DNA of 64,000 bases from NCBI RefSeq assembly GCF_044324875.1, contig NZ_CP172188.1. One strand, 5' to 3'. Both the position numbers and the translations under genes were made by a program. How positions within the stretch are numbered: the first letter of the stretch is position 1; each line of letters begins with the position of its first letter. Below, piece by piece: positions 1 to 64,000 of the stretch. The notes below the pieces were generated by a model. The model was given only the letters and a program-made list of their open reading frames with translations, had not been told where the DNA came from and searched no databases. This DNA is from Escherichia coli. Its GTDB lineage: Bacteria; Pseudomonadota; Gammaproteobacteria; Enterobacterales; Enterobacteriaceae.

Positions 1-192
1 ATTTTCGGCGCCGCGATCGATAAGGTCGCCAACCGATATCAGTAAATCCTGTGTCGGGTCAAAATCCACACGATGGAGTTCATTCATAAGTAGGGTGTAG
101 CAACCGTGCAAATCACCAATAACCCATATGTTTCTGTAGCCTGAACCATCAATACGGCTATATAAATTCACTTCATGCAGAGCCTGGATCAT
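1..192 (-). CDS. Ser/Thr protein phosphatase (lambda PPase/PrpA-like metallophosphatase), 3' end cut by window edge
   Basis: Minus-strand ATG at 192 overlaps upstream stop (ATGA); N-terminus read from DNA has GDLHG and GDLIDRG metallophosphatase motifs. Confidence 0.7.
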
Positions 193-500
193 GCGGCAAC
201 CTTCTCCCGCAGCCAGATACAAACTGGACCATCTTCAGTGTCATGAATAGAGCCAACAAACCAGCCTTCACCCTCTGGTCGCTCCGGTTCCCAGGCGGCA
301 ATATCGGGACCAGCTGCGTCCAGATCAAAATCATCTTCATCCATACTGCGAATAGTCCACTGAAGATTATTTTCCTTCATCCAGGCGTCAAATTCCTCAG
401 TGGATATATATTCACGACCTGCGCAAAACTTTTCATACTCCGGATGTGTCCAGCAGCCATATTCATCACGTTCTACCGGCATTTCTTTAATGATGCTCAC
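189..500 (-). CDS. hypothetical protein (103 aa), acidic
   Basis: ORF translationally coupled (start/stop overlap) to neighbours in a minus-strand operon. Confidence 0.45.
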
Positions 501-721
501 TCTTCATCCTCCAAGTCGGCAACGGCATCCATCACATCAGAACCGCGAATAACCTCAAAAGCACGGCAGGCCATTTCAAACACCTGTTGTTCTTGCGGAT
601 GCGGTGACTCCCAATACTTAAAACCAGGTCGATGCTCGTAACCCATCATGGAATAAAAATCGCCAGCAAGTTCAATCGCGGCATCAACAAGTTCGCGATT
701 TGTCATCGTCTGTTCTGTCAT
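497..721 (-). CDS. hypothetical protein (74 aa)
   Basis: ORF with ATGA-type overlap to flanking genes in same operon. Confidence 0.45.
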   Translation of the reverse strand: MTEQTMTNRELVDAAIELAGDFYSMMGYEHRPGFKYWESPHPQEQQVFEMACRAFEVIRGSDVMDAVADLEDEE

Positions 722-993
722 TTGGTTTTCTCCTGTCTGAACATCACTATCATCAGGTCGCCTTTTGTCGCTATCCTCGCTGTTGTGCCTGGTTCAATGC
801 GGCTAAGTTCAAATGCGTCATAGAACGCCTCCAACGCTTTCTGGCGTTTTTCCTGTTTGCGGCGCTTTCCCCACTGCTTTAGAAAAACAGAGGCCGCCCA
901 CTTCCCCGCACTGAACATGATGTAAAACCAACCGAGAAGTGCCAGACCGGTATTTAGGAGCGTATCGATCGTTATTGTCGTGTCGATATTCAC
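718..993 (-). CDS. small membrane protein (91 aa)
   Basis: Hydrophobic N-terminal segment followed by basic tail; coupled to flanking genes. Confidence 0.45.
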   Translation of the reverse strand: MNIDTTITIDTLLNTGLALLGWFYIMFSAGKWAASVFLKQWGKRRKQEKRQKALEAFYDAFELSRIEPGTTARIATKGDLMIVMFRQEKTK

Positions 994-1706
994 TGGTTGC
1001 CTCCTTTGCGAAGCTGGTCGGCGAACAAACGTACACCAGACGCTTCACTGCGTAGAAACTTAACGGCATAATCAAAACCACCTCGTTCTGCGTCGTCTGC
1101 TGCGTTGTCGAGGTTATCTGCGTACATCTCTACCCCCTGCGCACGCACTTCAGCCAGGAAAGCGTCGGTGGCTGGGGTTTCAACACGGATGCTGTCGCGC
1201 AAGATGAAAAATGCATTGAGCATTCCTGTCTCTGGCACTTCATCCTGATGCTTCTCATACGCATCAAGAGCCTTCATCATCTCAGCTCCGAATGGTTGAG
1301 GGTGCACAGACTTCAGCTCCGCATTCTCCGCCGCCAGCACCACGCGTTCGCTCTCCAGTTCTGCAATGCGCTGTTTTGCGGCATCAAGTTCAATCGATAA
1401 TTTTTCCAACTGCTCTTTATGCTTCTTGTATTCCTGATATGCGTGCCAAGACTGACCTTTGCGCACACTATCCGTGATATCAGTAATCTGTTCTGGTGTT
1501 AGCGTGGTCAGTGGCTGTGCTGGGAAAATCAGCACTTTCCCGGAATCCCAATCAAAACCAGCGTGAATTGACTGAACCTCAACTGAAGGTGTTGAACCAA
1601 TGCTGCCAGGCGAATGAACAACGATCGTTACATCCATATCGCGACGATGGCTGTGGTTGTTGGACAAAATACGATTCACCAACTCAGAAAATTTGGAAAA
1701 TTTCAT
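990..1706 (-). CDS. hypothetical coiled-coil protein (238 aa)
   Basis: ORF 990..1757; likely start is ATG at 1706 overlapping the upstream stop (ATGA); central coiled-coil segment. Confidence 0.5.
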
Positions 1707-2065
1707 GCTGATTCCCTTTGCTCTTCCTGGATAATGTTGTTGCAATCTTTCACGCACTCGTTGCAGATGAAAACGTTGTCCCCGGCAATTAACTTTTTAA
1801 CGGTGTGCTGGGATTTGTTGCAGAAGCTGCAATAAAGCGTTGGACTGGCTGATACGGATGGTGCGCCAGATGTCAGCCGCGCGATGTCGTTCTTGCGACG
1901 CAATATCACACGGCTGCACTCGACCAGCATCTCCGGGGATATCTCCTCCTCCGTAGCGAGCGTTTCTAATCGTTCGAGTATGTGGAAGGCTTTTTCCTGG
2001 GTAATCCTGGGTAATTCAGCGTTACGCTCTGCCAGTTGTGCGGGCGTTAAACCTTCAGACTTCAT
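1703..2065 (-). CDS. ClpX-type C4 zinc-finger (zinc-binding domain) protein
   Basis: C-terminal [36 protein letters not shown] closely matches the ClpX N-terminal zinc-binding domain motif; no AAA+ module. Confidence 0.6.
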
Positions 2066-2339
2066 ACACTCTCCTTTCGAAATAAACGTACTGATTAATC
2101 ATGCCCAGGGGCATTTCGAGTTTTTCCGCGATCTCACGGCGGGGAACACCACACTGATGAAGCTGCCGTGCCAGTTCTATATCGCTCTGCCGGTATTTGG
2201 CTGACGGATGAAAGTCACCTTTCAGAATCATTCTGATCCCCAGTTCCCGCGCTTTAGTCCTGACAGCATCTCCGGTACGCCCGATCAGCCTCCCTATACT
2301 CTCGACTGTCATAGTTCCGGCACACTGGCGGAGTATCAT
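2055..2339 (-). CDS. putative DNA-binding regulatory protein (94 aa)
   Basis: ORF 2055..2372; likely ATG at 2339; helix-turn-helix-like segments; first gene of the operon downstream of the IS. Confidence 0.4.
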
Positions 2340-2519
2340 GATTTCTGCCCTTCTCCATCCCCGCCATCTCACGCTGACATCCTCTTAGACATAAACTCAA
2401 CAAAACGAACTGCATCTTCAGAAACAACGCCGCATGACTTCAGCGAAAAACCGCCGAGAACCCTCGCCCAATGCGGGCGGGGAGGAAAGGCGGAAAAGCC
2501 CGAAGGGCTTTAAAAAAAA

Positions 2520-2945
2520 TCATTCCGGCGTTGACTGGTTTTGAACGTAAGCCCTGAGTGTTTCAATCGTTGCTCCTCCGGTACTACATGCAAAGTAGGC
2601 TCTCGACCAAAGCAAGCCTGTTTTGCTCTGTGTTCGTAAATGTGTGTTTTGTTGACGTAGCAGACGTGACGATACTGATTTCAAATTATTCACCATTACG
2701 CTGACTGCCAGCTTTGGCGGATAGGCAACCAGTAGATGTACATGATCTGCTTCTCCATCCATTTCAAGAATTTCGCATTCAAGTTTTGCAGCAGCGGAAC
2801 AAAAAGCTTCCCGTAGTTGCTCTATCATGCAGCCGTCAAAAAGTTTTCTGCGGTATTTTGTAGTGAAAATTAAATGCACAACGAGCTTACTCACGCTGTG
2901 ACGTTTCCGAAGGAATCCCTCAAGGGATTCATGCTGTTCGCTCAA
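2520..2945 (-). CDS. tnpA: IS200/IS605 TnpA (Y1 HUH transposase)
   Basis: HVHLLV (HUH) motif, KYRRK motif, about 140 aa; followed on the minus strand by a hairpin plus T-run. Confidence 0.85.
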   Translation of the reverse strand: MSEQHESLEGFLRKRHSVSKLVVHLIFTTKYRRKLFDGCMIEQLREAFCSAAAKLECEILEMDGEADHVHLLVAYPPKLAVSVMVNNLKSVSSRLLRQQNTHLRTQSKTGLLWSRAYFACSTGGATIETLRAYVQNQSTPE

Positions 2946-3001
2946 TTGAAAAAACGCCTCAATTTGTTAAAATGATTGAATAATATCAATGAGCGCTGAG
3001 T

Positions 3002-4180
3002 ATGTTAAGAGCGACAAAAGTACGCATATATCCCACTACTGAACAGGCTGAGTATCTCAATGCCCAGTTCGGTGCGGTACGTTTTGCGTACAATAAAGCT
3101 CTTCACATCAAAAAACATGCTTACCAGCGATACGGGGTGAATTTAAGTCCGCGCAAAGATTTAAAGCCGTTGCTGTCTATAGCGAAGAAGTCCCGTAAGT
3201 ATGCCTGGCTCAAAGAGTTTGATTCAATGGCATTGCAACAGGCAGTAATTAATCTTGATGCGGCATTTTCCAACTTTTTTAATCCGAAGCTGAAAGCACG
3301 GTTCCCGACGTTTAAACGTAAACACGGGAGACAATCGAGCTATCACTGCACCGGAATCAAGGTGCTGGATGATGCCATTAAGATCCCTAAACTGAATCTG
3401 CCGATAAAGGCGCGTATACACCGTGTAATTACGGGAAAAGTAACGAGCATAACAATTACTCGCAATGCCGCTGGGGAATATCACGCATCCATCCTTTGTG
3501 ATGACGGTATTCCCGCGCCAGAGAAACCCACGTATCTGGAAGAAGAAAAGATTACTGGTGTGGACATGGGATTAACAGATTATGCCATCAAATCGGATGG
3601 TAATAAGGTTGGTAATCCTCGTCATCTCATCAATGCCAGTCGTAATCTGCGACGCAAACAAAAAGCGTTATCCCGCAAGCAAAAGGGAAGCGCGAACCGT
3701 AAAAAGGCCAGAATCCGTCTGGCAGCGTTACACGAACGGGTGGCTAATGCCCGTGCTGATTTTCAACACAAGCTCTCTCGTGCAATTGTTGACGAAAACC
3801 AAGCGGTAATTGTCGAGACGCTGAAAACAGCCAACATGATGAAAAACCACAATCTGGCAAGAGCGATAGGTGATGCAGGCTGGCATAGCTTCATCACAAA
3901 GCTGGAGTACAAGGCAGCGGAAAAAGGCGTTCACCTGGTAAAACTCGACCAGTGGTTTGCCAGTTCGAAAACGTGCCATTGTTGTGGTTACAAAATGCCG
4001 GAAATGCCGCTTCATAAACGCATCTGGCGATGCCCTGAATGTGGAGCAGAGCACGACCGCGATATCAATGCGGCGCTCAATATCCGGCAAAAAGGAATAC
4101 TGGAACTAAAGGCGGCGGGACTCGTCGTTTCTGTCCATGGAGGCCAGCGTAAATCCGTCGAACAGACGGTAGCGGCCTGA
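3002..4180 (+). CDS. tnpB: TnpB (OrfB) RNA-guided nuclease of IS200/IS605
   Basis: 392 aa; C-terminal zinc finger CHCCGYK...CPECGAEHDRDINAALNI typical of TnpB/OrfB; divergent from tnpA. Confidence 0.9.
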   Translation: MLRATKVRIYPTTEQAEYLNAQFGAVRFAYNKALHIKKHAYQRYGVNLSPRKDLKPLLSIAKKSRKYAWLKEFDSMALQQAVINLDAAFSNFFNPKLKARFPTFKRKHGRQSSYHCTGIKVLDDAIKIPKLNLPIKARIHRVITGKVTSITITRNAAGEYHASILCDDGIPAPEKPTYLEEEKITGVDMGLTDYAIKSDGNKVGNPRHLINASRNLRRKQKALSRKQKGSANRKKARIRLAALHERVANARADFQHKLSRAIVDENQAVIVETLKTANMMKNHNLARAIGDAGWHSFITKLEYKAAEKGVHLVKLDQWFASSKTCHCCGYKMPEMPLHKRIWRCPECGAEHDRDINAALNIRQKGILELKAAGLVVSVHGGQRKSVEQTVAA

Positions 4181-4240
4181 GAAGTGGGAAGCCTCGCCCG
4201 ACAGGGCGGGGAGCAGTCACATAATTCATTGCGTCATTAG
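4060..4240 (+). ncRNA. putative TnpB-associated omega RNA / right-end element (boundaries approximate)
   Basis: Inferred from established TnpB biology (guide RNA from the tnpB 3' end and right end); subterminal hairpin at 4193-4212. Confidence 0.3.
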
Positions 4241-4769
4241 GTAGCGGATTAGTTGGTTCGGCATTTGCCAGGGATTGAGATAAACGCGTGATTAATTTGA
4301 CCATTCTCCGCTGCCGGAGGTTGTATCCTTCAGCTAAAGACAGGTAACTGGAAAGGGTATTGCTTAAGCGGGCGCGAAGCTGATCCGTGCCGTGACATTC
4401 AATAGCAACATCACGTAACGCATCGACCAGTTCACGGTAAAGATGCGCTGCCATTCTGCAATCTGTGTCAGATGGTGCTTCATAAATTACCGTCAACCCC
4501 AGTTTTTCAGCCAGAGCGTGTTCTGCACGTGCTCCTGCGGACACATCCCATCCCTTAAGCAGATAGATCGCATCAGCAGAACGCACCATTGCCAGGCAAA
4601 TATCCATGTATTCACTCTGGCAAAGGCCACCAGGTAACACAGCTGGATTCAGAACGATATGCCCTTCAGACATCAGCTCGCTCGCTTTCGCATTAAACGC
4701 CGCACGGTTGTAGTCTGGATAACCAGTCATCGGCCCCGCGATGTAAATTTTCAAAACACGTTTCACCAT
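4077..4769 (-). CDS. DUF4406 / nucleoside 2-deoxyribosyltransferase-like protein, 3' end interrupted by the IS right end
   Basis: N-terminal KIYIAGPMTG...GWDVSAGARAEHALAEKLGL fold signature; reading frame runs without stop across the IS boundary (about 4225), so the last ~50 codons are IS-derived. Confidence 0.5.
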   Translation of the reverse strand: MVKRVLKIYIAGPMTGYPDYNRAAFNAKASELMSEGHIVLNPAVLPGGLCQSEYMDICLAMVRSADAIYLLKGWDVSAGARAEHALAEKLGLTVIYEAPSDTDCRMAAHLYRELVDALRDVAIECHGTDQLRARLSNTLSSYLSLAEGYNLRQRRMVKLITRLSQSLANAEPTNPLPNDAMNYVTAPRPVGRGFPLLRPLPSVRRIYAGLHGQKRRVPPPLVPVFLFAGY

Positions 4770-4962
4770 CAAAATTTCCCCAAAATCGTGACGCAAAACA
4801 TAAGCACTGCGAAAAGCTCAATACCAAGCTCAAGTAGCGCCAACGCCCCGAAAAACAACACATAGAACAGGCCAATCTCATTCACAGATGGCTGGTGGAT
4901 CGCACTTAAAGCTATAAGCATCATGTCCTCCAAACAGTTATCAGGAATGATATTAATGTTTT

Positions 4963-4982
4963 GTGTTAGAAAATCAATTTTG
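4963..4982. promoter_or_regulatory. operator-like motif (TGTGTTAGAAAA...TTT family), upstream of ref
   Basis: One of seven occurrences of a shared motif, all intergenic; loosely resembles the P1 C1 operator. Confidence 0.35.
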
Positions 4983-5041
4983 AATATCTAACTGTTTTGA
5001 TCAATCATAGAAAAATAGCTGAAAAGTAAGAGGCAGCCATC

Positions 5042-5620
5042 ATGCAGAAACAGAGCTATTGGGAGAAACAGAGACAAAAAGCCATGCAAAAATTGGCTGA
5101 CCCAGCCTGGCGAGAGGAACAAAGGGCAAAGCGCCTTCAACAAGCTCAACGCCAGCAGCAGCGAGCGAGAGAAAAAGCCGCATCGCCTGAATATCGGCAA
5201 AAGAAAATTGAAAAAGCAAAGCAATATGAACAGCGGAGAAAAGATAAAGCTGTATCCGCTCCGCCCAAAAAAACACGCACGTCACGCGGCCTGAAGGGCA
5301 GATCACTCACAGCCGATGAACGCCGGATACAGACCGCTATCGGTACTCTCCCCTGCATTGCCTGCCATATTCACGGGCAACATAGCCCAGTGGTATCCCT
5401 GCACCATATCTTCGGGAGAACGGCAGAGAACGCACATAAATATGTCCTCCCTTTGTGTAAATGGCACCACCAGTACGCAGCGCCAGCCGAGGTCCGAGAA
5501 CAATATCCCTGGCTGGTCCCTGTTCATGCTGATGGAAAAATAGGCGGAAAAGCAGATTTCATACGGCACAATGCCGATGAAATGGCGTTGTATCAGATGG
5601 CGATTGAATTAATAAATTAG
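5042..5620 (+). CDS. ref: Ref-like HNH endonuclease (recombination enhancement function)
   Basis: Highly charged K/R/Q-rich N-terminus followed by HNH core CIACHIHG...SLHHI...CKWHH; architecture as in P1 Ref. Confidence 0.6.
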   Translation: MQKQSYWEKQRQKAMQKLADPAWREEQRAKRLQQAQRQQQRAREKAASPEYRQKKIEKAKQYEQRRKDKAVSAPPKKTRTSRGLKGRSLTADERRIQTAIGTLPCIACHIHGQHSPVVSLHHIFGRTAENAHKYVLPLCKWHHQYAAPAEVREQYPWLVPVHADGKIGGKADFIRHNADEMALYQMAIELIN

Positions 5621-5631
5621 TTTTCTAACAT
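5621..5631. promoter_or_regulatory. operator-like motif copy (ttttctaacat)
   Basis: Core TTCTAACA motif immediately after the ref stop. Confidence 0.25.
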
Positions 5632-5951
5632 TTTAAGTTGAATTGTAAATTTCTCCGATGTACATTCACTACCGATTGGCACACCGGTCAACTTTTTGAG
5701 ACAAACTGTTTAGTTTTTCGTATTATTGCCCCCGCCATACCTATGGCGGTGCAATATAGGTGGCTGAAAAGCCCCCGTTGACTCACGGTGTTCCAGCCTT
5801 TATTGCGCCGCCACCAGACCGTGGAACAGTCGATGGCGGCTCCGAAAGCAAGGAGTCACTACACTATGAACAACTACAGTCTTTTCCCATCACTCGTCGT
5901 CCACCACTCACGCGATAATCTGCATTCTTTATTCGCGCTGGGGGAGTCAAA

Positions 5952-6119
5952 ATGACTGTTCGCTACCTCAACTTTCAAATCAAGAACATTACTGGCGGTT
6001 GCTATGACTGGTTTGTCACTCTCGGAAAAGAAGTGATTACCGGGAAGCTGGATGAAGTGAAAGCTAAAGCAATGGCCTACGCCTGCAAGCAAGCCCGGAA
6101 GAAATCCGCCAAAGCATAA
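5952..6119 (+). CDS. small hypothetical protein (55 aa)
   Basis: ATG preceded by GGGGAG; overlaps (ATGA) a 29-codon ORF at 5866..5955 that has an AAGGAG RBS; below the 60 aa ORF-track cutoff. Confidence 0.3.
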   Translation: MTVRYLNFQIKNITGGCYDWFVTLGKEVITGKLDEVKAKAMAYACKQARKKSAKA

Positions 6120-6431
6120 AATACTGACTGTTGCGCCCTGGCATTATCGTGGGGTATATTTCTACGGCACCTTAGAAAAACGGGTGCCGGGATTGGAACC
6201 CCGGATAATGCAAAAGGCGACACAGACGCCGAAAGCGTCTTTTCTTGTGTCATGCCATCGCACAGCCATACGTAGCGTTTAGCTCAGAGATCAATGGTAG
6301 TGCTGGCTGGGCTGCCGAAAGGCAGGCCGGTTCCCTTTTGCGCCGGTAGTTCCAACCCAGTCAGTGCTACCGCCATTGAGATTGGAACCTCACGCGGTAG
6401 CTCCTTAAATTAGCAAAAGGAGGCTGCCAAT

Positions 6432-6647
6432 ATGGCTACTATCCCTACCCCAACTCATTCTGAATTTATCTGGCGTTTCTATTCCTGCCAAAAACACCTG
6501 TATATCTGCGTCATGGCTGCAACCGAAGCAGAAGCTCGTTCATACCTTCCTGAAGAACCCTGCATTTTTGCCGCACGCTTCACTCTTGATGCGATGGAGA
6601 TCCTCAATTACTGGAATCTGCCAATGAACTGCGTGGAGGTGCACTGA
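6432..6647 (+). CDS. icd: Icd-like small protein (host cell division inhibitor family)
   Basis: About 71 aa, paralogous to two other copies in the window (EFIWRFYSC...AATEAEARS...CVEVH); stop overlaps the ant start. Confidence 0.7.
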   Translation: MATIPTPTHSEFIWRFYSCQKHLYICVMAATEAEARSYLPEEPCIFAARFTLDAMEILNYWNLPMNCVEVH

Positions 6648-7588
6648 TGAATCTGTCCATCTCTCAAAAAGCGACAATGACCAGCATTGAGATCGCGGAA
6701 CTGGTAGGAAGTCGCCAAGATAGTGTGAAGAGAACTATCGAAACACTGGCTAAAAAGAGTGTGATCCAATTTCCACAATCTGTGGAAATTGAAAATAAAC
6801 AATCAGTTGGCCCTCGTCGATTTTCCAAGGCTTACATCTTTGAAGGCGAACAAGGCAAGCGCGATAGTATCATTGTCGTCGCACAGCTCTCTCCGGAATT
6901 CACCGCCCGGCTGGTGGACCGCTGGCGCGAACTGGAGAATGCCAGGGGACCGTTAAAATCAAAAGCCGAAATCCTGGCTGAAATGGCGCAAATGCATCTT
7001 GAGCATGAACGCCGGATCAACGCCGTAAATGCCCAGGTAGCCGAGGTATCAGCACAAGTATCGATGGTCGCTGAAACACTCGAGCAAATAAAGAAAGGCA
7101 ATATGCCGGAAGGCTACATTGGCTACCGCCAGCTGGCGGCGAAATGCGGCCTGACTGAAGCCAAATGTCGCAACCTGGTTAACGCTTACCGGATACCCAC
7201 TGATACGCATGAGTTTTTGACTCCCGACGGTTTGCTTGCGCGACGCTCAATTGTGGCCCTGGCCCCCTTCCGGAAAGCCTTTAAGCAGGTTATGTCGGAG
7301 GCAGAACCACGCAACAAACGCTGGTATCATCCAAAGATGGGGATGTTTCAGGCAATCCACCATCCTGTGCCTGAAAGTCCAAAGGCAAACCTGTCGTTGC
7401 ATACCGCCAGAGAGAGGATTAAAACAGGGTATGCAATCGTATGCCGTCGAGCATCTTGGCCTGAAGGTGTATGGGTATGGCCCGAAGGTGGATCACGAAA
7501 GCACTGGCGCACTATCCGGGATGGGAAAATCCATGCGATTGATTTAGCTCCAGAGGATGTTGTTGCTACGGACTGGATTGTTAGTTAA
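6647..7588 (+). CDS. ant: Rha-family phage antirepressor (Ant), copy 1
   Basis: N-terminal Rha-like TSIEIAELVGSRQDSVKR; C-terminal ~200 aa near-identical to the copy at 39035..40033. Confidence 0.8.
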   Translation: MNLSISQKATMTSIEIAELVGSRQDSVKRTIETLAKKSVIQFPQSVEIENKQSVGPRRFSKAYIFEGEQGKRDSIIVVAQLSPEFTARLVDRWRELENARGPLKSKAEILAEMAQMHLEHERRINAVNAQVAEVSAQVSMVAETLEQIKKGNMPEGYIGYRQLAAKCGLTEAKCRNLVNAYRIPTDTHEFLTPDGLLARRSIVALAPFRKAFKQVMSEAEPRNKRWYHPKMGMFQAIHHPVPESPKANLSLHTARERIKTGYAIVCRRASWPEGVWVWPEGGSRKHWRTIRDGKIHAIDLAPEDVVATDWIVS

Positions 7589-7596
7589 TTACTGTT

Positions 7597-7618
7597 GCCC
7601 CGGCCTGTCCGGGGCTTT
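7597..7618 (+). terminator. rho-independent terminator hairpin after ant
   Basis: gccccggcctgtccggggc stem-loop followed by TTT; same hairpin after the other two ant copies. Confidence 0.6.
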
Positions 7619-7647
7619 AACTACTAAATAACCGGATTCTCCGCACG

Positions 7648-7932
7648 ATGAAGAAAATAGATTTCACTTACTCTGCTGCCACAATCCAGCGACGTTTCAG
7701 TCTCATAAGGGAAGTGGAACTATCAAAAAACTGGTATCAAATTCTACTGGATGAAGAGTTTTCACTGATGGTTATAGCAGAAAAATTGGCTATGCCGAAT
7801 GACCGGCACAAGGTCATAGCCAGCCTGGATCTGGTGACAAACAGATACTGGGAATCCGAGGAACTACTTGAAGTTGGCTTGATACGCGAGATGATAGAAC
7901 AGGCTGTTCCCCTCCACTTACAGCAACCATAA
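7648..7932 (+). CDS. hypothetical protein (94 aa)
   Basis: ORF at the start of a low-GC island; no recognisable motif. Confidence 0.4.
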   Translation: MKKIDFTYSAATIQRRFSLIREVELSKNWYQILLDEEFSLMVIAEKLAMPNDRHKVIASLDLVTNRYWESEELLEVGLIREMIEQAVPLHLQQP

Positions 7933-8068
7933 TTGAAAGGTCTTAACGATAGTCTGCCACGAATAGTTACTTTCACTGCCTAAAGTTATTTAATTGCATT
8001 ACAAAGTGTAAATTAGTAACATTAGAATCTCACACAGCACTATAACTATATGTTTTTTATGTAAAAGG

Positions 8069-8428
8069 ATGATAATCGTGGCTACTAAAATTAAACTTGA
8101 AAACCCTCAAACTGGCGAATCAATCACCGGTTTTTATGGTTTTTCCTGGACTACATTCTTGTTTGGTGCTTTTCCAGCTTTGTTCAGGAAAGACTTTATA
8201 ACTTTTATTGGGGTATTCGTAGTGATGCTGATACTGGCATTCCTCACAGCCGGAATTGGCCCGTGGATTGCCTCATTTATCTGGGCGTTCATGTATAATA
8301 AATATTTCACCGTAAATAAGATAAAACAAGGCTTCATTTTTGCTGGTTCTCACACAGAAAATGAGTTGGCTGCTAGCAAGCTAGGATTGTCATTAAATCA
8401 AAACAACTGCAAAACTATTACCGAGTAA
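8069..8428 (+). CDS. small integral membrane protein (119 aa)
   Basis: Two to three hydrophobic helices (FLFGAFPALF, IGVFVVMLILAFLTAGIGPWIASFIWAF); low-GC region. Confidence 0.5.
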   Translation: MIIVATKIKLENPQTGESITGFYGFSWTTFLFGAFPALFRKDFITFIGVFVVMLILAFLTAGIGPWIASFIWAFMYNKYFTVNKIKQGFIFAGSHTENELAASKLGLSLNQNNCKTITE

Positions 8429-8468
8429 TAGCCAAAAAGCAGGCTTAATAGTAAGCCTGCTATGTCAA

Positions 8469-9290
8469 TCACGAATCTCTCTGACAATTCAGAAACATAA
8501 ACGCCCGCTTGTCTGTTAAATCCGTAACATAATACTCTCTCATGCCTGTAGGTTTTATTCTACGAGCATATACAAACTTATGAACTGGTTGTTTTTCCCC
8601 ATAACTTACATCAGTCCTAAATTCATCAACCACGCTACCATCTTTTTCGACTTCCTTCCTCACCAGCTTATTTTCTAATGCTGGCTTTAATTCGTCCATG
8701 CCACTAAAAGCATCCTGGCCTGTACTATTGCCTCGATTTCCGCGCGGCAAATCCCAGGAGAAATAAGTGCCATAGTCAGTAATCACACGATCCCAGACTC
8801 CGGTATCCCCCATATAGTTAGAGCGCTTTCCATTGTAGGTTACAGCCACTTTACAGGAGTACGTTTCTTCATTCCCTCCAGCCTTACTCGCTGTGGTTGC
8901 AGGGATATTTTGGATAGATGCGCTTACGTCATCTTGCGTTAATTCCTCAACTGGAGCAAATTCATATATGGGTGTGCCGAGGCTATTTAAATATAACTTA
9001 TATCTAACCCTAAGCGCACTTCCATCTGAGAATTCATACGTTCCCAGGCATTGGAGCTTATTTTTTTCTCTTATCTCATTGATCTGATAATAAGCATCAA
9101 TTACAGAGATTGCTTCCTGATCGTCCTTCAGCAGTTCATTATAATCATCAATTAACATCTGTCTGGTTTTAGGGGCATTGCAGTCAATTTTGCTAAAATC
9201 ATAAGCAAAGGCAAATGTGGGAACAGAGAGAGCAACAACAGTAGCAAGTATTGTTGAGGAACATCTTTTTCCATTTTTTATAAAAAACAT
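8469..9290 (-). CDS. secreted/periplasmic protein of unknown function (273 aa)
   Basis: ORF 8469..9353; likely start is ATG at 9290 with GGAG RBS, giving signal peptide MFFIKNGKRCSSTILATVVALSVPTFAFA; low-GC. Confidence 0.5.
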   Translation of the reverse strand: MFFIKNGKRCSSTILATVVALSVPTFAFAYDFSKIDCNAPKTRQMLIDDYNELLKDDQEAISVIDAYYQINEIREKNKLQCLGTYEFSDGSALRVRYKLYLNSLGTPIYEFAPVEELTQDDVSASIQNIPATTASKAGGNEETYSCKVAVTYNGKRSNYMGDTGVWDRVITDYGTYFSWDLPRGNRGNSTGQDAFSGMDELKPALENKLVRKEVEKDGSVVDEFRTDVSYGEKQPVHKFVYARRIKPTGMREYYVTDLTDKRAFMFLNCQRDS

Positions 9291-9530
9291 TTCATTAACT
9301 CCATACTTTACCATCTTAGCCGCGAGCGCGGTCCCTAAAACCATTAACTTCACTGCACCGTTCCTTCATGCAATCAAAATGACTTTTATGTTATAAAAAT
9401 AATCAGCCAAATCAACATGATTTAGGCCAAATGCGTATTCCGCTCTATTCGATCACGGATTGGCATCGAAGTCCGATCAGCGATTCGCATCCATTCGATC
9501 AACCGGGAACTTAACTTTTTCTACCGCTTT

Positions 9531-10286
9531 TTAACGCGTTTTTTCGCTGCTTTCCACTACCGGGGGATTTTTCCTCAGTGACTCTCCCTGAAGGACCACT
9601 CGGTGTGAGTTATGTACCAGTCTGTCCAGGATGGCATCTGCTGTTGTTGGGTTCTCCATCAGACCATGCCATTTATCTACCGGGAACTGGCTTACCACTA
9701 TCGTGCTGCTTTGTCCGTAACGATCCTCTATGAGCTCCAGAAGGTCATTACACTGGGCGTTACTTAACTGTTCCAGCCCCAGATCGTCCAGGATTAGAAC
9801 CTGTATTTTTTGCAACTGTTTCAGATATTTCAGCCAGCTGCCATCAACACGTCCCTGAGCCAGTTGTTCCAGTAATCGCCCGGTTCTACAGTACCGGACG
9901 CTGTGTTTCTGTCGACATGCCTGTTCGCCCAGCGCATTGGCTATCCAGCTCTTGCCACATCCTGTCGGACCGGTTATCAGCAGGTTTTTCCTGTGGGTTA
10001 TGTAGTGGCCGTTCAGCAGTTCTCTCATCTGTTCAGCCCGCAGACCTCTTGAGGCCGGATAGCGCAGCCCTTCCGGTGTTGCCTGGTATTTCAGGCCGGC
10101 ATTTTTTCTCAACCGTGCCACACGGCTGTTTTCCCTGCTCAGAAGCTCGTCATCAACCAGCAGCGTCAGCCTTTCCTCGAACGACAGTTCGTCGTAGGTC
10201 TGAGGCGTTTCCCGCTGCCGTATCAGGCTCCCGGCCATCGCCGGGAGTTTCAGTTGGGTCAGTTTGTTTAACAGGTTATCACTCAT
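9531..10286 (-). CDS. istB: IS21 helper ATPase IstB
   Basis: Walker A GPTGCGKS, DnaC-like; ORF 9531..10529 but the start matching family length is ATG at 10286 (MSDNLLNKLTQLKLP). Confidence 0.85.
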   Translation of the reverse strand: MSDNLLNKLTQLKLPAMAGSLIRQRETPQTYDELSFEERLTLLVDDELLSRENSRVARLRKNAGLKYQATPEGLRYPASRGLRAEQMRELLNGHYITHRKNLLITGPTGCGKSWIANALGEQACRQKHSVRYCRTGRLLEQLAQGRVDGSWLKYLKQLQKIQVLILDDLGLEQLSNAQCNDLLELIEDRYGQSSTIVVSQFPVDKWHGLMENPTTADAILDRLVHNSHRVVLQGESLRKNPPVVESSEKTR

Positions 10287-10302
10287 ACTGTTGTTCCTTC
10301 TG

Positions 10303-11838
10303 TCAGTGGTAGTAGCCCGGACCACGCAGGTTTTCATGCTCTGAAGCATATGCCGGATGTTGTTCGCCCTGGCGGGATAATGGAAGCTCCAGGTTCTCCC
10401 GATGGTGACGCAGCAGATTGTCGATAAAGCGTCTGTCAGGGGCGTTATAGTGCAGGGCAACGTAACAGGCCTTTTCCAGCCGTTCCGGGCCGTATTTTTT
10501 CTGAAGTGCCAGCAGCCCCAGAACTGCACGATAAGCCAGTTCCGGATGGGGTTTTGCCTTCAGCATGGATTCAACCACCCGGCCTGTGGACGGGCCCGTA
10601 CGTTTTCCCTGCTCGATCAGGCGTTCCGGTGTCCATGTCCCGTGCTGCCGGTGGCGCTCTGGCATGTGAAGCGGATTGGTTGTGTGTTTATATTCATGTG
10701 TGCTGCGCGGATGTTGCGCCACACACTGCCCCTTGTGCCAGAGCTGTACCACCGACTGCCCCGCCTTCAGTGACAGACGCTGACCGACCAGTTCGTGTGG
10801 AACGGAGTACCAGTGACGGGCATATTCAACGTGGTAGTCAGGGCCAACCTTCACAGCTTTGTATTCCGTGTATTCATAAGGTGCCAGAGGCAGCGGAGAG
10901 AGTGCTGGCGCATCCAGTATGCGGAAGCGTTCTGCACGGGTTTGATTGCCGTACCCCTTCATTGGCCGGTTATTCATGTCTGTCAGTAACTCCCTAAGGC
11001 GCGCATTCAGCGCCCTGAGCGTGTGGAAGGTTTCATTACGGATGCGGGCAAGAAGCCATCGTTCAACGATGAGGACGCCGTTTTCTGCTTTTGGTTTATC
11101 TTTAGGTTTGCGTGGTCGGGCCGGGATGATAACCGTGCCATAGTGCTCAGCCAGTGCCTGATAACTGTCGTTGATGACAGGCTCATATCGATCGGCCTTT
11201 TTCACTGCGCTTCTGAGGTTATCGGGGATGAGCAGCTTCGGTACGCCGCCCAGGAAGGTCAGGCAACGGCTGTGGGCATTTAACCATGACATCATGTCCT
11301 GACCTTCGCACGCTTCAACGTAGGTATAGTTGGACGCCCCCATTACGGCCACGAAGATTGCCACGCGGCGTATCTCACCGGTGTCCGGATTAATAACAGG
11401 AACCGTAGGACCACAGAAGTCGATAAAAAGCTTTTCGCCGGCACGATGCTCCTGGCGCATGGAGAGACGTCGCGTTTTTTTCCACTCCCGGTAGCAACGG
11501 CAGAAGTGCGAGTATCCCATCGCTTTGTTACCCGCCTGTGCCTTGTATTCCATCCACAACAGTTGCCGCGTCACACCTGGTTTTCTCATTTCCGTATCGA
11601 AGTACAACATGTCAGGCATTACAAGCTCTGATGCAAAGGTGTCTTTGGGCGGAAAAATGAGTTTCTCCAGCGTGTCATGGGATATATCAGCAGGTAATGG
11701 CCATGACAGAGAAGAGGCTTTGAAGCGGGCAAGAACCTCAAAAACGGTTGAGGCGCTGATGTGTAACGTCAGTCCGATACAACGGTTAGTCAGCTTCTTG
11801 TCGAACTTGAGCTGAAGGATCTTAAAACAGGTTTCCAT
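10303..11838 (-). CDS. istA: IS21 transposase IstA
   Basis: DDE transposase with N-terminal HTH; ORF 10303..11949, likely start ATG at 11838 (METCFKIL). Confidence 0.8.
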   Translation of the reverse strand: METCFKILQLKFDKKLTNRCIGLTLHISASTVFEVLARFKASSLSWPLPADISHDTLEKLIFPPKDTFASELVMPDMLYFDTEMRKPGVTRQLLWMEYKAQAGNKAMGYSHFCRCYREWKKTRRLSMRQEHRAGEKLFIDFCGPTVPVINPDTGEIRRVAIFVAVMGASNYTYVEACEGQDMMSWLNAHSRCLTFLGGVPKLLIPDNLRSAVKKADRYEPVINDSYQALAEHYGTVIIPARPRKPKDKPKAENGVLIVERWLLARIRNETFHTLRALNARLRELLTDMNNRPMKGYGNQTRAERFRILDAPALSPLPLAPYEYTEYKAVKVGPDYHVEYARHWYSVPHELVGQRLSLKAGQSVVQLWHKGQCVAQHPRSTHEYKHTTNPLHMPERHRQHGTWTPERLIEQGKRTGPSTGRVVESMLKAKPHPELAYRAVLGLLALQKKYGPERLEKACYVALHYNAPDRRFIDNLLRHHRENLELPLSRQGEQHPAYASEHENLRGPGYYH

Positions 11839-12228
11839 AGTGCTCCTGGATTTTCTCTTTCTGGACATTGACGTCTCCACTGGTTTAAACACGGCAATGG
11901 AGACTGTGGTGAAAAGAGTTAATTCCCGGAGTGACTGGCAGGATGCCAATCAATGATCGGAAGCATGCCAAATCGTGATCGATTGTGATGCCAAACTGTG
12001 ATCGGAGATGGATGCCAAATCATGATCGATTCGAATGCCAAACTGCGATCGATTCAGATGCCATTTTGCAGCCAAATTTCTGTCAAAAAATAAAATCCAC
12101 AAAAAGTGGTTGACACTATTTTGGAAATCACAAACTGCACATAATCCATCGCGCTAACGGCTCCCGTTGAAGGTTCTTTTGACGATTAACTTTCAGCCGA
12201 AGCGCGGTAGGGAGTCATAACGCCAAAG

Positions 12229-12256
12229 CAGGCCGCCATGTGCGGCCTTTTTTTGT
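12229..12256 (+). terminator. rho-independent terminator
   Basis: ggccgc-catgt-gcggcc hairpin followed by a run of seven T. Confidence 0.55.
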
Positions 12257-12281
12257 ATCCGTCATCCGTGGAGGAAGGACA

Positions 12282-12935
12282 ATGGAAAAGATCGCAATAT
12301 TCAGCCTGACCACCAGCAAGCCTCAAATGCTCACTGCAATACTGAAAGACGGTGCTCTCATTATTAACGAAGTAAAACCCCTTCCCGCGTCAGCATTGGA
12401 GCAAAAGCAAAAAATTCCTCCAGCTATAGCAGCCCTGCGGAAAAGCAAATTTAAGGTACTGGTAGACGAAATTACGCCAACGATCTCCGCTGGCACCGGA
12501 GCAAGCCAGGTTACTCTCAAGACCCGTCATGCCGATGGCAGAGCAGCAATCATCGTCGGGATGGAAAGATACAGAGAGTTAAAACTCCAGAAGCTATTAT
12601 CCCTGCCGCAAAATAACAAAGGTGCTTTCGAAATCCCTGACTCCATCGTTGACACCGAATACAACGGTAACGGAGAAGAAGTCTACCGGGTGAACTGGCA
12701 GGATATCAGGCCGGAACATATTCTGATGGTCCTGTGTTGCTACGCGACCGTATACCACAACGTTGCCAGTGCAGATTACGTAGAGCAGATGACCGGCACA
12801 GTCGAGAAAGAGCAAAAAACAGGCATACTCGCTTCGTTCCTGTCCATTATTGGGCATGAAAAAGTTGAAGCAGGCACCTCCCAGCCAAAGTCACTGGCTG
12901 GGAAAGAAGTTGATGAAGATACCGTGATACTTTGA
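12282..12935 (+). CDS. hypothetical protein (217 aa)
   Basis: ATG at 12282 with GGAGGAAGG RBS (ORF track begins at GTG 12240); no recognisable family. Confidence 0.5.
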   Translation: MEKIAIFSLTTSKPQMLTAILKDGALIINEVKPLPASALEQKQKIPPAIAALRKSKFKVLVDEITPTISAGTGASQVTLKTRHADGRAAIIVGMERYRELKLQKLLSLPQNNKGAFEIPDSIVDTEYNGNGEEVYRVNWQDIRPEHILMVLCCYATVYHNVASADYVEQMTGTVEKEQKTGILASFLSIIGHEKVEAGTSQPKSLAGKEVDEDTVIL

Positions 12936-13272
12936 TCACATTAGTAGCTTTGTTAACTCCCTCAATACCAGGTAGAAGAGTAACAAAAACACTGACGTGG
13001 ATACCTGCTGAGTTAAAGAAGCACTAATGAATTTATTCAATAAATCAATCAGCTTATTAAAAATATTCATCTTTTCGAATCCATTCGATCGGTAAATAAC
13101 ACCCAGCTCACTATCGAGCTGGTCCACGCCTTAAGATTAATGAAAGTCACTTGTTGACAGTCAATAAATTCCAGGGTGGCGAAAAAACTCTGTCTATACG
13201 GATAGTGCTTGCATTTTACTCTTTCTGCGTGTAGCGTATATACACAGGTTGCACGCACGAATGGAATTATTT

Positions 13273-13553
13273 TGATTAAGTCATTTCGCCATAAAGGGCT
13301 TGAACGCTTTTTCAAGACAGGTTCAACCGCAGGCATTCAGGCCAAACATGCGGTTAAGCTACGCATTCAATTGACTGCGCTTAATACAGCTAAACGCCCG
13401 GACGATATGTCTGCGCCTGGATGGGAATTGCACCCTCTAAAGGGGGCGGACCTTAAAGGTCACTGGGCAATATCGGTAAACGGTAACTGGCGACTTACCT
13501 TCCGATTTGAAGGAGAAGACGCAATTCTAGTTGACTATCAGGATTATCATTGA
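13273..13553 (+). CDS. higB: HigB-type toxin (plasmid maintenance killer protein family)
   Basis: (M)[13 protein letters not shown]...[40 protein letters not shown] matches this toxin family; family-typical start is TTG 13273 (ORF track ATG 13209). Confidence 0.75.
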
Positions 13554-13561
13554 GGAACACT

Positions 13562-13843
13562 ATGAGTCGTATGCATAATCCCGCGCATCCAGGCGCGGTT
13601 CTTCGTGAATATTTGGGAGACATGTCAGTCACAGACGCCGCTGCGGCATTAGGCATTACTCGCACGGCGCTTTCCCGAATTCTGAATGAAAAAGCAGGTA
13701 TATCTGCTGATATGGCACTTCGTCTGGAGTCCGCTCTTGGAACCAGTGCCGAAATGTGGACCGGTATGCAATCCCAGTATGAGCTTTGGGTTGCTTCGCA
13801 AACCACTCGCCCAAACATCCGTCCATTATTTTTCCACGCATAA
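13562..13843 (+). CDS. higA: HigA-type antitoxin (XRE helix-turn-helix)
   Basis: HTH region [42 protein letters not shown] directly after the toxin; ATG 13562 with GAGGAA RBS. Confidence 0.75.
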
Positions 13844-13935
13844 TTTCACAGCGTCACCAGGCCTGGTGACGCTGCTTTCTCGCATTTCACACCCTGCATA
13901 CAGTTTTCCCCAGGTTATGACTGAGGGGCTTTGTT

Positions 13936-14265
13936 ATGGGCTATAGCAGACTCGACGATAGGTACATTGAAGACGATATTTTTCGTGCGCTGTTTCACCA
14001 GGAAATGATTAAGCGGGTATCGGAGTATCACTCTGATAATTTCCAGTACACGATAAAGATTGATGAAGTATATCGTTCAGACCTTGCAGCCTACAGGGCG
14101 TATGGCAATGCAGATTTGCGCTGGGTATTCCGGGTGCTGGTGGGCCATGAGTCAGAAATGGAAGAAATGCCCGCCGGGACCACGTTAACTCTTCCTGATG
14201 TGGCATGGCTGAGGAATAAGATCCGTGATTACGCGAGCGCGGAACCGGAGATAGAAAATGCCTGA
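13936..14265 (+). CDS. hypothetical protein (109 aa)
   Basis: ORF whose stop overlaps the start of the next gene (operon). Confidence 0.45.
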   Translation: MGYSRLDDRYIEDDIFRALFHQEMIKRVSEYHSDNFQYTIKIDEVYRSDLAAYRAYGNADLRWVFRVLVGHESEMEEMPAGTTLTLPDVAWLRNKIRDYASAEPEIENA

Positions 14266-15448
14266 TTTCCTGAAAAACCAGGACGGGCGCTATATCACTG
14301 ACGGCCTGTCCTCTAAGGACTTCACGCGTTTATTCGACCTTATCAGGAAAGAACAAACCCGTAAGCGCCGGCAAGCTCACCGGACGCTGACGCCAGGTAG
14401 ACTGAGGAACAAATCCGCCGAAGATATTCTCAAGTTAGGGAAGAAAAAAGGCGGCACGTTCTTCACGCGAGACGACCTGAAAGGTTTCGAAAAGCTACGG
14501 AGTAAAACGCGCGAAAAATATGACAGCAAGACGGCTGGCATCACATACGCCCAGCTGGTGGCATCCAGCCAGGCAATCGATATTAAGCGTGCAAATAACG
14601 CCGTGGATGACGGATCTGGTATCAAAAGAGCTACACCCGTATCTCTTCGCCACAATGTGATTAATATCCGCGTAGAAGCATCGGATATATCCGTCCACCA
14701 GCACCATATCGTCCGGATACGCTTTGAAGAATGGGATCAGATGGTTGATGATATCGCAGAAGACGATAAATCAGCTCTCAAAATCACTAAATCACTGTGC
14801 GCCGGGCGAGTGTCTTTCGATTGTGACTGTGGTCGTCATCAATACTGGTATCGTTACATCGCCACTGCGGGTAACTTTGCCCTGGCACCGCCAAAAGAAT
14901 ACGCCTATCCAAAAGTTCGCAACCCGAAGCTGCAAGGCGTCGCCTGTAAACACGTGATCCACTCAATGACGCGGTTACAGTCCGCCAGTTGGCAAATGAG
15001 TATTGCTCGTGCGCTACAAAAGGCTGCAACGCAAATTGCATTTGGTGACGATCGCCGCCGTACAACCAAACACTTCTCAAAAGAAGACGAGAAGGAGTTT
15101 AATCGCAATCGTAGCAGTAAAACAAACGTTGAAGCCGCCAAACGCGAATGGAGGCTCTATCAGAAGCGCCAGGCAGCTTTAAGTACAAAACTGGCAAAGG
15201 ACAACGGCAATATCGACAAGCTACGTGACCAATTGACCAGGGCCAGAAAGTTGTCAGACGCACAGAAAAAACGGGCGGCTGCAAAAGAAGCGGCCTTGCA
15301 ACGTGAGAAACAGAAAAATAAGGAACTTCAGCAACGCCTTGCCGATCAGTTCGCACTGAAGAAGCAGGCGTTCATTGATGCGCTTGTCATGGCTGGAACA
15401 CCACCAGCACAAGCTGAAAAAATGTTCATGGAGTACATAAAAAATTAA
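14258..15448 (+). CDS. SWIM zinc-finger-containing protein with basic coiled-coil C-terminus (396 aa)
   Basis: CxC...CxH pattern (FDCDCGRHQYW...GVACKHVIH) consistent with a SWIM finger; K/R/Q-rich coiled-coil tail. Confidence 0.5.
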   Translation: MPDFLKNQDGRYITDGLSSKDFTRLFDLIRKEQTRKRRQAHRTLTPGRLRNKSAEDILKLGKKKGGTFFTRDDLKGFEKLRSKTREKYDSKTAGITYAQLVASSQAIDIKRANNAVDDGSGIKRATPVSLRHNVINIRVEASDISVHQHHIVRIRFEEWDQMVDDIAEDDKSALKITKSLCAGRVSFDCDCGRHQYWYRYIATAGNFALAPPKEYAYPKVRNPKLQGVACKHVIHSMTRLQSASWQMSIARALQKAATQIAFGDDRRRTTKHFSKEDEKEFNRNRSSKTNVEAAKREWRLYQKRQAALSTKLAKDNGNIDKLRDQLTRARKLSDAQKKRAAAKEAALQREKQKNKELQQRLADQFALKKQAFIDALVMAGTPPAQAEKMFMEYIKN

Positions 15449-15459
15449 CAAAGGTGGGT

Positions 15460-16200
15460 TTATCCCACCTTTTTATTAGCATCGCATTTAATTTTTTCAA
15501 GTGAATCAGAAAGCTTTGAGAGAATCTCCTCAAGTGTCTCCCTGTCATTTGTATCACCCGAACGAAAAGATGAGTTTTTCACGGCAGTAAAAAATTCATA
15601 AAAATCATCCAACGAATTTAAGCTCTCACCTTTCTCTCTATATAATTTAATAACATGACGGATATCGCTATCCACACATTCAATCTGTTCCCTAACTTCT
15701 TCTACCTTTCTTTTTAATGATTCATGTTCTTCTTTTTCTTTTTCAAGACGCTCTTCAACGTCTTTCCGTTTCTTAGTAAGATCATTAATGTCTCTGTTAA
15801 TTTTTCTTACTTGTTCTTTTTTGTCTTCAATTTTATCTATCTCTCTCAATTTAGCGTATATTGTGCCAGTCACCATAGAAATTAGTAAAGTTAACATTGG
15901 GGCTAATATTGAAGCCACAACACCATAAATAAAAGGCAAGACAAAATGAGCTACGAATGAGGGTACAAAAACATTCCCAAATAATGGAATCTTTTCCCCA
16001 ACAAACACCATAGATAATGTATACATAACATCATCTTTTGACTTCAACAATATAAATATATCTCGCCAGTTAGAAATTAAAAATGAAATAAAAATGTAGG
16101 CAAAAACCTTATTAAACAACTTATCTTTTACAGCATCTTCTATCAGATTTTGGGCGGATGATTTTTCATTTTCCTTTTCTATTGATGAATCAGTGCTCAT
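15460..16200 (-). CDS. membrane-anchored coiled-coil protein of unknown function (246 aa)
   Basis: Very AT-rich gene; N-terminal hydrophobic helices then a long charged coiled-coil (KEQVRKINRDINDLTKKRKDVEERLEKEKEEHESLKRK). Confidence 0.5.
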   Translation of the reverse strand: MSTDSSIEKENEKSSAQNLIEDAVKDKLFNKVFAYIFISFLISNWRDIFILLKSKDDVMYTLSMVFVGEKIPLFGNVFVPSFVAHFVLPFIYGVVASILAPMLTLLISMVTGTIYAKLREIDKIEDKKEQVRKINRDINDLTKKRKDVEERLEKEKEEHESLKRKVEEVREQIECVDSDIRHVIKLYREKGESLNSLDDFYEFFTAVKNSSFRSGDTNDRETLEEILSKLSDSLEKIKCDANKKVG

Positions 16201-16260
16201 ATAATCACCAAATATTTAAACCTTGATTTTATGTAAAATCGGCCCTCCAGACTGCCAAAC

Positions 16261-16641
16261 TTAAACACCAACTAGGCTTTCAAGAGGAATGCCAAACTGG
16301 GAATGTAAACGACGAATCATAGGTAACGTTAAATTTCGTGTCCCATTTAGCACTTCGTAAACACGATTTGACTTACCAATCGCCGGTTCCAGATCCTTCA
16401 CGGTCAACCCTTGCTATTCCATACGGGATTTAATGGCTTCAATAGGTGATGGCGGCTCAATTGGGTAATGTTTTTTCTCGTACTCCTCAATGAGAAGACA
16501 CATAACCTCCAAGAAATTACCTTCCGGGGTGTTCGTTTCCGGTTCGTTATCGAACATCGGTTCTACCGCACGCAGTGCGGCCTCATAATCTTGTTCTGTA
16601 CGGATAGTTTTAATGTTCATTAATTCCAAAGGAAAGCCCAC
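16261..16641 (-). pseudogene. HigA-like HTH antitoxin/regulator interrupted by an in-frame amber codon
   Basis: ORF 16414..16641 ends at TAG (16414-16416); same frame continues QGLTVKDLEPAIGKSNRVYEVLNGTRNLTLPMIRRLHSQFGIPLESLVGV to TAA at 16261 (hand-translated). Confidence 0.55.
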
Positions 16642-16676
16642 TTGTTAAGTGGGCTTTTTGTATGTGTTTTACTATA

Positions 16677-17015
16677 TCAGGCTGCTTTTTTATTCAGGTT
16701 CCGCTGAGAAATAAATTTTTCAGCAGTATTGATACGACTTAACTCTTCCTGAACGCGCATGTCATTTTCGACTTCCCACAGGTCTACTGCGGTCTGGAGA
16801 TTAATCCAAAAATCTACAGAAGTATCGAATGCTTTTGCCAGGCGATATGCCATATCCATCGTTAGCTTACGATTATTATTAACAAGAGCACTTACGGTGT
16901 TACGATGAACATGAAGTATTTCTGCTAACTCGTTGATCTTCAGCTCTAACGGCTCCAGGTATTCGTACAGCAGGATATCACCTACGGTCGTCGGTTTTCT
17001 GGTTGCCTGTTTCAT
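16677..17015 (-). CDS. higA: HigA-type antitoxin (HTH), second module
   Basis: HTH LAEILHVHRNTVSALVNNNRKLTMDMAYRLAKAF; immediately downstream of the toxin gene. Confidence 0.75.
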   Translation of the reverse strand: MKQATRKPTTVGDILLYEYLEPLELKINELAEILHVHRNTVSALVNNNRKLTMDMAYRLAKAFDTSVDFWINLQTAVDLWEVENDMRVQEELSRINTAEKFISQRNLNKKAA

Positions 17016-17085
17016 TTTTTGCCCTTACTAGCGTGCGTATTAAGTGGACTCTGGTCAGAACCCGGTCCGTAACCGGGTATCTGTT

Positions 17086-17388
17086 TTAGTATTTGTGAGG
17101 GTCGAGATACAAGTCCTCGGCCTTTCCGTTAACCCACTTAAAAATTAACCTATATTGCTTATTCACCCTTACTGATGAATAGCCATTTAGCTTCCCTGAC
17201 AGTTCCTCATACCGATTACCTGGTGGTGATCTTAAATCCTTACAGGTAGTTGCGGCATTGATAATGTCCAACTTCCGTGACAATGTCATATGAATATCAG
17301 GAGGTATCTTTCTATGTGGTGTTGAAAATTCAAAAAAATCATCAAGCCACGCATCCCTGAAATCCTTTATGTTAATTTTTTTGGTCAT
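17086..17388 (-). CDS. higB: HigB-type toxin (killer protein family), second module
   Basis: NRYEELSGKLNGYSSVRVNKQYRLIFKW...LYLDPHKY fits the toxin family; palindromic operator-like gcgcactgttgcactgtgcgc upstream. Confidence 0.75.
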   Translation of the reverse strand: MTKKINIKDFRDAWLDDFFEFSTPHRKIPPDIHMTLSRKLDIINAATTCKDLRSPPGNRYEELSGKLNGYSSVRVNKQYRLIFKWVNGKAEDLYLDPHKY

Positions 17389-17550
17389 TAGTCATTTGAT
17401 CCTCCGTGATGATTACCGAATGCCATAACTATAGCGCACTGTTGCACTGTGCGCAAGTGCATTTTATGAATTCCCCCTCCTTCATCCAAAATCACAATCT
17501 CCCGAAAATCTTCCTTTCGATACCTGACAGATCGACCTTTGAGGATGCTT

Positions 17551-18342
17551 ATGGGCCGTTTTGACGAATGGTTTGCTGACGATGCAAACCTGGCAAGTAA
17601 GGAGTCAGAACATGACAGCACGCAGAGAGAAACGCCAGCACCGATTGAAGCGAATGCAGGAGGCGCGCCGGAACATGGCAATACCGGTTCGGATTCATTC
17701 AGCATTCTGGAAGAGCAACCCGCCGCCAAAGCTGATAGCCATGATAATTTTGCTGATAGCAACGGTGGCCTTACTTCGGATGCTGGCGAATCAGATATAG
17801 CCATACTTCCATCTTCCCTGGCTGGCAGAGAACCGACTCCACAGTTAAAAGCACGCTATAACGGGCATAAAGCCTTTAACGACCAAATCCGCGCAGACTG
17901 GATGCTGATTATTGAATCCAGCCCAGACGCGTTTCAGGCTCTCTTATATCGACCAGATGTTGGCACATATGGGGTAGTCAGCGACGAAACAGGAGAAGAG
18001 TCATTCACCGAACTGGATAACAACCAACGCGAACTGACTTACCAGGAACCTGAAATCGTTTATGTGCTGGATAACCCTGACGGGCGTGACTCTTTCCATG
18101 CGATTGACGCAGACGGTGAGCAGGATGGCTTAACCGATGATGTTCTGATTCTGCGTATTGCAGCAAATAACGTCCCCGTCGGCTCAATTCTTGAATGGAA
18201 TGAAGAGATGGTAAACGGCGTAGCGCGCCGCTGGTGGTACGTGCACCGTATTTTTAGCTACGGCACACAGCATGTTGGTTCGCTTTACTACTGCATACCT
18301 GCCAGGAATTTTGATACGACTCAAAACGGAGTGATCGAATGA
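17551..18342 (+). CDS. acidic phage structural/baseplate-module protein (264 aa)
   Basis: ATG 17551 with TGAGG RBS; first gene of four translationally coupled genes ending in a spike-like protein. Confidence 0.45.
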   Translation: MGRFDEWFADDANLASKESEHDSTQRETPAPIEANAGGAPEHGNTGSDSFSILEEQPAAKADSHDNFADSNGGLTSDAGESDIAILPSSLAGREPTPQLKARYNGHKAFNDQIRADWMLIIESSPDAFQALLYRPDVGTYGVVSDETGEESFTELDNNQRELTYQEPEIVYVLDNPDGRDSFHAIDADGEQDGLTDDVLILRIAANNVPVGSILEWNEEMVNGVARRWWYVHRIFSYGTQHVGSLYYCIPARNFDTTQNGVIE

Positions 18343-19106
18343 CTTCAAATAAAACCCTCCTGGCGCGAACAGGTGAATGGCAAACCTCACGCACAGGAAA
18401 ATTCCAGACCACGGGCTTTGAAAACGTGGATAACGCGTTTGCGACGCTAATCAGCAACATTTTTTCTGATATCTTACTGGTGGCCCCCGCGCCGGAAGAA
18501 AAACGCTTTGCGTCATTCCTGAATCGTCCACCAGCAGAGCGTGTCTATGTGGCCCGTTTCGACAATGCGATCGAGTTTCTTAAAGCAGTTCGTCGCGCAA
18601 ATGCCGGGCAAGGGAGAAAACCTGAAAACCAGAACATTAACCGGGATGCTCTCCCCCTGGTCAATATCTCACGCAATATGGATATCAATTATATCAACGA
18701 TGATCAGCAGATTGACCGCAAAAAAGTAGCCAGTTTTTGCGAACCGGATACCGGAATGCCTTTAGCAGAACTGGAATACACCCAGGCCATTCTGACGTAT
18801 GACGTTACGTTAATGGCAACTGATAAAGCGACCATGAGTCTGATGTGTAATTCGCTGGGCGCACGGCTTCGCCTGATGACAGGTACACAATTTGAAGCAA
18901 CCACTCACCTTGTTCGTGTCCCGGTCCCGCTGATTAGCTCGATACAGGATGCCAAAGAAGTCGGCTTTACGGATGTTTCAGCACCAATTGGAGAAGAGCG
19001 TATTTATGCCACACAAGCGCCGATAAGTGTGATTGCAGACGTGATCACAGCATGGGAGTTGGACGCAAAACGTATTATTACCGAAACCTCGATATCTATG
19101 GGGTGA
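18339..19106 (+). CDS. phage baseplate-module protein (255 aa)
   Basis: ATGA overlap with the upstream gene; operon context. Confidence 0.45.
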   Translation: MTSNKTLLARTGEWQTSRTGKFQTTGFENVDNAFATLISNIFSDILLVAPAPEEKRFASFLNRPPAERVYVARFDNAIEFLKAVRRANAGQGRKPENQNINRDALPLVNISRNMDINYINDDQQIDRKKVASFCEPDTGMPLAELEYTQAILTYDVTLMATDKATMSLMCNSLGARLRLMTGTQFEATTHLVRVPVPLISSIQDAKEVGFTDVSAPIGEERIYATQAPISVIADVITAWELDAKRIITETSISMG

Positions 19107-19109
19107 TAA

Positions 19110-20090
19110 GTGGCCCAGGAGTTACAACAATATTTTCTACAGTCAGTGCTCATTAACGATAACAAAGTGCCACGAGACTGGATTTTTACCGCAGTATATG
19201 TAGAAAAAACCAGCCTCAAAGCCCCTTTGCTAAAACTGGAAATTCATGACGCTACCGGCACCGTAATTGATGACTGGAAAGCCAAATACGGTGCATCGCT
19301 GGTGGCTGAAATGGGCGATCCAAACGGTAATGCAGGCACTTTTAAAACAGATTTCTTTGTTACGTCTGCAATGCTGGCTGGTGATGTTGTTACCGTTATT
19401 GCTGTCAGTGAAGACGTGCGCAGGTTTAAGATCCCCTCCCCGCGCACAAATTTACATACCAACAAAACACCAGACGCTATATTCAAGGCATATTCCGGCA
19501 AGCTTAAAATTACCAGCAGCGTGCTAAAACGCGCAGTTACATATCATCTGAATGCCGGTGACAAACCGTCAAAAATGCTTTCGGAGATAGCGCGAGACAA
19601 AGGTGCATTATGTTGGGTATGCCGGGGGGAATTTAACTTTTACACCCTGGATGATCTGATGAAGCAAACGCCATCATTTACCTACGAGGGGAATAACCCT
19701 AAAGCAGAATACACTTTGTCCAAAATGCGCCTACTCCAACAGGAACATGCGACAACAGCAAAGAATCAATATCGTTTTGTTGGGTATTCCATGACCGATG
19801 GCTACGTCGAATATGGCGATAGCTCACTCCCAGTGCGTTATATATCCGACTCTGATATGGAAACTCTTCGCAATATGCAGCTGTCTCTCGTCCCCAAAAT
19901 GGATATAGAAGTCGCAGGCAATCCGGATATAAAACCGGGAATGGTAATAGAGATTATCGTATACCGCTATGACCAGGAAAACCGCATTGATGAATCAATG
20001 CCCCGCAAGCTGATAGTAAAAAATGTTGCGCACTTTGAAGACCGCGTAGGCTACACAACACGAATGATATTAGGAGTGCCGAACAAATGA
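19110..20090 (+). CDS. phage baseplate-module protein (326 aa)
   Basis: GTG start directly after the upstream stop; operon context. Confidence 0.45.
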   Translation: MAQELQQYFLQSVLINDNKVPRDWIFTAVYVEKTSLKAPLLKLEIHDATGTVIDDWKAKYGASLVAEMGDPNGNAGTFKTDFFVTSAMLAGDVVTVIAVSEDVRRFKIPSPRTNLHTNKTPDAIFKAYSGKLKITSSVLKRAVTYHLNAGDKPSKMLSEIARDKGALCWVCRGEFNFYTLDDLMKQTPSFTYEGNNPKAEYTLSKMRLLQQEHATTAKNQYRFVGYSMTDGYVEYGDSSLPVRYISDSDMETLRNMQLSLVPKMDIEVAGNPDIKPGMVIEIIVYRYDQENRIDESMPRKLIVKNVAHFEDRVGYTTRMILGVPNK

Positions 20091-20740
20091 AGCGTAGAGC
20101 GCAAATTGTTGGAACTGTGCACCCGGCAGGGCTTATGCGTGCTCAGGTCCGTGTTTTACCAGACTGGAATGGCGTTCCTGATGACGATCTACCCTGGGCA
20201 GAATACCTGTTACCCATAGGTAACGCGTTTGTACCTACAGTAAAAGGCGACCTGGTATGGGTAGAGTTTCCTTATCTGGATGTTAATGGTCGAATTGATA
20301 CCAGACGCCCAATGATAGTTGGCGCAGCTCAGGATGCGCCTGGCGGAGTACCAAACGTCGCGCCGGAGGCGTCAGGCAATGGTAGCGGCTGGACGCCACC
20401 AGAAGTAGACGGAGCGCCTCCCCGCCCGCAATTTTCGGCGACAAAAGATTTCGTGATTCACCGCAACAATGTGCTCGAAGTGCGAACGGCTGGCGGTGGA
20501 TATGAAATAGCGAATACGGCAGCAGGCTCAAGGATTGGAATGAATGAATCAGGGCAGATATACATCATTGGTCCGGCTGATGTAGTAGTGAATGCGGGAG
20601 GGAGTGTTAACGTCAAATCAGCCGATAACATCAGCGTTAATGGCAAAAACATTACTGTGACAGCCGACGAAAATATTGATTTCAAGGCTGGAGGCACCTT
20701 CCAGGCTATCGCAAGCAACTTTGATTTCAAGAAGGGATAG
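20087..20740 (+). CDS. baseplate central spike protein (gpV/gp5 OB-fold type)
   Basis: N-terminal GDLVWVEFPYLDVNGR OB-fold-like motif and C-terminal repetitive beta-helix-like VNVKSADNISVNGKNITVTADENIDF. Confidence 0.5.
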   Translation: MKRRAQIVGTVHPAGLMRAQVRVLPDWNGVPDDDLPWAEYLLPIGNAFVPTVKGDLVWVEFPYLDVNGRIDTRRPMIVGAAQDAPGGVPNVAPEASGNGSGWTPPEVDGAPPRPQFSATKDFVIHRNNVLEVRTAGGGYEIANTAAGSRIGMNESGQIYIIGPADVVVNAGGSVNVKSADNISVNGKNITVTADENIDFKAGGTFQAIASNFDFKKG

Positions 20741-20773
20741 AAAACACATCCAATTGTGTTAGATAATTGAACA

Positions 20774-20793
20774 GAATTTTCTAACACAATTGG
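20774..20793. promoter_or_regulatory. operator-like motif copy upstream of rdgC
   Basis: gaattttctaacacaattgg; member of the 7-site motif family. Confidence 0.35.
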
Positions 20794-20799
20794 TGAAAC

Positions 20800-21705
20800 A
20801 TGAGATCAGTCGCTTTCAAAAACATCTTCATCTATCGTCTTTCACGTGAAGTTAACTGGAGTGCCGCAGAAGTATCCGATGCTCTTAGCAAATTCGTGTT
20901 TACTCCTTGCGGTTCTCAGGACACAGCTAAAGTCGGTTGGACACCTGTTCTTGGTGACAACCTCACCCATGAATACCAGGGTTTTCTGCTAATACAGCAT
21001 AAGCGAGAAGAAAAAATTCTCCCCTCGCAGGTGCTCAAGGAAGAGTTGCAGAAAAAAGTCCTGAAACTCGAAGAAGAGCAAGCCCGCAAGCTGAAGAAAA
21101 CGGAAAGAGACAGTCTTAAAGATGAAGTCCTGCATTCCCTTTTGCCTCGCGCGTTCACGAGAAAATCACTCGCCAAAATCCTGATCGACCGCAGCAACCA
21201 TCTGGTATTCGTTGAGGCAAGCAGCGCCAAAAAGGCAGAGGACCAGCTGGCTTTATTGCGAAAATCGCTCGGCAGCCTGCCTGTCATTCCATTCACACCA
21301 CGCGAACCGCTGGAAATTACAATGACCGAGTGGTTTAAAAACGGCTTCCCTGCCGGATTTACAGCAGGTGAAGACGCCACATTAAAGGGTCTGCTCGATA
21401 ATGGTGGTGCCGTTCGCTGCAACAAAGTTGATCTACAGTCCGACGAGATTATGTCTCACATTGAGGCGGGGAAAGTAGCTACGACCGTTGCAATTAACTG
21501 GATGGAACGCGCGTCGTTCAGAGTCAACGATGATATGAGTATCAAAGCCCTGACATTCTGTGATGATCTCTATGACCAGAACGACGATATCGACCGGGAG
21601 GATGTAGCACAACGATTTGATGCTGATTTCGTGCTCTTTACGGGCGAATTATCTGCACTGTTTAACGCGCTGGTGGAGGCCATTGGCGGTGAAGCAGAAC
21701 GATAA
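20800..21705 (+). CDS. rdgC: recombination-associated protein RdgC
   Basis: Full-length collinear similarity to E. coli RdgC (FTPCGSQD..., [57 protein letters not shown]). Confidence 0.85.
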
Positions 21706-21721
21706 TAACCGACAGCTTGTT

Positions 21722-22369
21722 GTGAGTCTTTGTGATTTTACGGGGGCAATGGTTGCCCCCTGGCTGGAATACGGTGTCGATGCCGCTATCGTCGATCCAC
21801 AGCACTTATCGACCAGTGACGAGCGGATGCAATCAGGTGCCGTTCTGACGCGTATTAGTGCGATCATCGATAGCGATGAAGTATACGCTTTTCTTCGTAA
21901 GAATTTGCAGCGCATCGTGTTTCTGGCCGGGTTCCCACCGTGTACTGACCTGGCTGTTTCCGGCGCGCGCTGGTTTTCTGACAAGGCTAATAAAGATCCG
22001 GTTTTCCAGTTCAAAGCAATGCAGGTTGTCTGGCAGTGTTACGACATTGCAAAGATGATTGGTTGCCCGTACATGATTGAAAACCCGGTCAGCCAAATAT
22101 CGACATTCTGGCGTAAACCTGATCACATCTTCCATCCTTACCACTTCACTGCATATTGCAAGGAAGACAATTACACCAAAAAAACATGCCTCTGGAGCGG
22201 GCAAGGCTTTGTCATGCCTGATGCCCTAATGGACGAATCATTAGGCAAGCCAGATAACAGAATCCATACCGCGCCACCTGGACCTGAAAGGGCTAATTTT
22301 CGAAGTGCTACTCCGCATGGATTCGCAAAGGCAGTTTTCGAAGCGAATAAGGGGGTGCTCTATGAGTAA
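21722..22369 (+). CDS. small C5-cytosine methyltransferase-like protein
   Basis: Motifs resembling C5-MTase I (LCDFTGAM), IV (GFPPCTD) and VI (MIENPV); start assumed GTG 21722 (ORF track 21617 overlaps the rdgC end). Confidence 0.5.
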   Translation: MSLCDFTGAMVAPWLEYGVDAAIVDPQHLSTSDERMQSGAVLTRISAIIDSDEVYAFLRKNLQRIVFLAGFPPCTDLAVSGARWFSDKANKDPVFQFKAMQVVWQCYDIAKMIGCPYMIENPVSQISTFWRKPDHIFHPYHFTAYCKEDNYTKKTCLWSGQGFVMPDALMDESLGKPDNRIHTAPPGPERANFRSATPHGFAKAVFEANKGVLYE

Positions 22370-23267
22370 ATCTATAGCAAGCATAGCCATAGAAAAACAG
22401 GATACGATGGCTGAAATTAGCTATATGCGCACCATTCGGACTCAGGATGAATATGAGCGCCCGATCTTCAAATGGGTAGGCGGTAAATTCTCAGAGTTGC
22501 CTACAGTGCTTGAGCATCTACCACACGGCAAGCGGTTAATAGAACCATTCGTTGGTGGCGGTTCCGTATTTACAAATGCAGGATTTCGCCACAACCTGCT
22601 TAATGATATTAACGGTGACCTGATTAACTTCTATCAGACATTGCAGCGAGAAGGACATTCGCTCGTCACGCTGTCATATAGTTTTTTCCAAAATTACAAC
22701 AACGCTGACGCTTACCTCGAAGTGCGTGAGGCATTTAACAGAGGAAAGTATGACCAGCTACATCATGCTGCCGCCTTTTTGTACCTTAATCGGCACTGTT
22801 TTAATGGCGTAACGCGGTACAACCAAAATGGCGAGTTCAACGTGGGGTATGGCAAATACAAAGCGCCCTACTTCCCACATGCAGAGATGGAGGCATTTTT
22901 GGCTGATGACGTACTCAAAAACACGTCCTTTGTATCAGGTGACTTTGCTGGCGTCATCGAGGCGGCTGGTGAAGGCGATGTGATTTTTTGCGATCCGCCG
23001 TATGAACCGCTGCCGGATACAGAAGGGTTTACCAGTTATTCAGGAAATAGCTTCCGTTTCGACGAACAGAAACGGCTGGTATCTCTATTGGTGGAAGCCC
23101 ACCAGCGCGGCGCTAAGGTAGTGATAACAAATAGTGGTGCGCCAAACATCCGTGAACTATATGAAGGAAACGGGTTTAAAGTACATCATATGGCAGCCAG
23201 ACGGTCGGTTTCCTGCAAGGCGTCAACACGTGTAGTTGCTAACGATATAATTGCAATAATGAAGTAA
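22362..23267 (+). CDS. dam: DNA adenine methyltransferase (Dam family)
   Basis: FKWVGGK N-terminal motif and catalytic DPPY; ATG 22362 with AAGGGGG RBS overlaps the upstream stop. Confidence 0.8.
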   Translation: MSKSIASIAIEKQDTMAEISYMRTIRTQDEYERPIFKWVGGKFSELPTVLEHLPHGKRLIEPFVGGGSVFTNAGFRHNLLNDINGDLINFYQTLQREGHSLVTLSYSFFQNYNNADAYLEVREAFNRGKYDQLHHAAAFLYLNRHCFNGVTRYNQNGEFNVGYGKYKAPYFPHAEMEAFLADDVLKNTSFVSGDFAGVIEAAGEGDVIFCDPPYEPLPDTEGFTSYSGNSFRFDEQKRLVSLLVEAHQRGAKVVITNSGAPNIRELYEGNGFKVHHMAARRSVSCKASTRVVANDIIAIMK

Positions 23268-23269
23268 AA

Positions 23270-23296
23270 AACGCCGCAGTAGCGGCGTTTACTTTT
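23270..23296. terminator. bidirectional terminator between dam and glnS
   Basis: aacgccgc-agta-gcggcgtt hairpin flanked by A-run and T-run. Confidence 0.6.
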
Positions 23297-23315
23297 TCAT
23301 GTGGCGAAATACCTA

Positions 23316-24977
23316 TTAACCTAACTTCGCCCAGGTATCACGCAGCCCAACGGTGCGGTTAAATACCGGTTTTTCCGCCGTAGAATGGCGGCTATCGAGG
23401 CAGAAGTAACCTTCACGCTCAAACTGGAATGCTTTACCCGCAACCGCATCTTTCAGCGACGGTTCAGCAAAGCCCTGTTTGATCACCAGCGATTCCGGGT
23501 TAATCACCGACAGGAAATCATCCGCAGCACCTGGGTTAGGCACGCTGAACAGACGATCGTACAGGCGGATTTCAACCGGCAGCGCATGTGCCGCGCTCAC
23601 CCAGTGAATAACGCCTTTCACTTTACGACCATCTGCCGGATCTTTGCTTAAGGTGTCGGCGTCATAAGTACAGAAGATGGTGGTGATATTGCCTTCGGCA
23701 TCTTTCTCCACGCGTTCAGCCTTAATGACGTAAGCATTACGCAGACGCACTTCTTTACCCAGCACCAGACGTTTGTACTGCTTGTTAGCTTCTTCGCGGA
23801 AATCGGCGCGGTCGATCCAAATCTCACCGCTAAACGGCACCTGACGGCTACCCATTTCCGGTTTGTTCGGATGGTTCGGCATGGTGACCATTTCGCCTTC
23901 GCCCTGGTAGTTTTCGATAACCAGTTTCACCGGATCGATAACCGCCATTGCGCGCGGCGCATTTTCGTTGAGATCTTCACGGATGCAGGATTCCAGCGAC
24001 GCCATCTCAATGGTGTTGTCCTGCTTGGTCACGCCGATGCGTTTGCAGAACTCACGAATAGAAGCCGCAGTGTAACCACGACGACGCAGACCGGAAATGG
24101 TCGGCATACGCGGGTCATCCCAGCCTTCAACGTGTTTGTCGGTCACCAGCAGGTTCAGCTTACGCTTGGACATCACGGTGTATTCCAGATTCAGGCGCGA
24201 GAATTCGTACTGGCGCGGGTGAACAGGAATGGTGATGTTGTCCAGCACCCAGTCGTACAGGCGACGGTTGTCCTGGAACTCAAGCGTACACAGAGAGTGC
24301 GTAATACCTTCCAGCGCATCGCTGATGCAATGGGTGAAGTCGTACATCGGGTAGATGCACCACTTGTTGCCAGTCTGGTGGTGTTCAGCAAATTTAATGC
24401 GGTACAGCACCGGATCGCGCATTACGATAAATGGCGACGCCATGTCGATTTTCGCACGCAGGCAGGCTTTACCTTCTTCAAAACCACCGGCACGCATTTT
24501 TTCGAACAGCGCCAGGTTCTCTTCAACGCTGCGATCGCGGTACGGGCTGTTTTTACCCGGCTGCGTCAGGGTGCCGCGGTATTCGCGGATCTGTTCCGGC
24601 GTCAGTTCGTCAACATACGCCAGGCCTTTGTTGATCAGTTCAACAGCATAGGCGTGGAGCTGATCAAAATAATCGGAGGAGTAACGGATGTTGCCAGACC
24701 AGTGAAAACCTAACCATTCAACGTCGTTTTTAATCGACTCGACGTACTCGATATCTTCTTTTACCGGGTTAGTGTCGTCGAAACGCAGGTTGCACTGGCC
24801 TTTATAGTCCTGGGCGATCCCGAAGTTCAGGCAGATAGATTTCGCATGACCAATATGCAGATAGCCATTCGGTTCCGGCGGGAAACGGGTATGTACTGTG
24901 GTGTGCTTACCACTGGCCAGATCTTCATCGATGATCTGACGAATAAAGTTAGTCGGGCGGGCTTCTGCCTCACTCAT
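23316..24977 (-). CDS. glnS: glutaminyl-tRNA synthetase
   Basis: 553 aa; class I aaRS HIGH ([13 protein letters not shown]) and KMSKS-like (VMSKRK) motifs; essentially collinear with E. coli GlnS as recalled from memory. Confidence 0.95.
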
Positions 24978-25129
24978 TGTGGATTCCTCAAAGCGTAAAC
25001 AACGTATAACAGCGTATGATCTTATAAGCCGAATAGGCTGACAACCACTAGTTGATTAGAAATTGCTTTCTATCGTTATTTCAATAATGAGCTTTTTCAT
25101 TAAGCCCACTTTTGCGCATAAGTAAATTA

Positions 25130-25215
25130 ATGACAAATGGTACACAATTGGAACCAAAAAGGATGTAAAGGTGCACCAAATTAGTGGTGTATTGGTGCAC
25201 CTTTGGTTCAAGACT
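25130..25215. repeat. GGAACC/GGTGCACC repeat cluster with a 10-bp inverted repeat, downstream of parG
   Basis: ttggaaccaaa, ggtgcaccaa...ttggtgcacc, tttggttc; related to the repeats upstream of parF. Confidence 0.4.
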
Positions 25216-25245
25216 TTTTAAGTTCTAAAACCAACCTGAAAGACT

Positions 25246-25533
25246 TTATTTTGCTTCCTCAGACTCCGCTAACATGAGGATAGCATGGCGGATCATATTC
25301 AATTTGCTACGATTATGCTTTTTACTTAACGCATCAAGTACCTGGTACTCGTATTCATTGAAACCAACACGAATAGATTTAAAATCACGTGGAGCGTCCT
25401 TATCGAGCACTTTGTTGTCTTCTGGTTGCTCACCCGGCACCAAATCAGCCTTACTTGCAAAATCCTCAATTCGGCGTTCAAGATCGGGGTCTTTTACTTC
25501 GGGGGCTTTTACCGATTTACGAGGCTTAATCAC
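25246..25533 (-). CDS. ParG-like ribbon-helix-helix centromere-binding protein
   Basis: C-terminal RHH-like segment (SIRVGFNEYEYQVLDALSKKHNRSKLNMIRHAILML); overlaps the ParA-type ATPase gene. Confidence 0.65.
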   Translation of the reverse strand: MIKPRKSVKAPEVKDPDLERRIEDFASKADLVPGEQPEDNKVLDKDAPRDFKSIRVGFNEYEYQVLDALSKKHNRSKLNMIRHAILMLAESEEAK

Positions 25534-26167
25534 TTAATAACTCCTTAACCAACATCTGGATTTCACCTTTAGCTTTCCCGTTGTCCATCTCAACAACGCC
25601 CTTCCCTTCAGCCATGCAATCGCGGTAAACCTTACGATCACGAATGATGGTTTTCAGCAACTTCAGTTGCGGATATTCAGCCAGGTACTCTTTGGCCTCA
25701 TTGGTTTCATTCACAACCGGATTGGATGGGGCCATTGTTAAGACTGCGAACGCCTTAATGCTAGGATTAGGCATCAGGTCCAAAGCCTCTTCAAACACTT
25801 CAACAAAGTGTGCCAGCGTGTCTAAATCTGGTTGAGATGGTCTGAATGGGACCAACACAATATCTGCAGCGGTTATGCCTGTACGCATCTCTTTGCTATC
25901 GCGCCCGGCTGTATCAACAACTACAAATTCATAACGCTTATCCAGATCGAGAAGTGTTTCTCGAATATTACCAAACTTCTGGACACAATGAATTACAGGA
26001 GAAACCTCTGCCGTGTTACGGTCAGCGGCCCAGCGGGCAGCTGTTCCTTGCTTGTCTGCATCTAGTAACACTACATCCTTATTTTCGCGGGCAAGCTCCG
26101 CACAGATGTTTACGCTTGTGGTTGATTTTCCACAGCCACCTTTTTGGCTGACTACCAATATAATCAT
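25526..26167 (-). CDS. ParA/ParF-type partition ATPase (type Ib)
   Basis: Deviant Walker A KGGCGKST, about 213 aa, no N-terminal HTH domain. Confidence 0.85.
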   Translation of the reverse strand: MIILVVSQKGGCGKSTTSVNICAELARENKDVVLLDADKQGTAARWAADRNTAEVSPVIHCVQKFGNIRETLLDLDKRYEFVVVDTAGRDSKEMRTGITAADIVLVPFRPSQPDLDTLAHFVEVFEEALDLMPNPSIKAFAVLTMAPSNPVVNETNEAKEYLAEYPQLKLLKTIIRDRKVYRDCMAEGKGVVEMDNGKAKGEIQMLVKELLSD

Positions 26168-26189
26168 ATCCGTTCCTCGGTGTTATTTT

Positions 26190-26430
26190 GGTATCAAACT
26201 GGTTCCAAACAGAAGCCTTATTGATGCGGTTTTGGCTCTATAGTGGAGTCATTATGCTTTGCAAAAGTATAACACTAATCATTCTAAATTTGCCCTCTGT
26301 TGCATCCTGTTTAACACGAAATCAGCACTAAATTGGAACCAGATACAAAGCAGCACCATAACAACACCGTTTTGGTACTAAAAGAGCACCAAACTAGAAC
26401 CATAACGGTATAAAAAAGGCTGCAAATTGC
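26190..26430. repeat. candidate centromere-like repeat array for the ParF/ParG system
   Basis: Several TGGTTCC/TGGAACC/TGGTACT/TAGAACC-type motifs upstream of the parF-like gene. Confidence 0.4.
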
Positions 26431-26452
26431 AGCCTTTGAAGATGTAGATTGG

Positions 26453-26824
26453 TTAATCAGGGAGTGAGTTTGCCAAATTCTGAGCAGAGCGGCTTTTCGG
26501 AACGCCTGGTTTTTTTACATCCTCTGAGACAGAGGTTTTTCCTTCAGTAGGTTCCCGAACTTCATGCGAAATTTCAAGAAACGAAACCAGCATTTTTCTG
26601 ATCACTTCAGAGCTATTATCACCGGATAAAAGCGATGCCAACATGGGAGGTAATCTGCTATCAACCTCGCCAAGAGCGATACCTGCAAGCATCGCAGTGC
26701 GCACCATATCATTGCGATCACTTAATGGATGGGCCTCAATTTTTGCCACAGCATATTGCTCACTGGCGTAAGCGTTAAGATCTGAACGAAGATAAAACAT
26801 TATTTTTCGACGTTCTTTAGACAT
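26453..26824 (-). CDS. parR: ParR-like partition adaptor (type II system)
   Basis: Small protein downstream of parM; N-terminal RRKIMFYLRSDLN...RTAMLAGIALG resembles ParR of R1. Confidence 0.55.
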   Translation of the reverse strand: MSKERRKIMFYLRSDLNAYASEQYAVAKIEAHPLSDRNDMVRTAMLAGIALGEVDSRLPPMLASLLSGDNSSEVIRKMLVSFLEISHEVREPTEGKTSVSEDVKKPGVPKSRSAQNLANSLPD

Positions 26825-26834
26825 GGCAACCTCA

Positions 26835-27794
26835 TCAACCGATAGATTTTAGACCATATACAAGAGCAAGTTGTGGATCATCAGCAACGAAAAACCTATC
26901 GTCACGAATGTTTACCTGCTCACGGATAGCATCAGCAACAAGCGGCGCGCCGCCACCAATTACCATAACATGTGTGTATCCTTTGAAATCACTGATCACA
27001 TCCAGTACGCGTGTACGGAGTCGCTCTATGCTTGACGAAATGGCTTTCTTAACATCATCAATAGCAGACGGATCGTTAATATTGTCGGTCAGATAATCCT
27101 CATCATCTCGATTAATGATTAATTGATCGACGTTATAATTAGAGGTTTCGGTATTAGCTTTTGCAAGTGCCTGTCTGACCTCTTTAGTTACCAGCGAAAC
27201 GCCGAGATTAGAATCGCCAAATACGCGAGAAACGGCGGTCATTTGCCCGGCAACCATCGACACATCCAGAGTAGTCCCGCCAAGATCAACAATAAGCACA
27301 GAATGCGCTGGCACAAGGCTGTCGCACAGACCGATCCCTGCGGGTATTGACTCCGGGCGCACAGTCACTTTTTTGATAGTAAAAACCTGACCTTTGTTAA
27401 GGGTGACTGGTCGCATCAGGCTGGCCTTTTTCCGCTCAATATTTTTCATGTTGTATTGTGCGTCGTCGTCATAAAACTCTGCCAGTGGCAACGTGACTAC
27501 TATTTCCACTTCTTGAGGCTCAATGCCACTTGTAAGCAGGGCATGATGAACAGCAAGCACATTAAGCGGGCTGTATTGCCATTCAACGTTATTCGTTGGC
27601 AGAGCATCCGGCGAGATCAAGTCATATGAATATTTTTCGTCATCAATGATGTAGTTAAACGTTTTTCCTGCGCCAAATGTGGCGGACCATCCACGTTTAA
27701 AACTGTTCGGGCAGATATGGGTTCGAGTTTCCCCGTCTTGTTCCCACAGCATTTTGATATTGGTAGAACCATCGTCGATAAAAATGCGCATCAT
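26835..27794 (-). CDS. parM: ParM/StbA actin-like partition ATPase
   Basis: MRIFIDDGSTNIK N-terminal phosphate-1 motif as in ParM; ATG 27794/27791 with GGAG RBS (ORF track 27920 extends into the iterons). Confidence 0.8.
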   Translation of the reverse strand: MMRIFIDDGSTNIKMLWEQDGETRTHICPNSFKRGWSATFGAGKTFNYIIDDEKYSYDLISPDALPTNNVEWQYSPLNVLAVHHALLTSGIEPQEVEIVVTLPLAEFYDDDAQYNMKNIERKKASLMRPVTLNKGQVFTIKKVTVRPESIPAGIGLCDSLVPAHSVLIVDLGGTTLDVSMVAGQMTAVSRVFGDSNLGVSLVTKEVRQALAKANTETSNYNVDQLIINRDDEDYLTDNINDPSAIDDVKKAISSSIERLRTRVLDVISDFKGYTHVMVIGGGAPLVADAIREQVNIRDDRFFVADDPQLALVYGLKSIG

Positions 27795-27884
27795 ATTGCT
27801 CCACTTCTGAGACACATTTGAGAAAGAATTGAATCTTATATGAGAAAACAAAATAAAACCAGAAGTTGAGAGAGCAAAAAGCAC

Positions 27885-27955
27885 CAGATTTGAGACAAAC
27901 CAGAGACAAACCAGAGACAAACTAGAGACACACTAGAGACAAGTATGAGAAACAA
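27885..27955. promoter_or_regulatory. parC-like centromere/promoter iterons
   Basis: About six tandem 11-bp repeats (accagagacaa / actagagacac) directly upstream of parM. Confidence 0.6.
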
Positions 27956-28013
27956 GAAATCTTAAGAGTGAAAATCACAAAGTGGAGAAGATTTAAGAAA
28001 AAGGAGGTGTTAG

Positions 28014-28298
28014 ATGAGTGCAATAGCGACCTGTGACACAGTTTGTTCCGGTCATGGAGGATTCCCTCCGCGACCTGTAGCAGAAACAGTTTCCTGGTTT
28101 ACCGTAAATGGAAAGCCAGTTGTTGTAGATGGTGCCATGTTTCCCAGTCACACTGACGGTAACAGTGCACATCCAGGGGCAGCTGTATCGACGCGAGTAT
28201 GGTTTTCGATAGGTGGAAAGGGAGTTGTCTGTGTAGGCGATCCGCTTTCTTGTGGTTCTGTTATCGCCAACGGCGAGGATATTTTTCAGGTTGCATAA
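28014..28298 (+). CDS. PAAR-like spike-tip protein
   Basis: CSGHGG...VNGKPVVVDGAMFPSH...IGGKGVVCVGDPLSCGSVIANG pattern resembles PAAR-repeat proteins such as T4 gp5.4. Confidence 0.5.
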   Translation: MSAIATCDTVCSGHGGFPPRPVAETVSWFTVNGKPVVVDGAMFPSHTDGNSAHPGAAVSTRVWFSIGGKGVVCVGDPLSCGSVIANGEDIFQVA

Positions 28299-29104
28299 TG
28301 CTTGATTCAATAGGTGAAGTTAAAGCCTTCAAAATTCTGTCAGATGCCGGTATCTCTACACCAGAATCTATAACCATAAGCCGGGCAGCTTCTGTAAAAG
28401 CCTCATCGCTCGCCAGCGCCATACAGGGAATAGTTCACGCCGATAAAACCTATCCTGATTCTGTTTCGGCCTGGACTACTCAATTGCTTGGCTTTTCTGA
28501 ACAGCTCAATGAGGCCAGCAAAGCGTCTTCATCACTGGCTGATTCTCTTTCCCCATACACCAAGCCATCAGAGCTGTTACAGATGAAGATTGGCTGGGAA
28601 TGCTACGCAAAAGGTAACGAGCTGACCCCCATACCTGCTTTCGCCCTTGTTGAGGGAATGGGGAATGTTTCCATTCCGCAATCTCTAACGGACGCATTGA
28701 CGGCGCTAAAACTTGATGCTCTGAAAACCGCCATGAACGCCATTAACGCAAAAATTGAAGCTGCCGGAAGTGCTGGTGGTGGTGAAAGCAATGGTGGACA
28801 GGGTGGTGCTGGGGGCGCTCAGGCTCCAGTCATTACTCAGGATGAAATTGATGCTTTACGGGAAGCAGTGACAGCCGCCGAAGTTTTACTCTCCGAAATT
28901 AACTCAGCAAGTGAGGGTGTCGTAGCCCTTACAGGTCGCATTAAAACGTCAACCACTCAGGCAACCAAAGGTTTAGAGAACGCTGTCGCCATCACGTTAA
29001 CTGGTTCTCTACTGGATGATGCAGTAATGAGTCCGGCAATCAGTTTAATCATGCCACAAGGCGTTATTGATGCGCTCCAAAAGAACACCAAAAAGGAACC
29101 ATAG
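28298..29104 (+). CDS. hypothetical phage protein (268 aa), Ala/Ser/Thr-rich
   Basis: ATG 28298 overlaps the upstream stop (TAATG); ORF track 28199 is an upstream extension. Confidence 0.45.
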   Translation: MLDSIGEVKAFKILSDAGISTPESITISRAASVKASSLASAIQGIVHADKTYPDSVSAWTTQLLGFSEQLNEASKASSSLADSLSPYTKPSELLQMKIGWECYAKGNELTPIPAFALVEGMGNVSIPQSLTDALTALKLDALKTAMNAINAKIEAAGSAGGGESNGGQGGAGGAQAPVITQDEIDALREAVTAAEVLLSEINSASEGVVALTGRIKTSTTQATKGLENAVAITLTGSLLDDAVMSPAISLIMPQGVIDALQKNTKKEP

Positions 29105-29159
29105 AAACACCACTTAGGCACACAAAAGGATGTATATTGGTACATGTTTAACACCAAAA

Positions 29160-29633
29160 ATGAACCTGAAGAGGATGGTTTTGAAAAAGATAATTTTGAT
29201 TGTAATTGCGCTTTTAGCCATTTCTGGAATTTACCGAACAACGACGGCAGTTATCGAACACATCAGGTATGTCCGATCGCTTGAAGACTCAAAATCACAA
29301 CTGGAAAGCACGAACAACACGCTTTCTACCGCATTACAGTTAAGTGAGAACGCTCGCTCAGCCATGCTGACCGAAAACGAAAGAATTAAAGCACTGGAAA
29401 AGGAGTACCAGCGCAAAACAGCAGAACTGAATGCCAACCTAATCAAACAACGAGAGGAAAGCCAGAATGAAATCACTCGCCTTGAAAATGCGTTGCGCCG
29501 TGCTGGGATTAACGATGTGCGTGTGCCTGATGACGTTATCAGGATGCAGCGGGAACGGGCAAAAGCCATCAACCAGCGTGCCAGTGAAAATTACCGTAGA
29601 AGCCACCAGCAAGCCGCAGGCAAATCTGATTGA
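29160..29633 (+). CDS. i-spanin (Rz-like) candidate
   Basis: N-terminal TM helix (KKIILIVIALLAISGIY) followed by coiled coil; contains an embedded out-of-frame lipoprotein ORF. Confidence 0.45.
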   Translation: MNLKRMVLKKIILIVIALLAISGIYRTTTAVIEHIRYVRSLEDSKSQLESTNNTLSTALQLSENARSAMLTENERIKALEKEYQRKTAELNANLIKQREESQNEITRLENALRRAGINDVRVPDDVIRMQRERAKAINQRASENYRRSHQQAAGKSD

Positions 29634-29793
29634 TTACTCCCCTTGTTTAGTGCCAGAGGACACGCCAGTGCTGTTAAACAAGTATCCGACATACGCTGAA
29701 CAGTTATTCAGCACGATCGACGAATGCAACCAACGAAACGCACTGAATAACCAAAGAAACAGGGAGATTTGGGAAGGGAAGGGGCGGCAGTGA
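29467..29793 (+). CDS. o-spanin (Rz1-like) lipoprotein candidate, overlapping Rz in another frame
   Basis: Signal peptide with lipobox LSGC; starts inside and extends past the Rz-like gene. Confidence 0.45.
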   Translation: MKSLALKMRCAVLGLTMCVCLMTLSGCSGNGQKPSTSVPVKITVEATSKPQANLIDYSPCLVPEDTPVLLNKYPTYAEQLFSTIDECNQRNALNNQRNREIWEGKGRQ

Positions 29794-29820
29794 GCTTCAC
29801 AAAATCTATATAGCTATTTT

Positions 29821-29846
29821 ATGTTAGAAAAATAATTTGAATTTTC
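29821..29846. promoter_or_regulatory. operator-like motif upstream of immunity module 2
   Basis: atgttagaaaaataatttgaattttc; near-identical inverted copy at 40562..40592 upstream of module 3. Confidence 0.4.
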
Positions 29847-30019
29847 GAACATAAACAATAAAATAAATCATCAAAAATTTGATGTTGATCTTCCATGTTT
29901 TCAGGCTTATATTCACGCCGTTGCAGCAAATTCTGCGACCGGGTTTAGCAGCCTGAATGTACATGCGGACAACCGCAGATATCCGATATTGCGGTATTTT
30001 TGTGTCCGTAAAACCATGT

Positions 30020-30110
30020 TACGCCCGAATTATGGTGGGGCGTGATGGGGAGGCTTCGGCCTGCTGGTTTCATGTACGCCAGTCTGCTAACCCCGTCACG
30101 TCCTGCCACC
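30020..30110 (+). ncRNA. c4-like antisense RNA region of immunity module 2 (boundaries approximate)
   Basis: Element ctgctaa (about 30083) is complementary to ttagcag at 29945 and 30116 in the icd leader; compensatory changes in module 3. Confidence 0.45.
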
Positions 30111-30160
30111 CGTTTAGCAGCGGGTAGCAGGTTGTTAAACCTGTACATGAGGCCGTAACT

Positions 30161-30385
30161 ATGGTTAATGCCAATCCTTGCTCACGTCCAGAATTCATCT
30201 GGCGTTTTCACTCCCTGCAAAAACACTGCGATCACTTCGCAATTGCCGCAACTGAAAAAGAAGCCCGTTCTCTGATCCCTGATCAGTATGGTGTTCTTAC
30301 TGGTCGTTTCTCTACTTCCCCACAACCAAACACTAATCCCTGGTATCGCAATATTACCAATCCCGGAATTGCGGAGGCACACTGA
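30161..30385 (+). CDS. icd: Icd-like protein, module 2
   Basis: Paralog of the 6432 and 40248 copies; stop overlaps the ant start. Confidence 0.7.
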   Translation: MVNANPCSRPEFIWRFHSLQKHCDHFAIAATEKEARSLIPDQYGVLTGRFSTSPQPNTNPWYRNITNPGIAEAH

Positions 30386-31305
30386 TGGATATCTGCATTC
30401 TTGAAAAGCCATCAATGACCAGCATTGAGATCGCGGAGCTGGTGGGAAGTCGTCCAGATAACGTAAAAATATCAATAGAGCGCCTGGCTAAATCTGGAGT
30501 TATTCAACTTCCTGCATTGCAGGTTTTCGAAAAAATCAATAACTTAGGACTACGCCGTAGTGTCGAGGCTTACGTCTTCGAAGGCGAGCAAGGCAAACGA
30601 GACAGCATTATTGTCGTTGCGCAGCTCTCTCCCGAATTCACCGCCCGGCTGGTGGACCGCTGGCGCGAACTGGAAGAACAAGTACGCCAGCCGTTGACCG
30701 AAATAGAGATGATCGCCGCAATGGCTGCAAATGCAGTTCAGCAGCAAAAGCGGCTTCATGTTGTTGAGTCAAAGGTTAGCCAGGTTGCTGAAACCGTCGA
30801 GCAGATCAAGAAGGGCAACATGCCAGAAGGTTACATTGGCTACCGCCAGCTGGCGGCGAAATGTGGCCTGACTGAAGCCAAATGTCGCAACCTGGTTAAC
30901 GCTTTCCGGATTCCCACCGATACGCATGAGTTTTTAACTCCAGATGGTTTGCTTGCGCGACGCTCCATTGTGGCCCTGGCCCCCTTCCGGAAAGCCTTTA
31001 AGCAGGTGATGTCGGAGGCAGAACCACGCAACAAACGCTGGTATCATCCGAAGATGGGGCTGTTTCAGGCAATCCATCATCCTGTGCCTGAAAGCCCAAA
31101 GGATAATCTGTCACTACATACCGTCAGAGAGAAGATCAGGACTGGATACGCAACAGTGTGTCGTCGTTCTTCCTGGCCTGAAGGTATATGGGTGTGGCCC
31201 GAAGGTGGATCACGAAAGCACTGGCGCACTATCCGGGACGGGAAAATCCATGCTATTGATTTAGCGCCAGAGGATATTGTTGCTACGGACTGGATTGTTA
31301 GTTAA
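30385..31305 (+). CDS. ant: Rha-family antirepressor (Ant), copy 2
   Basis: Rha-like N-terminus; C-terminal domain homologous to the other two copies. Confidence 0.8.
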   Translation: MDICILEKPSMTSIEIAELVGSRPDNVKISIERLAKSGVIQLPALQVFEKINNLGLRRSVEAYVFEGEQGKRDSIIVVAQLSPEFTARLVDRWRELEEQVRQPLTEIEMIAAMAANAVQQQKRLHVVESKVSQVAETVEQIKKGNMPEGYIGYRQLAAKCGLTEAKCRNLVNAFRIPTDTHEFLTPDGLLARRSIVALAPFRKAFKQVMSEAEPRNKRWYHPKMGLFQAIHHPVPESPKDNLSLHTVREKIRTGYATVCRRSSWPEGIWVWPEGGSRKHWRTIRDGKIHAIDLAPEDIVATDWIVS

Positions 31306-31313
31306 TTACTGTT

Positions 31314-31336
31314 GCCCCGGCCTGTCCGGGGCTTTC
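31314..31336 (+). terminator. rho-independent terminator after ant copy 2
   Basis: gccccggcctgtccggggc hairpin followed by TTT. Confidence 0.6.
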
Positions 31337-31340
31337 GTGA

Positions 31341-31745
31341 CTAAAAATCTGTTCGCTGTCGCCATGCGTTTTTTAACTCAGGAATATCCGCCATTTCAAT
31401 TAACTTGCGAAGTCCAGCACTGACTTTCCCATTGCCAACCATAGCAAGCCAATCTCTTACAGCTTTCGGCATGTAGAGCGTTGCAGTTACCGGCTCTTCA
31501 ACCCTGGCAGGACATCCGCATACAGGCCATTTAATTGATTCCATAACTTCGGATGCCGGGGTGAGGGCGGGGACATTGAGTATATCTCTACCAGAAAACT
31601 GGATAACGATCCGTTCAGCGAGCGAGAGTATCTCACTTTCGGCAAGAATTGATGCCAACTGCGCCTCAACAAGAAAGCGACTTGTTGTGTTCAGAGAGTG
31701 GCTCTTAGCGCCATTTTTATACGAAACAAAGATTCGATACGCCAT
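31341..31745 (-). CDS. hypothetical protein (134 aa), operator-proximal
   Basis: ORF with an operator-like motif immediately upstream of its start. Confidence 0.45.
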   Translation of the reverse strand: MAYRIFVSYKNGAKSHSLNTTSRFLVEAQLASILAESEILSLAERIVIQFSGRDILNVPALTPASEVMESIKWPVCGCPARVEEPVTATLYMPKAVRDWLAMVGNGKVSAGLRKLIEMADIPELKNAWRQRTDF

Positions 31746-31754
31746 AACTCTAAT

Positions 31755-31778
31755 GATTTGTGTTAGAAAACTAAAATT
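31755..31778. promoter_or_regulatory. operator-like motif copy
   Basis: gatttgtgttagaaaactaaaatt, between divergent genes. Confidence 0.35.
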
Positions 31779-31903
31779 AAATCACATAACAACATGTGTG
31801 TTAATAGATTTTATTTTACTAAACCTATTGACTAAATCACAAAGTAGGTATTGTTAGCCCGTCAAAAGAACCTTCACGCCGCGCCCGAATTTAGGGCTTA
31901 ACC

Positions 31904-33601
31904 GTGAATAAAAACATTCAGCCAGCTCGTGATCGCGAGCGCGAGATTATGAATCGGGCGGCAAGCGTCATGGCTATGACCGTCGATCCGACCACCGATG
32001 CAGCAGGCAACATGATTGCTGACCAGGCAGTAATGATGGAAAACCTGGATAAAGCAATCCAGAAAGTGCCTATGTTTGAAGGCGTAAATCCAGAGGTCGC
32101 TCGTCAGATCACTGGTGGGTGGGCTATGTCTCTGCATGAGTATAAACGTCAACATGGTCATTACCCGGCAAGTGACATCCTGGCGAACGCACACATGGCT
32201 CTTGAACGCCTGATGACTGAATGTGCCAGTGATACCCATGAAGGCACGGGTAAGGCAATGTTTGAGTCTGTCGCGCAATCAATGCGTAGCTCTGACGGCG
32301 TAATGAAAGTTGCTCAATATGCTGCTCTAATTCTGCCTGCCTCTCTGGGCGCTGCTACCAGTGATGCCTGTACTTTTGTTCCTTGTGATCGTGACGAGTC
32401 AAATATTTATGAACTGGTCAACGTAGCAGGCACAAAATTCGGCACCTTCAAACAAGGTGACGAACTGAATATGCAGTCAGCTGGTGTTTATTCTCAAATG
32501 AAGCGCCTGTATACCCTTTCCACTAAAGGGGATGGCAGCACCAAAACCTTCCAGTTCGACATCCAAAATTTTGAGGGACAATCCTGCCCGCTTCGCGCTG
32601 GTTATAACAAACTGCTGATCAACCGCAAACCGTCCAAAGTTGACGACGGCGATGGCAACCTTTATTTCAATGCTAAAGACAGCAAAGGTAATGCTTTCTC
32701 AGCGACTGCCAAAGTTGCCTATGACACTGGTGTCATTGACATTACATTTACCCAGGCTCCGCCAGAAGGTACTGAAATTGCTGTTCAGGTCGAAATTAAC
32801 ATCGAGCGCAATCCAAGCCTGATTCCGGTGATCAACCAGGCTATGCGTAAGTACGAAGTTCGTCCGTCCCAGTACGTAATTGCTTCCGAACACACCGTAA
32901 TGTCCGCTTCCGATTTAAGCCGTGAACACGGCCTTGAATTGGCGGCACTTCAGTTCTCCGCAATGCGGAACTGGATCTCCCATGAAACCGACATCATGCG
33001 TCTGCGCACCCTGGTATTCCATACCGTTTATGGTCGTGAATTTGATGTGGCTCTGCCTGAAGCTCAAAACTATGAGTCCTGGGTCGGCCTCCTGCGCCAC
33101 GCAGTAAACGCCCTGTCTCAGGAAATGGCAAACCGCACCCTGACCACAGGTATTCGCGGTGGCTTCGCAGGTGGTGACGCAGCTAACTTCCTGCGTTCTC
33201 TGCCTCCACAGCACTTCCAAATCGCGCCGGGCTACGTTCAGTCACCGTATGTGCAGTACATCGGCACCCTGTTTGGCACGATTCGTATTTACGAAGTGCC
33301 GCAGCCTGTGTGTGAGCAATTCAAGGCTCAGGGATATGACTTAGGTCTGGATGACATTTATTTCTATGGTCGCGGTGAAGGCATCGGTAAAGCCGGGCTG
33401 ATCGCTGGTGATGCGGTCCCAGCAATCCCGTATGTGCACGAAACCAATCCATCTCTCGTTAACCGCACCACTCTCTGGGGTAGTGCTATCAACGAAGTCC
33501 ACCCGCGCAACGGTGAGAATTATTTCGCCCGCCTGCGTCTGACTCGTGCCAAAGAAGGTGCTATCGACATGCTGACAGGCAAGGTTAACGAAAAAAAGTG
33601 A
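31904..33601 (+). CDS. large phage structural protein (565 aa), function unassigned
   Basis: Long ORF heading the sheath/tube block (GTG start); no diagnostic motif recognised by eye. Confidence 0.5.
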   Translation: MNKNIQPARDREREIMNRAASVMAMTVDPTTDAAGNMIADQAVMMENLDKAIQKVPMFEGVNPEVARQITGGWAMSLHEYKRQHGHYPASDILANAHMALERLMTECASDTHEGTGKAMFESVAQSMRSSDGVMKVAQYAALILPASLGAATSDACTFVPCDRDESNIYELVNVAGTKFGTFKQGDELNMQSAGVYSQMKRLYTLSTKGDGSTKTFQFDIQNFEGQSCPLRAGYNKLLINRKPSKVDDGDGNLYFNAKDSKGNAFSATAKVAYDTGVIDITFTQAPPEGTEIAVQVEINIERNPSLIPVINQAMRKYEVRPSQYVIASEHTVMSASDLSREHGLELAALQFSAMRNWISHETDIMRLRTLVFHTVYGREFDVALPEAQNYESWVGLLRHAVNALSQEMANRTLTTGIRGGFAGGDAANFLRSLPPQHFQIAPGYVQSPYVQYIGTLFGTIRIYEVPQPVCEQFKAQGYDLGLDDIYFYGRGEGIGKAGLIAGDAVPAIPYVHETNPSLVNRTTLWGSAINEVHPRNGENYFARLRLTRAKEGAIDMLTGKVNEKK

Positions 33602-33747
33602 TGGTGGCGAACGTGTCGGTATCACCAACGTCACTTGACGTAGATGAAGGTGAAACTATCGCCGCGAACACTTCAAAGGCACAGAAAAAAACAAAGCAGA
33701 AGTAAGGCAAAAACACGCCCCTGATTAAGGGGCGTTCAGGAGAAAAA

Positions 33748-34026
33748 ATGGCAAACATTCAAGTAACTATCACGCCATCTGACGCAACAGACAAATCTTT
33801 CACTGTTGAGTCAGATCACCCTGAAATTGTCCGGGTTGATGGCACTACATGTACCGCTCTTAAGGCCGGGCAGGCAGTGCTGACAATCAAAACAAATGAC
33901 GGCAATAAAACCGCACAGTGCACAGTCACTGTTAGGGAGGCACATAAAAGCGTAAGCACCGTCAGTGTTGAACCAACTACGAAAGAAGTAACCGTAGGCG
34001 ATAACTTCACGGTAAGCGAATCCTGA
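33748..34026 (+). CDS. bacterial Ig-like (Big_2-type) domain protein (92 aa)
   Basis: ITPSDATD...FTVESDHPEIVRVDGTTCTALKAGQAVLTIKT pattern typical of Big_2 domains; AGGAG RBS. Confidence 0.5.
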   Translation: MANIQVTITPSDATDKSFTVESDHPEIVRVDGTTCTALKAGQAVLTIKTNDGNKTAQCTVTVREAHKSVSTVSVEPTTKEVTVGDNFTVSES

Positions 34027-34093
34027 TCAGAGGCTGCCCATTAACCGTGGGTAGCCTTGCCTCGTTCTCTCGCTTTAGAGGATAAGAACCAGC

Positions 34094-35752
34094 ATGAATA
34101 AGATTAGTTTTTCGGTAGGGCAGGCAGCTGGCGTTGCTGTAATGTCAGTAAATGCTGACGCTACCCTCACCAATACCAGCGGTGGCGCATCCGTCTTTGC
34201 TGGGCTTGTAATATCGCGTCGTGGCGCACCGGGTAAGGTACTGAAAGTTGACGATGCGACTTATCAAAGCGTATTAGGTTCACCGATTCACCCTCGCCAG
34301 GGCGCGGCATTTGAACCATATCGCCACGTGGAGCGTGCAGTAAAAGGCGGCTCTGGATATGTCGTTCGAGTTTGCGCTAAAGACATGAAGGTGCCGGGTA
34401 TTTCTGTTTCCGTTGTGGGCAGAGCAAAAGCGGCAAAGGCGAGTAAAGAACTTTCCGTTGAACCAACTGAAACCACAGTAAATCCAGGTGACACATTAAG
34501 CGTTGGTGTTGCTTCAACTGCAACGACTCAATCAGTGACCTTCACACCCAAAGAGACGCCCCAGATTAAAGGTGGAGAGAAGGCATTATTCTTCATCAAA
34601 GATGGTGATGCATCTCAAAATCGCACGTTATCACTAACTCGCGATGATGAAGAAAGCGAACTCTTTACGCTGACGCTGAAAGAAAAACAAACCGATGGGT
34701 CCATTGAGGTGCTGGAAAGCCACCAAGTGTCTTTCAATCCAGAAGGCACCAACGACATGGGCCAACCAGCATGGATTCCGACACTGCTTGAAAGCCAGTC
34801 CTCTCGCATTGGTGCCGTACTGGCAGATAATGCAGAAGCATCCGCTGCTCAACTCATTTTTGAGGATGTAGCTTTTGAAGGTGGTACTGATGGAAATCTG
34901 TCCGAAATTAACGCTGCAGACTATCTGGAAGCATTAAAGGTTCTCGAAGCTTCAGAGGTTAATTACACCGCATTGCTGTCACTGGGTTGTTATGACGCAT
35001 CCGCCTTAGCCGCAATCAAAAAGCTGGCTGAAGATGTTCGCGTAGACATGTTCTATGACCTGAAGGGCAACCAGACACCTGAAAACGCTATTTCAGAAGC
35101 GAAAAGCCATAGTTTTGGCGGCTCACATCAACCAAGCCGTTACTACTTCCCACTTTCCTGCCGAGATACCTTCACTGGGATGAATGTCGTCTATGGCATT
35201 AGTTGCGACGCATTCGTAGCGAAAGCAAAAGGAGTTGCGCTGGTACCGGATGTTGGTGGTTGGCATTACGCACCCGCAGGTATATCACGCGCGATTATTG
35301 ATCGACAGAACATTGCCCGAATTCCAAATATCGGTGCGGTTGATCGTGAAGCGTTCGTTCTTGCGCGCATTAATCCAGTTTCAGTTGCTGCTGACGGGTC
35401 CGTTTACATTGACGACTCTTTAACAACTTACAGCAAAAACAACTATCTGCGATTCCAGCATGTGTCTTCCTTGATGAACGCCATCGCCAGAGATTTCTAT
35501 GAAGTAGCTCAGGCGATTAAGCACGAACCGGATGGCATTACCAAAGAAACGCTAATGAAAGCAATGACTGAATTGCTTGACCGTTACGTTGCAGCCGGTG
35601 CGCTGGTTACTCCACGTGACAAGTCCCAGGGTGAAGATCCATATGTTGTTCAGGTTGTCCAAAAGGACATCGATCTGTGGGAAGTGTCCTGGTCTGTTTG
35701 TCCGACCGGTACAGCTCGCCGAATCGTCGGTAAGCCAATTCTGATGCGCTGA
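34094..35752 (+). CDS. tail sheath protein with internal Ig-like insertion
   Basis: C-terminal region parallels the P2 FI sheath as recalled from memory; 552 aa; GAGGA RBS. Confidence 0.55.
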   Translation: MNKISFSVGQAAGVAVMSVNADATLTNTSGGASVFAGLVISRRGAPGKVLKVDDATYQSVLGSPIHPRQGAAFEPYRHVERAVKGGSGYVVRVCAKDMKVPGISVSVVGRAKAAKASKELSVEPTETTVNPGDTLSVGVASTATTQSVTFTPKETPQIKGGEKALFFIKDGDASQNRTLSLTRDDEESELFTLTLKEKQTDGSIEVLESHQVSFNPEGTNDMGQPAWIPTLLESQSSRIGAVLADNAEASAAQLIFEDVAFEGGTDGNLSEINAADYLEALKVLEASEVNYTALLSLGCYDASALAAIKKLAEDVRVDMFYDLKGNQTPENAISEAKSHSFGGSHQPSRYYFPLSCRDTFTGMNVVYGISCDAFVAKAKGVALVPDVGGWHYAPAGISRAIIDRQNIARIPNIGAVDREAFVLARINPVSVAADGSVYIDDSLTTYSKNNYLRFQHVSSLMNAIARDFYEVAQAIKHEPDGITKETLMKAMTELLDRYVAAGALVTPRDKSQGEDPYVVQVVQKDIDLWEVSWSVCPTGTARRIVGKPILMR

Positions 35753-35795
35753 TTTATAACCCCCGCTAAATGATGCGGGGGAGAGAGGTTTGAAT

Positions 35796-36530
35796 ATGAA
35801 AAATTATACTGCTGATCCTTTTATGCGTGCGATTTTCGGTTCTGGCTGCTTTGAAAGCGGTGATAAATCCACGCAGGACAATAATGATAACGCCATGCTG
35901 GAAAGCGCAGGACAGAAAGGAAAGGACACTCAACCAAAGCCCAAAGACGACATTGAAACCGCGATGATGGAAGCGGTTGAATCCCGTGCACAAGGTGATA
36001 TGCGCAGCCTGGCAGCTTCCATGATTGCTGGTTGGGTTGAAGATGGTGATCCGGAGGCTGACTCATTTGATGCATTAGCAATCACTATGGCTGGCCTGGC
36101 TGATATCGATGAAGACACCGATTTCACCGATGAGCAAATCGATGCTTATAACGATGCTCTCGCAGCTCTTGCTGATGCAGCTGTTGCGCTTGGCGCTGAT
36201 CAGGACGATGTAACCGAAATGATCGACGATGAAGATGACTCAGCTGCCGAACGTGTTTATGACGCTCTTTCCGAAAGCGACACCGACATGATGGAAACAG
36301 CTATTGCCATTTACACCGTTGCTGGTGGTGATAGCGCAATGCTGGAAGCGGTACGTAAAAAAGTGGTTCGTGATGGCAAGGTTACCATCATCCGTAAACG
36401 CCCGCGTCCTCGCCGCATGACGTCATTGCAAAAACAGGCGCTGAAAAAAGCACGCCGCAAAGCACATACATCCGTAGCGAATATCAACCGCAAAAAATCA
36501 ATGCGCATTCGCAAAAAACGCGGTTTGTAA
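35796..36530 (+). CDS. acidic phage protein with basic C-terminal tail (244 aa)
   Basis: ATG 35796 after a GGGGGAGAGAGG RBS; strongly acidic body, K/R-rich C-terminus. Confidence 0.45.
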   Translation: MKNYTADPFMRAIFGSGCFESGDKSTQDNNDNAMLESAGQKGKDTQPKPKDDIETAMMEAVESRAQGDMRSLAASMIAGWVEDGDPEADSFDALAITMAGLADIDEDTDFTDEQIDAYNDALAALADAAVALGADQDDVTEMIDDEDDSAAERVYDALSESDTDMMETAIAIYTVAGGDSAMLEAVRKKVVRDGKVTIIRKRPRPRRMTSLQKQALKKARRKAHTSVANINRKKSMRIRKKRGL

Positions 36531-36578
36531 GTGACATAGGCCGCCTGCAAAGGTGGCCTCTACCTGGGAGAAATAGCT

Positions 36579-37175
36579 GTGTATTGCGGAGCAAGTTTAG
36601 CTGATGGCATAAGCCCTTTTTTAAAGGTTTATATTATAAACGAGTCCAATACAGATATGGTGGTCGGCTATATTGGAGAAGGTTCGTCGGCGGAATTAGC
36701 ATCACTATGGCAATCCCCATTTGAAGATAAAGCTATGGGAAGTTTGTTAGGCTCAATTAGTGAAGCAGCGTCATCATTTGCCAGCATAGTTCAAAATTTA
36801 AGTGGACTGACAAGCAAAAGCCGATTCAATTCCACGTTAATCTGGGAAGGACAACAGCCACCAGAGTTCAATCTTGTGCTGGATTTCTTAGCAACATCCA
36901 ATGCAAAAATTGAAGTTAATGACGCAATTACAACCTTATTGAAAATGGCCTCTCCAGAGTTAAATGACGTTGCGCCAATGGGAAGGATTCCTGAAACAGT
37001 CACAATTAATATTGGCAGAAACGTCCTGCTAACTGGCGTTGTTATCAAAAGCGTGAGTTACCAACTGGACGCCCCGCGCACACCGGAAGGCTATTTCACT
37101 CATAACACGGTAACCCTGCAATGCAGCGGTAACACATCGATCAACCGTAGCAATATCTCATCTGTTTTTGTGTAG
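36579..37175 (+). CDS. phage structural protein (198 aa)
   Basis: ORF with GTG start and TGGGAG RBS in the tail gene block. Confidence 0.4.
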   Translation: MYCGASLADGISPFLKVYIINESNTDMVVGYIGEGSSAELASLWQSPFEDKAMGSLLGSISEAASSFASIVQNLSGLTSKSRFNSTLIWEGQQPPEFNLVLDFLATSNAKIEVNDAITTLLKMASPELNDVAPMGRIPETVTINIGRNVLLTGVVIKSVSYQLDAPRTPEGYFTHNTVTLQCSGNTSINRSNISSVFV

Positions 37176-37183
37176 GAGTATTT

Positions 37184-37675
37184 ATGTCCGGTTTTGCAAA
37201 TACAAAAGCCGATATGGCCTTTCTAAAATCCCGGTTTAATAAAAACCTGGCTGCAGGCGAAAAACTTATTGGTTCTGAATATTGGATGACCATTAAGGGT
37301 TACGAACATCTGTCTGTACTAGTTCGTACAGCTCAGTTACCAGAAATGACACGTGAAGATGTGGAGGATTACGCCCCTGGTGGCATGAAATTCAACCAGC
37401 ACGGACCATTACGCAACTCTGGTGAATTTCAGGTCACATGCGCGGAAACTATCGAAGGCGCAGTTCTCGCCGCTGTAAAACAGATGGTATACGGAAAAGA
37501 ATATCTGGAAATTACCTTACAGGCGGCGGCTGAATCGAATAGCGGTAACCATAAAGGTCTGATCCGCACATATTCTCATTGCAAAGTGTATTCCGACGCC
37601 GTGGACTTCTCATCCGAAGACGTAACGGCGGTCGTTAAACCTTCCCTGCGCATTGTTTACAACTGGGCGGAATAA
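37184..37675 (+). CDS. tail tube protein candidate (163 aa)
   Basis: Size and position downstream of the sheath gene; AGGAG RBS. Confidence 0.45.
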   Translation: MSGFANTKADMAFLKSRFNKNLAAGEKLIGSEYWMTIKGYEHLSVLVRTAQLPEMTREDVEDYAPGGMKFNQHGPLRNSGEFQVTCAETIEGAVLAAVKQMVYGKEYLEITLQAAAESNSGNHKGLIRTYSHCKVYSDAVDFSSEDVTAVVKPSLRIVYNWAE

Positions 37676-37729
37676 TCCCTATCCCGCCCTTGTGGCGGGA
37701 ACATCCTTGTTATTGAGTTGTAGGCAACA

Positions 37730-38281
37730 ATGACACCAATTGAATTATTAGAAAGCGTTAAAGAGCGATTTAATCCGCTGCTTGTGCGTGAAGAAGAAAC
37801 GTTGAAAGCATTCCTGATCAAAGCTCTGACCACGTATCAGGACAGGGCAGGGGTAGTGAAAACGTTAAAACTTGAAAGAGCTGGTGGTACTGCAATCCCG
37901 TTGCCAGAAGATTATCTCTCTCTGGTTCATGTTACCGACAACAACGGCCTGTTGGTCTATTCGGATGAATTATCCGGCTTTATTGAATTAGAGCTAACAG
38001 GTTCAGAACGCTGGCCTTTTCGAATGCTGTATCTGGTTAATCTACGCGACAGAAAGCTGGATGAATGGCAAGTGCCTCCTGCAATCATTGGAATGCTAGA
38101 GGAATATCTGGAGGCGCTTATCAATGTAAGAAATGTCGCCCGGCAGCGTAGAGCGTCCATCGACGGGAAATTTGACTACTCCGATCTGCCCGATGAAGCC
38201 ACGCTATATGCCCGCGTGCAGGAGATTGAGGAAAAAATGTCCTCAAACCGGGCCATTATTCCGGGGGCTACCATTTTTTAA
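37730..38281 (+). CDS. phage tail-associated protein (183 aa)
   Basis: ORF in the structural block. Confidence 0.4.
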   Translation: MTPIELLESVKERFNPLLVREEETLKAFLIKALTTYQDRAGVVKTLKLERAGGTAIPLPEDYLSLVHVTDNNGLLVYSDELSGFIELELTGSERWPFRMLYLVNLRDRKLDEWQVPPAIIGMLEEYLEALINVRNVARQRRASIDGKFDYSDLPDEATLYARVQEIEEKMSSNRAIIPGATIF

Positions 38282-38296
38282 CGCTGGAGGCGCAGA

Positions 38297-39004
38297 GTGA
38301 GTATTTTCAGCAGCGTTGGTAGAACGTTGACCACCGCATTGTCATTTAACACGAAATCATTCACCAGCAACCTCATTAGCGACATTCTTGATAAAGCCAT
38401 ATCAGGCGGCGGGGTAAGCGGGAATTACAGTAGCGATATTGCCTACGGGAAAAATATTGTTGCTGCCGCTATGCGCATCCGTTACGCCCAGGGGTGGCAG
38501 TGGACCGTTGAAGTGGATGGTCTGAACGGCTTCGATATGTTCGTGAAGGATATCACCTACAGCAGTGGGAACATCGAGACAGAAAGCAAGGTGATCGGTA
38601 GCGTAGAATTCAGCAAGCCAACCTATGTTAGCGCCGGACCGGTCACTATGACCGTGAGGGATACCGAAGATGGCAAGATCATGGACTGGTTCAAAGAGCG
38701 TCGTTCTCGTGTAACAAATCCTGATGGAACAATAAACCTTCCTCCGGAATATCTGATGAAAATCCGTGTCTACCGGGTAACTCAGGACGGCGGAAAAGAA
38801 CTGGAAGAAGAAATGCGCGTATTTCCTACACAACTTGGGGAAATCACTCGCTCACGTGATCAGGTGTCAGAGTTCTTGTCATACCCAATCACTTTCCAGA
38901 AATACACATCCGCAGGCTCAGGTGTTTCTGCTTTGGTCAACGGTGCCGCTGGCATGGCTACAAGTGCCCTGAAAAATACTGCCAGTAACATAATTAAATT
39001 TTAA
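38297..39004 (+). CDS. phage tail-associated protein (235 aa)
   Basis: GTG start with GGAGG RBS; structural block. Confidence 0.4.
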   Translation: MSIFSSVGRTLTTALSFNTKSFTSNLISDILDKAISGGGVSGNYSSDIAYGKNIVAAAMRIRYAQGWQWTVEVDGLNGFDMFVKDITYSSGNIETESKVIGSVEFSKPTYVSAGPVTMTVRDTEDGKIMDWFKERRSRVTNPDGTINLPPEYLMKIRVYRVTQDGGKELEEEMRVFPTQLGEITRSRDQVSEFLSYPITFQKYTSAGSGVSALVNGAAGMATSALKNTASNIIKF

Positions 39005-39007
39005 AAA

Positions 39008-39026
39008 GCCCCGGACAGGCCGGGGC
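39008..39026. terminator. bidirectional terminator hairpin shared by the tail operon and ant copy 3
   Basis: gccccggacaggccggggc hairpin between convergent genes. Confidence 0.55.
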
Positions 39027-39034
39027 AACAGTAA

Positions 39035-40033
39035 TTAACTAACAATCCAGTCCATAGCAATAACATCCTCTGGAGCTAAATCAATAGCATGGATTTTCCC
39101 GTCACGGATGGTGCGCCAGTGCTTTCGTGATCCACCTTCGGGCCATACCCATACACCTTCAGGCCAGGAAGAACGACGACACACTGTTGCGTATCCAGTC
39201 CTGATCTTCTCTCTGACGGTATGCAGTGACAGATTATCTTTTGGGATTTCCGGTAAAGGATGATGGATTGCCTGAAACAGCCCCATCTTCGGATGATACC
39301 AGCGTTTGTTGCGTGGTTCTGCCTCCGACATAACCTGCTTGAAGGCTTTCCGGAAGGGGGCCAGGGCCACAATGGAGCGTCGGGCAAGCAAACCATCTGG
39401 AGTTAAAAACTCATGCGTATCGGTGGGAATCCGGTAAGCGTTGACAAGGTTGCGGCATTTGGCTTCAGTCAGGCCACATTTCGCCGCCAGCTGGCGGTAG
39501 CCAATGTAGCCTTCCGGCATATTGCCTTTCTTGATTTGCTCGACGGTTTCAGCGACTTTGGACACTTGTGCCGATACCTCGGCTACCTGGGCATTTACGG
39601 CGTTAATCCGGCGTTCATGTTCAAGATGCATTTGCGCCATTTCAGCCAGGATTTCGGCTTTTGATTTTAGCGGTGAGTGCTCCGGTATTAATTGCTTAAT
39701 ACGAAAATAGCTGTTTACCAGCTCACGTTGCACTTGCCAGGCCAGATCGTCATTGAATGACTTAACAATCATTAGATAACCGGACTCAGTGAACACGCGC
39801 AAACCGCGCGGGGGGACATTAATTCCAAAAGTGTCAAAAACGCCCTTTTCAGAGTAATCAATAAGATAGGTATCTACACCATCAACAAAACGGTGCTTGT
39901 TACGATGGAAAGTTGTTTTAGCTAATCCTTTTGGTCGCTCGTGCACCTCATCAATCATCTCAAAGGTCACTACACGCTGATTTTTATATTCGAGAGTCGG
40001 GAATGGTTTGTTATTGATAGTTACTGCGTCCAT
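39035..40033 (-). CDS. ant: antirepressor (Ant), copy 3, with a different N-terminal domain
   Basis: C-terminal ~200 aa near-identical to copy 1; N-terminal 130 aa unrelated to Rha (KilA-N/ORF6N-like); ATG 40033 overlaps the icd stop. Confidence 0.8.
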   Translation of the reverse strand: MDAVTINNKPFPTLEYKNQRVVTFEMIDEVHERPKGLAKTTFHRNKHRFVDGVDTYLIDYSEKGVFDTFGINVPPRGLRVFTESGYLMIVKSFNDDLAWQVQRELVNSYFRIKQLIPEHSPLKSKAEILAEMAQMHLEHERRINAVNAQVAEVSAQVSKVAETVEQIKKGNMPEGYIGYRQLAAKCGLTEAKCRNLVNAYRIPTDTHEFLTPDGLLARRSIVALAPFRKAFKQVMSEAEPRNKRWYHPKMGLFQAIHHPLPEIPKDNLSLHTVREKIRTGYATVCRRSSWPEGVWVWPEGGSRKHWRTIRDGKIHAIDLAPEDVIAMDWIVS

Positions 40034-40248
40034 TAATGCACCTCCACGCAGTTCATTGGGCGGTTCCAGTAGGTCAAAACGTCCAGGGCATCGAGTTTGA
40101 AGCGAGCCGCAAAAATGCACGGATCTGTAGGAAGAAATGAACGCGCTTCAGCCTCAGTAGCTGCCATTACGGTGATATAGGTGTGTTTTGTGCAGGAATA
40201 AAAGCGCCAGATGAATTCTGGACGTGAGCAAGGATTGGCATTAACCAT
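40033..40248 (-). CDS. icd: Icd-like protein, module 3
   Basis: Paralog (MVNANPCSRPEFIWRFYSC...CVEVH). Confidence 0.7.
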   Translation of the reverse strand: MVNANPCSRPEFIWRFYSCTKHTYITVMAATEAEARSFLPTDPCIFAARFKLDALDVLTYWNRPMNCVEVH

Positions 40249-40299
40249 AGTTACGGCCTCATGTACAGGTTTAACAACCTGCTACCCGCTGTCAAACAG

Positions 40300-40390
40300 G
40301 TGGCAGGGCGTGACAGGGTTGACAGACTGGCGTACATGAAACCAGCAGGCCGAAGCCTCCCCATCACGCCCCACCATAATTCGGGCGTAA
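40300..40390 (-). ncRNA. c4-like antisense RNA region of immunity module 3 (boundaries approximate)
   Basis: Paralogous to 30020..30110, with the pairing element changed to ctgtcaa and both target sites changed to ttgacag. Confidence 0.45.
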
Positions 40391-40561
40391 CGTGGTTTAC
40401 GGACACAAAAATACCGCAATATCGGAAATCTGCGGATGTCCGCATGTACATTCAGGCTGTCAAACCTGGTCGCAGAATTTGCTACGACGGCGTGAATATA
40501 AGCCTGAACATCTGGAAGATCAACATCAAATTGTTGATGATTTATTTTATTATTCATGTTT

Positions 40562-40592
40562 GAAAATTCAAATTATTTTTCTAACACAATAC
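40562..40592. promoter_or_regulatory. operator-like motif upstream of immunity module 3
   Basis: gaaaattcaaattatttttctaacacaatac; inverted copy of the module 2 site. Confidence 0.4.
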
Positions 40593-40699
40593 GAAAGGGA
40601 GTGAAAATTATTCTCCAGCGTTAACCCAAACAAAATTATGTGTGCTGGAGGGTTGCTCATTTCCCGTCAGCACCCACGCCCTCAACGATAGCGGGTAGG

Positions 40700-41005
40700 G
40701 AAGGAAGCGCAATTTTGAGGGCATTTTTTACATCATCAATCCATATGTAATGAAGGCATTCTTTACACATTTCAATAATATCAATCAGTTAGCACAGTGA
40801 ATGATAATAAAAAAGCGCAATAAGAATGCACGATACGCACGATATTGGTTGAGGGTAATTTTTACATAATCCTTATATATCAATATGTTATATAAAAACA
40901 CAACTTACCAATAACAAGATACATGCAATTAAGATGTAAAAATTGCCCTCAATTGCCGATCGTTAAGGGCAAATTCTACACCTTGAGAGGGGTGTAAAAA
41001 TTGCC
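40700..41005. repeat. iteron cluster plus AT-rich region downstream of repA (incC-like)
   Basis: Copies of the TGAGGGCAA(T)TTTTACA iteron in both orientations (about 40713, 40842, 40937, 40961, 40987) around an AT-rich stretch. Confidence 0.6.
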
Positions 41006-41006
41006 C

Positions 41007-41762
41007 TTAAGACTGCTGATAGGTAAATTTTATCCTGGTAACTTTGCCGCCTTCCGTCACCTCTGAGAAGACTATTTTCATTTTTGTATTTTTTTCAATC
41101 TCTGCTACAGCCTTCGTTAAAAAACTTCTCTTAAATTCGGCATACCGCTGATAGCTTTTTGGTAACCCATAACGCTCCCGCATCCATTCGACGCCAAGTA
41201 TGGCAAAGCCGCTTCCATCATCCTTCCTGTACTGGCATAAGGACTCATAAAGCCGCATAGAATAAGGATTTGTAAGGCGAGATACTTCGGTAAAATTCAG
41301 CCTTGTGAATCTCTTATCAAGCAGAGTAAAAAACGGCATGAGATATGGATTAAGATGAATAATGTAAGTCCCACGCCGTGGTGAATAGGCATCCTTAATC
41401 ATCCAAGGATAAGACTCATAACTGTCTTCTGATTCGGTCGATTCATCAGGGTTATATATCGTAACTTTCTTCTCGCTAAGACCTGAAATGGCCTTACGAA
41501 TATCCTTGCTGGCTTCAGCAGAGGGCAAATTATACATCTCTGCATATTCGTTGACCGTCAACTCACAGGCACCTGAACCAAGAACGCCATCCTTAGAAGC
41601 ATAGCGAAGCCTTCCCACCACAATAAACAACAGTCGCTTTTGGTCGCGAGTCAGGTGATAAGCAGCCTCCGTGATCTCATTGGCTTGTGCCAAACTACGA
41701 CTAATAGGTGTCGCTGACTCAATCAGGCTGACGGCTTTTGCTGTTAATTCCGCTCTGTTCAT
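41007..41762 (-). CDS. repA: RepE(F)-like plasmid replication initiator
   Basis: Collinear with F-plasmid RepE as recalled (EAAYHLTRDQKRLLF..., EASKDIRKAI, NPYLMPFF, RLNFTEVSRLTNPYSMRLYESLCQYRK); likely start ATG 41762 gives 251 aa. Confidence 0.8.
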   Translation of the reverse strand: MNRAELTAKAVSLIESATPISRSLAQANEITEAAYHLTRDQKRLLFIVVGRLRYASKDGVLGSGACELTVNEYAEMYNLPSAEASKDIRKAISGLSEKKVTIYNPDESTESEDSYESYPWMIKDAYSPRRGTYIIHLNPYLMPFFTLLDKRFTRLNFTEVSRLTNPYSMRLYESLCQYRKDDGSGFAILGVEWMRERYGLPKSYQRYAEFKRSFLTKAVAEIEKNTKMKIVFSEVTEGGKVTRIKFTYQQS

Positions 41763-41783
41763 AACCCTGTGTGATCCTTCAAA

Positions 41784-41910
41784 TGGTGAGGGCAATTTTT
41801 ACATCACTTTGAGGGCAATTACTACACCTTTTGAGGGCAAATCTTACACCTTCTGAGGGCAAATCTTACACCGATCGTATCTAATTGAGGGCAAATCTTA
41901 CACCAGACTC
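41784..41910. repeat. five direct iterons upstream of repA (origin / autoregulation)
   Basis: Direct repeats of about 22-24 bp (ttgagggcaa(a)tcttacacc) at 41784, 41808, 41832, 41856, 41886; one inverted copy near 42027. Confidence 0.7.
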
Positions 41911-42150
41911 CTCTACAGCCCGCGCCACTACTGGCTCCAGCGACGCCTAAAAAGGATCTAAAAAGGATTAAAAATGGAAAAAGGTTTATAAAAATACTCT
42001 GTGGATATGTGAGTAGCGTCACTTAAGGTGTAAAAATCACCCTCAATAATCGCTTCTCGACCGGCAAAGATCTTCATTCAATCCCCATCGCAAATCACAC
42101 ACTCCCTATCCTCTGGAAAATGAACAGATACCTGCTTTTCGGAGGAATAA

Positions 42151-42972
42151 TTGAACATTCCAAAATTTCCATTGCCTTCCCGTCCTGAGACAGAAATTCA
42201 GTTCCACGCCCCTACCGTGAAGGATGCGCTGAAATATTCTGACCTGAACCCGGCAGAAGATGAGGCAACTACTACAGAGTACCTTAACTCGATGCAGGAT
42301 GGTGAAATTAACGACAGTGCTAACTGGACAGTTCAGGATCGCAGAACTGCTCTTTGGTGGATATTTGTTAATTCGCGCCCCGATGCAGTAATGACCTACT
42401 CCTATGAGTGCAGTCACTGCGGTAATACGCATCATGCAGATATTAACCTAAGCGACCTGGCCCAAACAGTAGAAATACTCACTGTACCTCCTTACGTGAA
42501 AACCAACGTACCAGTAAATGGAGTACCAACTAACTGGATACTTAAACCATTAACCGGGAAAGGCGCGGAACTCCTTGAACGAATGCGAGCGTCACTTCCT
42601 GATATGAAAAGCCCCGAATACAGTGCTGGCGTGGCACGGATGCGGATTGCTGAACTCGCTTTATGCACGGCGCTTGAAGACGATCCGGAGGACTTCACGC
42701 AGGCCGCTAACCGACGCTTTGACATCATTGAAAGCATGGCGCTTGAAACCGAATTTACACCGCTTGTGGCTCGCATACAGCTTATGCAAAAAGACCTACG
42801 CCACGGCCTGAAGATGTCTATTGAGAGAGGCAAAAGCCGCCTGATCCTGCCTCCGCAACATTGCAAAAACGCTAAGGAGGGTGCAGACGTGACTACCACG
42901 CTGTACGTCACCTTTCACAATAGAGAGTTTATCCCATCAATTAGATCTGAATGGATGGCTAACCATTATTAA
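42151..42972 (+). CDS. hypothetical protein (273 aa) with Cys/His cluster
   Basis: TTG start with GGAGG RBS; CSHCGNTHH motif. Confidence 0.45.
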   Translation: MNIPKFPLPSRPETEIQFHAPTVKDALKYSDLNPAEDEATTTEYLNSMQDGEINDSANWTVQDRRTALWWIFVNSRPDAVMTYSYECSHCGNTHHADINLSDLAQTVEILTVPPYVKTNVPVNGVPTNWILKPLTGKGAELLERMRASLPDMKSPEYSAGVARMRIAELALCTALEDDPEDFTQAANRRFDIIESMALETEFTPLVARIQLMQKDLRHGLKMSIERGKSRLILPPQHCKNAKEGADVTTTLYVTFHNREFIPSIRSEWMANHY

Positions 42973-43026
42973 CAACCTGACTCTGTATGGATATCAGCCC
43001 GTTAGTGACGTTGAACAATTGCCACA

Positions 43027-46000
43027 ATGGCGAGCACTCCATATGTCAAAAGCCCTAGAAGAAAAATACAAAGCTCAAGCCGGGAAACGTTGATCGCCGC
43101 TGGCAAAAGAGAGGTTATTTTGAAAGAGAATAAAGACCGTATCGCAATAATTGACGCTATTCAGGGGGCGAGCACAAACGAACTTAAGGCTCTTGCTGAG
43201 ATCAAAGACGCCATTCTCTCTGGTAGAGGGTCTATAACTCAACTTGGTGAAAATCAAGGTAAAGTAAGTCAAAGACTATCCCGTAGACGCATAGCAAGCG
43301 AACCCTATGTCTCTGGTGATGCCAAGAATACCCAAGCTAACCCATATATAAAACGCCTTCCGATGAAAAAAGGGAGGACGCAGGTCAACAACGGAGAAGA
43401 ACGTCTCATTGTTGCAACCAACACATCAGAGCGCGTTCATTTTGCGTCATCACGCCAGTCCGCCCAAAAGTTGAAAGGTTCTGTGCCAGTAGCCGCTAAT
43501 TCTGCTCCTCTTGAACCACAATCCCCCCAAAGCCAAAAAGGACCGCTTCGGGATAGTAATGGACGCTTTGTATCCCAGAAAAACAACGAAGATATAGCCA
43601 GAAAAAAAGAATGGCAGAACGCACGTAAGGCCGACGCCAAACTACAAGAAGGCTTCCTCCGGAAATTAGGCTCCATTATAGGGGTAGATGGCAATCAGTC
43701 TTCCAGTGAAGAGTCTTTAACAGATGCCGCAGGTGTCGGCGCTGGTGGTCCGTTGTGGATGGCTGCTCGCGGCATGTACGACATTACTAAAGAGATCACA
43801 GGTAAAGCAGAATCTCTTAAAGAATGGGTAGAAAAGGGGAAAGGTGAGGCTTTATCTTCGAAAGCGACATCACCAGCTATCACTTATCCGGCGGTGGTGA
43901 ATACTCAAAAAGCAACCTCTGCAACAGCATTTAATAATGCTGTTGAGACAAAATCAGCACAAGCAGTAGAAGAGCAAACAAAAATTCTTCAGACCAATGA
44001 CAACAAAATAATTGATGGTCTGGAAAATGTCTCCGACGAAGTAGTTAAGCTACGCAAATCAGTATCTTCTGGGAATAAGTTCGGCTTAAGTGATCTCTGG
44101 AGAAATCGAGCAAGCAGAAGAAATAAAATCAATATTGGCGATCAGGCTGGTAAAAATAAACGGAACAAACCGAAAAGGAAAGGTCGCAATCTGGGGAAAA
44201 ATGCCCTTTCTGTTGGTGAAAAAGCCGCTGCCGGAACCGCTGCTGCTGGAGCTGGTGCCGGAGCTGCAAAGACTGTTAAAACAAAGGTTAGTAAAGCCAA
44301 AGACATCAGCACCACAAGCGACGCATCTAAGGGTATTGCTAAAGAAACAAAAAACACAGCAAAGGCAGTTAAGCCAGCAGGTGTTGTTGCCGAAGAGGCC
44401 ACAATTAAAACAGGTGAAACTGTTGCAAAGAAAAAAACCGAATCCGTAGCCCTCAAAAGTGCTGCAAAAATAGGTGTTAAATCAGCTGCTTCTACAGCTG
44501 CAAGAGCTATCCCGATCATCGGATCGCTGGCTATGGCGGGATATGACGCTATAGATGGTTACACTGATACAGATGCGCAAAAGGCAGCCTTTGGATTAAG
44601 TGACGATGATGCTGTATCCGAACAGCAAAAAACGGCTTACGCAACAGCTAATGTGCTCGATATGGGGGGCTTGGTGTCGGGCGCAACGAACTTGATAGGG
44701 AAAGGAATTTCTGCGCTAGGATTTGAAAGAGCAGGTGAAAAACTTCAGAATTTTGATACCGGAGATATTGCTCGTGGTGTTAACGGCGCGGTAGATATCA
44801 CCAAATCTGTTTTTGGTAACCTTAAGGATACATTTTTATCCACTGACGAAAACACGAAACAAGTAAAAAAAGCTGTTGAAGACGGCACAAAAAAAACTGT
44901 CGATGCGATTCATTCTCTTGGTGAACAATTACAAGGTGGGCGTAATGGCGAGGATGGAGTTGGTGAGCACGGGTATACTTCTCCAACTGAATTTAGTGCA
45001 CCTGCCAACAACACCATTGCAGCGGATCTGAATATTGGCGGCAGCAACGCTAAAAACCGCAATTACCGAAATAATAATCTCGGCAATCTTGTTTTTGCCA
45101 ACCAGGAAGGGGCGACGCTGGAATCGCCAAATGCAAAAGGTGAACAACGTTTTGCGCGATTTAACACACCTGAAGAAGGGATCAGGGCACTGGCAAACCA
45201 GGTTTCCAGCTATTACAACGGCACCAGTGCCGCAGCGGGATATCAGAAGTTACAGACGGTATCCAGCATCATTTCAAAATGGGCACCGCCAAATGAGAAC
45301 AATACTAACCAATATATTGATAACGTCAGTAAATATCTTGGTGTATCGCCTAATGAAAAAATAGATGTCAGCAAACCAGAAGTTATGACGCAATTAGTTC
45401 GTGCAATTGCGACGAAAGAAGGCGGAAATCCGGCAGTTAATAATGAGTTCATTAAGAACGCACTTGGAGCATTTAACACAAACACTGGTCGATGGGAGGG
45501 ACAATTCTCTGACGAAACATTGGCGCGGATTAATAAAATTCAGAAAGAAAATGGTGGTCAGCTAATTGCCCGCGATTCGCAATATAGTGTTGGTCGCAAG
45601 GTAAAATATGCTAATGGAAAATCTCCAGCTCAACCAGTTTTGAATGCCGTTCCGACAGCAACACAACAGCCAATTGAGGTTGCACAACATGCCCAGGCAG
45701 TCAAAAAGCCACAAAAAACAGGTAACCAACCACAACCGATTAATCCAGAGAACGCTGATGTTAATACCGGCTCTCCATCGAGTTTGCTTGAGCGGTTAAT
45801 CACAATAAATGAAAGCGGAATCAGTGGTGCAAGTAATTTATTTGGCGGCGCGGCTACCAGCCTTGCTGGAACAAGTCTGGACCTGGTAAAGGATTTTGCG
45901 TTAGCTACTTCGTTTGGTTCTATATCTTCGCTTTCCGAAAAAGCGAAAGGAATGGATCAGGCTCTTACTGAAAAGATATCCAGCTTAACCGGTAAATCTT

Positions 46001-47091
46001 TTGGATTTAAAAAAGCTTCTCAAGTGGCTGATATCGCAACAGCCATACAACAAAAACGCACTGTTAATCACGATACAGAAATCATTGATCTACTTCCGGG
46101 AGATCAAGTATCCCCTTCTACTCCGAAAACTCCACAGCAGGAGCAGGCTCTGGCAATCAACCAGGCTATGGAGGGCTTTTCGTCTGCAGCGCCAGCACCG
46201 AAAACCCCACAGCAGGAGCAGGCTCTGGCAATCAGCCAGGCTATGGCGGGCTTTTCGTCTGCAGCGCCAGCACCGAAAACCCCACAGCAGGAGCAGGCTC
46301 TGGCAATCAACCCGGCTATGGAGGGCTTTTCGTCTGCAGCGCCAGCACCGAAAACCCCACAGCAGGAGCAGGCTCTGGCAATCAGCCAGGCTATGGCGGG
46401 CTTTTCGTCTGCAGCGCCAGTAGTTACCTCTGGAAAACGAACTATCACGGCACCAAGTGATGTGCAGATTTATGACAACGGCTACAAGGTGGTTACAGGT
46501 GAGGATAAGAGCTTCTTTGGTTCGCTATTTGATTCCACGGTGTCAGGGCTTAAACAGACAGGAACCGCAGTAATTCCTGCCGTTGGCGATAACCTTTCAC
46601 GACTTGTTGGGGGGATTGATAGTACAGGGATATTGAACGATCTTGTAATGCAGTCTACTGGGCAGAATAGTGCGATTGCGCGAGCTATTAGCCCATTAAC
46701 AAGAAATGTTGGAGACTGGTTGAATGGGGGGATTCAACAAACCGCTAATAGCATTAGGGGAATAGCAACTGGTGCCAATAACGCCATATTTGGCTCTGCT
46801 TCAGCTGTGCAAGAACCTTTTCTTGCTATGCCGCCACAACTCCCTACTGTAACCGATCTCGCACGAAGCGGAATAAGACAACCATTAACTACTGACACTA
46901 TAAATAACGATCCTGCTATGTTGAAGGCGCTGGATAACATCTGCTCTATCCTGAACGATCTGCTGAATGTGAACAAGAACAATACAAAAGGCGATCCGGA
47001 TAATGTTGTCAAAACATCGCAGCCGCAGCCGCGACCACGTGCGAGCACAACTATTAATGACCAGTCGCTGGATGCTCTGCTTGAGGATTAA
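43027..47091 (+). CDS. large virion protein (1354 aa), Sit/tape-measure-like
   Basis: Very long ORF directly upstream of baseplate genes; Lys/Ala-rich N-terminal third; internal 25-aa tandem repeats. Confidence 0.55.
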   Translation: MASTPYVKSPRRKIQSSSRETLIAAGKREVILKENKDRIAIIDAIQGASTNELKALAEIKDAILSGRGSITQLGENQGKVSQRLSRRRIASEPYVSGDAKNTQANPYIKRLPMKKGRTQVNNGEERLIVATNTSERVHFASSRQSAQKLKGSVPVAANSAPLEPQSPQSQKGPLRDSNGRFVSQKNNEDIARKKEWQNARKADAKLQEGFLRKLGSIIGVDGNQSSSEESLTDAAGVGAGGPLWMAARGMYDITKEITGKAESLKEWVEKGKGEALSSKATSPAITYPAVVNTQKATSATAFNNAVETKSAQAVEEQTKILQTNDNKIIDGLENVSDEVVKLRKSVSSGNKFGLSDLWRNRASRRNKINIGDQAGKNKRNKPKRKGRNLGKNALSVGEKAAAGTAAAGAGAGAAKTVKTKVSKAKDISTTSDASKGIAKETKNTAKAVKPAGVVAEEATIKTGETVAKKKTESVALKSAAKIGVKSAASTAARAIPIIGSLAMAGYDAIDGYTDTDAQKAAFGLSDDDAVSEQQKTAYATANVLDMGGLVSGATNLIGKGISALGFERAGEKLQNFDTGDIARGVNGAVDITKSVFGNLKDTFLSTDENTKQVKKAVEDGTKKTVDAIHSLGEQLQGGRNGEDGVGEHGYTSPTEFSAPANNTIAADLNIGGSNAKNRNYRNNNLGNLVFANQEGATLESPNAKGEQRFARFNTPEEGIRALANQVSSYYNGTSAAAGYQKLQTVSSIISKWAPPNENNTNQYIDNVSKYLGVSPNEKIDVSKPEVMTQLVRAIATKEGGNPAVNNEFIKNALGAFNTNTGRWEGQFSDETLARINKIQKENGGQLIARDSQYSVGRKVKYANGKSPAQPVLNAVPTATQQPIEVAQHAQAVKKPQKTGNQPQPINPENADVNTGSPSSLLERLITINESGISGASNLFGGAATSLAGTSLDLVKDFALATSFGSISSLSEKAKGMDQALTEKISSLTGKSFGFKKASQVADIATAIQQKRTVNHDTEIIDLLPGDQVSPSTPKTPQQEQALAINQAMEGFSSAAPAPKTPQQEQALAISQAMAGFSSAAPAPKTPQQEQALAINPAMEGFSSAAPAPKTPQQEQALAISQAMAGFSSAAPVVTSGKRTITAPSDVQIYDNGYKVVTGEDKSFFGSLFDSTVSGLKQTGTAVIPAVGDNLSRLVGGIDSTGILNDLVMQSTGQNSAIARAISPLTRNVGDWLNGGIQQTANSIRGIATGANNAIFGSASAVQEPFLAMPPQLPTVTDLARSGIRQPLTTDTINNDPAMLKALDNICSILNDLLNVNKNNTKGDPDNVVKTSQPQPRPRASTTINDQSLDALLED
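46125..46430 (+). repeat. four tandem 75-bp coding repeats (PAPKTPQQEQALAI-N/S-QAM-E/A-GFSSAA)
   Basis: Near-identical 75-bp units in tandem within the 1354-aa gene. Confidence 0.8.
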
Positions 47092-47096
47092 TACTG

Positions 47097-47471
47097 ATGC
47101 TTTACGAAATAGACGCAAGACTTCAAACGAATGAGAGCGGTGTCATTATTGCAGAAGGAAGTACCGCAGCATGGATGGCCCGACTTGACGAGTGGCTACG
47201 AACCCCTGAAGGGAGTGTTTATGGTTTACCCTCTTGGGGGAGTCCAATGGAAGAATTTAAGCATGAACCATTCGGCTCTGAAACTTCGCACATAGTTGAA
47301 GTGGCTATTGAAGGGAGAATGATGAAAAAACTACGACAAGACTTGCCAGGTTTGGATGTGCAGGGGATTCGTTGCACATCAATTTCTGAAGATTCTTTAT
47401 TAATTAGTTTTTATGCGAAAGGTGGGAGCATGGATATTGTTATGCAGAAATCAAGTGGGGTGGGCGCGTGA
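47097..47471 (+). CDS. baseplate protein (gpW/gp25-like candidate)
   Basis: About 124 aa, immediately after the large virion protein; assignment by size and position. Confidence 0.4.
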   Translation: MLYEIDARLQTNESGVIIAEGSTAAWMARLDEWLRTPEGSVYGLPSWGSPMEEFKHEPFGSETSHIVEVAIEGRMMKKLRQDLPGLDVQGIRCTSISEDSLLISFYAKGGSMDIVMQKSSGVGA

Positions 47472-48898
47472 CGATTACAGAATTACTGGACAAATTTAAC
47501 GCTAAGTTAAATGAAAACACATGGTGGTCACGATTTGTAAATAGTCAGTTTGTGCAGATGCACGCTATATTCGGATCACAGCTTATTTATATTGCCCGTA
47601 CATTTGCAAGCCGCGGCCTCACTGAGGGACTTATTTCAACGGCTACGCGCCGCTCAAGTATTTTAGCGGTTGCTGAAGACCGTAGCTACGTAGGGCGATT
47701 TGTTAGTGCTTCATACGGAACAACGTCTATAACCAATAAAACTGATCGGGATATTACATTACCAGCCGGGGCTGAATTGCTTGCCAATGACCAAACACCT
47801 TTGGCAATTATTAACAGTGTTGTAATTCCTGCTGGAGGAACTGTTTCTGGCGTAGAAACTAAACAGCATGAAGCTGTTAGCGTTACATTTGATATTGAGA
47901 AGGAAACTTTATTTCTGACATTGTTGCTTTCCAGAGAGTTAACAAAAGAAGTCTCTAGCCTGGATGTTTATGTTATTACAGATGGCGTAGAAGAAAAATG
48001 GACATATAACCCATTATTTAGAATGTCCAGAGACAAGAGTAAGCACTATTCATTGGCATATAAACCTACAGAACAACTTGGAGTCAAGTTTGGTGATGGT
48101 TCTATGGGTATGATGCCTCCAGCAGGCTGTCAGGTTCGAATCGATGTTATGGCTAGCCTTGGCGACTATACTTTGGCTGAAGGACAAAAGTTAGAACCGG
48201 CTGGAAATATCGCTCAATATGTGGAGTCACTTGAGTTTAAAACTGATTCGATCATTACCGGTGGTAGTGGTATGGAAACTACAGAAGAAACTCGAAATCG
48301 TGCTCAGTATTATGTTGCATACGATGAACAAGTGGTATGGGGCGGTGATTATCGCCAATTCATTCAGAATGTTGTTCATGGAACTTCATGGTTGAACGTT
48401 TGGGGCGAAGCGTTACAAGAGAAAATAACTGGGTTTGACGTTCGAAACATCAACAAAATTTTCTTTTGCGGACATAAGCCGGGTGTAAGCCAGGCTCAGC
48501 TAAAATCAGAAATACTGAAAGCTCTAGAGAATGTTCCAAATGAGTTGAACAAGCGGTTCGAGTATGTAGATACAAATGAACAGCCATTTACTATAAATTT
48601 TACAGGTATTGCACGTAAAAATGTTCTGATAGACGACGCTCAAAATGCTATTAAAGCAGCATTGGAAGATAATTTTGGTCGTGATTCGTCATCATTTAGT
48701 TTATTACTACAGAGTGATGATGATTCTCAGCAATGTTATGCACAGGTAAAAGTTAAAGATATTTGGCGAGTAATAGAATCGCTGGATATGTTTCTCTCTT
48801 ATGACATAACAATACAAAATATGAAAGATGCAGTTTACTTTAATGACTTCATTTATCTTGACGTGAAATCTTCCACGTTCAGCATTTCTTACCCGTAA
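47468..48898 (+). CDS. baseplate protein (gpJ-like candidate)
   Basis: 476 aa; GTG start overlaps the upstream stop; position in the baseplate block. Confidence 0.45.
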   Translation: MTITELLDKFNAKLNENTWWSRFVNSQFVQMHAIFGSQLIYIARTFASRGLTEGLISTATRRSSILAVAEDRSYVGRFVSASYGTTSITNKTDRDITLPAGAELLANDQTPLAIINSVVIPAGGTVSGVETKQHEAVSVTFDIEKETLFLTLLLSRELTKEVSSLDVYVITDGVEEKWTYNPLFRMSRDKSKHYSLAYKPTEQLGVKFGDGSMGMMPPAGCQVRIDVMASLGDYTLAEGQKLEPAGNIAQYVESLEFKTDSIITGGSGMETTEETRNRAQYYVAYDEQVVWGGDYRQFIQNVVHGTSWLNVWGEALQEKITGFDVRNINKIFFCGHKPGVSQAQLKSEILKALENVPNELNKRFEYVDTNEQPFTINFTGIARKNVLIDDAQNAIKAALEDNFGRDSSSFSLLLQSDDDSQQCYAQVKVKDIWRVIESLDMFLSYDITIQNMKDAVYFNDFIYLDVKSSTFSISYP

Positions 48899-48908
48899 TG
48901 AGGTTAGC

Positions 48909-49754
48909 ATGAAAGATAATTGGCTTAAGGAACGATTAACTAAAGTAAAGCAGGATTCACATCTCTGGAGTGCCTTTATAGACGCTTTACAGGATGTCTG
49001 GAATGAGGCAGTAGAACCAATATTAACAAGAATAAGTAACAGAAAATCCTTCTTCACTATGGACAGTGAGGATATGGATGCCCGCATTGCTGAATACGGG
49101 CGTTTTTTCGTTATCACTGAAAAAGATAATGCCCGTAGGCCAATGCTTCTGGCGCAGCGTTTAGATGAAGTGCACTTTAAAGGTACTATCTTGCCTATTG
49201 AGCAGACATTCTGGCGTGAATTCGGTTGTATTCCTGTTAGTTGGGAACCGCTGTATGCACCTGTAAATATAGAAAAACACCCCTATGGTTCATATTTTGC
49301 GACCGAAATAGAAATACCTACGGCACAGGCTCAATTCGGTGAGTTCTTCCTGACATCAAGGGGGCTGGTCGTTGTTGATCAGAACAAGCTATATCGCTCA
49401 TATGGAGAGCAGGATAAAGAAGCCGCTGTGCAGAAATTGTTATCTGACTTCGAAACAGTAATAGCCCCTTTGTTGCCATTGCATATTGTTTTTGATGGCG
49501 TCTCGTTTCGGCTTAGTGCTGTATTCCCTGAAGTGGCAGAAATACTAAATTGCCTGTCTACGGATGTTTCGGTAATTGAAGGTGTTTATGTTACTGAGAG
49601 TATGGCTGATATGCTATCCCGTAGTGATACCTCCTGCCAGGTAAACAATATTTCTCTTAACGCCATACCGAACAGAACGGCAGAAAAGCAATTACATCTT
49701 GATGTAACCCCACTCGATGCGTGGCCTTTGGATTACCACCTTCAACCTGTTTAA
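48909..49754 (+). CDS. baseplate/tail-fiber-proximal protein (281 aa)
   Basis: GAGG RBS; position between the J-like gene and the tail fiber. Confidence 0.4.
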   Translation: MKDNWLKERLTKVKQDSHLWSAFIDALQDVWNEAVEPILTRISNRKSFFTMDSEDMDARIAEYGRFFVITEKDNARRPMLLAQRLDEVHFKGTILPIEQTFWREFGCIPVSWEPLYAPVNIEKHPYGSYFATEIEIPTAQAQFGEFFLTSRGLVVVDQNKLYRSYGEQDKEAAVQKLLSDFETVIAPLLPLHIVFDGVSFRLSAVFPEVAEILNCLSTDVSVIEGVYVTESMADMLSRSDTSCQVNNISLNAIPNRTAEKQLHLDVTPLDAWPLDYHLQPV

Positions 49755-49848
49755 TAATTCTTCCCCCAAATGCGGGGGAAGAACAACGGAAATCACAAAC
49801 TGAGCATACTCTCCTTTGGTTCATTGCTTATGAAGGGGCTATGTTCGT

Positions 49849-50295
49849 ATGGCTGAAAATTTAAAGGCAAGAGATGGTAACCGCCTGTATAAGGCGCAAT
49901 TGCTTTCCTACTATTATTCACGCCGCGCTGAGTCGGCGATCGGCAAAGGTGCGCGTTTTGTTATCTCTAAGGCGTATTGGTGCAAATCTAGTCTGGTAAC
50001 TGCTAATGGTGCAGGAGGCTGGAATATAGCGGACATTCCACTCGATTTTAAATTGAGTAACGCTCAACAGTTTGCTGTGTCCGATCTGATATTGTCCAGT
50101 GTGGATGGGATTATCACTATCAATGCAGCCTTCCCTCAAGAAAGAATGCCGGATAACACGCCTTACGACTTTAACACGCTTGTGCTTGTGGATGCTGAGG
50201 AACAGGCTTTTGCTGTGCTTTGCACCCAGCAAGACACCCTCTATAAAGGTAAACGTTACAGTATTCTCATGACAATCGAGCAAGTTGAGGGTTGA
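49849..50295 (+). CDS. phage tail protein (148 aa)
   Basis: ORF directly upstream of and overlapping the tail fiber gene start. Confidence 0.4.
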   Translation: MAENLKARDGNRLYKAQLLSYYYSRRAESAIGKGARFVISKAYWCKSSLVTANGAGGWNIADIPLDFKLSNAQQFAVSDLILSSVDGIITINAAFPQERMPDNTPYDFNTLVLVDAEEQAFAVLCTQQDTLYKGKRYSILMTIEQVEG

Positions 50296-50297
50296 TT

Positions 50298-53180
50298 ATG
50301 GGTGCTGATAAAACGAACAACATAATGACACTATCCTCTGGTGTCTCACAGCCGTTGCTTGCTGATGTTCAATATTTCGAACTCTATAGTAGTTCGGCTC
50401 TTAACAGAAAACTTAAAAATATTGTTTTGCCGGGCTTTTACTGTGGATTTGAACCGGTTCCCGGCACAGGGTTGAGTGTCCGTATAACTTCTGAAAACTC
50501 AGAAGGTAAAGGGGCTGCTTCAGTAGATGTAAATAATGTTCAGATATCCGTTCAGCAAATAGAAGATGTGACTGTCTCGGTAAAGGCAGGGGCTACCAAC
50601 ATTATTGTGCTGGAAGCCAATTTTGAACATGGTGTAAAAACGACACAGGTAGATAGCGCATCTTCTGTCAGTGCTGCAAGAATTTACGCGCGTACGGACA
50701 ATACTATTGGGCAGAATCAAATTGAATTATGTCGAGTTATCGTGCCTAGCGGCGCAACGGCTGTGACTAAAGAAATGATTGTGCTTAAATACCGGGTTAA
50801 CCGTGCTGTTGGTGTCGAATTCTCTAATGAAATAAGCAGTACAGAAGAAAGAAAAGCGGCTACACCTCTGGCTGTCAAAACTCTCCATGATTTGGTTGAT
50901 ACAAAAGCCCCGATCAACAGCCCGAATCTGACAGGAACGCCAACAACACCAACAGCGCCACAGGGGACTAATAATACCCAGATCGCAAGCACGGCTTTCG
51001 TTATGGCCGCGATTGCCGCACTTGTAGATTCGTCACCTGATGCACTTAACACTCTGAACGAACTGGCCGCCGCGCTTGGTAATGATCCGAACTTTTCCGC
51101 GACAGTGACTCGCCTGATTGGAGAAAAAGTTGCCAAAGATGGCGACACCATGACAGGTAAACTTAATCTGCCGCAGACCTCTGCATTCGGCATCAATACC
51201 AACAACAGACTGGGGGGGAACTCTCTGACGCTGGGCGATCACGATACCGGAATTAAACAGGAAGGAGACGGCGTATTGTCCGTGTTCGCCAACGGCCAGC
51301 GTGTGTTCCTTTTCACGGAAAGAAGTATTACCTCATTAAAAGAGCTTCTGATAGGGGATGCACGTTATAGCACCGGTGGTGATGTGTATGGCAGTCAGTG
51401 GGGAGACGGTTGGTTGAGTTCCTGGTTAAGTGCTCGCTTTGCAGAGTGTGCCAACGCCAGCCATAACCACCCTTGGAGCCAGATTACCGACGTACCAGCA
51501 GCCAGCCTCACTCAGAGCGGCATTGTACAACTTAGTAGTGCCATCAACAGCACTTCTGAAACATTAGCTGCAACTCCAAAAGCGGTTAAAGCTGCATACG
51601 ATCTAGCAGCCGGAAAGGCACCATCCAGTCATACACACCCCTGGAATCAGATCACTGGTGTGCCAACAGCTTCATTGACAGCGAAAGGCATCACTCAGCT
51701 CAGTAGTGCTACTAACAGCACGTCTGAAGTGCTGGCCGCCACACCAAAAGCTGTCAAGGCTGCATATGACCTGGCTAACGGGAAGTATACAGCCCAGGAT
51801 GCAACCACGACACAAAAAGGGATAGTTCAGCTCAGTAGCGACACCAACAGCACTTCTGAAACATTAGCTGCAACTCCAAAAGCGGTTAAAGCTGCATACG
51901 ATCTAGCAGCCGGAAAGGCACCATCCAGTCATACACACCCCTGGAATCAGATCACTGGTGTGCCAACAGCTTCATTGACAGCGAAAGGCATCACTCAGCT
52001 CAGTAGTGCTACTAACAGCACGTCTGAAGTGCTGGCCGCTACACCGAAAGCGGTTAAAGCTGCATACGATCTAGCAGCCGGAAAGGCACCATCCAATCAT
52101 ATACATCCCTGGAATCAGATCACTGGTGTGCCAACAGCTTCATTGACAGCGAAAGGCATCACTCAGCTCAGTAGTGCCACTAACAGCACGTCTGAAGTGC
52201 TGGCCGCTACACCGAAAGCGGTTAAAGCTGCATACGATCTAGCAGCCGGAAAGGCACCATCCAGTCATACACACCCCTGGAATCAGATCACTGGTGTGCC
52301 AACAGCTTCATTGACAGCGAAAGGCATCACTCAGCTCAGTAGTGCTACTAACAGCACGTCTGAAGTGCTGGCCGCTACACCGAAAGCGGTTAAAGCTGCA
52401 TACGATCTAGCAGCCGGAAAGGCACCATCCAATCATATACATCCCTGGAATCAGATCACTGGTGTGCCAACAGCTTCATTGACAGCGAAAGGCATCACTC
52501 AGCTCAGTAGTGCCACTAACAGCACGTCTGAAGTGCTGGCCGCTACACCGAAAGCGGTTAAAGCTGCATACGATCTAGCAGCCGGAAAGGCACCATCCAA
52601 TCATATACATCCCTGGAATCAGATCACTGGTGTGCCAACAGCTTCATTGACAGCGAAAGGCATCACTCAGCTCAGTAGTGCCACTAACAGCACGTCTGAA
52701 GTGCTGGCCGCTACACCGAAAGCTGTCAAGGCTGCATACGATCTGGCAAACGGAAAACAACCGGCAGATGCCACGCTCACTGCTCTGGCAGGACTTGCCA
52801 CTGCAGCAGATCGGTTGCCTTATTTTACCGGAGCAGACCGCGCAGCGCTGACAACCCTTACAGCTATTGGTCGCGCTATTATCGCTAAGGGCAGTATAAA
52901 AGATGTCCTCAATTACCTTGGTTTAGGAGAAGGCTCGGCGCTACCCGTTGGTGTGCCTGTTCCATGGCCCACCGCCACACCGCCAGCAGGCTGGTTAAAG
53001 TGCGACGGGCGCGCCTTTACAAAAGAACAATATCCTGTTCTGGCCAGAGTCTACCCGACCCTCCGTCTTCCCGATTTACGCGGTGAGTTTATCCGTGGAT
53101 GGGACGACGGGCGAAAAGTTGATACAGGGCGCGATTGCTTTCACGGCAAGGGGTACAAGTTTTTCTCATTACGGAGGTAA
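50298..53180 (+). CDS. tail fiber protein (S-like) ending inside the invertible-region repeat
   Basis: Tandem fiber repeats (ATPKAVKAAYDLA, HTHPWNQITGVPTASLT) and the conserved C-terminal junction PAGWLKCDGRAFTKEQYPVLAR...LRGEFIRGWDDGR. Confidence 0.85.
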   Translation: MGADKTNNIMTLSSGVSQPLLADVQYFELYSSSALNRKLKNIVLPGFYCGFEPVPGTGLSVRITSENSEGKGAASVDVNNVQISVQQIEDVTVSVKAGATNIIVLEANFEHGVKTTQVDSASSVSAARIYARTDNTIGQNQIELCRVIVPSGATAVTKEMIVLKYRVNRAVGVEFSNEISSTEERKAATPLAVKTLHDLVDTKAPINSPNLTGTPTTPTAPQGTNNTQIASTAFVMAAIAALVDSSPDALNTLNELAAALGNDPNFSATVTRLIGEKVAKDGDTMTGKLNLPQTSAFGINTNNRLGGNSLTLGDHDTGIKQEGDGVLSVFANGQRVFLFTERSITSLKELLIGDARYSTGGDVYGSQWGDGWLSSWLSARFAECANASHNHPWSQITDVPAASLTQSGIVQLSSAINSTSETLAATPKAVKAAYDLAAGKAPSSHTHPWNQITGVPTASLTAKGITQLSSATNSTSEVLAATPKAVKAAYDLANGKYTAQDATTTQKGIVQLSSDTNSTSETLAATPKAVKAAYDLAAGKAPSSHTHPWNQITGVPTASLTAKGITQLSSATNSTSEVLAATPKAVKAAYDLAAGKAPSNHIHPWNQITGVPTASLTAKGITQLSSATNSTSEVLAATPKAVKAAYDLAAGKAPSSHTHPWNQITGVPTASLTAKGITQLSSATNSTSEVLAATPKAVKAAYDLAAGKAPSNHIHPWNQITGVPTASLTAKGITQLSSATNSTSEVLAATPKAVKAAYDLAAGKAPSNHIHPWNQITGVPTASLTAKGITQLSSATNSTSEVLAATPKAVKAAYDLANGKQPADATLTALAGLATAADRLPYFTGADRAALTTLTAIGRAIIAKGSIKDVLNYLGLGEGSALPVGVPVPWPTATPPAGWLKCDGRAFTKEQYPVLARVYPTLRLPDLRGEFIRGWDDGRKVDTGRDCFHGKGYKFFSLRR
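51460..52750 (+). repeat. about seven tandem ~165-bp coding repeats inside the tail fiber gene
   Basis: Near-identical 55-aa units repeated; several DNA copies identical over more than 100 bp. Confidence 0.8.
52911..52933. promoter_or_regulatory. candidate invertase crossover site (cix/gix-like), left
   Basis: aattaccttGGTTTAGGAGAAgg at the outer edge of the left inverted repeat; mirrored at 54945..54970. Confidence 0.45.
52920..53133. repeat. left inverted repeat of the invertible region (~215 bp, ~98% identical to 54746..54960)
   Basis: Hand reverse-complement comparison shows only about four mismatches. Confidence 0.8.
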
Positions 53181-53334
53181 TTTCGACATTGGGTCTGGTT
53201 ATTCAATCAATAACTACGACCAATAGTTGTTTCTAACAACCAAGATTTTCCCGACCTTCATGAGGGCCTTTAACGAGGTGATGGGGTTAACATGTAACCA
53301 TTCGTCCTGGTAACATTGTTTAATTATATGGTAT

Positions 53335-53560
53335 GCAGGCTATAAACGTTGGTTTAGGAGAAGCGGCGCTATGCGTTGGTGTGCCTGTTCAGTGGCCCCC
53401 GCCACACCGCCATTGCAGGCTTAATTAAATTGTGAGGGCGCGTTTACAAAAGAACAATATCAGTTCTGGCCAGAAAACCCGACCCTCCGCTTCCCGATTT
53501 AGCGGTGCGATATCCGTGGATCACTATGACGAGACGAAAGGTTGATACACGGGCGTGCCT
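53335..53560. repeat. degenerate third copy of the inverted repeat with its own crossover-like site (plus orientation)
   Basis: About 80-85% identity to 52920..53133 with indels; begins ctataaacgttggtttaggagaag. Confidence 0.55.
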
Positions 53561-54239
53561 CTTTGGAGTTTCGCCCTTGGGACTATCGTATCCGGTTTTG
53601 ATGCGCCGATGCATACCGGAGATTTCAGGTTACGTGGTCGGCTGCCACACAAACGGATGGTGACGCATTTAACCTGATCACCTGGGGGTATAAATGGCAA
53701 AAAGTGGATATTTGATGCATCCCAACCGGTGCACAAAGATATGACTGGCGGACTTACCACCAGCAAAACAGCCTGCCACAATATGGGATTTAACTATATC
53801 GTGAAGGCGGCGTATACCGTTACTGAACGGCATAGAGCCGCAGTGGCGCTGGCCAGCTGCAACGCCAGAAACCTTGTGATATCCAGGCGTTCAGCTCGTC
53901 GATATAATCCAGCACGGCGGGCAGTTTTGCCGTTTCTTCCAGTTTCAGACTGCGACCTGCCCGCCGTTTGGGTTGATAGGTCGACGGCTTCACGCCTGGA
54001 TCCACCCGGCACTGGCGTTGCAGTTGGCAAGTCTCCAGCTCTGCGGCTCTATGCCGGCTCAGTATCACGCCGCCCACGATTACCGTTCCAGGTATCCCAT
54101 GGTGTGGCAGGCTGTTTTGTGGTGGTGTCCGCCGGTAATCACCCGGTTGAGGTGCATCAGAACGGGGTTCCCGTTTTCCGTTTATACCGTCTCCCGCGGT
54201 GATTAGGGTTACATGCGTCCCAAATCCGTTCAGTGTGGC

Positions 54240-54480
54240 AGTCCGAAACCACGTAACCCGATATCCTCCGGTATGCATTATCATCACGAACCGGAGTACG
54301 ATAGTCCCAAGGGCGAGATACTGAAAGTAGCGCACGCCCGGTATCAACCTTTCGTCCGTCATATCCACGGATAAACTCACCGCGTAAATCGGGAAGACGG
54401 ATCGGTTAGACTCTGGCCAGAACAGGATATTGTTCTTTTGTAAACGCGCCCTCACAATGTAACCAGCCTGCTACGGCGGT
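54240..54480. repeat. degenerate fourth copy of the repeat (minus orientation), inverted partner of 53335..53560
   Basis: Reverse complement aligns to the 53335..53660 copy, including gcccttgggactatcgta. Confidence 0.5.
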
Positions 54481-54564
54481 GTGACGGTGATACCCTTCGC
54501 ATACAGGCTTCTGATAGAGGTCAGAATAGTAGCCTGCATACCATTGTCTGACATTACCACGATG

Positions 54565-54960
54565 TTACGAGGATCGCTGAATGTTGTCCCGTCCGGCATT
54601 TTGAAGGCCCTCACGAAGGTCTGTAATGGAATCTTCATTGTTGAATCCCATGCCGACTATCCCCGAGGTTCCCGTAGTGTCCTGGTTATAATAATCCAGC
54701 ATTGCTGTTCTTAACAGCGTTGCCCCTTGTGCGGACAGCAACTTACGTCCTGTATCAACTTTGCGCCCGTCGTCCCATCCACGGATAAACTCACCGCGTA
54801 AATCGGGAAGACGGAGGGTCGGGTAGGCTCTGGCCAGAACAGGATATTGTTCTTTTGTAAAGGCGCGCCCGTCGCACTTTAACCAGCCTGCTGGCGGTGT
54901 GGCGGTGGGCCACGGAACAGGCACACCAACGGGTAGCGCCGAGCCTTCTCCTAAACCAAC
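54565..54960 (-). CDS. alternative tail-fiber C-terminal cassette (start-less; joined to the fiber gene only after inversion)
   Basis: Minus-strand frame encodes the same PVPWPTATPPAGWLKCDGR...RGWDDGRKVDTGR junction followed by a different 57-aa tail. Confidence 0.5.
   Translation of the reverse strand, partial: VGLGEGSALPVGVPVPWPTATPPAGWLKCDGRAFTKEQYPVLARAYPTLRLPDLRGEFIRGWDDGRKVDTGRKLLSAQGATLLRTAMLDYYNQDTTGTSGIVGMGFNNEDSITDLREGLQNAGRDNIQRSS
54746..54960. repeat. right inverted repeat of the invertible region
   Basis: Reverse complement matches 52920..53133. Confidence 0.8.
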
Positions 54961-54970
54961 GTTTATCTCT
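54945..54970. promoter_or_regulatory. candidate invertase crossover site, right
   Basis: ccTTCTCCTAAACCaacgtttatctc adjacent to the invertase gene. Confidence 0.45.
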
Positions 54971-55025
54971 CAAATCCTCCCCACATTATCTCAGTACTTT
55001 AACCACTCAAAAGGGAGTATTTTTA

Positions 55026-55598
55026 ATGCTGATTGGCTACATACGTGTGTCAACAAATGACCAAAACACAGATTTGCAACGCAATGCATTAATGTGCGCA
55101 GGATGTGAACAGATTTTTGAGGACAAAATGAGCGGAACCAAGTCGGAACGACCAGGCCTGAAACGCGCTTTAAAGTGCCTTAAAAGAGGGGATACATTGG
55201 TGGTCTGGAAGCTGGATCGGTTGGGTAGAAGAATGAAACACCTCATTGCTCTCACAGAAGAGCTACGCGCAAAAGGTGTCAATTTTCGCAGTCTGACGGA
55301 TTCAATCGATACCAGCACTCCGATGGGAAGGTTCTTTTTTCATATGATGGGTGCACTGGCAGAAATGGAGCGTGAACTGATAGTTGAGCGCACGCTGGCA
55401 GGACTGGCTGCTGCGCGATCACAAGGAAGAGTTGGAGGACGTCGCCCGAAACTGACGAAGGAGCAGCATGAGCAGATCGCAAGATTGCTCCAGAAAGGGT
55501 ATGACAGAAAGCGGCTGGCAATTATCTATGATATTGGACTGTCAACGATCTACCGCTATCACCCTGTTGGGACTGTCATAACGCAACCTGAAATGTAA
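55026..55598 (+). CDS. cin: Cin/Gin/Hin-family serine DNA invertase
   Basis: MLIGYIRVSTNDQNTDLQRNAL...LVVWKLDRLGR...FRSLTDSIDTS collinear with Mu Gin as recalled; ATG 55026 (ORF track 54897 extends into the repeat). Confidence 0.9.
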   Translation: MLIGYIRVSTNDQNTDLQRNALMCAGCEQIFEDKMSGTKSERPGLKRALKCLKRGDTLVVWKLDRLGRRMKHLIALTEELRAKGVNFRSLTDSIDTSTPMGRFFFHMMGALAEMERELIVERTLAGLAAARSQGRVGGRRPKLTKEQHEQIARLLQKGYDRKRLAIIYDIGLSTIYRYHPVGTVITQPEM

Positions 55599-55814
55599 TT
55601 CTTTTTCAAATAATGAAACGCCGCGTGGATGCCATTTATCGCACAAGATAGAGTGCATTTATCGCGCGGCGCATCATCATTTGTTGATATGCGAATGTAT
55701 CCAATAAGCATATGTCTCCCTTGTATGCTAAGGATACGATCCTAGAAGATGTCCTGTAAGGAAATAACAAACTGACTAAGTTAGTGGCGCATTAGATGTT
55801 ATTTCTGGAGGGGT

Positions 55815-56141
55815 ATGTTTGCAGATTATGAAAATCTGGCTGTAGTAGTCATAACATCCCTACTAAGTGGAACCGGCGTATTCCTTCTCGGAGTTAGAGA
55901 CGGGCGCATTTCTGCGTCCCTGCTCAATCTTGCGAGTGAATTGTTTACTGCGGTAACAGCCGGGCTTGCGGGGTATGGGGTGGCGGTTAGCCAAGAATGG
56001 CCTGAAGGTATCATTTTCTGCGTTGTTCTGATTGCCAGTAACAACGGTAGTGAAATTTTACAGGGCTTGAAGTCCAGAGCTAGTAACGTCTTGAATCTCT
56101 TAAGCGTAATAGCGAATGGGGGAAAAGGTGGAGAGAAATAA
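55815..56141 (+). CDS. holin-like small membrane protein (LydA-like candidate)
   Basis: 108 aa with hydrophobic helices; first gene of an operon that continues into DarA-like genes, as in the P1 dar operon. Confidence 0.45.
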   Translation: MFADYENLAVVVITSLLSGTGVFLLGVRDGRISASLLNLASELFTAVTAGLAGYGVAVSQEWPEGIIFCVVLIASNNGSEILQGLKSRASNVLNLLSVIANGGKGGEK

Positions 56142-56587
56142 TGGGTAACTTTGGAAATTATTTCATTTTTATCATGGCATTTGTTGCCATCATTGACCGT
56201 TTCATTTTTCGTCGCAAGAGTGTTGAGATTTTGAGTATTGGTGACGCTGTAGTGAAAGAATCCGCTATAGCATTTCCTGTTTCGCTACGTGTTAAGCGAA
56301 GCTGGGTCAGCAATGCTCAAATCGAATATTGGTTGCAAGACCTGAAAAATCCATCTGTGGTTATTTCAGGGAAAACGCGACCAGTTGACGCCTCAAAACG
56401 CGGTGAGAGAGAAGAGTATTTGCTCATCGATACGAAATATCTTGAGCCAACGAAGTGGGATCTGAAAGTCACATTGACTAACGGTAACTGCCGACTGAAT
56501 CCGCTTTATCGCATTTTCCCTATCAATGACTGCATAGAGCGCCAGTTTACGATCGAAAAGCGTAAAGGAGACTGGGATGTCAAATAA
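56141..56587 (+). CDS. membrane-anchored protein (LydB-like candidate)
   Basis: N-terminal TM helix (FIFIMAFVAIIDRFIF); coupled to the upstream gene. Confidence 0.4.
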   Translation: MGNFGNYFIFIMAFVAIIDRFIFRRKSVEILSIGDAVVKESAIAFPVSLRVKRSWVSNAQIEYWLQDLKNPSVVISGKTRPVDASKRGEREEYLLIDTKYLEPTKWDLKVTLTNGNCRLNPLYRIFPINDCIERQFTIEKRKGDWDVK

Positions 56588-57197
56588 GAATAATTATGTT
56601 CTTCTTAATTATGATGAGTTAAACGAAAAGGGGCTGGCAAAACTCGTCAAAGAAATCAGCAAAGGTGGTTACAAGATAGCGAGGGTGATCCCTGCAAGTA
56701 ATGGCAGGAAGAAAGATGGGATCATGACGCGCACGTTTACCCTTATTGGTATTGATGAACAGACAATGGAAGTTCAGGTTAACGATACCGGTGATATATC
56801 TGGGATCAAACTGAATGGTAAAACAGTACCGTTCAAGCCAGTAAAAACAATGTCGGCTTTGGGGCAATCTCTTGCGGCTTTATTTAATCGCGGAGCAACT
56901 TCTTTCCAGAAGTCATTAGCTCGAAAACTTGCTCGTGCAGCAAAAAATATTGATGACGGAAATAAGAAGCGGCAGGGAGTTAAATCTAACGCTCAGAAAT
57001 TAGCTGAAGCGAAAGAATCACGTGATGCACTCCGTGAAGATATCGCTAATGCTAACGACAAACTGTCTAAACTCCAGAGCAAGTCAGACAAAGTAATACA
57101 AGATACGGGTAACGTTAAAGCTGCCTTGTCTCAGGAAGTAGCTAAGACACGTGCTCTTAAAGAAGAAATCGCGCGCCTGGAGGATGAGCATGATTAA
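56577..57197 (+). CDS. Hdf-like protein candidate (206 aa)
   Basis: Position before the DarA-like gene; C-terminal coiled coil. Confidence 0.35.
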   Translation: MSNKNNYVLLNYDELNEKGLAKLVKEISKGGYKIARVIPASNGRKKDGIMTRTFTLIGIDEQTMEVQVNDTGDISGIKLNGKTVPFKPVKTMSALGQSLAALFNRGATSFQKSLARKLARAAKNIDDGNKKRQGVKSNAQKLAEAKESRDALREDIANANDKLSKLQSKSDKVIQDTGNVKAALSQEVAKTRALKEEIARLEDEHD

Positions 57198-59115
57198 CAA
57201 TCCTTTACGAATTAATATTCAGTCTACTTTTGCTGATACGATCCCCGGCTATATGCCAAGTCGCTGGTCTTCAGAAGAATTAAGCGAAGATGACCTGATT
57301 TTTGAGGCGGCGACCTTAGAAGATATTGAGCTTGCCTATATGGGCAATGAAATTCTGGTTGTGTCTGACGAAGCTATGTTTGAGTCCATAACTACAACCA
57401 GAATTCGGTTAGCTCAAACAATGCGAGCTTTCGTCCGTGCGCTGAATCGTGGCCTGAATGGTACGAATATTATGGCAGGGACTGATGAAGCTGGGACCGA
57501 TGAAAATGGACGTAATTGTATTGGAGGTGCGATTATCGGTCGTGTACGTCGGGTAGCTAATATCCCTGTTTTGACCGCGCAGATACCGCTTACTGACGGG
57601 CAGAGTACAAGCATAATTTTCCACTCTCCAACAGCTGACGGGGCAAAAATAAAGAGTAACGACGAGCTTGTTGCATTTCAGTTTTTACTTAATAAACGTA
57701 ACGTAACTCACGTTGTCGCCCCGATTGGTGGGAGAGATGTTTCTTTAAGCCAGGTATGCCAGGCGCTATCTAATTTGATTGAGCGTAACAGCGAAAAATT
57801 TAAGAAAGCAAAAGAGCGCCAGGACAAAATGAAGGCAGATATTGAGAGTTATCTCAATGAAGCAGATAAACTGGCAGAAGAACGGTCAATAATGATTGAT
57901 CAGGTGGAAGTTGCGCAACGTGGGCTGACTGAAAAGCGTGCTGCTCTTACGGAGATGCAAAAAAAACTTGATGCCCAGAAAGCCATCAACGAGGAATTAC
58001 AAGCAAAACGCGATAAATTGTTGTCTGCTAAAGGTGAAAAAACGAAAGAACGAGCGTTTAGTGACCAGCTGCGACATGTAAAACATAATCTTGCCATTGA
58101 CGGAAAAACAGTGCTGGATAATGGCGCTGAAGTTAATTATGTCACGTCCGGCAGTGATAATTTCGTTACGATAGTAGCACCTGAAGGTAAATTCAGTATT
58201 GATGCCAGTGCTGTCAAAGGAGGCAGTTTGGCAGATGCTGCAACTAAATTACTTAAAGCCTACCGAGAGCATAACGCAGATAAATATAAAGTTGATGTGT
58301 TACCAGGCCAGCAGGAAGACCCCGAACCACCACAGACAGACCCCGAGACGAACCCAGTATCACAACCAGAGAGCCAGGATGTAGGTAAATACCACTATGC
58401 ACTTCAATCTCGCCCGGCTGGTGTTGGTGCTGTGCCGGATGGAAATAAAGCCGTGCTTGATCGTCCTGACCAGGCTGATCAGTATTACGAATATGCTCGT
58501 CACGGTATCATTACGTATGACCGTAAACTGACAGATGAAGAAGTCAGCCAGTACGAGTTGCTCTATCTTCCTGATGAAGATGAGCTGAAAGATTTTGCAG
58601 GCCAATTGGTTGTGTCCAGCATGTCGAAACATATTGATGGCTATGTAGACCTGTTTGGCAGTGACCTGAAAACATTCAAGGCGCAAGTGAAAATTCTTTT
58701 CCGCAAAGCGTTTCCAAATGTGGCGTATCCACTTGGTGATGGGGAGAACCTTTTCATTATGGACGTGTATAACGCCCTTCAAAATCATTCAAGCGAAGTA
58801 AAAACAGAGCATGTGGTTGAGCCGGAATCACAACCACAACCAGCACCAGAACAGGAGCCGGAGCCAGAAGAAGTTGGTGAATCAGCAAGTGAAGCTGATC
58901 AGGAAGCAGATAAAGCGCTGGAGTACCTGAAATCCGTGCCGGAGCAGTTTACATCCCGCGATCTGACGGTCATCAGTGCTGAACTTGATCATGTGCAGGA
59001 AGCAGCGAACGCTCTAATCAGTGCAGGTCGATACGACGAGAACGAAGCCACTGTGGGTGCAGCAGTTGACTACCTGATCAATATTCTGGCTGAAATTCAG
59101 CAGGGAGGTGTTTAA
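57190..59115 (+). CDS. DarA-like capsid-associated antirestriction protein candidate (641 aa)
   Basis: Size and operon position as in the P1 darA operon recalled from literature; ATG 57190 with GGAGG RBS. Confidence 0.4.
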   Translation: MINNPLRINIQSTFADTIPGYMPSRWSSEELSEDDLIFEAATLEDIELAYMGNEILVVSDEAMFESITTTRIRLAQTMRAFVRALNRGLNGTNIMAGTDEAGTDENGRNCIGGAIIGRVRRVANIPVLTAQIPLTDGQSTSIIFHSPTADGAKIKSNDELVAFQFLLNKRNVTHVVAPIGGRDVSLSQVCQALSNLIERNSEKFKKAKERQDKMKADIESYLNEADKLAEERSIMIDQVEVAQRGLTEKRAALTEMQKKLDAQKAINEELQAKRDKLLSAKGEKTKERAFSDQLRHVKHNLAIDGKTVLDNGAEVNYVTSGSDNFVTIVAPEGKFSIDASAVKGGSLADAATKLLKAYREHNADKYKVDVLPGQQEDPEPPQTDPETNPVSQPESQDVGKYHYALQSRPAGVGAVPDGNKAVLDRPDQADQYYEYARHGIITYDRKLTDEEVSQYELLYLPDEDELKDFAGQLVVSSMSKHIDGYVDLFGSDLKTFKAQVKILFRKAFPNVAYPLGDGENLFIMDVYNALQNHSSEVKTEHVVEPESQPQPAPEQEPEPEEVGESASEADQEADKALEYLKSVPEQFTSRDLTVISAELDHVQEAANALISAGRYDENEATVGAAVDYLINILAEIQQGGV

Positions 59116-59483
59116 TGACCATCTCTGTTTTAGACCGCCTGAAATTAGGTAAAGAGCTATCAGATCTAATGCAGGCGCAGAAAACTGCGCCAGTATTGCA
59201 ACGCGTCACCATTGGTAAGCAGATTGTTGATGTGATGCTGAAATTGGGCCTGGGGACTGCCGCGCAACCGGCAGCGGAACCGCAACAACAGGCTGATCCT
59301 GTTGTAGATGAAGTCCCTAAGATAGTGACTGACTTCCTGGGCGGTGTGTTCACAAAGTCCACACAAATGGAATTTATTGATGCGCTGCGTGGGATCTCAA
59401 ACTATGTTGGCGAGTTCCTTACGTTGGAGCAGGCTAAAGAGCAGACCATAAGCTGGGTGAAAGCTAACGGTTATGCCGGGTAA
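59115..59483 (+). CDS. DdrA-like small protein candidate (122 aa)
   Basis: Overlapping start with the upstream gene stop; operon context. Confidence 0.35.
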   Translation: MTISVLDRLKLGKELSDLMQAQKTAPVLQRVTIGKQIVDVMLKLGLGTAAQPAAEPQQQADPVVDEVPKIVTDFLGGVFTKSTQMEFIDALRGISNYVGEFLTLEQAKEQTISWVKANGYAG

Positions 59484-59577
59484 TCAAAAGGGGCTGAAAT
59501 GCCCCTTTCACTTATCTGTTCTCACATAAATCACACACTTTTTACACTCACAGCTTTCTCTATAGTTGGAGTGTATT

Positions 59578-60963
59578 TTGAACAAATCAGTTACTTCTGC
59601 GCTTTCCGAGGCCGCAGATATTAACAGCGTCATTGCTCTGGTTTCTTCATTAGAGAGGAAAGAAACACGCCTGGGGCGAAGTAGCTACGTAGTCACCAGC
59701 AAAGGTGCAGAGGTAAAGACGGCTTTTAAGGTCGTTGATGCCAGCAGTCTGATCATTTCGAACAACCTTGACGGTACGATTAACCCGGCCTTCCCGGAAG
59801 AACTCCAACCACGAGATCGTACCCGGCTATCCAGCAAACTCCAGGTTAACCGTATTGCCTCCAATTTACGCCCGGCACAATTAACGGATTCCGGTATGAG
59901 CAGCCACGGAGCGCCGATAGTTGGTCCGGACAACGTTGTTGAATCCGGCAACGGAAGGAGTATGGGTATCTGGCGTGCCTATGAGCAAGGACAGGCGGAT
60001 GAGTATCGCCAGTACCTGATCGACCATGCGAAAGAGTTTGGTCTGAATCCTGACGAAATTTCGCAAATGTCTATGCCTGTACTGGTGCGAGAAAGACTCA
60101 CAGATGTAGACCGCGCTCAATTTGCCCGCGATTCAAACATTAGTGATCTGCAAGAGATGGCAGCAAGTGAAAAAGCGTATGCGGATGCGCAATTTCTCAC
60201 TGAGAGCGTCATGGCGCTATTTAATCCTTCAGATGATGGAAATCTGCTGGCGCGGTCCAATGATGCGTTTATTCGTGCGTTTTTGCGCGAAATTGGCGAT
60301 ACAGCGACGGCAGGCTTGCTTACTGCCGATGGGCGTCCCACGAAACAGCTTATCGATCGCATCCAGAATGCAATTTTTGCCAAAGCGTACAAGGATGAAA
60401 GGCTTGTTCGGCTGGTGTCGGAAGAGCCAGATCCGGAAATGCGTAATATCCTGACCGCATTAAATACGGCAGCCAGCGATTTTGCGCAAATGCAGTCGCT
60501 GTCTGGCGACGCTCACCATGACGCAGTAACAGGCTTAGTGGACGGTATAGAGCAGGTTAATGGCCTGGATACACAGGCGATAGCAGCACTCCAGGAAGCA
60601 ATTAATCTTGTTCGTGAAGCCAAAGACAACGGTCAGGCCGTTGAAGAAGTGATCGCCCAAAGGGGGTTATTCGGCGACAGTACACCGGAAGCTGAGGCAT
60701 TGGCGTTATTCATCGTAGCAAATAATCGCAGTGCGAAGCGTATGGGGGCAGCATTCAAAAAAATGGCGCAAAAAATCAACGACGAGCTGACTCATAAACA
60801 ACAGGCATTGGGCGATATGTTCGGCGGTGGCGATGTTGATCTGCGTCGTATTTTGTCTGCTGTATCTGATGAAATTGAGGGTGAATTTGGCGAAGGGAAA
60901 GGTCTGAACTTTGCTATGTTTGAAAATTCTACAGATCTAAATAATTGCCGTACGGAAAACTAA
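59578..60963 (+). CDS. hypothetical virion/antirestriction-operon protein (about 460 aa)
   Basis: Long ORF with no ATG near its 5' end; probable TTG start at 59578 after GGAG. Confidence 0.4.
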   Translation: MNKSVTSALSEAADINSVIALVSSLERKETRLGRSSYVVTSKGAEVKTAFKVVDASSLIISNNLDGTINPAFPEELQPRDRTRLSSKLQVNRIASNLRPAQLTDSGMSSHGAPIVGPDNVVESGNGRSMGIWRAYEQGQADEYRQYLIDHAKEFGLNPDEISQMSMPVLVRERLTDVDRAQFARDSNISDLQEMAASEKAYADAQFLTESVMALFNPSDDGNLLARSNDAFIRAFLREIGDTATAGLLTADGRPTKQLIDRIQNAIFAKAYKDERLVRLVSEEPDPEMRNILTALNTAASDFAQMQSLSGDAHHDAVTGLVDGIEQVNGLDTQAIAALQEAINLVREAKDNGQAVEEVIAQRGLFGDSTPEAEALALFIVANNRSAKRMGAAFKKMAQKINDELTHKQQALGDMFGGGDVDLRRILSAVSDEIEGEFGEGKGLNFAMFENSTDLNNCRTEN

Positions 60964-61027
60964 ACCAACCGCTGAAATCACATACTGATTATGCTGCCGC
61001 AAAACTGGAAACAATTTGCGGTGATTC

Positions 61028-62710
61028 ATGGCAACGAAAGACAAAAACAAAGGCTTTCTGTCAGCATTGAAGAAAGCCTTCAACGGTGGTGATGTTACGC
61101 CCGCCGATCCGGTCGTTTTTACGAGCGGGCATAGTGTCGTTGCTCGTTCCGGCCTGTCTGCTTTACGTCCAGGTATACTGGGGAGCAACAGCGATGGCAT
61201 GACGAGTGCAGCAGATTCAATTTCTTTATCCGCTGAACTGCCCGGCGAGCGCCTGCAAAAGTACAACATCCTGGAAACGATGGCTAAAAGCCCGACTATC
61301 TCGACGGCTTTAAATATTCACATTGCACATGCGCTTGCGCCTTCAAAAAAAACCGGACAAGCATTCATCCTTTCGCCAAAGGATGGTTCCGATGCTGAGG
61401 CAGTAAGTAGATGTGAAGAGTTAACTGCTGATTTGGGGGCGATGATTAATGACGGACTTCCTTCATGGGCCATGATTATGGCGATCTTTGGGGTGTCTTA
61501 TGTCCGCCCTTATGCTGAACAGGGCAGGGGGATAACAGGCATTGAGTCCAGTTATTACACTCTGCCACACTTCGTCCAGGAGTTTTATCGTGGTAGCCAG
61601 CTGGTAGGTTTCAGTGGTGATTACATCCTGGATACGCATAGTTTGCGCAGAGTAATAACCGAACCGTGGAATCTGGTTTCCATGAAAAATCCCTATTGGA
61701 CGCCACAGCATAAAGTTATTCCGGTTAGCTACGGCACAAAAGGGTACTCACTGTTAAGTGATCAGGCTGATAAGCCGTTAATGGAGACGCAGAATTACGG
61801 GACTTCATTCCTGGAATACAGCTATGAACCTTACCTTAATTTATGTGCTTCGCTCGCCGCGCTGAAATCAACGCGAAATAATGCAGCCAAAATTGACCGC
61901 CTGATTGCTCTTACGACGAACACACTGGACCCGGTTAATGCGGCGAACTATACGCGTGGCGTCAGCCAGGCATTGAAGCGTCATAGTGACTTGGTGGCGC
62001 AAAGGTCGATTAATGCCAACGCTATTCCGACTGTGCTTAACCATCTGATACCTGTTATGGGAGACGGGAAGAACGGCATCACCATTGATACGCAATCCAT
62101 ACCCGCAGATATCAGTGGTATCGAAGACGTTATGTTTCACCTCCGGCAGCTTGCTGCAAGCCTCGGCATTGACGCAACAATGCTTGGCTGGGCTGATCAG
62201 ATGAGCGGAGGGCTTGGAGAAGGCGGCTGGCAGCAAACTGCTATCCAGGCTGCATTGCGTGCGAACTGGATCAGACAGGCCGCCCAGCGAACTATTTATC
62301 GGCTTCTGGACATTCACCTCGCTTATAAATACGGCAAGGTTTACACCGAAACAAACCGCCCTTATGACGTGCAATTCAACTCAATGAACACTGCTATCCA
62401 GGAAGAGGAAAACCGAGAACTGGATGCACGCGCCAACTTTGTTGCTGTCATCTCCCAAATTATGGACCAGATCCAGAATAACCCGAAACTGGCTGGTAGC
62501 GACGCGTTTATGCGTTATCTGTTCACTGAGCAGTTGCACATCGACGATGACACTCTCAACACCATGATCAAAGAGTTTAAGGCGAATGAATCAGAGCAAA
62601 ACAACGAGCATGGTATGTACGAATCCGCGCCGTTGTCGTCCGGTGACGATCCGGAAAACTGGACGCCAGAACAGTTAATAAACTTTGCAAAATTTGTGAT
62701 GAGCAATTAA
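61028..62710 (+). CDS. portal protein candidate (560 aa)
   Basis: Size and position directly upstream of a prohead protease/scaffold-like gene. Confidence 0.5.
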   Translation: MATKDKNKGFLSALKKAFNGGDVTPADPVVFTSGHSVVARSGLSALRPGILGSNSDGMTSAADSISLSAELPGERLQKYNILETMAKSPTISTALNIHIAHALAPSKKTGQAFILSPKDGSDAEAVSRCEELTADLGAMINDGLPSWAMIMAIFGVSYVRPYAEQGRGITGIESSYYTLPHFVQEFYRGSQLVGFSGDYILDTHSLRRVITEPWNLVSMKNPYWTPQHKVIPVSYGTKGYSLLSDQADKPLMETQNYGTSFLEYSYEPYLNLCASLAALKSTRNNAAKIDRLIALTTNTLDPVNAANYTRGVSQALKRHSDLVAQRSINANAIPTVLNHLIPVMGDGKNGITIDTQSIPADISGIEDVMFHLRQLAASLGIDATMLGWADQMSGGLGEGGWQQTAIQAALRANWIRQAAQRTIYRLLDIHLAYKYGKVYTETNRPYDVQFNSMNTAIQEEENRELDARANFVAVISQIMDQIQNNPKLAGSDAFMRYLFTEQLHIDDDTLNTMIKEFKANESEQNNEHGMYESAPLSSGDDPENWTPEQLINFAKFVMSN

Positions 62711-62723
62711 CCGGAGGGAAATA

Positions 62724-63722
62724 ATGCAATCACTGAATACTGTTACGGATCGCTTCTCCCTGGTAGAGAAAATCCGCAAACACACACCGCAGAACAACCG
62801 AAATTACGTCATTCAGTCGGTACGAGACACATTCAACTCGCCAGAAACAAAAGAGCGTATCGCGCTGGGTGAGATGTATGGTTATTACGGTCATGGTCGC
62901 CGGGCGATGCACTATAACAAAACGAAAAGCCTGAACTTGCCGGAAGTCTCTGTTGTGATGGTAGATGGGAAGCCTGTTGTATTGGAGAACGTGCCATCCA
63001 ACAGGACTATCGACATTTCGATTGACGACAACGGCATTGTTACCCATACGCAGGAAATACTGGATACAGACACCGGGCGTATTGTTCAGGGGATGATAAA
63101 TTCTGGCGCCGGTGGTTGGTCATGGGCTACATCTGGTCCAGACTCATCGGTATCCCTGGTAAAGTCTTTCCACGGCTTTGATTACGTAACTGTGCCTAAC
63201 TATATCAGCCTCGACAAGAAAAGCCTGATGCTTGAATCAGCAGAAGAGCGCGATGCGGCTATTCATGCAGCACTTATCGAACAAGGTTTTACCGATAACG
63301 CTGCCACGGATCTGGTTCACCACTTTTCAGCGATGAAAAATCAGCAAGCCATGCTCGAGTCTGCACATCGTGAAGCCCTGGAATCAGAATTAATGCTCCT
63401 TGAAGCGGAAAATATGCAACTTCGCGACAAATTACGAAACCAGGCTGCAATGATGGAAAGCCAGGGCGAAGATGCGAAGAAATGCCGCCGTATTTTGCGT
63501 GATGCTATCCAGGAAATGCCTGTTTTTATCAGTGCAGAACAACGCCGGGCGCTCTGCCGTATGCAGTCTGAAGATGATGCTCGCATAGTGGCTGCGATGC
63601 TTGAATCTCTGGGGGCAAATGCGACTTATGGCTTACCGATATCAGGCAAGAAAGAGGCGGAGTTATCACCGAAGGAGAACAAAAATACCACACCGTTACT
63701 CTTCGTTTCGCGACGGGCGTAA
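62724..63722 (+). CDS. prohead protease/scaffold-like protein candidate (332 aa)
   Basis: Gly-rich segments (GYYGHGRR, SGAGGWSW) followed by a coiled-coil scaffold-like C-terminus; follows the portal candidate. Confidence 0.4.
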   Translation: MQSLNTVTDRFSLVEKIRKHTPQNNRNYVIQSVRDTFNSPETKERIALGEMYGYYGHGRRAMHYNKTKSLNLPEVSVVMVDGKPVVLENVPSNRTIDISIDDNGIVTHTQEILDTDTGRIVQGMINSGAGGWSWATSGPDSSVSLVKSFHGFDYVTVPNYISLDKKSLMLESAEERDAAIHAALIEQGFTDNAATDLVHHFSAMKNQQAMLESAHREALESELMLLEAENMQLRDKLRNQAAMMESQGEDAKKCRRILRDAIQEMPVFISAEQRRALCRMQSEDDARIVAAMLESLGANATYGLPISGKKEAELSPKENKNTTPLLFVSRRA

Positions 63723-63734
63723 CCGTTACATGAA

Positions 63735-63754
63735 GTTAAATTTCTAACATAGTG
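63735..63754. promoter_or_regulatory. operator-like motif copy
   Basis: gttaaatttctaacatagtg downstream of the prohead gene. Confidence 0.3.
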
Positions 63755-63835
63755 TATTTATATACACTGTTGATCCTGTTCGATGTGATCGAGTAGGATC
63801 GCGGTCACTGCTCCGGTAGCGACTGCCAAAAAAGC

Positions 63836-63862
63836 AAAAGCCGCTGAGAAGCGGCTTTTGGG
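63836..63862 (+). terminator. rho-independent terminator
   Basis: aaagccgct-gaga-agcggcttt hairpin followed by TTT. Confidence 0.55.
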
Positions 63863-64000
63863 TGTATAAATCCTCGGACATAGATTTATACGGTAGATAG
63901 ATTTTTTTCACGGAACTATCTGGTGAGTATTTTAAATTCAGTTTCAGTAACTTTCAACACTTCTGAGTATAAAAACAACACTGAATACCACAAAAAAATC

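Follow-up and report, generated by a model that had tools for sequence, protein, structure and literature searches.

Why do a PAAR-like gene and an overlapped Rz/Rz1-like pair lie among plasmid-maintenance genes, at a distance from the spike and holin-like genes of the same element? The window, that is, the whole stretch of 64,000 nucleotides of Escherichia coli DNA that we analyzed (contig NZ_CP172188.1), derives from a D6-like phage-plasmid of the P1 supergroup, and an earlier note on it had read this location as a sign of rearrangement or of a different role for the genes. The geography that it described is accurate. The cluster is placed between a partition module (ParA/StbB/ParM genes, 25526-27791, minus strand), its left-hand neighbors, and an immI-like immunity module (29907-31305, with c4-a1b1 targets, C4 RNA, and icd-like and ant-like sequences); the gp5-like spike gene (20087-20740) lies 7.3 kb upstream, for which the note had given about 7 kb, and the LydA/LydB holin/antiholin genes (55815-56587) lie 26 kb downstream, as it had stated. 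Our analysis upheld the gene identifications and went against what had been concluded from the location. The region is very probably the D6-lineage version of the P1 operon upfC-upfB-ppfA-mlp, a late four-gene unit for two virion proteins that serve entry and two lysis proteins that serve release, and it is an ordinary, already understood arrangement, not a displaced module. Its genes follow one another along the plus strand in the order upfC, upfB, i-spanin (Rz), and o-spanin (Rz1), and the sequence from 28002 to 29784 is 98% identical to D6 at the nucleotide level.

The first gene, the upfC homologue (28014-28298, plus strand), has a Shine-Dalgarno sequence, AGGAGG, 7 nt upstream and encodes a 94-aa minimal PAAR protein that is predicted to form the monomeric tip of the central tail spike. 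The profile searches that had been proposed as a check confirm the PAAR assignment: the protein passes Pfam PF05488 (PAAR) narrowly, at 28.0 bits against a gathering cut-off of 27, and matches phrog_281 'PAAR motif' (E 2.5e-28). Among solved structures it matches PDB 9vyi_A, which is P1 UpfC (E 1.9e-35; the two proteins are 56% identical), T4 gp5.4 (E 6e-6 for 5iv5, 1e-5 for 4ku0), and the Vibrio cholerae type VI PAAR protein 4jiv_D (E 7e-4). Outside the P1 group its nearest relatives are tip proteins of the myovirus gp5.4 type, and it carries no effector extension. T4 gp5.4 itself (PDB 4KU0, 5IV5) is 97 aa long against 94 aa, is about 30% identical (E ~1e-5), keeps the His/His/His/Cys positions, and likewise has a gp5-like spike as its partner. 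These positions, H14, H46, H53, and C80, are invariant in an alignment of the window, D6, P1, Citrobacter, and Pantoea homologues with T4 gp5.4, in which the final residues of the T4 sequence were given no weight; the metal-site residues of PAAR tips are reportedly three histidines and one cysteine near the apex (Shneider et al. 2013). The PAAR gene appears as 'alanine racemase' in some GenBank records.

The cognate spike gene in the window, which matches phrog_430 'baseplate hub subunit and tail lysozyme' (E 7.5e-42), is the equivalent of D6 orf66, for which the annotation gives similarity to P1 gene 5. Unlike its T4 counterpart, the P1-type gp5 partner is without a lysozyme domain (PMC12810830, PMC9024508). 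P1 UpfC has been modeled in cryo-EM density as a monomeric tip on the gp5 spike, where it resembles T4 gp5.4 (PMC12810830), and HHpred had earlier given the same PAAR/spike-tip assignment (PMC9024508). By analogy, the UpfC homologue of the D6-like element would form a cap, a PAAR cone, over the blunt end of the trimeric gp5-like spike and give the membrane-piercing tip a sharper point.

Between the PAAR gene and the spanin pair lies a gene that the earlier note had overlooked, the upfB homologue (28298-29104, plus strand; 268 aa), whose start overlaps the upfC stop in a TAATG junction. Its product is 27% identical to P1 UpfB over the full length (263 aa, E 3e-24), matches phrog_1559 (E 2e-110), and contains a central Gly-rich linker whose length varies. 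It gave no Pfam match and nothing meaningful in NCBIfam, and a sequence search against solved structures returned chance-level coiled-coil and low-complexity matches only. P1 UpfB is a trimeric 'tripod' fitted at the spike tip (PMC12810830), and trimers of the homologue would accordingly be expected to attach around the UpfC-capped tip. This additional tip protein, encoded directly downstream of the PAAR gene, has no T4 counterpart.

The remaining two genes form the overlapped pair. The i-spanin gene (29181-29633, plus strand; Rz-like, equivalent to P1 ppfA) encodes 150 aa from a conserved TTG at 29181; this TTG/GTG start and its AAGAGG Shine-Dalgarno sequence are kept in relatives, whereas the longer in-frame starts at 29130, 29160, and 29175, including the upstream ATGs, are not. 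Its product matches three PHROGs, all annotated 'Rz-like spanin' (phrog_214, E 7.6e-16; phrog_89, the family that holds P1 PpfA, E 1.8e-7; phrog_2466, E 2.5e-4). A hydropathy calculation places the maximum, 2.48, over MVLKKIILIVIALLAISGI (residues 6-24 of the 157-aa form), preceded by Lys/Arg and with no second hydrophobic segment, which fits an N-in type II topology with an N-terminal transmembrane helix. Charged residues make up 30.6% of the protein, and pN/pS is 0.27. Neither Pfam nor NCBIfam yielded a match to the i-spanin, and its search against solved structures gave chance-level coiled-coil and low-complexity matches only. Direct BLASTP against P1 PpfA was not significant (E 0.11), and tblastn against 50,697 phage records found D6 as the sole match, so that the link to PpfA had to rest on PHROG profiles; the two proteins also have a C-terminal motif, RxP.D..R, in common.

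The o-spanin gene (29467-29793, plus strand; Rz1-like, equivalent to P1 mlp) starts in the +1 frame relative to 29181 and overlaps the end of the i-spanin gene by 167 nt. It encodes a 108-aa precursor, a predicted outer-membrane lipoprotein, whose signal sequence MKSLALKMRCAVLGLTMCVCLMTLSG is followed by CS, with the lipobox LSGC at residues 24-27. The +2 residue is Ser, not Asp, in line with sorting to the outer membrane, and the mature protein would have 82 aa with 3 Cys and 8.5% Pro. The lipobox reads LSGC in P1 and in the Citrobacter element and LFAC in the Pantoea element. The o-spanin matches phrog_456 (E 2.6e-5) and phrog_30284 (E 6.8e-4), the latter being the family that holds P1 Mlp, and BLASTP against P1 Mlp gave E 2e-5. 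The P1 and window spanins are thus distant relatives that share PHROG families at the profile level only. Matches to curated Pfam models stayed under threshold (O_Spanin_T7, 16.1 against 25 bits; LysC, 11.8 against 27) and the NCBIfam search, P2_Rz1 included, gave nothing; this places the o-spanin outside the Rz1 families of T7 and P2.

Could the overlapped pair be something other than a spanin, a chance +1-frame ORF or an unrelated membrane protein beside an unrelated lipoprotein? The silence of the curated Pfam and NCBIfam models would allow it, and so would the records: the +1-frame gene is absent from the RefSeq/PGAP annotation of the plasmids inspected, and in the D6 record both genes of the pair are 'hypothetical', with an orf54 start that lies downstream of the lipobox and hides the lipoprotein nature of the product. 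We nevertheless consider this reading very unlikely. The +1-frame ORF is whole in all seven genomes compared, the Citrobacter and Pantoea elements included, with its ATG, its AGGAAA Shine-Dalgarno sequence, and a lipobox always in place, and the overlapped architecture persists down to about 40% protein identity. Between 29635 and 29790, pN/pS is 0.15 in the o-spanin frame and 0.70 and 2.66 in the other two, so that purifying selection is specific to this frame; divergence within the overlap (0.101) is below that of the flanks (0.146 and 0.188). Significant matches to four different 'Rz-like spanin' PHROGs, among them those of P1 PpfA and Mlp, and the RxP.D..R motif of the i-spanin point the same way, and they also answer the profile search that the Rz/Rz1-like claim had called for.

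In architecture, the pair resembles lambda Rz/Rz1 in that a type II inner-membrane protein with a charged, presumably helical periplasmic domain is coupled with a small +1-frame outer-membrane lipoprotein with Cys in its mature form. For lambda Rz/Rz1 and other two-component spanins we refer to Summer et al. 2007 and Kongari et al. 2018, as cited in PMC9025707. The window differs in that its genes are overlapped where those of lambda are embedded, in that they stand outside any holin/endolysin lysis cassette, and in that, at curated thresholds, their products show no significant sequence similarity to the families of lambda, T7, or P2. The closer model is P1, which has the same overlapped pair and the LSGC lipobox in the +1 frame; its ppfA and mlp are described as putative spanin genes that partly overlap and whose operon has no linkage to the remaining lysis genes (PMC9025707), and its RefSeq record calls mlp an 'Rz-like spanin'. 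In the D6-like element, the i-spanin would be anchored in the inner membrane through its N-terminal helix and the o-spanin, after cleavage by signal peptidase II between LSG and C, would be lipid-anchored in the outer membrane, while the periplasmic C-termini of the two would bind each other across the periplasm. With the peptidoglycan degraded by the endolysin, the spanins would then fuse both membranes and complete lysis.

Several features suggest that the four genes are expressed together: the TAATG coupling of upfC and upfB, the lack of a terminator excess, and an upstream motif. The latter belongs to a late-promoter-like element (27972-27992, plus strand), composed of the box ATCACAAAG at 27974-27982, a 4-nt spacer, and a -10-like hexamer, GAAGAT, at 27987-27992, which is weak; the element lies 42 nt upstream of the PAAR start codon. 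The motif AAAT[CA]ACAAA[CG], defined post hoc from the same window, occurs there 7 times against 0.25 expected, and five copies lie 42-160 nt upstream of upfC, gene 23, and the R-S-U, lydA-lydB, and mat-like operons; besides the one at upfC, copies stand at 12125, 31834, 49790, and 55762. The copy upstream of upfC is kept in D6 and in three diverged relatives despite differing flanks. Its layout, with the spacing to a NANNNT hexamer, matches that of the annotated P1 late promoters, for which we used the Lpa-dependent model in which the -22 box AAGT[GT]A[CT]TT, an inverted repeat of 9 bp, is separated by 4 nt from a -10 hexamer. The element with the 9-bp box AT[CA]ACAAA[CG] therefore resembles a P1 late promoter in layout, not by sequence, and the box differs from the P1 -22 box. 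A promoter of the P1 type proper was rejected as a candidate for the cluster, as the pattern AAGTNACTT, 3-6 nt, TANNNT has a single match in the window, intragenic (13134-13152, minus strand), and none upstream of upfC; the P1 record annotates no late promoter upstream of upfC. A generic search for -10 hexamers preceded by a 9-bp inverted repeat gave unrelated hairpins and no common element. Between 27500 and 32000, scans for the sigma-70 consensus and for terminators both gave as many hits as chance alone would; no sigma-70 promoter pointed toward upfC, and within the cluster no terminator was convincing. The motif that the cluster has in common with the capsid, tail-fibre, holin, and mat operons suggests late co-expression, and transcription of the Lpa type may be supposed from this shared sequence.

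The location itself reads differently once relatives are compared. In the P1 operon, upfC-upfB-ppfA-mlp(-upfA) (NC_005856, nt 62950-65063), the four genes are arranged and oriented as in the window, where upfA has no homologue, and D6 orf57-orf54 (NC_050154 / MF356679) are the same four genes; the D6 record notes orf57 and orf56 as similar to P1 upfC and upfB, and RefSeq names orf57 a PAAR protein. The order dmt, upfC-upfB-Rz-Rz1, capsid-sheath (gene 23, gene 22) is common to P1 and to the D6-like, Citrobacter, and Pantoea elements, with hrdC/rdgC ahead of dmt in three of these four lineages. P1 likewise has hrdC-dmt on one side of the operon, plasmid-maintenance genes on a flank, and no linkage to holin or endolysin genes (PMC9025707). 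What varies is the plasmid-maintenance side. Partition and replication cassettes lie to the left of the cluster, to the right, on both sides, or on neither, depending on the lineage, and differ in type: the window has ParM/ParR and a small ParA on the upfC side, in P1, repA-parA-parB lie on the mlp side, and the cluster of the Pantoea element has no such genes next to it. Since these cassettes change sides around a fixed cluster, it is the cassettes that are the movable parts and not the late genes that have been displaced. The adjacency to plasmid genes would then be ancestral backbone synteny, with partition and replication cassettes inserted or exchanged on either side.

A recent rearrangement that took the cluster away from the tail and lysis modules and placed it among the plasmid-maintenance genes of this element, a form of the rearrangement that the earlier note had suggested, is accordingly extremely unlikely. 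Its appeal lies in the distances to the spike gene and to lydA/lydB and in the flanks, a ParM/ParR/ParA module and an immI copy, as well as in the variability of the right-hand side, where the window has the immI copy (c4-icd-ant), which P1 lacks after its cluster, and D6 carries orf53/orf52. Such a move would not leave the same gene order and the same backbone neighbors in P1, in D6, in diverged D6-like plasmids at 81% nucleotide identity, and in the Citrobacter and Pantoea elements, nor would it fit par/rep genes of varying type and side, or the 114 PLSDB plasmids that carry the cluster at at least 80% coverage. The other suggestion, a role of the genes in plasmid life rather than in virion or lysis, with expression in the lysogen for exclusion, envelope remodeling, or interaction with a host type VI system, is most unlikely in its turn. 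Type VI secretion is the best-known setting of PAAR proteins, and the window protein matches NF033420 (NCBIfam) at E 2.8e-9, yet far under its cut-off; the cluster adjoins parC-like iterons and partition genes; and the P1 record predicts two sigma-70 promoters, P1ppfA and P2ppfA, inside upfB, which could drive ppfA/mlp independently. P1 plaques still form after CRISPRi knock-down or deletion of upfC, upfB, ppfA, and mlp, all four of which are dispensable in this respect (PMC10695390; PMC9024508). Against this stand P1 UpfC, 56% identical and modeled on the gp5 spike in the density of the virion, and P1 UpfB, fitted at the spike tip (PMC12810830), the minimal PAAR form with its gp5.4-type relatives, the complete spanin architecture, and the upstream motif, which argues for late lytic expression; and P1 is described as having its lysis genes spread over several operons that are not linked (PMC9025707).

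That spike tip, tripod, and spanins have been inherited together in at least four diverged lineages could also speak for a functional coupling, such as an 'envelope-crossing' operon influenced by the partition complex or spanins that aid both entry and exit, a notion to which we give very little credence. The cluster invariably borders the site at which partition and replication cassettes are exchanged, and the 222-bp intergenic region in the window holds both parC-like iterons and the region upstream of the cluster; the D6 allele of this parM-upfC region differs from that of the window. A partition complex, if bound, would sit 30-80 bp upstream of the candidate cluster promoter.

With the D6-lineage version of the P1 operon as the preferred reading, we infer the virion location of the first two products and the lysis function of the last two in the D6-like element, and the finding has little weight beyond annotation. 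The sole new item is the D6-lineage spanin pair, which is unannotated or mis-started in the records inspected: the RefSeq/PGAP annotations lack the o-spanin gene, and the D6 record starts it too late. D6-like phage-plasmids, which are frequent in E. coli, Salmonella, and Shigella, thus carry a complete predicted two-component spanin. For the reading of phage-plasmid genomes, the late-gene backbone is the stable part and the plasmid-maintenance cassettes are the mobile ones, and the candidate D6-type late-promoter box, with its P1-like geometry and its other sequence, could help to define late regulons in this group.

The cluster, four plus-strand genes at 28014-29793, lies in a region with close relatives: by megablast, positions 27900-29900 are 98% identical to Escherichia phage D6, and a 24-kb stretch around the cluster matches many ~90-kb non-mobilizable plasmids of E. 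coli, Salmonella and Shigella at 94-97%. Because of these matches, we place the window on sequence grounds among the D6-like phage-plasmids of the P1 supergroup. P1 carries the same four genes in identical order, upfC-upfB-ppfA-mlp, with upfA next and oriR-repA-parA-parB beyond it. The D6 record marks the first two counterparts, orf57 and orf56, as 'similar to P1 gene upfC' and 'upfB', and in RefSeq orf57 bears a PAAR protein label; for orf55 and orf54 the D6 record gives 'hypothetical'.

The earlier note had proposed a PAAR-like gene and an Rz/Rz1-like overlapped pair here, and profile searches support both assignments. The upfC homologue (28014-28298, +; strong SD AGGAGG before the start) encodes a 94-aa PAAR protein that passes the Pfam PAAR model narrowly (28.0 bits vs a gathering threshold of 27) and matches phrog_281 (E 2.5e-28). 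Its matches among solved structures include chain 9vyi_A, deposited for P1 UpfC (E 1.9e-35), T4 gp5.4 (E ~1e-5) and the type VI secretion PAAR 4jiv_D (E 7e-4). Its alignment with T4 gp5.4 has three invariant His and one invariant Cys, residues reported to bind the metal at the cone apex (Shneider et al. 2013). For P1, HHpred gave UpfC as a gp5.4-like spike tip, and upfC deletion was harmless (PMC9024508).

The second gene, left unmentioned by the earlier note (28298-29104, +; start overlapping the upfC stop, TAATG), encodes a 268-aa homologue of P1 UpfB (27% identity, full length, E 3e-24), and for P1 an AlphaFold model of UpfB has been fitted at the tip, where three 'tripods', each a trimer, are placed (PMC12810830). 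A Gly/Ser/Ala-rich low-complexity linker (residues ~165-188, window 28790-28860) separates the two halves of the homologue, and its length and sequence differ among relatives.

Spanins comprise many unrelated families, and architecture is what defines them. The i-spanin is placed at 29181-29633 (+) because the TTG/GTG start at 29181 and the invariant AAGAGG before it are conserved between the window and four relatives, whereas the upstream candidates ATG 29130, 29160 and 29175 are not. The o-spanin (29467-29793, +) lies in the +1 frame behind an invariant AGGAAA-N7-ATG, kept even in the Citrobacter relative. Three 'Rz-like spanin' PHROGs match the i-spanin (phrog_214, E 7.6e-16; phrog_89, E 1.8e-7; phrog_2466) and two the o-spanin (phrog_456, E 2.6e-5; phrog_30284, E 6.8e-4); P1 PpfA belongs to phrog_89 and P1 Mlp to phrog_30284. 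Neither protein reaches the thresholds of the curated Pfam and NCBIfam spanin models, which therefore puts the pair outside the T7 and P2 families.

The architecture is that of spanins: the i-spanin, 31% of whose residues are charged, has a single N-terminal hydrophobic helix preceded by Lys residues, and the o-spanin signal peptide ends in a lipobox, LSG|C, with Ser at +2, leaving a mature protein of 82 aa that contains three Cys and is 8.5% Pro. The window, D6, three plasmids (81-88% nt identity), the Citrobacter and Pantoea elements and P1 all keep the +1-frame ORF intact; across the D6/Citrobacter/Pantoea set, conservation extends to the lipobox and to two motifs, PC(L/Q)(V/I)(P/D)E and (D/E)ECN. 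In the part downstream of the overlap, the o-spanin frame has a pN/pS of 0.15, vs 0.70 and 2.66 for the remaining frames, and divergence is lower in the overlap (0.101) than in the regions read in one frame only (0.146 and 0.188), which fits dual coding. The overlapped ORFs are thus a computationally well-supported, predicted i-spanin/o-spanin pair. In P1, ppfA and mlp are putative spanin genes, named 'o-spanin' and 'i-spanin' respectively in the text of PMC9025707, but the P1 sequences show the opposite, with the lipobox in Mlp and the membrane helix in PpfA. All four of upfC, upfB, ppfA and mlp were non-essential for P1 plaques in a genome-wide CRISPRi screen (PMC10695390).

The o-spanin gene is missing from PGAP annotations in the records inspected, the D6 orf54 start lies downstream of the lipobox, and several GenBank plasmid records label the PAAR gene 'alanine racemase'. 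Relatives' records with annotation problems are L001/L002 (10577-10798), L004-L008 and several CP0xxxxx GenBank plasmids. One Pantoea record labels the Dmt methyltransferase 'multidrug DMT transporter permease'.

Upstream, the divergent parM (start 27791) and upfC are separated by 222 bp; the allele of this interval in D6 and other relatives is not that of the window. At 27892-27942 stand 4.6 tandem copies of the 11-bp unit GAGACAAACCA, resembling the parC centromere of ParMRC systems as in plasmid R1, and these repeats probably serve ParM/ParR as a parC-like centromere. Closer to upfC lies the 11-mer AAATCACAAAG (27972-27982), whose degenerate form AAAT[CA]ACAAA[CG], defined post hoc in this same window, occurs seven times against 0.25 expected. 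Plus-strand copies are found 42 nt upstream of upfC (27972), 70 nt upstream of gene 23 (31834), 59 nt upstream of the R-S-U tail-fibre operon (49790), 53 nt upstream of lydA-lydB (55762) and ~157 nt upstream of a mat-like gene (12125), with further copies at 12611 (+) and 21738 (-). The last follows a GC-rich hairpin within the methylase/hrdC region.

In the P1 record, late promoters are annotated for gene 23 (LP23) and lydA (LPdar). Late promoters are also known to drive the tail-fibre and mat genes of that phage. Annotated P1 late promoters have a 9-bp -22 box, AAGT[GT]A[CT]TT, 4 nt and a -10 hexamer; in the window, AT[CA]ACAAA[CG] and 4 nt precede CATAAT, CATACT, TAAGTT, TATTGT or GAAGAT (NANNNT), making a candidate D6-type late-promoter element whose layout matches that of P1 Lpa-dependent promoters, with a box of another sequence. 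The upfC copy has the weakest -10-like hexamer, and for P1 no late promoter is annotated at upfC. Since the motif is common to these operons and is kept upstream of upfC in D6 and three diverged plasmids despite differing surrounding sequence, there is moderate evidence that the cluster forms a late operon under common control with the capsid, tail-fibre and holin genes.

The cluster does sit between a partition module (ParA, StbB/ParR and ParM genes, 25526-27791) and an immunity module (29907-31305), consisting of Rfam-detected c4-a1b1 target sites (29907-29959), a C4 antisense RNA (30028-30113, +) and, 3' of it, icd-like and ant-like ORFs (30161-31305), and it is about 7 kb from the gp5-like spike gene (20087-20740) and 26 kb from the holin-like LydA/LydB genes (55815-56587), from which location the earlier note suggested rearrangement or a different role. 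Yet the flanks vary around a fixed core. P1 has uhr-hrdC-dmt (divergent) on the left and upfA, repA-parA-parB-parS, then 23-22-21 on the right; D6 and the window have hrdC-dmt-glnS, then parA-stbB-parM, and a variable insert, then 23-22-21; the Citrobacter freundii element has rdgC-dmt, then a small ParA and partner, and repB; the Pantoea element has dmt, then three small genes, and two small genes, then capsid-sheath, with no recognisable par or rep gene adjoining the cluster. Across these four lineages the backbone dmt / PAAR-UpfB-Rz-Rz1 / capsid-sheath is constant, hrdC/rdgC preceding dmt in three, and the cluster is not displaced; distance from the spike and holin genes is likewise a trait common to the group. 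Because partition systems differ in type and side (ParABS in P1, ParMRC plus small ParA in D6) while the backbone does not, the parsimonious reading is that the late-gene cluster is stable and maintenance cassettes were inserted or swapped along its borders. For P1 itself, an organisation into 45 transcriptional units is described, and 11 late promoters (PMC10695390). A different role finds no support, P1 UpfC having been built in cryo-EM density of the virion as a monomer on the trimeric gp5 spike (PMC12810830).

The segment from the o-spanin gene to capsid gene 23 (29797-31745) is variable (vs D6 record 54233-55100): the window and plasmid pAPEC201603 carry the c4-icd-ant module and a 134-aa reverse-strand ORF, and in D6 and several plasmids their place is taken by two reverse-strand ORFs unrelated to them (orf53, orf52). 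The window holds three C4 copies (6290-6377, +; 30028-30113, +; 40296-40381, -), two with recognisable a1/b1 target sites (29907-29959 and 40449-40501); icd-like and ant-like genes follow at least the copy at 30028, and an isrK-like sRNA match (6167-6245) adjoins the first. A full-length glutaminyl-tRNA synthetase gene, glnS (23316-24977, -), has the methylase genes on one side and the partition module on the other, and is annotated likewise in D6 and relatives.

The arrangement of the cluster is a known P1 feature, conserved in D6-like elements; what is new is solely that the spanin pair of the D6 lineage is recognised.

Follow-up and report, generated by a model that had tools for sequence, protein, structure and literature searches.

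The immI regions of phages P1 and P7 (c4-icd-ant1/ant2; Rfam families RF01695 and RF03163) are the closest described systems to the cassettes analysed here. P1 and P7 are a proven heteroimmune pair and, to our knowledge, the single phage pair by which C4, a textbook case of antisense specificity, has so far been defined. Their C4 RNAs differ in both recognition elements, a′ and b′, by 4 nt in total (PMC5320573, citing Citron & Schuster 1990), and a secondary reading of the literature names a′ as the source of target specificity (PMC5320573). Experimental facts on P1 and P7 were taken from their GenBank annotation and from secondary citations (PMC5320573, PMC12197685, PMC6906374). The basic C4 lock mechanism is already known; what the present analysis can add is comparative and quantitative and does not amount to a new concept.

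In phage P22, a small antisense RNA, sar, blocks translation of the antirepressor gene ant and maintains lysogeny. It is cis-encoded on the strand opposite ant with full complementarity, whereas C4 shares both strand and transcript with its target and contacts it through two short complementary patches. In the isrK-orf45-anrP region of Gifsy-1 (Salmonella), a leader of the isrK family that ends in a terminator of its own precedes a region yielding a processed RNA; next come a small ORF and an antirepressor gene whose translation is coupled to that of the ORF (Hershko-Shalev et al. 2016, PMC4825925). IsrK was described there as activating antirepressor translation in trans, and STnc1160, the stable RNA further downstream, was not read as a C4 repressor (PMC4825925).

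The DNA studied here (the window, 64,000 nt of Escherichia coli contig NZ_CP172188.1) belongs to an E. coli phage-plasmid of the D6-like type, related to P1, in which three c4-icd-ant cassettes are complete and self-contained. We take D6 to be the phage described by Gilcrease & Casjens (2018). Backbone and gene order are shared with D6 and D6-like plasmid prophages (MF356679; pYU39_89 in PMC6799933). P1 has one cassette and the window replicon three, probably four, as another probably adjoins repL just past the window end. An initial annotation had placed c4-icd-ant immunity modules at 29821-31336 (module 2, plus strand) and 39035-40592 (module 3, minus strand), where both were found, and a third at 6180-7588 (module 1). 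Module 1 consists of the following parts.

6167..6245, plus: isrK-type leader RNA (RF01394, 59.4 bits; fold)
6193-6199, plus: a1, TTGGAAC, in a hairpin loop within the leader
6210-6217, plus: b1, GCAAAAGG, single-stranded within the leader
6225-6239, plus: intrinsic terminator of the leader, followed by a T-run (fold)
6296..6374, plus: C4 antisense RNA (RF01695, 76.7 bits; MFE fold)
6334-6341, plus: b′, CCTTTTGC, in the loop of hairpin 2 (MFE fold)
6349-6355, plus: a′, GTTCCAA, in the single-stranded junction (MFE fold)
6382-6388, plus: a2, TTGGAAC, exact complement of a′
6413-6420, plus: b2, GCAAAAGG, exact complement of b′, abutting the icd Shine-Dalgarno sequence GGAGG
6432..6647, plus: icd homologue, 71 aa (phrog_1426, E=3.7e-41; 56% identity to P1 Icd)
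6647..7588, plus: antirepressor, 313 aa, Rha-like N-terminal and shared C-terminal domain (phrog_63 'anti-repressor Ant', E=2.8e-60)
7597..7615, plus: terminator hairpin GCCCCGGCCTGTCCGGGGC, a sequence common to all three modules

Modules 2 and 3 are in inverted orientation and have 552 bp in common at 95% identity. Module 2 has these parts.

29822..29913, plus: control region with candidate operator and tandem promoters
29822-29838, plus: candidate C1-type operator, TGTTAGAAAAATAATTT
29837-29864 and 29885-29913, plus: predicted tandem sigma-70-like promoters
29907..29966, plus: a1b1 leader (RF03163, 53.5 bits; fold)
29945-29951, plus: a1, TTAGCAG
29959-29966, plus: b1, GTACATGC
about 29964-30005, plus: terminator-like hairpin with U-run, after b1 (fold)
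30034..30110, plus: C4 RNA, 77 nt by homology to P1 c4 RNA (RF01695, 71.7 bits; P1/P7 alignment; fold)
30070-30077, plus: b′, TCATGTAC
30084-30090, plus: a′, CTGCTAA, the P7 allele
30114-30120, plus: a2, TTAGCAG
30143-30150, plus: b2, GTACATGA, overlapping the icd ribosome-binding site GAGG
30161..30385, plus: icd homologue, 74 aa, a D6 orf19-like variant (phrog_1426, E=5.7e-39)
30385..31305, plus: antirepressor, 306 aa, Rha-like N-terminal domain (phrog_63, E=3.1e-64; weak Pfam Phage_pRha match, 0.002)
31314..31332, plus: terminator hairpin

The corresponding parts of module 3 are as follows.

40495..40586, minus: control region, with the operator-like 17-mer of module 2 at 40570-40586
40571-40544 and 40523-40495, minus: tandem promoter-like sites
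40442..40501, minus: a1b1 leader (RF03163, 55 bits)
40457-40463, minus: a1, TTGACAG
40442-40449, minus: b1, GTACATGC
40299..40375, minus: C4 RNA (RF01695, 69.9 bits; fold)
40332-40339, minus: b′, TCATGTAC, identical to that of module 2
40319-40325, minus: a′, CTGTCAA, the P1 allele
40289-40295, minus: a2, TTGACAG
40259-40266, minus: b2, GTACATGA, at the icd ribosome-binding site
40033..40248, minus: icd homologue, 71 aa (phrog_1426, E=2.5e-37)
39035..40033, minus: antirepressor, 332 aa from the ATG at 40033, ORF6N N-terminal and shared C-terminal domain (Pfam ORF6N, 1.3e-11; phrog_1726 and phrog_63)
39008..39026, minus: terminator hairpin

The initial annotation had suggested folding or a covariance search with the Rfam C4 model, and both agreed with its reading of the three modules. 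All three match the C4 RNA family well above its gathering score of 45 bits. The a1b1 leaders of modules 2 and 3 are above the gathering score of their family, and the leader of module 1 exceeds the isrK gathering score of 50 bits. All three C4 RNAs have the long closing stem, two hairpins and unpaired junction of RF01695, and their MFE folds have the architecture of P1 and P7 C4, with b′ in a loop and a′ unpaired. Complementarity is exact over 7 nt (a) and 8 nt (b) in every module, with b2 abutting GAGG or GGAGG. Each module also keeps intact icd and ant ORFs, promoter-like sites and terminators in addition to its matched a/b sets. The likeness to P1/P7 immI thus covers a nearly identical C4 sequence and the same fold, the site order a1, b1, b′, a′, a2, b2, the position of b2 at the ribosome-binding site of icd, and an Icd homologue translationally coupled to a downstream antirepressor.

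The proteins point to the same family of cassettes, with a different antirepressor. Identity of the three Icd homologues to P1 Icd is 54-64%, and in each module the stop codon of icd and the start codon of ant overlap by 1 nt. The Ant proteins match PHROG 63, and that of module 3 also matches phrog_1726. The antirepressors of modules 1 and 2 are both Rha-like and about 79% identical overall; thus there are two kinds of N-terminal domain, Rha-like in modules 1 and 2 and ORF6N in module 3, and not a different one for each module as had been supposed. Their C-terminal 175 residues are nearly invariant among the three copies in the alignment, and this shared domain had no Pfam match. Unlike the Icd homologues, these antirepressors showed no homology to P1 Ant1/Ant2 (BLASTP against P1 Ant1, E=0.42 and 0.53).

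By analogy with P1 immI, on which processing and repression are modelled by homology, each cassette would be expressed as a single transcript from tandem promoters, lying in modules 2 and 3 beneath a candidate prophage-repressor operator. The transcript would contain, in order, a leader with the target mimics a1 and b1, the C4 RNA of about 77 nt, a2 and b2, icd, and ant. The C4 RNA would be excised from this transcript, by RNase P on the P1 model, and would act in trans, with b′ displayed by a hairpin loop and a′ by a single-stranded junction. With the antirepressor gene translationally coupled to icd and b2 lying at the ribosome-binding site of icd, pairing of C4 with a2 and b2 would block icd translation and switch off antirepressor synthesis. 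The prophage would then stay repressed, and cassettes with the same address on incoming relatives would be silenced as well. Specificity would reside in a two-part address (a, b). We consider this identity and mechanism of the three cassettes probable, the insulation of modules 2 and 3 from each other being a separate matter.

The downstream promoter of module 2 has the position of the P1c4 promoter in the P1 annotation, and the upstream one may be, by analogy, the counterpart of P2c4. The P1 C1-operator consensus had no match in the window at ≤3 mismatches, and P1-type operator control of the modules, as by Op51 in P1, was set aside on this ground. A different 17-mer, TGTTAGAAANNTAATTT, is found in its place: it occurs 6 times in the window against 0.24 expected, among other places just upstream of the promoters of modules 2 and 3 and near ref and repL. 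It is a candidate operator for the D6-type C1 repressor.

Module 1 shares with Gifsy-1 the order of parts described above and the coupling of the antirepressor gene to the ORF before it. Here the region after isrK is a clear C4 RNA and the small ORF is an Icd homologue. IsrK may act as an a1b1 decoy for C4, which would join the Gifsy-1 and C4 pictures. The address of module 1 is unrelated to those of modules 2 and 3.

Between modules 2 and 3, the initial annotation had pointed to a two-base swap occurring coordinately in an antisense element and in both complementary sites, as in a P1-versus-P7 switch. This was borne out. At a, module 2 has the allele of P7 (CUGCUAA/UUAGCAG) and module 3 that of P1 (CUGUCAA/UUGACAG), exactly the pair that distinguishes the two phages, and their a1, a′ and a2 fall on the same alignment columns as the sites marked in the P1 record. 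The recognition element noticed first was real, but only one of two: b′, b1 and b2 had been overlooked, and they are identical in modules 2 and 3. Their b allele, GUACAUG, is neither that of P1 (GUUAGUG) nor that of P7 (GAUUGUG). The address difference between modules 2 and 3 is confined to the dinucleotide swap of P7 versus P1 in a, whereas P1 and P7 differ in b as well. The two leaders had been called almost identical; their alignment of 453 nt contains 42 mismatches, for an identity of about 90%, so that the six swapped bases are a small share of the differences.

Any given 7-mer is expected about 8 times in 64 kb on both strands, and short complementary sequences might be a product of chance or of alignment, with no RNA-RNA contact behind them. 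The location of the sites at the columns annotated in P1 implies positional homology instead of a chance 7-mer. Co-variation was decisive. In 54 distinct leaders, 98.4% of positions in a′:a2 and b′:b2 were paired, with 181 double-sided changes (slid controls, 29-51%), and 99.9% in a1:a′ and b1:b′, with 188 double-sided changes. None of 500 shuffles reached the observed pairing values, and slid controls over both tests gave 23-51%. Chance or artefact is thus refuted for practical purposes.

About 240 related modules showed a combinatorial pattern of (a, b) addresses. In the P1-type lineage a occurred as 2 main alleles and b as at least 7, and each of the 5 common b alleles was found with both a alleles, giving all 10 combinations. 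In 111 of 112 fully parsed P1-type modules (107 from IMG/VR, those of P1, P7 and D6, and two from the window), a1 and a2 were identical and were the reverse complement of a′, and the b sets matched. The isrK-type lineage, to which module 1 belongs, formed a 2 x 2 allele matrix, with a′ and a2 matching in 75 of 75 modules. A metagenome scan gave consistent a/b matching in 41 of 43 modules. In modules L142 and L189 the mismatch was confined to a1. Three further modules (L039, L213 and L225) were rejected as true a/b exceptions, being at contig ends or on short or low-coverage metagenome contigs that are probably assembly chimeras. The sites are interleaved in the DNA (a1, b1, b′, a′, a2, b2), so shuffling of a against b with the triplets kept matched requires selection beyond linkage. 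The window replicon and its relatives are a natural panel of matched RNA/target sets, in which the two patches vary independently and several sets share a cell.

Whether the a swap by itself separates modules 2 and 3 was approached through predicted duplex energies, calculated with RNAduplex on accessible segments. RNAcofold was rejected for C4-target binding: it folds the concatenated RNAs, and there a loop-to-target contact made with the C4 stems intact is a pseudoknot. The predicted energies of the cross-duplexes of modules 2 and 3 were -15.2 and -17.2 kcal/mol; cognate duplexes had about -20 kcal/mol, of which the cross-duplexes keep 76-87%. For P1 and P7 the predicted values were -8.2 and -10.5 kcal/mol, or 40-55%. 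With b′ and b2 identical and the predicted cross-duplexes strong, cross-repression between modules 2 and 3 is quite possible. The proposal that the two modules are heteroimmune went too far, given these energies and the shared b′/b2, the pair that covers the icd ribosome-binding site; heteroimmunity is plausible on this modelling. By our estimate the a swap would weaken cross-repression substantially, perhaps incompletely, and the case for true functional orthogonality seems to us evenly balanced.

The same energies and the identical b elements would fit two uninsulated modules, with either C4 repressing both. The a difference would then be a passenger polymorphism, brought in when the cassettes recombined with relatives of the P1-like and P7-like kinds, and the pair one redundantly locked unit. 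Cassettes are indeed mosaics that swap segments: the module 2 locus of the closest relative, pAPEC201603, has a P7-type leader with a module-3-like icd and an ORF6N ant. However, mismatched a′/a2 are essentially absent among approximately 226 fully parsed modules even though a shuffles freely against b, the sole case being L213, on a metagenome contig of 4x coverage. This near-absence implies selection against a two-base mismatch in a even where b matches, and the secondary source likewise credits a′ with target specificity (PMC5320573). We therefore regard a lack of insulation as rather unlikely, though a serious alternative. If the a swap fails to insulate them, modules 2 and 3 are merely a redundant duplicate. 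If it suffices, the pair would reveal the contact that nucleates C4-target recognition, explain how antirepressor switches are stacked in phage-plasmids with no cross-talk, and provide ready-made orthogonal riboregulators.

We propose tentatively, at somewhat less than even confidence, that C4-type locks use a combinatorial two-part address that allows up to four mutually orthogonal cassettes per phage-plasmid. If so, modules 2 and 3 would be evidence that specificity is set by the a′ contact alone, co-resident cassettes would be kept at different addresses by selection, and the gain would be broader superinfection immunity or independent gating of different antirepressors. The same address was found twice in one replicon on one contig only, possibly a chimeric metagenome contig, in a sample of 28 IMG/VR contigs with at least 2 modules, 2 metagenome contigs, the window, D6 and pAPEC201603. 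With a chance of identity of about 12% per pair, the lack of clashes among co-resident P1-type modules was not significant (approximately 22 pairs, P roughly 0.06-0.13, in related replicons). Avoidance of identical addresses by co-resident modules is thus only suggestive.

Several modules in one replicon had been thought unusual, but they are common. In PLSDB, the P1-type leader was present in 575 plasmids at 685 places and the isrK-type leader in 344 plasmids; D6 has 2 modules and pAPEC201603 has 4. A second c4-icd region in a D6-like plasmid has already been mentioned (PMC6799933). In D6, an isrK-type module adjoins ref, which is the module 1 locus, and a P1-type module adjoins repL; its record annotates two icd/antirepressor pairs and leaves the C4 RNAs unannotated. 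The D6 addresses (the P1 a allele with ACUUACG; GUCUCAA with CCUUUUGC) differ from those of the window.

In D6, neither the module 2 locus, which is flanked by an upfB-like gene and the capsid gene, nor the module 3 locus, flanked by tub and repA, contains a cassette. Moreover, 2 of the 4 antirepressor genes in pAPEC201603 are truncated pseudogenes. Both observations would be expected if some cassettes were decaying or silent duplicates of no present function that had built up through recombination at hotspots in the D6-like backbone. The three cassettes of the window, however, all keep promoter-like sites, C4 structure, a/b matches, ORFs and terminators, and the antirepressor C-terminus has hardly changed among them, which makes decay improbable here.

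A recombination-generated regulatory switch had also been suggested. Recombination is evident, as mosaic cassettes exchange parts between loci; a programmed switch is not. Homologous exchange between the inverted modules 2 and 3 could occur, but programmed inversion was dismissed because there was no sign of a dedicated switch. CP057047.1 is only a mosaic relative.

Each of the three c4-icd-ant cassettes, module 1 (6180-7588, plus strand), module 2 (29821-31336, plus strand) and module 3 (39035-40592, minus strand), carried a C4 antisense RNA scoring above the RF01695 gathering score of 45 in Rfam:

6290-6377, plus strand, C4 antisense RNA of module 1, 76.7 bits
30028-30113, plus strand, C4 antisense RNA of module 2, 71.7 bits
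40296-40381, minus strand, C4 antisense RNA of module 3, 69.9 bits

Upstream of C4, modules 2 and 3 had the a1b1 target motif (RF03163) and module 1 had isrK (RF01394). Modules 2 and 3 were aligned with P1, P7 and D6 and checked against the a1, b1, c4, a2 and b2 features of the P1 record. The leader target-mimic site a1, the C4 antisense element a′ and the target a2 before icd were 5′-UUAGCAG, 5′-CUGCUAA and 5′-UUAGCAG in module 2, identical to P7, and 5′-UUGACAG, 5′-CUGUCAA and 5′-UUGACAG in module 3, identical to P1 and D6. The initial annotation had noticed a coordinated two-base swap at three places and likened it to P1 versus P7; the places are the annotated a1, a′ and a2 of P1, and the comparison holds literally, module 2 having the P7 allele of a (P7a) and module 3 the P1 allele (P1a). 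With RF01695 in all three cassettes and these site matches, their identification as immunity modules is correct. The leaders of modules 2 and 3, which had been called almost identical, are only about 90% identical over 453 nt.

A second recognition element of C4, b′, had been overlooked. Its position is the second hairpin's loop, and its partner is b2, at the Shine-Dalgarno sequence of icd; the upstream b1 matches too. P1 (5′-GUUAGUG) and P7 (5′-GAUUGUG) differ in b as well as in a, whereas modules 2 and 3 have one common b allele, 5′-GUACAUG, which is neither P1's nor P7's. Module 1 has a full set of its own (a′ 5′-GUUCCAA, a1 and a2 5′-UUGGAAC, b′ CCUUUUGC, b1 and b2 GCAAAAGG). The predicted folds of all three C4 RNAs resemble those of P1 and P7: a loop holds b′ and an unpaired junction holds a′.

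A scan of IMG/VR for the exact P1-type C4 core gave 118 stretches, and 112 P1-type modules were fully parsed (107 from IMG/VR, P1, P7, D6 and two from the window). In 111 of the 112, a1 equalled a2 and the reverse complement of a′, and b1, b′ and b2 matched; the single inconsistent module sits at a contig end. For a there were two main alleles and for b at least seven, and all ten combinations of the two main a with the five common b alleles were present. Among 43 further modules from a metagenome scan, 41 were consistent; the other two were on a contig with 4x coverage and on a 1.6-kb contig (L213 and L225), and may have arisen by chimeric assembly of co-resident modules. One low-coverage contig of these had a P7-type a′ flanked by P1-type a1 and a2.

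In an alignment of 54 distinct leaders, the a′:a2 and b′:b2 contacts were 98.4% paired with 181 double-sided changes, and the a1:a′ and b1:b′ contacts were 99.9% paired with 188. None of 500 shuffles was as high as observed, and partners slid by 1-3 columns paired at only 23-51%. The sites are interleaved in the DNA (a1, b1, b′, a′, a2, b2) and a reassorts freely against b with the triplets intact, so simple linkage does not explain the pattern; this reassortment indicates that every RNA-RNA contact is under selection. The 75 modules of the isrK-type lineage, to which module 1 belongs, formed a 2x2 allele matrix, with a′ 5′-GUUCCAA or 5′-GUCUCAA and b′ CCUUUUGC or CCUUUGAC. Its a′ and a2 matched in 75 of 75, and mismatch was confined to a1 in two modules (IMG/VR 2778261639_000014 and 3300045988_157941), where a1 was of the other allele. 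It seems that a1 is less constrained than a2. In both lineages the a alleles differ by a UC/CU dinucleotide swap.

Duplex energies were computed for accessible C4 and target segments. Every cognate pair was at about -20 kcal/mol, module 1 against the other modules at -3 to -6 kcal/mol, and P1 against P7 at -8.2 and -10.5 kcal/mol. Modules 2 and 3 against each other reached -15.2 and -17.2 kcal/mol because the b contact is retained, and the shared b element weakens the claim that they are heteroimmune. Against this, modules with mismatched a′ and a2 are nearly absent, which argues that a two-base mismatch in a is deleterious even with b matched. A passage of PMC5320573 citing Citron & Schuster 1990 describes a′ as the contact giving specificity, and a 4-nt difference between P1 and P7 as sufficient against cross-reaction. 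Whether modules 2 and 3 would be functionally insulated is close to an even call.

Module 2 and its surroundings matched Escherichia phage D6 and several hundred non-mobilizable plasmids of about 90 kb from E. coli, Salmonella and Shigella with phage genes aboard. Judging from these matches, the window comes from a phage-plasmid that is D6-like and related to P1. The closest complete relative was pAPEC201603 (NZ_CP127300.1), with 97% identity over 96% of 29000-41500. A full-length glutaminyl-tRNA synthetase gene, glnS (23316-24977, minus strand), is a curious cargo gene; it is also annotated in relatives and already known from D6 (orf62).

The multi-module arrangement had been considered unusual, but the system is known and such arrangements are frequent in this family of plasmids. 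The P1-type leader occurred at 685 places in 575 PLSDB plasmids and the isrK-type leader in 344 PLSDB plasmids; two to four modules were on 28 of 156 module-bearing IMG/VR contigs. D6 has two modules, one of P1a with 5′-ACUUACG adjoining repL and an isrK-type one adjoining ref, and a second c4-icd region has been mentioned in a D6-like Salmonella plasmid (PMC6799933). pAPEC201603 has four, including a P7a/P1a pair, both with b 5′-GUACAUG, at the same two loci as modules 2 and 3, and one adjoining repL. The cassette directly downstream of repL (4640-5984 of L239 in pAPEC201603; 3001-4217 of L001, D6) would lie outside the window, which ends at 64000 past the portal and head-protease genes and just short of the expected repL position; by this analogy, the replicon probably has a fourth cassette beyond 64000. 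In IMG/VR, the metagenome, D6, pAPEC201603 and the window, co-resident modules never had an identical (a,b) address, except on one possibly chimeric metagenome contig. This exclusion pattern is only suggestive because there were about 22 P1-type module pairs with about 12% chance identity per pair. What merits pursuit is the comparative pattern, a combinatorial two-part address that differs between cassettes of one replicon.

The antirepressors have two kinds of N-terminal domain, not a different one in each module as proposed: Rha-like in modules 1 and 2 and ORF6N in module 3. Linkers differ as well, whereas the C-terminal halves (about 175 residues) are almost invariant:

7075-7588, C-terminal half, module 1
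30790-31305, C-terminal half, module 2
39035-39550, C-terminal half, module 3

This domain, which is unrelated to P1 Ant1, had no Pfam match and hit only PHROGs 6610 and 7385; it may be the repressor-contacting part. None of the three antirepressors had homology to P1 Ant1/2. When the module 2 locus of pAPEC201603 (18700-20450 of L122) was compared with 29780-31360 and 39000-40640, its leader (P7a) and 3′ end resembled module 2, but its icd and ORF6N ant resembled module 3. Relatives differ in cassette parts at one and the same locus, and two of the four antirepressor genes of pAPEC201603 are truncated, which indicates cassette exchange and decay between loci. An identical terminator hairpin closes all cassettes and the 3′ half of ant is also common; these shared ends provide homologous boundaries for exchange. 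Of the suggested recombination-generated switch, mosaic exchange is therefore supported by the hybrid locus, while the cassettes compared had no sign of a programmed switch.

In modules 2 and 3, the more downstream of the predicted promoters aligned with the P1c4 promoter of P1. An asymmetric 17-mer, TGTTAGAAANNTAATTT, had six copies in the window (0.24 expected), flanking ref, before the promoters of modules 2 and 3, before the capsid operon and near repL:

4964-4980, plus strand, 17-mer
5614-5630, minus strand, 17-mer
29822-29838, plus strand, 17-mer
31761-31777, plus strand, 17-mer
40570-40586, minus strand, 17-mer
63733-63749, minus strand, 17-mer

The P1 C1-operator consensus was not present in the window, and the dispersal mirrors that of the C1 operators of P1, making the 17-mer a candidate D6-type C1 operator. 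Each cassette would be a P1 immI-like operon with a single transcript from tandem promoters, preceded in modules 2 and 3 by the candidate operator. C4 would be cut out of the transcript, and pairing of a′ with a2 and of b′ with b2 would block translation of icd and, via coupling, synthesis of the antirepressor.

The a1/b1 leader folded into the IsrK layout, in which one hairpin is followed by an a1 hairpin, then by b1 as a single strand and last by a terminator-like hairpin:

29918-30012, plus strand, folded leader, module 2
40395-40490, minus strand, folded leader, module 3
6167-6250, plus strand, folded isrK-type leader, module 1
1520-1612 of the compared sequence L003, folded leader

From these folds, RF03163 and RF01394 look like one and the same functional element, present in each of two C4 lineages. 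For Gifsy-1, IsrK is described as activating antirepressor translation in trans (PMC4825925); given the shared architecture, the a1/b1 leader may be a decoy for C4. In the P1-type leader a U-run follows the terminator-like hairpin, ahead of c4, and a short decoy RNA might also arise by release of this leader.

Follow-up and report, generated by a model that had tools for sequence, protein, structure and literature searches.

In-frame tandem repeat arrays of variable copy number in the Sit-like and tail fibre genes of a D6-like element of Escherichia coli

Two genes for virion proteins in a 64,000-nucleotide stretch of Escherichia coli DNA (GCF_044324875.1 NZ_CP172188.1; the whole stretch is referred to here as the window) each contain a run of tandem repeats that are closely alike at the DNA level. 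This raises the question of how such repeats arise, whether their number differs between related elements and what a change in number would mean for the tail. The element that carries both genes can be placed by its relatives. Between 43 and 58 kb, the window is 93.5% identical to Escherichia phage D6, and the D6 genes aligned with this part carry annotations of similarity to P1 sit, pmgA, bplA, 16, R and S. D6 is a relative of P1 with a plasmid lifestyle. Many non-mobilizable plasmids of ~90 kb from E. coli and Salmonella match the window more closely than D6 does, and pMTY1586_untypable1 is 99.3–99.6% identical to it, with the flanks of both arrays almost free of gaps. A replication gene with iterons lies upstream of the first repeat-bearing gene:

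41007–41795, minus strand: Rep3-type replication gene, upstream of sit, with four 22-bp iterons alongside

The match to D6, the closer matches to ~90-kb plasmids and the Rep3 gene with its iterons thus identify the window, on sequence grounds, as part of an E. coli plasmid prophage that is D6-like and related to P1.

The first repeat-bearing gene encodes a Sit-like protein with the following layout:

43027..47091, plus strand: gene for the 1354-aa Sit-like tape-measure/tail injection transglycosylase, corresponding to D6 gene 40
45049..45474, plus strand: muralytic (endolysin/transglycosylase-like) domain, aa 675–816, from phmmer against PDB
46009..46122, plus strand: unique 5′ part of the inter-domain linker, aa 995–1032, from comparison of homologues
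46123..46422, plus strand: Sit array of four 75-bp (25-aa) tandem units in the order A-B-A′-B, aa 1033–1132, from Tandem Repeats Finder and unit comparison
46423..47088, plus strand: conserved C-terminal domain of Sit, aa 1133–1354 (222 aa), from identity among homologues

Alignment of the protein with the product of D6 gene 40, which bears the annotation 'similar to P1 gene sit', gives 86% identity over 1020 residues and 73% over the last 251 aa. The order of D6 genes 41–38 is kept, with a pmgB-like gene before sit and pmgA/bplA-like baseplate genes after it. The window's Sit thus resembles those of P1 and D6 in gene position, in homology to D6 gene 40 and in the succession of a muralytic and a C-terminal domain. 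Exactly this protein is recorded at NCBI as WP_395762629.1, which has a single source contig of 97,923 bp. A Pfam-A scan of the 1354 residues returned no family, and the muralytic domain was seen via PDB sequences only (endolysin 7q47_A, E=1.5e-15; Gp29 9vvp_L, E=3.6e-13). The C-terminal domain belongs to a small family, with 18 matches among 1.84 billion representative proteins, nearly all of them at the C terminus of proteins of 1100–1450 aa. When a phage collection was searched with this module, D6 was the sole isolated phage matched and P1 gave no match. Among repeat-bearing homologues, the last 206 aa (aa 1149–1354) are 96.6–100% identical.

The array lies 3′ of the muralytic domain and 5′ of the conserved 222-aa C-terminal domain, in a linker that is not conserved. 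Tandem Repeats Finder reports it at 46123–46420 (period 75, 4.0 copies, 95% matches, score 554), and the unit bounds are 46123–46197, 46198–46272, 46273–46347 and 46348–46422, in frame with the ORF at 43027–47091. The 25-aa unit, PKTPQQEQALAI[N/S]QAM[E/A]GFSSAAPA, has a high content of Pro, Gln and Ala, with three prolines in each copy. The original prediction had called these repeats perfect, but the units differ from one another at 1–4 of 75 positions. Since these differences fall in the order A-B-A′-B, the last event was probably the duplication of a two-unit block. Small ORFs that run over the array (46001–46423 on the plus strand and 46104–46448 on the minus strand) were dismissed as by-products of a repeat free of stop codons.

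Comparison with homologues indicates what kind of place the array occupies. The preceding part of the linker (aa 995–1032) is identical in all repeat-bearing homologues, whereas alleles of the D6 type have unrelated sequence instead. At the array position, the Sit of phage D6 differs from that of the window in having an unrelated 50-aa linker without any repeat. In distant homologues, the stretch between the conserved motifs '...TGKxFGF' and '...NGYKV' is short and shows no conservation, and Pro, Ala, Ser and Gly abound in it. Therefore, given these short stretches and the unrelated linker of D6, the array can be read as an expansion in a tolerant inter-domain spacer. The linker between the muralytic and C-terminal domains is probably flexible, a view that rests mainly on the missing conservation because the AlphaFold2 model, made for aa 960–1354 only and from a 12-sequence alignment, is of low confidence (pLDDT 49, pTM 0.19). 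In this model, three of the four units appear as short helices within coil, which would be compatible with a flexible linker and proves nothing.

The number of units was surveyed in the best 120 cluster representatives of Sit, with linker length converted to units. Within this set, 54 proteins have the 50-aa linker of the D6 type (0 units), and linkers of 76, 101, 126, 151, 176, 201 and 226 aa, always in 25-aa steps, correspond to one to seven units and occur in 8, 21, 17, 6, 10, 2 and 1 proteins, respectively. Proteins whose identity to the window's Sit is 96.7% or more over the first 994 aa and 99.5% or more over the last 206 aa carry 1, 2, 3, 4 or 7 units, and the copy-number variation proposed at the outset is thus present among near-identical proteins. 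Members of two 90%-identity clusters carry 2, 3, 4, 5 or 8 units. The 8-unit array comes from one complete plasmid, and intact genes span 1–8 units. A match occurred in 77 of the 5426 complete genomes of E. coli, every time on a plasmid, and the 25-aa array was found in plasmid prophages only. An array of 14 units is present in one rearranged 120-kb plasmid, in which sit is truncated at its 5′ end by ~267 codons; this fits drift after relaxed selection. The record of this plasmid has 28 match places, which suggested a huge array, and these 14 units are what it turned out to contain. A prior description of the Sit 25-aa repeat was not found in the open-access literature and, within that literature, the array and its range of 1 to 8 (or 14) units in D6-like plasmids are new here.

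The second array lies in the shaft of a tail fibre. Its gene and modules are arranged as follows:

50298..53180, plus strand: S-like tail fibre gene with a frameshifted 3′ end, from Pfam and synteny with D6 gene 35/P1 S
51462..52769, plus strand: seven shaft modules, M1–M7, with HxHPW and Phage_fiber_2 motifs, from motif and unit comparison
51462–51629, plus strand: M1, which differs at 41–58 of 168 positions and is ~70% identical to the rest
51630–51929, plus strand: M2, a 300-bp composite (56 + 44 aa) with a second fibre-repeat motif
51930–52097, plus strand: M3, identical to M5 and different from M4 at 4 positions
52098–52265, plus strand: M4, different from M6 at 1 position
52266–52433, plus strand: M5, the same as M3
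52434–52601, plus strand: M6, different from M4 at 1 position
52602–52769, plus strand: M7, different from M3–M6 at 13–16 of 168 positions
51930..52601, plus strand: M3–M6 together, four near-identical 168-bp units with 0–4 differences, a recent expansion by the difference matrix
52950..53093, plus strand: phage tail Collar domain, aa 887–934 (Pfam PF07484, E=7.8e-15)

The ORF was called from a TTG at 50292, whereas relatives use the ATG at 50298. Pfam Phage_fiber_2 (PF03406) matches the protein in nine stretches (E=1.8e-158; 514 bits against a gathering cut-off of 22), a single repeat has a match in the solved Mu S fibre, and the Collar region (aa 881–944) matches the T4 gp37 tip 2xgf (E=1.6e-12). 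Tandem Repeats Finder reports a period of 168 bp at 51827–52756 (5.5 copies, 95% matches, score 1671), rather than the ~165 bp estimated in advance. Seven H[NTI]HPW motifs occur, one per module; the near-identity ascribed to all of the repeats is limited to M3–M6, which follow one another in the order A-B-A-B′. Both arrays are therefore real where they had been placed (46123–46422 in sit and 51462–52769 in the fibre gene). Going by the scores of Tandem Repeats Finder, neither is a chance occurrence, and the reading frame is kept in each.

The fibre modules have recognizable counterparts in well-studied fibres. In the consensus of the T4 gp34 repeat, whose fold has been described (PMC5537660), a Gly-led strand is followed by a helix that starts with [ST]-P, and both features can be read in the sequence of the window's fibre (...KGITQL...AATPKAVKAAYDLA...). 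The T4 repeats are old and diverged, whereas in the window the motif is joined to HxHPW and a super-unit of 56 or 100 aa has been amplified in near-identical form. In trimeric fibres and spikes such as T4 gp37, R-type pyocin fibres and P2 gpV, HxH sites bring together six histidines from three chains around one Fe (PMC6116203). The window's fibre is alike in having seven H-x-H motifs, one per module, with a trimer assumed from its family, and these motifs are putative iron clamps. The match between the window's fibre and T4 gp37 covers the Collar region only. The gp34-type match and the HxH motif together mean that the 56-aa unit is best read as one module of the shaft; each would form a mixed alpha/beta fibrous repeat of the gp34 type, as predicted from the Pfam match, together with a probable metal clamp.

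The fibre varies among relatives in the same modular fashion. Homologues (n=120) have 3–7 HxHPW modules at 56- or 100-aa spacing in many arrangements, and the fibres of close relatives have an array with a 300-bp period, present in 3.1–4.7 copies of 98–99% identity. Repeat number is thus not invariant across related elements in either gene (1–8 units in Sit and 3–7 modules in the fibre), which was the comparison suggested with the original prediction. P0207, the nearest allele, is 100% identical to the window's fibre up to the array and has three modules against the window's seven; in the alignment the window's fibre has gained 224 aa (4 x 56) cleanly and in register, and M3–M6 correspond to this insertion. 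This gain, together with the two-unit block duplications in both arrays, agrees with the recent expansion that had been proposed. Removal of the second repeat motif (132 bp) from the 300-bp unit leaves the 168-bp unit, which is the outcome expected if a crossover took place between the two motifs. Duplication of fibre motifs is a textbook route of fibre evolution. In D6-like plasmids, the fibre region has been described as the most divergent part (PMC6799933).

The reading that probably accounts best for these observations, and in which good confidence can be placed, is that both arrays are in-frame variable-number tandem repeats, one in a tolerant spacer of Sit and the other in the modular shaft of the fibre. 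Units would be gained and lost by unequal homologous recombination or by replication slippage between near-identical copies. Since the units measure 75 and 168 bp, both multiples of 3, such gain or loss alters the length of the protein and does not switch the gene off; phase-variable on/off repeats differ in this respect, as slippage in the window's arrays keeps the frame. In Sit, the array would act as a spacer that joins the muralytic domain to the C-terminal domain, at a position where intact genes tolerate anything from the unrelated 50-aa linker of D6 up to eight units. In the fibre, four extra modules would give a longer shaft and would leave untouched the receptor-binding tip, which a neighbouring invertible segment would supply.

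Could the Sit array instead belong to the ruler that sets tail length? Each 25-aa unit would then add about one ring of tube and sheath, and populations would differ in the length of their tails; this is possible but rather doubtful. A ring of the tail tube measures ~4 nm. Sit is the accepted tape measure of P1, which has 52 tube rings for a 1140-aa Sit (PMC12810830, PMC9024508). At ~4 nm per ring, each residue along the entire protein would have to span ~1.8 Angstrom. P1 would thus need nearly all of Sit to span its tail, so that the C-terminal third may count as well and 25 aa would come to ~4 nm, about one ring. The cryo-EM study that counts the 52 rings of P1 does not resolve Sit itself (PMC12810830). 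In TP901-1, in-frame deletions in the tape-measure protein shorten the tail linearly, and its repeats have been proposed to ease duplication and deletion (PMC5099701). The TP901-1 protein and the tape measures covered in a study of 'units, duplications and losses' (PMC3271669) are like the window's Sit in having tandem repeats whose duplication or deletion alters length. However, those repeats are short (11 or 18 aa in TP901-1), marked by aromatic residues, diverged and located inside the ruler region, whereas the units in the window are 25 aa long, Pro/Gln/Ala-rich, ~95% identical in DNA and located past the muralytic domain. This location is outside the N-terminal alpha-helical two-thirds of Sit that have been proposed as the P1 ruler (PMC9024508). 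The three prolines in every unit, which is modelled as a short helix in low-confidence coil only, also speak against a ruler. Moreover, at the array position the linkers of D6-type alleles and of distant homologues are short and not conserved, so that slack in the linker could be absorbed with the number of rings unchanged.

On the 'one ring' reading of the Sit unit, arrays of 1–8 units would give tails up to ~seven rings apart, perhaps matched by fibre modules, which is unlikely; if true, a repeat array would be driving a polymorphism of tail length that segregates in nature. In the few complete pairs, the number of Sit units and the length of the fibre (0 units with 939 aa, 1 with 867, 2 with 1257, 3 with 960, 4 with 828 and 7 with 1514) follow no trend, a pairing that is limited by differences in architecture among the fibres of relatives (some are of the Gp34_trimer type, 1245–1514 aa) and by the many contigs that end inside the fibre gene.

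The spacer and shaft reading takes the arrays as real, and the assemblies themselves give some cause to ask whether the unit counts in the window are artefacts of collapsed or expanded repeats. Four database Sit proteins tagged 'partial' end within the array, one allele (P0253, the sole such allele in the database) has a frameshift within it, and short-read contigs carrying sit often end within the fibre gene. Both loci are therefore sites of assembly failure, as the original prediction had expected in calling them collapse-prone. The adjoining invertible segment of the same assembly is also abnormal, with 84 indels and every cassette frameshifted, and the exact Sit protein is known from one contig only. 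An artefact is nevertheless very unlikely. Both arrays are in frame and consist of ordered variants (A-B-A′-B in Sit; M3 equal to M5 and a single difference between M4 and M6 in the fibre), and their flanks are 99.3–99.6% identical to a relative, almost without gaps. The arrays are thus taken as real, with the exact counts being those of one assembly. Many independent complete plasmids have the same types of array with other counts, and the variation between elements would be real even if the window's own count were wrong.

The proposal that the arrays are adaptive contingency loci, in which length switching would serve host range, fibre reach past capsule or O-antigen, or escape from systems that target the tape measure to block entry or exclude superinfection, can draw on the quick shifts of copy number among near-identical Sit alleles, on the fact that most differences between Sit units alter an amino acid, on the divergence of the fibre region in D6-like plasmids (PMC6799933) and on the suggestion that repeats fine-tune fibre length (PMC6116203), but it is improbable, as the largest Sit array (14 units) sits in a 5′-truncated, presumably dead gene and fits neutral drift, the Sit linker is unconserved across the family, and the host specificity of the fibre resides in the invertible tips and not in the shaft.

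Repeats in tape-measure proteins and modular repeats in fibres are already well known, and the present findings fit current understanding and leave it unchanged. Their use is partly practical. Work on phage-plasmids of the D6/P1 type often concerns their role as carriers of resistance genes. In the assembly and typing of these elements from short-read data, breaks or collapse are to be expected at both genes, and length differences between proteins annotated as 'transglycosylase' or 'tail fiber' should not be taken to indicate different genes. The natural Sit alleles with 0–8 units also form a ready-made series for asking whether the part of a myophage tape measure that follows the muralytic domain contributes to tail length. 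In the same way, fibre alleles ranging from 3 to 7 modules could serve to relate shaft length to adsorption.

Downstream of the shaft, the fibre gene leads into an invertible segment:

52915..53131, plus strand: left arm of a 217-nt inverted repeat, within the fibre gene, 98% complementary to the right arm
53132..54745, no strand assigned: invertible segment that carries a tail-fibre-assembly gene and alternative fibre-tip cassettes, each of them frameshifted, from the arms and ORF inspection
54746..54962, minus strand: right arm of the inverted repeat, 98% complementary to the left arm
55023..55598, plus strand: Cin/Min-like serine DNA invertase (Pfam Resolvase, E=2.3e-50; HTH_7, E=1.3e-12), in the position of D6 cin

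The segment is like those of the Cin/Min/Gin type (the C segment of P1, cix of D6 and Min of p15B) in that a serine invertase lies by inverted repeats that start in the fibre gene, and unlike them in that its cassettes are frameshifted. Min is the multiple-inversion system of p15B. The comparison with p15B Min also draws on published work (PMC6906374). In the window, the fibre ORF ends 15 codons past the frameshift, whereas intact alleles run on for ~70 more residues to '...RPRNIAFNYIVRAA'; with its tip frameshifted, this copy may therefore not yield a working fibre. The coding sequences of the other tip cassette and of the assembly-chaperone gene are likewise broken up across several frames, and a search of the segment for intact alternative tips or chaperone genes found none in the window. 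The 84 small indels relative to a relative fall within 2.1 kb, and the best match to the segment in the 5426 complete E. coli genomes has ~85% identity, with none closer. Nanopore homopolymer errors were rejected as the source of the indels, of which 7 of 84 lie in homopolymers and insertions balance deletions; the damage may be either real decay or the consensus of mixed inversion isomers. Extra partial copies of the inverted repeat suggest several crossover sites.

The homologues of Sit, the tape-measure/transglycosylase protein of the window, include a class of 1105-1138 aa (database proteins P0055-P0060, P0243, P0244 and others) whose N-terminus is, as annotated, ~220 aa shorter and whose size is close to that of P1 Sit. 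Members of this class carry the same repeat as the window's Sit, in 2-4 units, together with the same C-terminal domain, and their shorter N-terminus may stem either from annotation of the start further downstream or from a tape measure that is truly shorter. A distant homologue of 1320 aa (P0274) contains a separate 28-aa tandem duplication around aa 1099-1155, which is positioned within the conserved C-terminal domain. The largest Sit array seen comprises 14 units (350 aa) and is encoded on a plasmid of E. coli strain 11 (NZ_CP195333.1; locus L015, 970-5010), where the sit gene has a junction to a head-processing gene in place of its first ~267 codons. Among the cluster members of the window's Sit in the set P0249, P0250, P0252, P0260 and P0253, four 'partial' proteins stop within the 25-aa array, and these ends are contig breaks. 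One allele in the same set has a frameshift within the array that places three units in the wrong frame.

The period of the tail fibre array is 168 bp in the window, whereas it is 300 bp in three relatives, with 3.1-4.7 copies that are 98-99% identical:

L002, 13243-14169, fibre array of 300-bp period
L003, 8146-9548, fibre array of 300-bp period
L004, 11026-12269, fibre array of 300-bp period

The 168-bp unit resembles a 300-bp unit that has lost its second repeat motif. Upstream of the array, the D6 homology of the window's fibre gene stops at ~50944, and a ~190-bp patch (50903-51096) shows 85% identity to gene H, which encodes the tail fibre in phage P2 and related phages; the fibre has a mosaic junction here.

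The fibre ORF of the window runs into an invertible segment and ends prematurely; an invertase is encoded beside the segment:

53132-54745, invertible fibre-tip segment, with arms at 52915-53131 and 54746-54962
55023-55598, invertase

Compared with a relative, the segment contains 84 small indels, and its flanks are 99% identical and almost free of gaps. Frameshifts are numerous throughout the segment, where both the tail-fibre-assembly gene and the alternative tip are broken across several frames. These frameshifts could have arisen by decay, or they could represent a consensus of mixed inversion isomers.

An insertion of 1.67 kb (38968-40633), absent from D6 and the related plasmid pMTY1586, separates the tail tube gene from the replication gene. 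The features of this region are:

39035-40120, minus strand, ORF of 361 aa with an ORF6N domain, in the insertion
41007-41795, minus strand, Rep3-type initiator gene
41787-41872, four 22-bp direct repeats TGAGGGCAAATCTTACACCTT, adjoining the initiator gene

The 22-bp repeats are probably replication-origin iterons, and the array is common to D6 and other relatives.

Follow-up and report, generated by a model that had tools for sequence, protein, structure and literature searches.

A probably active three-site tail-fibre switch in a D6-like phage-plasmid of Escherichia coli, its apparent decay likely a chimeric consensus of inversion isomers

Described fibre switches and the D6-like locus

The closest described counterparts of the locus analysed here are the C segment of phage P1 with its invertase Cin, the G-segment of phage Mu with Gin, and the Min system of p15B. 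P1 carries a pair of crossover sites together with two large Sv/U pairs (4.2 kb), and its cixL site overlaps the 3' end of cin. Mu is likewise a two-site system, with two S/U pairs, and its gin gene adjoins the G-segment and reads away from it. The p15B region, 3.5 kb long, has six sites and can adopt very many isomers. Among D6-like plasmids, the inversion region is the most variable part (PMC6799933). Long-read assembly and polishing are also documented to run into difficulty at multiple-inversion regions, and the one in P. koreensis P19E3 had to be resolved manually (PMC6158609).

The stretch of E. coli DNA that we analysed (hereafter the window; 64 kb) is 95–99% identical to phage D6 and to E. 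coli D6-like plasmids of ∼ 92 kb and, by these sequence matches, is a phage D6/P1-like phage-plasmid. Outside the damaged stretch described below, it differs from the nearest plasmid by approximately two gaps per 8 kb. Its gene order is that of P1, with bplA-16-R-S followed by the invertible segment (C segment), the invertase gene (cin) and the lydA/B holin genes. The locus further shares with P1 an invertase that is 72% identical to Cin and 26-bp crossover sites with a TT core. Unlike P1, it has three sites, three short collar-type tips and a single tail-fibre assembly gene (tfa), and the site nearest the invertase gene (site C) lies upstream of that gene, which reads away from the segment. 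Mu Gin is the closest homologue with a solved structure (3UJ3, 4M6F), and in both systems a constant part (Sc) is joined to alternative C-termini, although the tips found here come from a different (collar-domain) family. The locus can also be likened, without direct sequence comparison, to the Min system of p15B, with which it shares more than two sites, several cassettes and multiple isomers, the numbers here being three sites and four isomers. As in P19E3, the consensus is poor only in the multiple-inversion region and the rest of the replicon is clean; however, P19E3 carries an Rci-type shufflon, whereas the present locus is a Gin/Cin-type fibre switch known from its consensus alone.

Invertase, crossover sites and cassettes as deposited

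The invertase gene (55026–55598, plus strand) is intact, encodes 190 aa and is transcribed away from the segment, in agreement with the initial annotation, which had placed a Gin/Cin-type invertase beside the fibre region. Its product matches phrog_125 (DNA invertase), differs from the JJ1886 copy by a single amino acid and aligns over residues 1–181 to the Mu Gin structures 3UJ3 and 4M6F (E ∼ 1e-93), as well as to gamma-delta resolvase. The N-terminus (MLIGYIRVSTNDQ) carries the catalytic domain of serine recombinases, including the active-site Ser within a Y-x-R-V-S-T motif, and residues 139–184, the C-terminal helix-turn-helix, match the DNA-binding domain of Hin (1HCR; E 1e-10). At the offset where the Fis-dependent recombinational enhancer is annotated in the 5' part of P1 cin, 54 of 72 nt are identical, partly owing to coding conservation. 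Downstream of the gene lies what remains of a second invertase gene, its first 12 codons (MLIGYIRISTND; 55677–55711, minus strand, within ORF 55559–55711 and inverted repeat I7), in the orientation opposite to the intact gene. Identity with the ST131 module stops at ∼ 55675, at this remnant. A fragment similar to the remnant is also present in LT905089.

The segment is bounded by a 217-nt inverted repeat, recovered in an inverted-repeat search, whose arms (52915–53131, plus strand, and 54746–54962, minus strand) are 98% complementary. Three 26-bp sites have the expected layout of two 12-bp half-sites around a 2-bp TT/AA core: the cix-like site A (52906–52931, plus strand; TCCTCAATTACC TT GGTTTAGGAGAA), the internal site B (53337–53362, plus strand; AGGCTATAAACG TT GGTTTAGGAGAA), for which relatives have a site at the equivalent place, and site C (54946–54971, minus strand; TTCTCCTAAACC AA CGTTTATCTCTC), which is inverted relative to A and B. 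The inner half-site GGTTTAGGAGAA shares 11 of 12 positions with GGTTTAAGAGAA of P1 cixL/cixR, which also have a TT core. Thus, a near-perfect inverted repeat by the invertase and crossover-like sites at its outer edges, at 52920 (plus) and 54946 (minus), both reported in the initial annotation, are indeed there. The two inner degenerate copies of the repeat, in opposite orientations, are present as well (∼ 53351–53560, plus strand, and ∼ 54322–54490, minus strand), but instead of the four or more potential crossover sites proposed earlier we found three exact cix-like copies (52920, 53351 and 54946, the last on the minus strand) and no fourth at up to two mismatches. The minus-strand degenerate copy carries no crossover site; at its position intact relatives have only the 5' end of tfa, and its content matches what flipping would bring there, either arm B in isomer 3 or arm C in isomer 4. 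Judging from these matches, we take the supposed fourth 'site', like the second degenerate copy, to be very probably a ghost of flipped isomers.

The constant part of the fibre gene (Sc; 50292–52919, plus strand) extends to the crossover dinucleotide within site A, and the ATG at 50298 corresponds to the start annotated in relatives. As deposited, the fibre ORF (50292–53180) stops 16 codons beyond the repeat because of a 1-nt deletion at ∼ 53136 in cassette A (52920–53343, plus strand), which in the alignment with JJ1886 is clean to ∼ 53135 and garbled beyond. The left arm of the repeat codes for the start of tip A, which is conserved and lies in the collar domain; the homologous tip C matches Pfam Collar (PF07484). 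The window copy of tip A aligns to its intact counterpart at 62% amino acid identity, with gaps. Cassette B (53351–53815, plus strand) is heavily garbled, with 36% amino acid identity to intact B, and its first ∼ 200 nt are a mixture of the B arm and the flipped C arm (isomer 2). The garbled tfa (53821–54440, minus strand) retains 44–50% amino acid identity in two frames, and its 5' ∼ 120 nt are overwritten by the ghost of a flipped cassette arm (54322–54445). Cassette C (54441–54957, minus strand) is 99% identical to intact C over its first 117 codons (54957 to ∼ 54607) and is garbled thereafter; its ORF stops at 54565, ∼ 60 codons beyond the repeat, because of a 6-nt insert (∼ 54564–54569) that is the flipped A cassette in register. 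The earlier observations of short fibre ORFs past the repeat and of no intact tfa therefore hold for the sequence as deposited, and none of the features confirmed here, from the repeats to the intact invertase gene, is a chance occurrence.

Other D6-like plasmids, as well as ST131 chromosomes, carry intact versions of the 3-kb module, in which it comprises three collar-domain tips (143, 154 and 171 aa from the crossover for A, B and C, respectively), one tfa (204 aa; phrog_105) and the invertase, all of which recur at 95–100% amino acid identity. PHROGs and Pfam gave families for these products, and NCBIfam had none for the tips or tfa. The initial annotation had named intact cassettes emerging after error correction as evidence against its own reading; such evidence is now available indirectly, in the form of intact A, B and C and an intact tfa in sister plasmids. 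Relatives have three or four cassettes, NZ_CP115379 having four sites and four tips. In JJ1886 the surroundings of the module are a truncated P2-like remnant, and the fibre gene is partial. The S. Typhi plasmid LT905089, considered as a second instance of the same garbling, was rejected, being an intact two-cassette variant. Complete records contain the module as isomer 1 (JJ1886), isomer 3 (NZ_CP028585) and isomer 4 (NZ_OY754373 and NZ_MN101855); the same module occurs in different isomers, so it does invert in nature.

A mosaic confined to the invertible interior

Positions 52700–55675 are collinear with the JJ1886/ST131 module. In 100-nt steps, identity to JJ1886 is 94–100% in the left flank, 57–90% with dense 1–8-nt indels over 53200–54500, and 99–100% over 54600–55675. 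Frameshifts and stops are limited to the invertible interior, while the invertase gene, sites and arms are untouched; between 53,135 and 54,575 identity drops to ∼ 74% with approximately one indel per 30 nt. The interior contains 45 gap events in 1416 nt and has a transition to transversion ratio of 167:180 (0.93), compared with 124:62 and two gap events in 8185 nt for natural divergence in the same window. Mismatch rates by base are 16% for A, 23% for C, 20% for G and 23% for T. Compared with its reverse complement, the interior shows 60% identity, against 37.5% for that of intact JJ1886, which makes it a quasi-palindrome. Its nested inverted repeats are all centred on ∼ 53,940, halfway between the outer arms.

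At 80% of the positions where the window differs from its intact parent, its base agrees in register with that of the flipped parent (44–50% for decoys). It contains 97 in-register 10-mers that are private to the flipped isomer, against a mean of 2.6 over 70 out-of-register shifts. With NZ_CP115379 as the plasmid parent, exact in-register 9-mers drawn from the four isomers predicted for it cover 1294 of the 1600 nt of the interior (81%); isomer 1 alone covers 972 nt, and decoy isomers add none. Banded mosaic dynamic programming (switch penalty 3) improved on a single parent by +63, compared with +18 for decoys, and as this gain is only modest we relied on the exact in-register k-mer tests instead. 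The mosaic alignment still leaves ∼ 146 mismatches and ∼ 160 gap positions that no isomer explains, some of which could be real divergence, since the true parent of the plasmid is absent from the databases. We also simulated a 10:10 mix of reads (8% error) of isomers 1 and 3 with a toy majority consensus (MAFFT plus column majority) that stands in for the unknown real pipeline. Identity was 73.5% in the simulated consensus and 73.8% in the deposited one, with 310 against 295 mismatches and 46 against 49 gap events; flipped 10-mers numbered 25, fewer than the 97 observed.

Origin and meaning of the mosaic

We consider it highly probable that this is an ordinary fibre switch with three sites, probably active, and that its apparent decay is a chimeric consensus of co-existing isomers. 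The Gin/Cin-family serine invertase would recombine sites A (plus), B (plus) and C (minus), the first of which ends Sc, to give four isomers with Sc fused to one of three short collar-domain tips, the only tfa standing after tip C. Reads from at least two co-existing isomers, chiefly isomer 1 and isomer 3 (the flip of the whole segment) and, in traces, isomers 2 and 4, would then have been assembled or polished onto one backbone, and the frameshifts, stops, extra minus-strand copy and 'nested' symmetry at ∼ 53,135–54,575 would be the property of no DNA molecule. The anatomy, the homologies, the mosaic make-up and its confinement to the invertible interior are observed; the origin of the mosaic in consensus building is inferred, and with it the activity of the invertase in the sequenced culture. 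Inversion of the segment has indirect support, from the records of isomers 1, 3 and 4 and from the isomer fragments in the window. The earlier reading of a multi-site (Min-like) inversion region for fibre C-termini with a Gin/Cin-family invertase is thus retained, with three sites and three tips.

The same reading had taken the switch to be eroding, or its tips to be tiny. All three cassettes and tfa are disrupted as deposited, and prophage fibre modules do decay, as the JJ1886 copy in its truncated P2-like remnant illustrates; nevertheless, we regard as quite unlikely that the sequence is real and that cassettes and tfa were pseudogenized because host-range switching was no longer needed. Such decay would have to confine ∼ 26% divergence to the interior, between flanks 99–100% identical to loci with intact cassettes, and to spare the invertase, sites and arms. 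The mutation spectrum is not a natural one, with an indel every ∼ 30 nt and Ts:Tv of ∼ 1 against approximately one indel per 4 kb and 2:1 in real divergence, and neutral decay cannot create the in-register fragments of flipped isomers that largely explain the damage. Among the records searched, no lineage has the decayed version: there was no match to the interior above ∼ 80% identity in 5,426 E. coli genomes or 72,556 plasmids, four garbled ORF products had no exact match in the gene-position index, and neither IMG/VR nor the GTDB representative genomes contained a 33-mer taken from the garbled sequence.

A chimera could also come from cross-mapping of two paralogous copies of the module in one genome, for example one on a D6-like plasmid and one in an ST131-type chromosomal remnant. 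Between the plasmid and ST131 chromosomal modules, the arms, the invertase gene and the 80 nt that follow are 99–100% identical, and a full-length homologue is present in 434 E. coli genomes, in many of them at several places. We hold this to be very unlikely, as the plasmid-type NZ_CP115379 explains the window better than the chromosomal JJ1886 in both forward (972 versus 832 nt) and flipped (376 versus 322 nt) tiling, and the main signal, a flip of the entire segment exactly in register, is what inversion at one locus predicts.

It is highly improbable that the deposited mosaic exists as DNA. In that event the fibre segment would have been broken up in vivo, for example by repeated abortive invertase or template-switch events, into pieces of both its strands that stay in register, and this would be an undescribed way for switches to die. 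Quasi-palindromic structure and the standing of fibre tips as classic diversification targets fit aberrant recombination, template switching between inverted cassettes or hypermutation (e.g. by a diversity-generating retroelement, DGR), but a scrambled molecule of this origin is extremely improbable given 10–80-nt blocks with junction indels, no homology guiding the exchange and frameshifts that destroy every reading frame. DGR-type hypermutation was rejected on the lack of adenine bias and the many indels, and we know of no precedent for in vivo scrambling of this sort.

Accepting a chimeric consensus of co-existing isomers as the likely origin of the mosaic, the deposited consensus of invertible regions can evidently mimic pseudogenes, extra repeats and nested sites, and such chimeras mislead automated scans and prompt the annotation of fibre genes as 'decayed'. 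When reads are unavailable, in-register isomer painting offers a cheap test of artefact versus real decay. The garbling itself is a free indicator that several isomers were present in the sequenced culture, so the switch is probably active, and its biology is that of the standard, already known Cin/Gin-type host-range switch of a D6/P1-like phage-plasmid.

Anatomy of the inversion module and its phage-plasmid setting

The window is part of a D6/P1-like phage-plasmid. Positions 30,000–50,000 are 95–99% identical to phage D6 and to ~90-kb non-mobilisable plasmids of E. coli and Salmonella, and the genes for baseplate protein bplA, gp16, R, the fibre protein S, the invertible segment, the invertase and then holin/lysis functions follow each other as they do around the invertible fibre segment of P1. 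A variable cin-invertible fibre region has already been described in D6-like plasmids (PMC6799933). The icd/ant (immunity) region is apparently present twice in the window, since 39005–40408 and 6949–7618 both match one icd/ORF6N-domain (ant-like) region of NZ_OY754396.1 (one inverted, 93% identity). Staggered 75-nt BLAST self-offsets against a relative mark a short tandem repeat array at 46123–46420, within the large 'transglycosylase' tail gene.

The inverted repeat reported in the initial annotation was confirmed as 217 nt in two opposed arms (52915–53131 and 54746–54962; 98% complementary), and the proposal of multi-site inversion beside a Gin/Cin-type invertase was also right. The intact 190-aa serine invertase (55026–55598) matches Mu Gin structures over residues 1–181 (E ~1e-93) and shares 72% identity with P1 Cin. 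Instead of the at least four crossover sites proposed, we found three: the half-site GGTTTAGGAGAA occurs without mismatch at 52920 (+), 53351 (+) and 54946 (−), and a search allowing up to two mismatches gave no other copy nearby. All three 26-bp sites align with P1 cixL/cixR, sharing the TT core and 11 of the 12 positions of the inner half-site. A putative enhancer would lie where it is annotated within P1 cin; 54 of 72 nt are identical there, in part through coding conservation.

Facing the invertase on the minus strand is a remnant of a second one (55559–55711, especially 55677–55711), its first 12 codons (MLIGYIRISTND); 55677–55711 and the invertase start form a 35-nt inverted repeat (83%). 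Identity to the ST131 chromosomal module ends exactly at this remnant (~55675), and LT905089 carries a longer fragment of this type (59 aa) downstream of its invertase. The fibre shaft (51509–52780; TRF array 51827–52756) holds a 168-nt (56-aa) unit in 5.5 tandem copies at 95% identity, along with a 300-nt higher-order copy. As the fibre ORF has 962 aa here and that of plasmid NZ_OY754396.1, which is 98.5% identical, has 679 aa, the shaft-unit copy number may differ among relatives or be assembly-sensitive.

Intact modules in related genomes

Positions 52,700–55,675 are collinear with a module present in many E. coli genomes, and its interior has a full-length homologue in 434 of them. In the chromosome of JJ1886 (ST131) and in sister D6-like plasmids the module is annotated as three 'phage tail protein' cassettes, one tail-fibre assembly gene (tfa) and a recombinase. 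Counted from the crossover, the alternative tips A, B and C comprise 143, 154 and 171 aa; each opens with a conserved Phage Tail Collar domain, recognised as a repeat in the initial annotation, and closes with ...NYIVRA(A/V). There is only one tfa (204 aa, phrog_105), positioned after tip C.

Sites A(+), B(+) and C(−) allow four isomers, three of which occur in complete records, each with a full set of intact genes at 95–100% amino acid identity. With Sc denoting the constant part of the fibre gene, these are Sc-A, B, tfa reversed, C reversed (isomer 1; JJ1886), Sc-C, tfa, B reversed, A reversed (isomer 3; NZ_CP028585) and Sc-B, tfa reversed, C reversed, A reversed (isomer 4; NZ_OY754373 and NZ_MN101855); NZ_CP115379 carries a fourth cassette. 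Short tips are thus normal for this family, and the occurrence of different isomers indicates that the module inverts in nature.

The three collar-domain tips share one tfa, co-oriented with tip C only (4127–4741 in locus L003 from JJ1886, with homologues in the further intact relatives L001 and L006–L008; window ~53821–54440). Thus, expression of tip A or B would leave no tfa downstream, which suggests that these tips need no tfa for folding or that tfa is transcribed from a promoter of its own. Apart from the garbled interior, the module, comprising the fibre 3' end, both arms, tip C, the invertase and the 80 nt beyond it, is 99–100% identical to the ST131 copy (window 52700–55675 versus NC_022648 1002307–1005282), which sits in a truncated P2-like prophage remnant adjoining aroA-serC. 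Such identity between a D6-like plasmid and a P2-like remnant implies that unrelated phage backbones have recently exchanged the entire switch.

Origin of the garbled interior

Judged from the deposited sequence, the apparent decay of the interior is most likely an artefact, given its sharp locality, unnatural spectrum, quasi-palindromic structure, flipped-isomer fragments, orphan status and plausibility in simulation; with tips of 143–171 aa intact in relatives, the eroding switch with unusually small tips suggested earlier is unsupported. Identity to JJ1886 is 94–100% per 100 nt in the left flank and 99–100% in 54,600–55,675, and drops to 57–90%, with dense 1–8-nt indels, in 53,200–54,500; the rest of the window has ~2 gaps per 8 kb against the nearest plasmid. 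Over 1,416 aligned nt, the interior shows 45 gap events and 167 transitions to 180 transversions, without adenine bias among the mismatches; real divergence in the window has two gap events in 8,185 nt and a transition:transversion ratio of 124:62. The interior is a quasi-palindrome centred midway between the outer repeats: it shares 60% identity with its reverse complement (37.5% in the intact parent), and its nested inverted repeats are all centred at ~53,940.

Flipped isomers largely account for the mismatches. At 80% of the positions at which window and intact parent disagree, the window base equals that of the in-register flipped parent (44–50% for reversed, complemented or shuffled decoys). 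In-register 10-mers private to the whole-segment flip number 97, against a mean of 2.6 over 70 out-of-register shifts. With plasmid NZ_CP115379 as the closest parent, 1,294 of 1,600 interior positions are covered by exact in-register 9-mers of the four predicted isomers, and 972 by those of isomer 1 alone. Decoy isomers added nothing. Penalised mosaic alignment left ~300 mismatch or gap positions unexplained, with a modest gain over decoys; we ascribe these positions to noise in the consensus and a true parent missing from the databases, some real divergence being possible. In principle, the mixing could have drawn on another copy of the module in the chromosome rather than on isomers of one locus, but forward and flipped fragments both fit a plasmid-type parent better, which argues for isomers.

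Both degenerate inner copies noted initially are present. The plus-strand copy (53,351–53,560) reads as a blend of the cassette B arm and the C arm in its flipped state (isomer 2). On the minus strand, the copy at 54,322–54,490 has no counterpart in intact relatives and appears to be a ghost of a flipped isomer, either the isomer 3 B arm or the isomer 4 C arm. The 6-nt insert truncating cassette C is probably the flipped cassette A end, in register.

Searches of 5,426 complete E. coli genomes and 72,556 plasmids found nothing above ~80% identity to the interior; the garbled ORF products were absent from a 153-billion-gene index, and a garbled 33-mer from IMG/VR and the GTDB representatives. 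In a toy simulation, ten 8%-error reads each of isomers 1 and 3 were aligned and reduced to a column-majority consensus. Against isomer 1, the interior of this consensus had 73.5% identity, 310 mismatches and 46 gap events (observed: 73.8%, 295 and 49); a 12:6 mix remained 99% clean. Similar trouble has been documented for multi-inversion regions of long-read assemblies (PMC6158609).

Predicted switching

From family knowledge and the anatomy found in the window, the invertase would pair oppositely oriented sites and invert the DNA between them; in Gin/Cin-type systems this pairing is enhancer-dependent. In the deposited backbone orientation, Sc is fused to tip A. Recombination of A with C would flip the whole 2.03-kb segment, joining Sc to tip C and placing tfa after it, and a further A × B event would fuse Sc to tip B. 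Every inversion would swap the receptor-binding tip and hence change host range. The switch is of a known kind, and the finding is chiefly useful as a warning on data quality and as an indirect sign that the switch was active in the sequenced culture.
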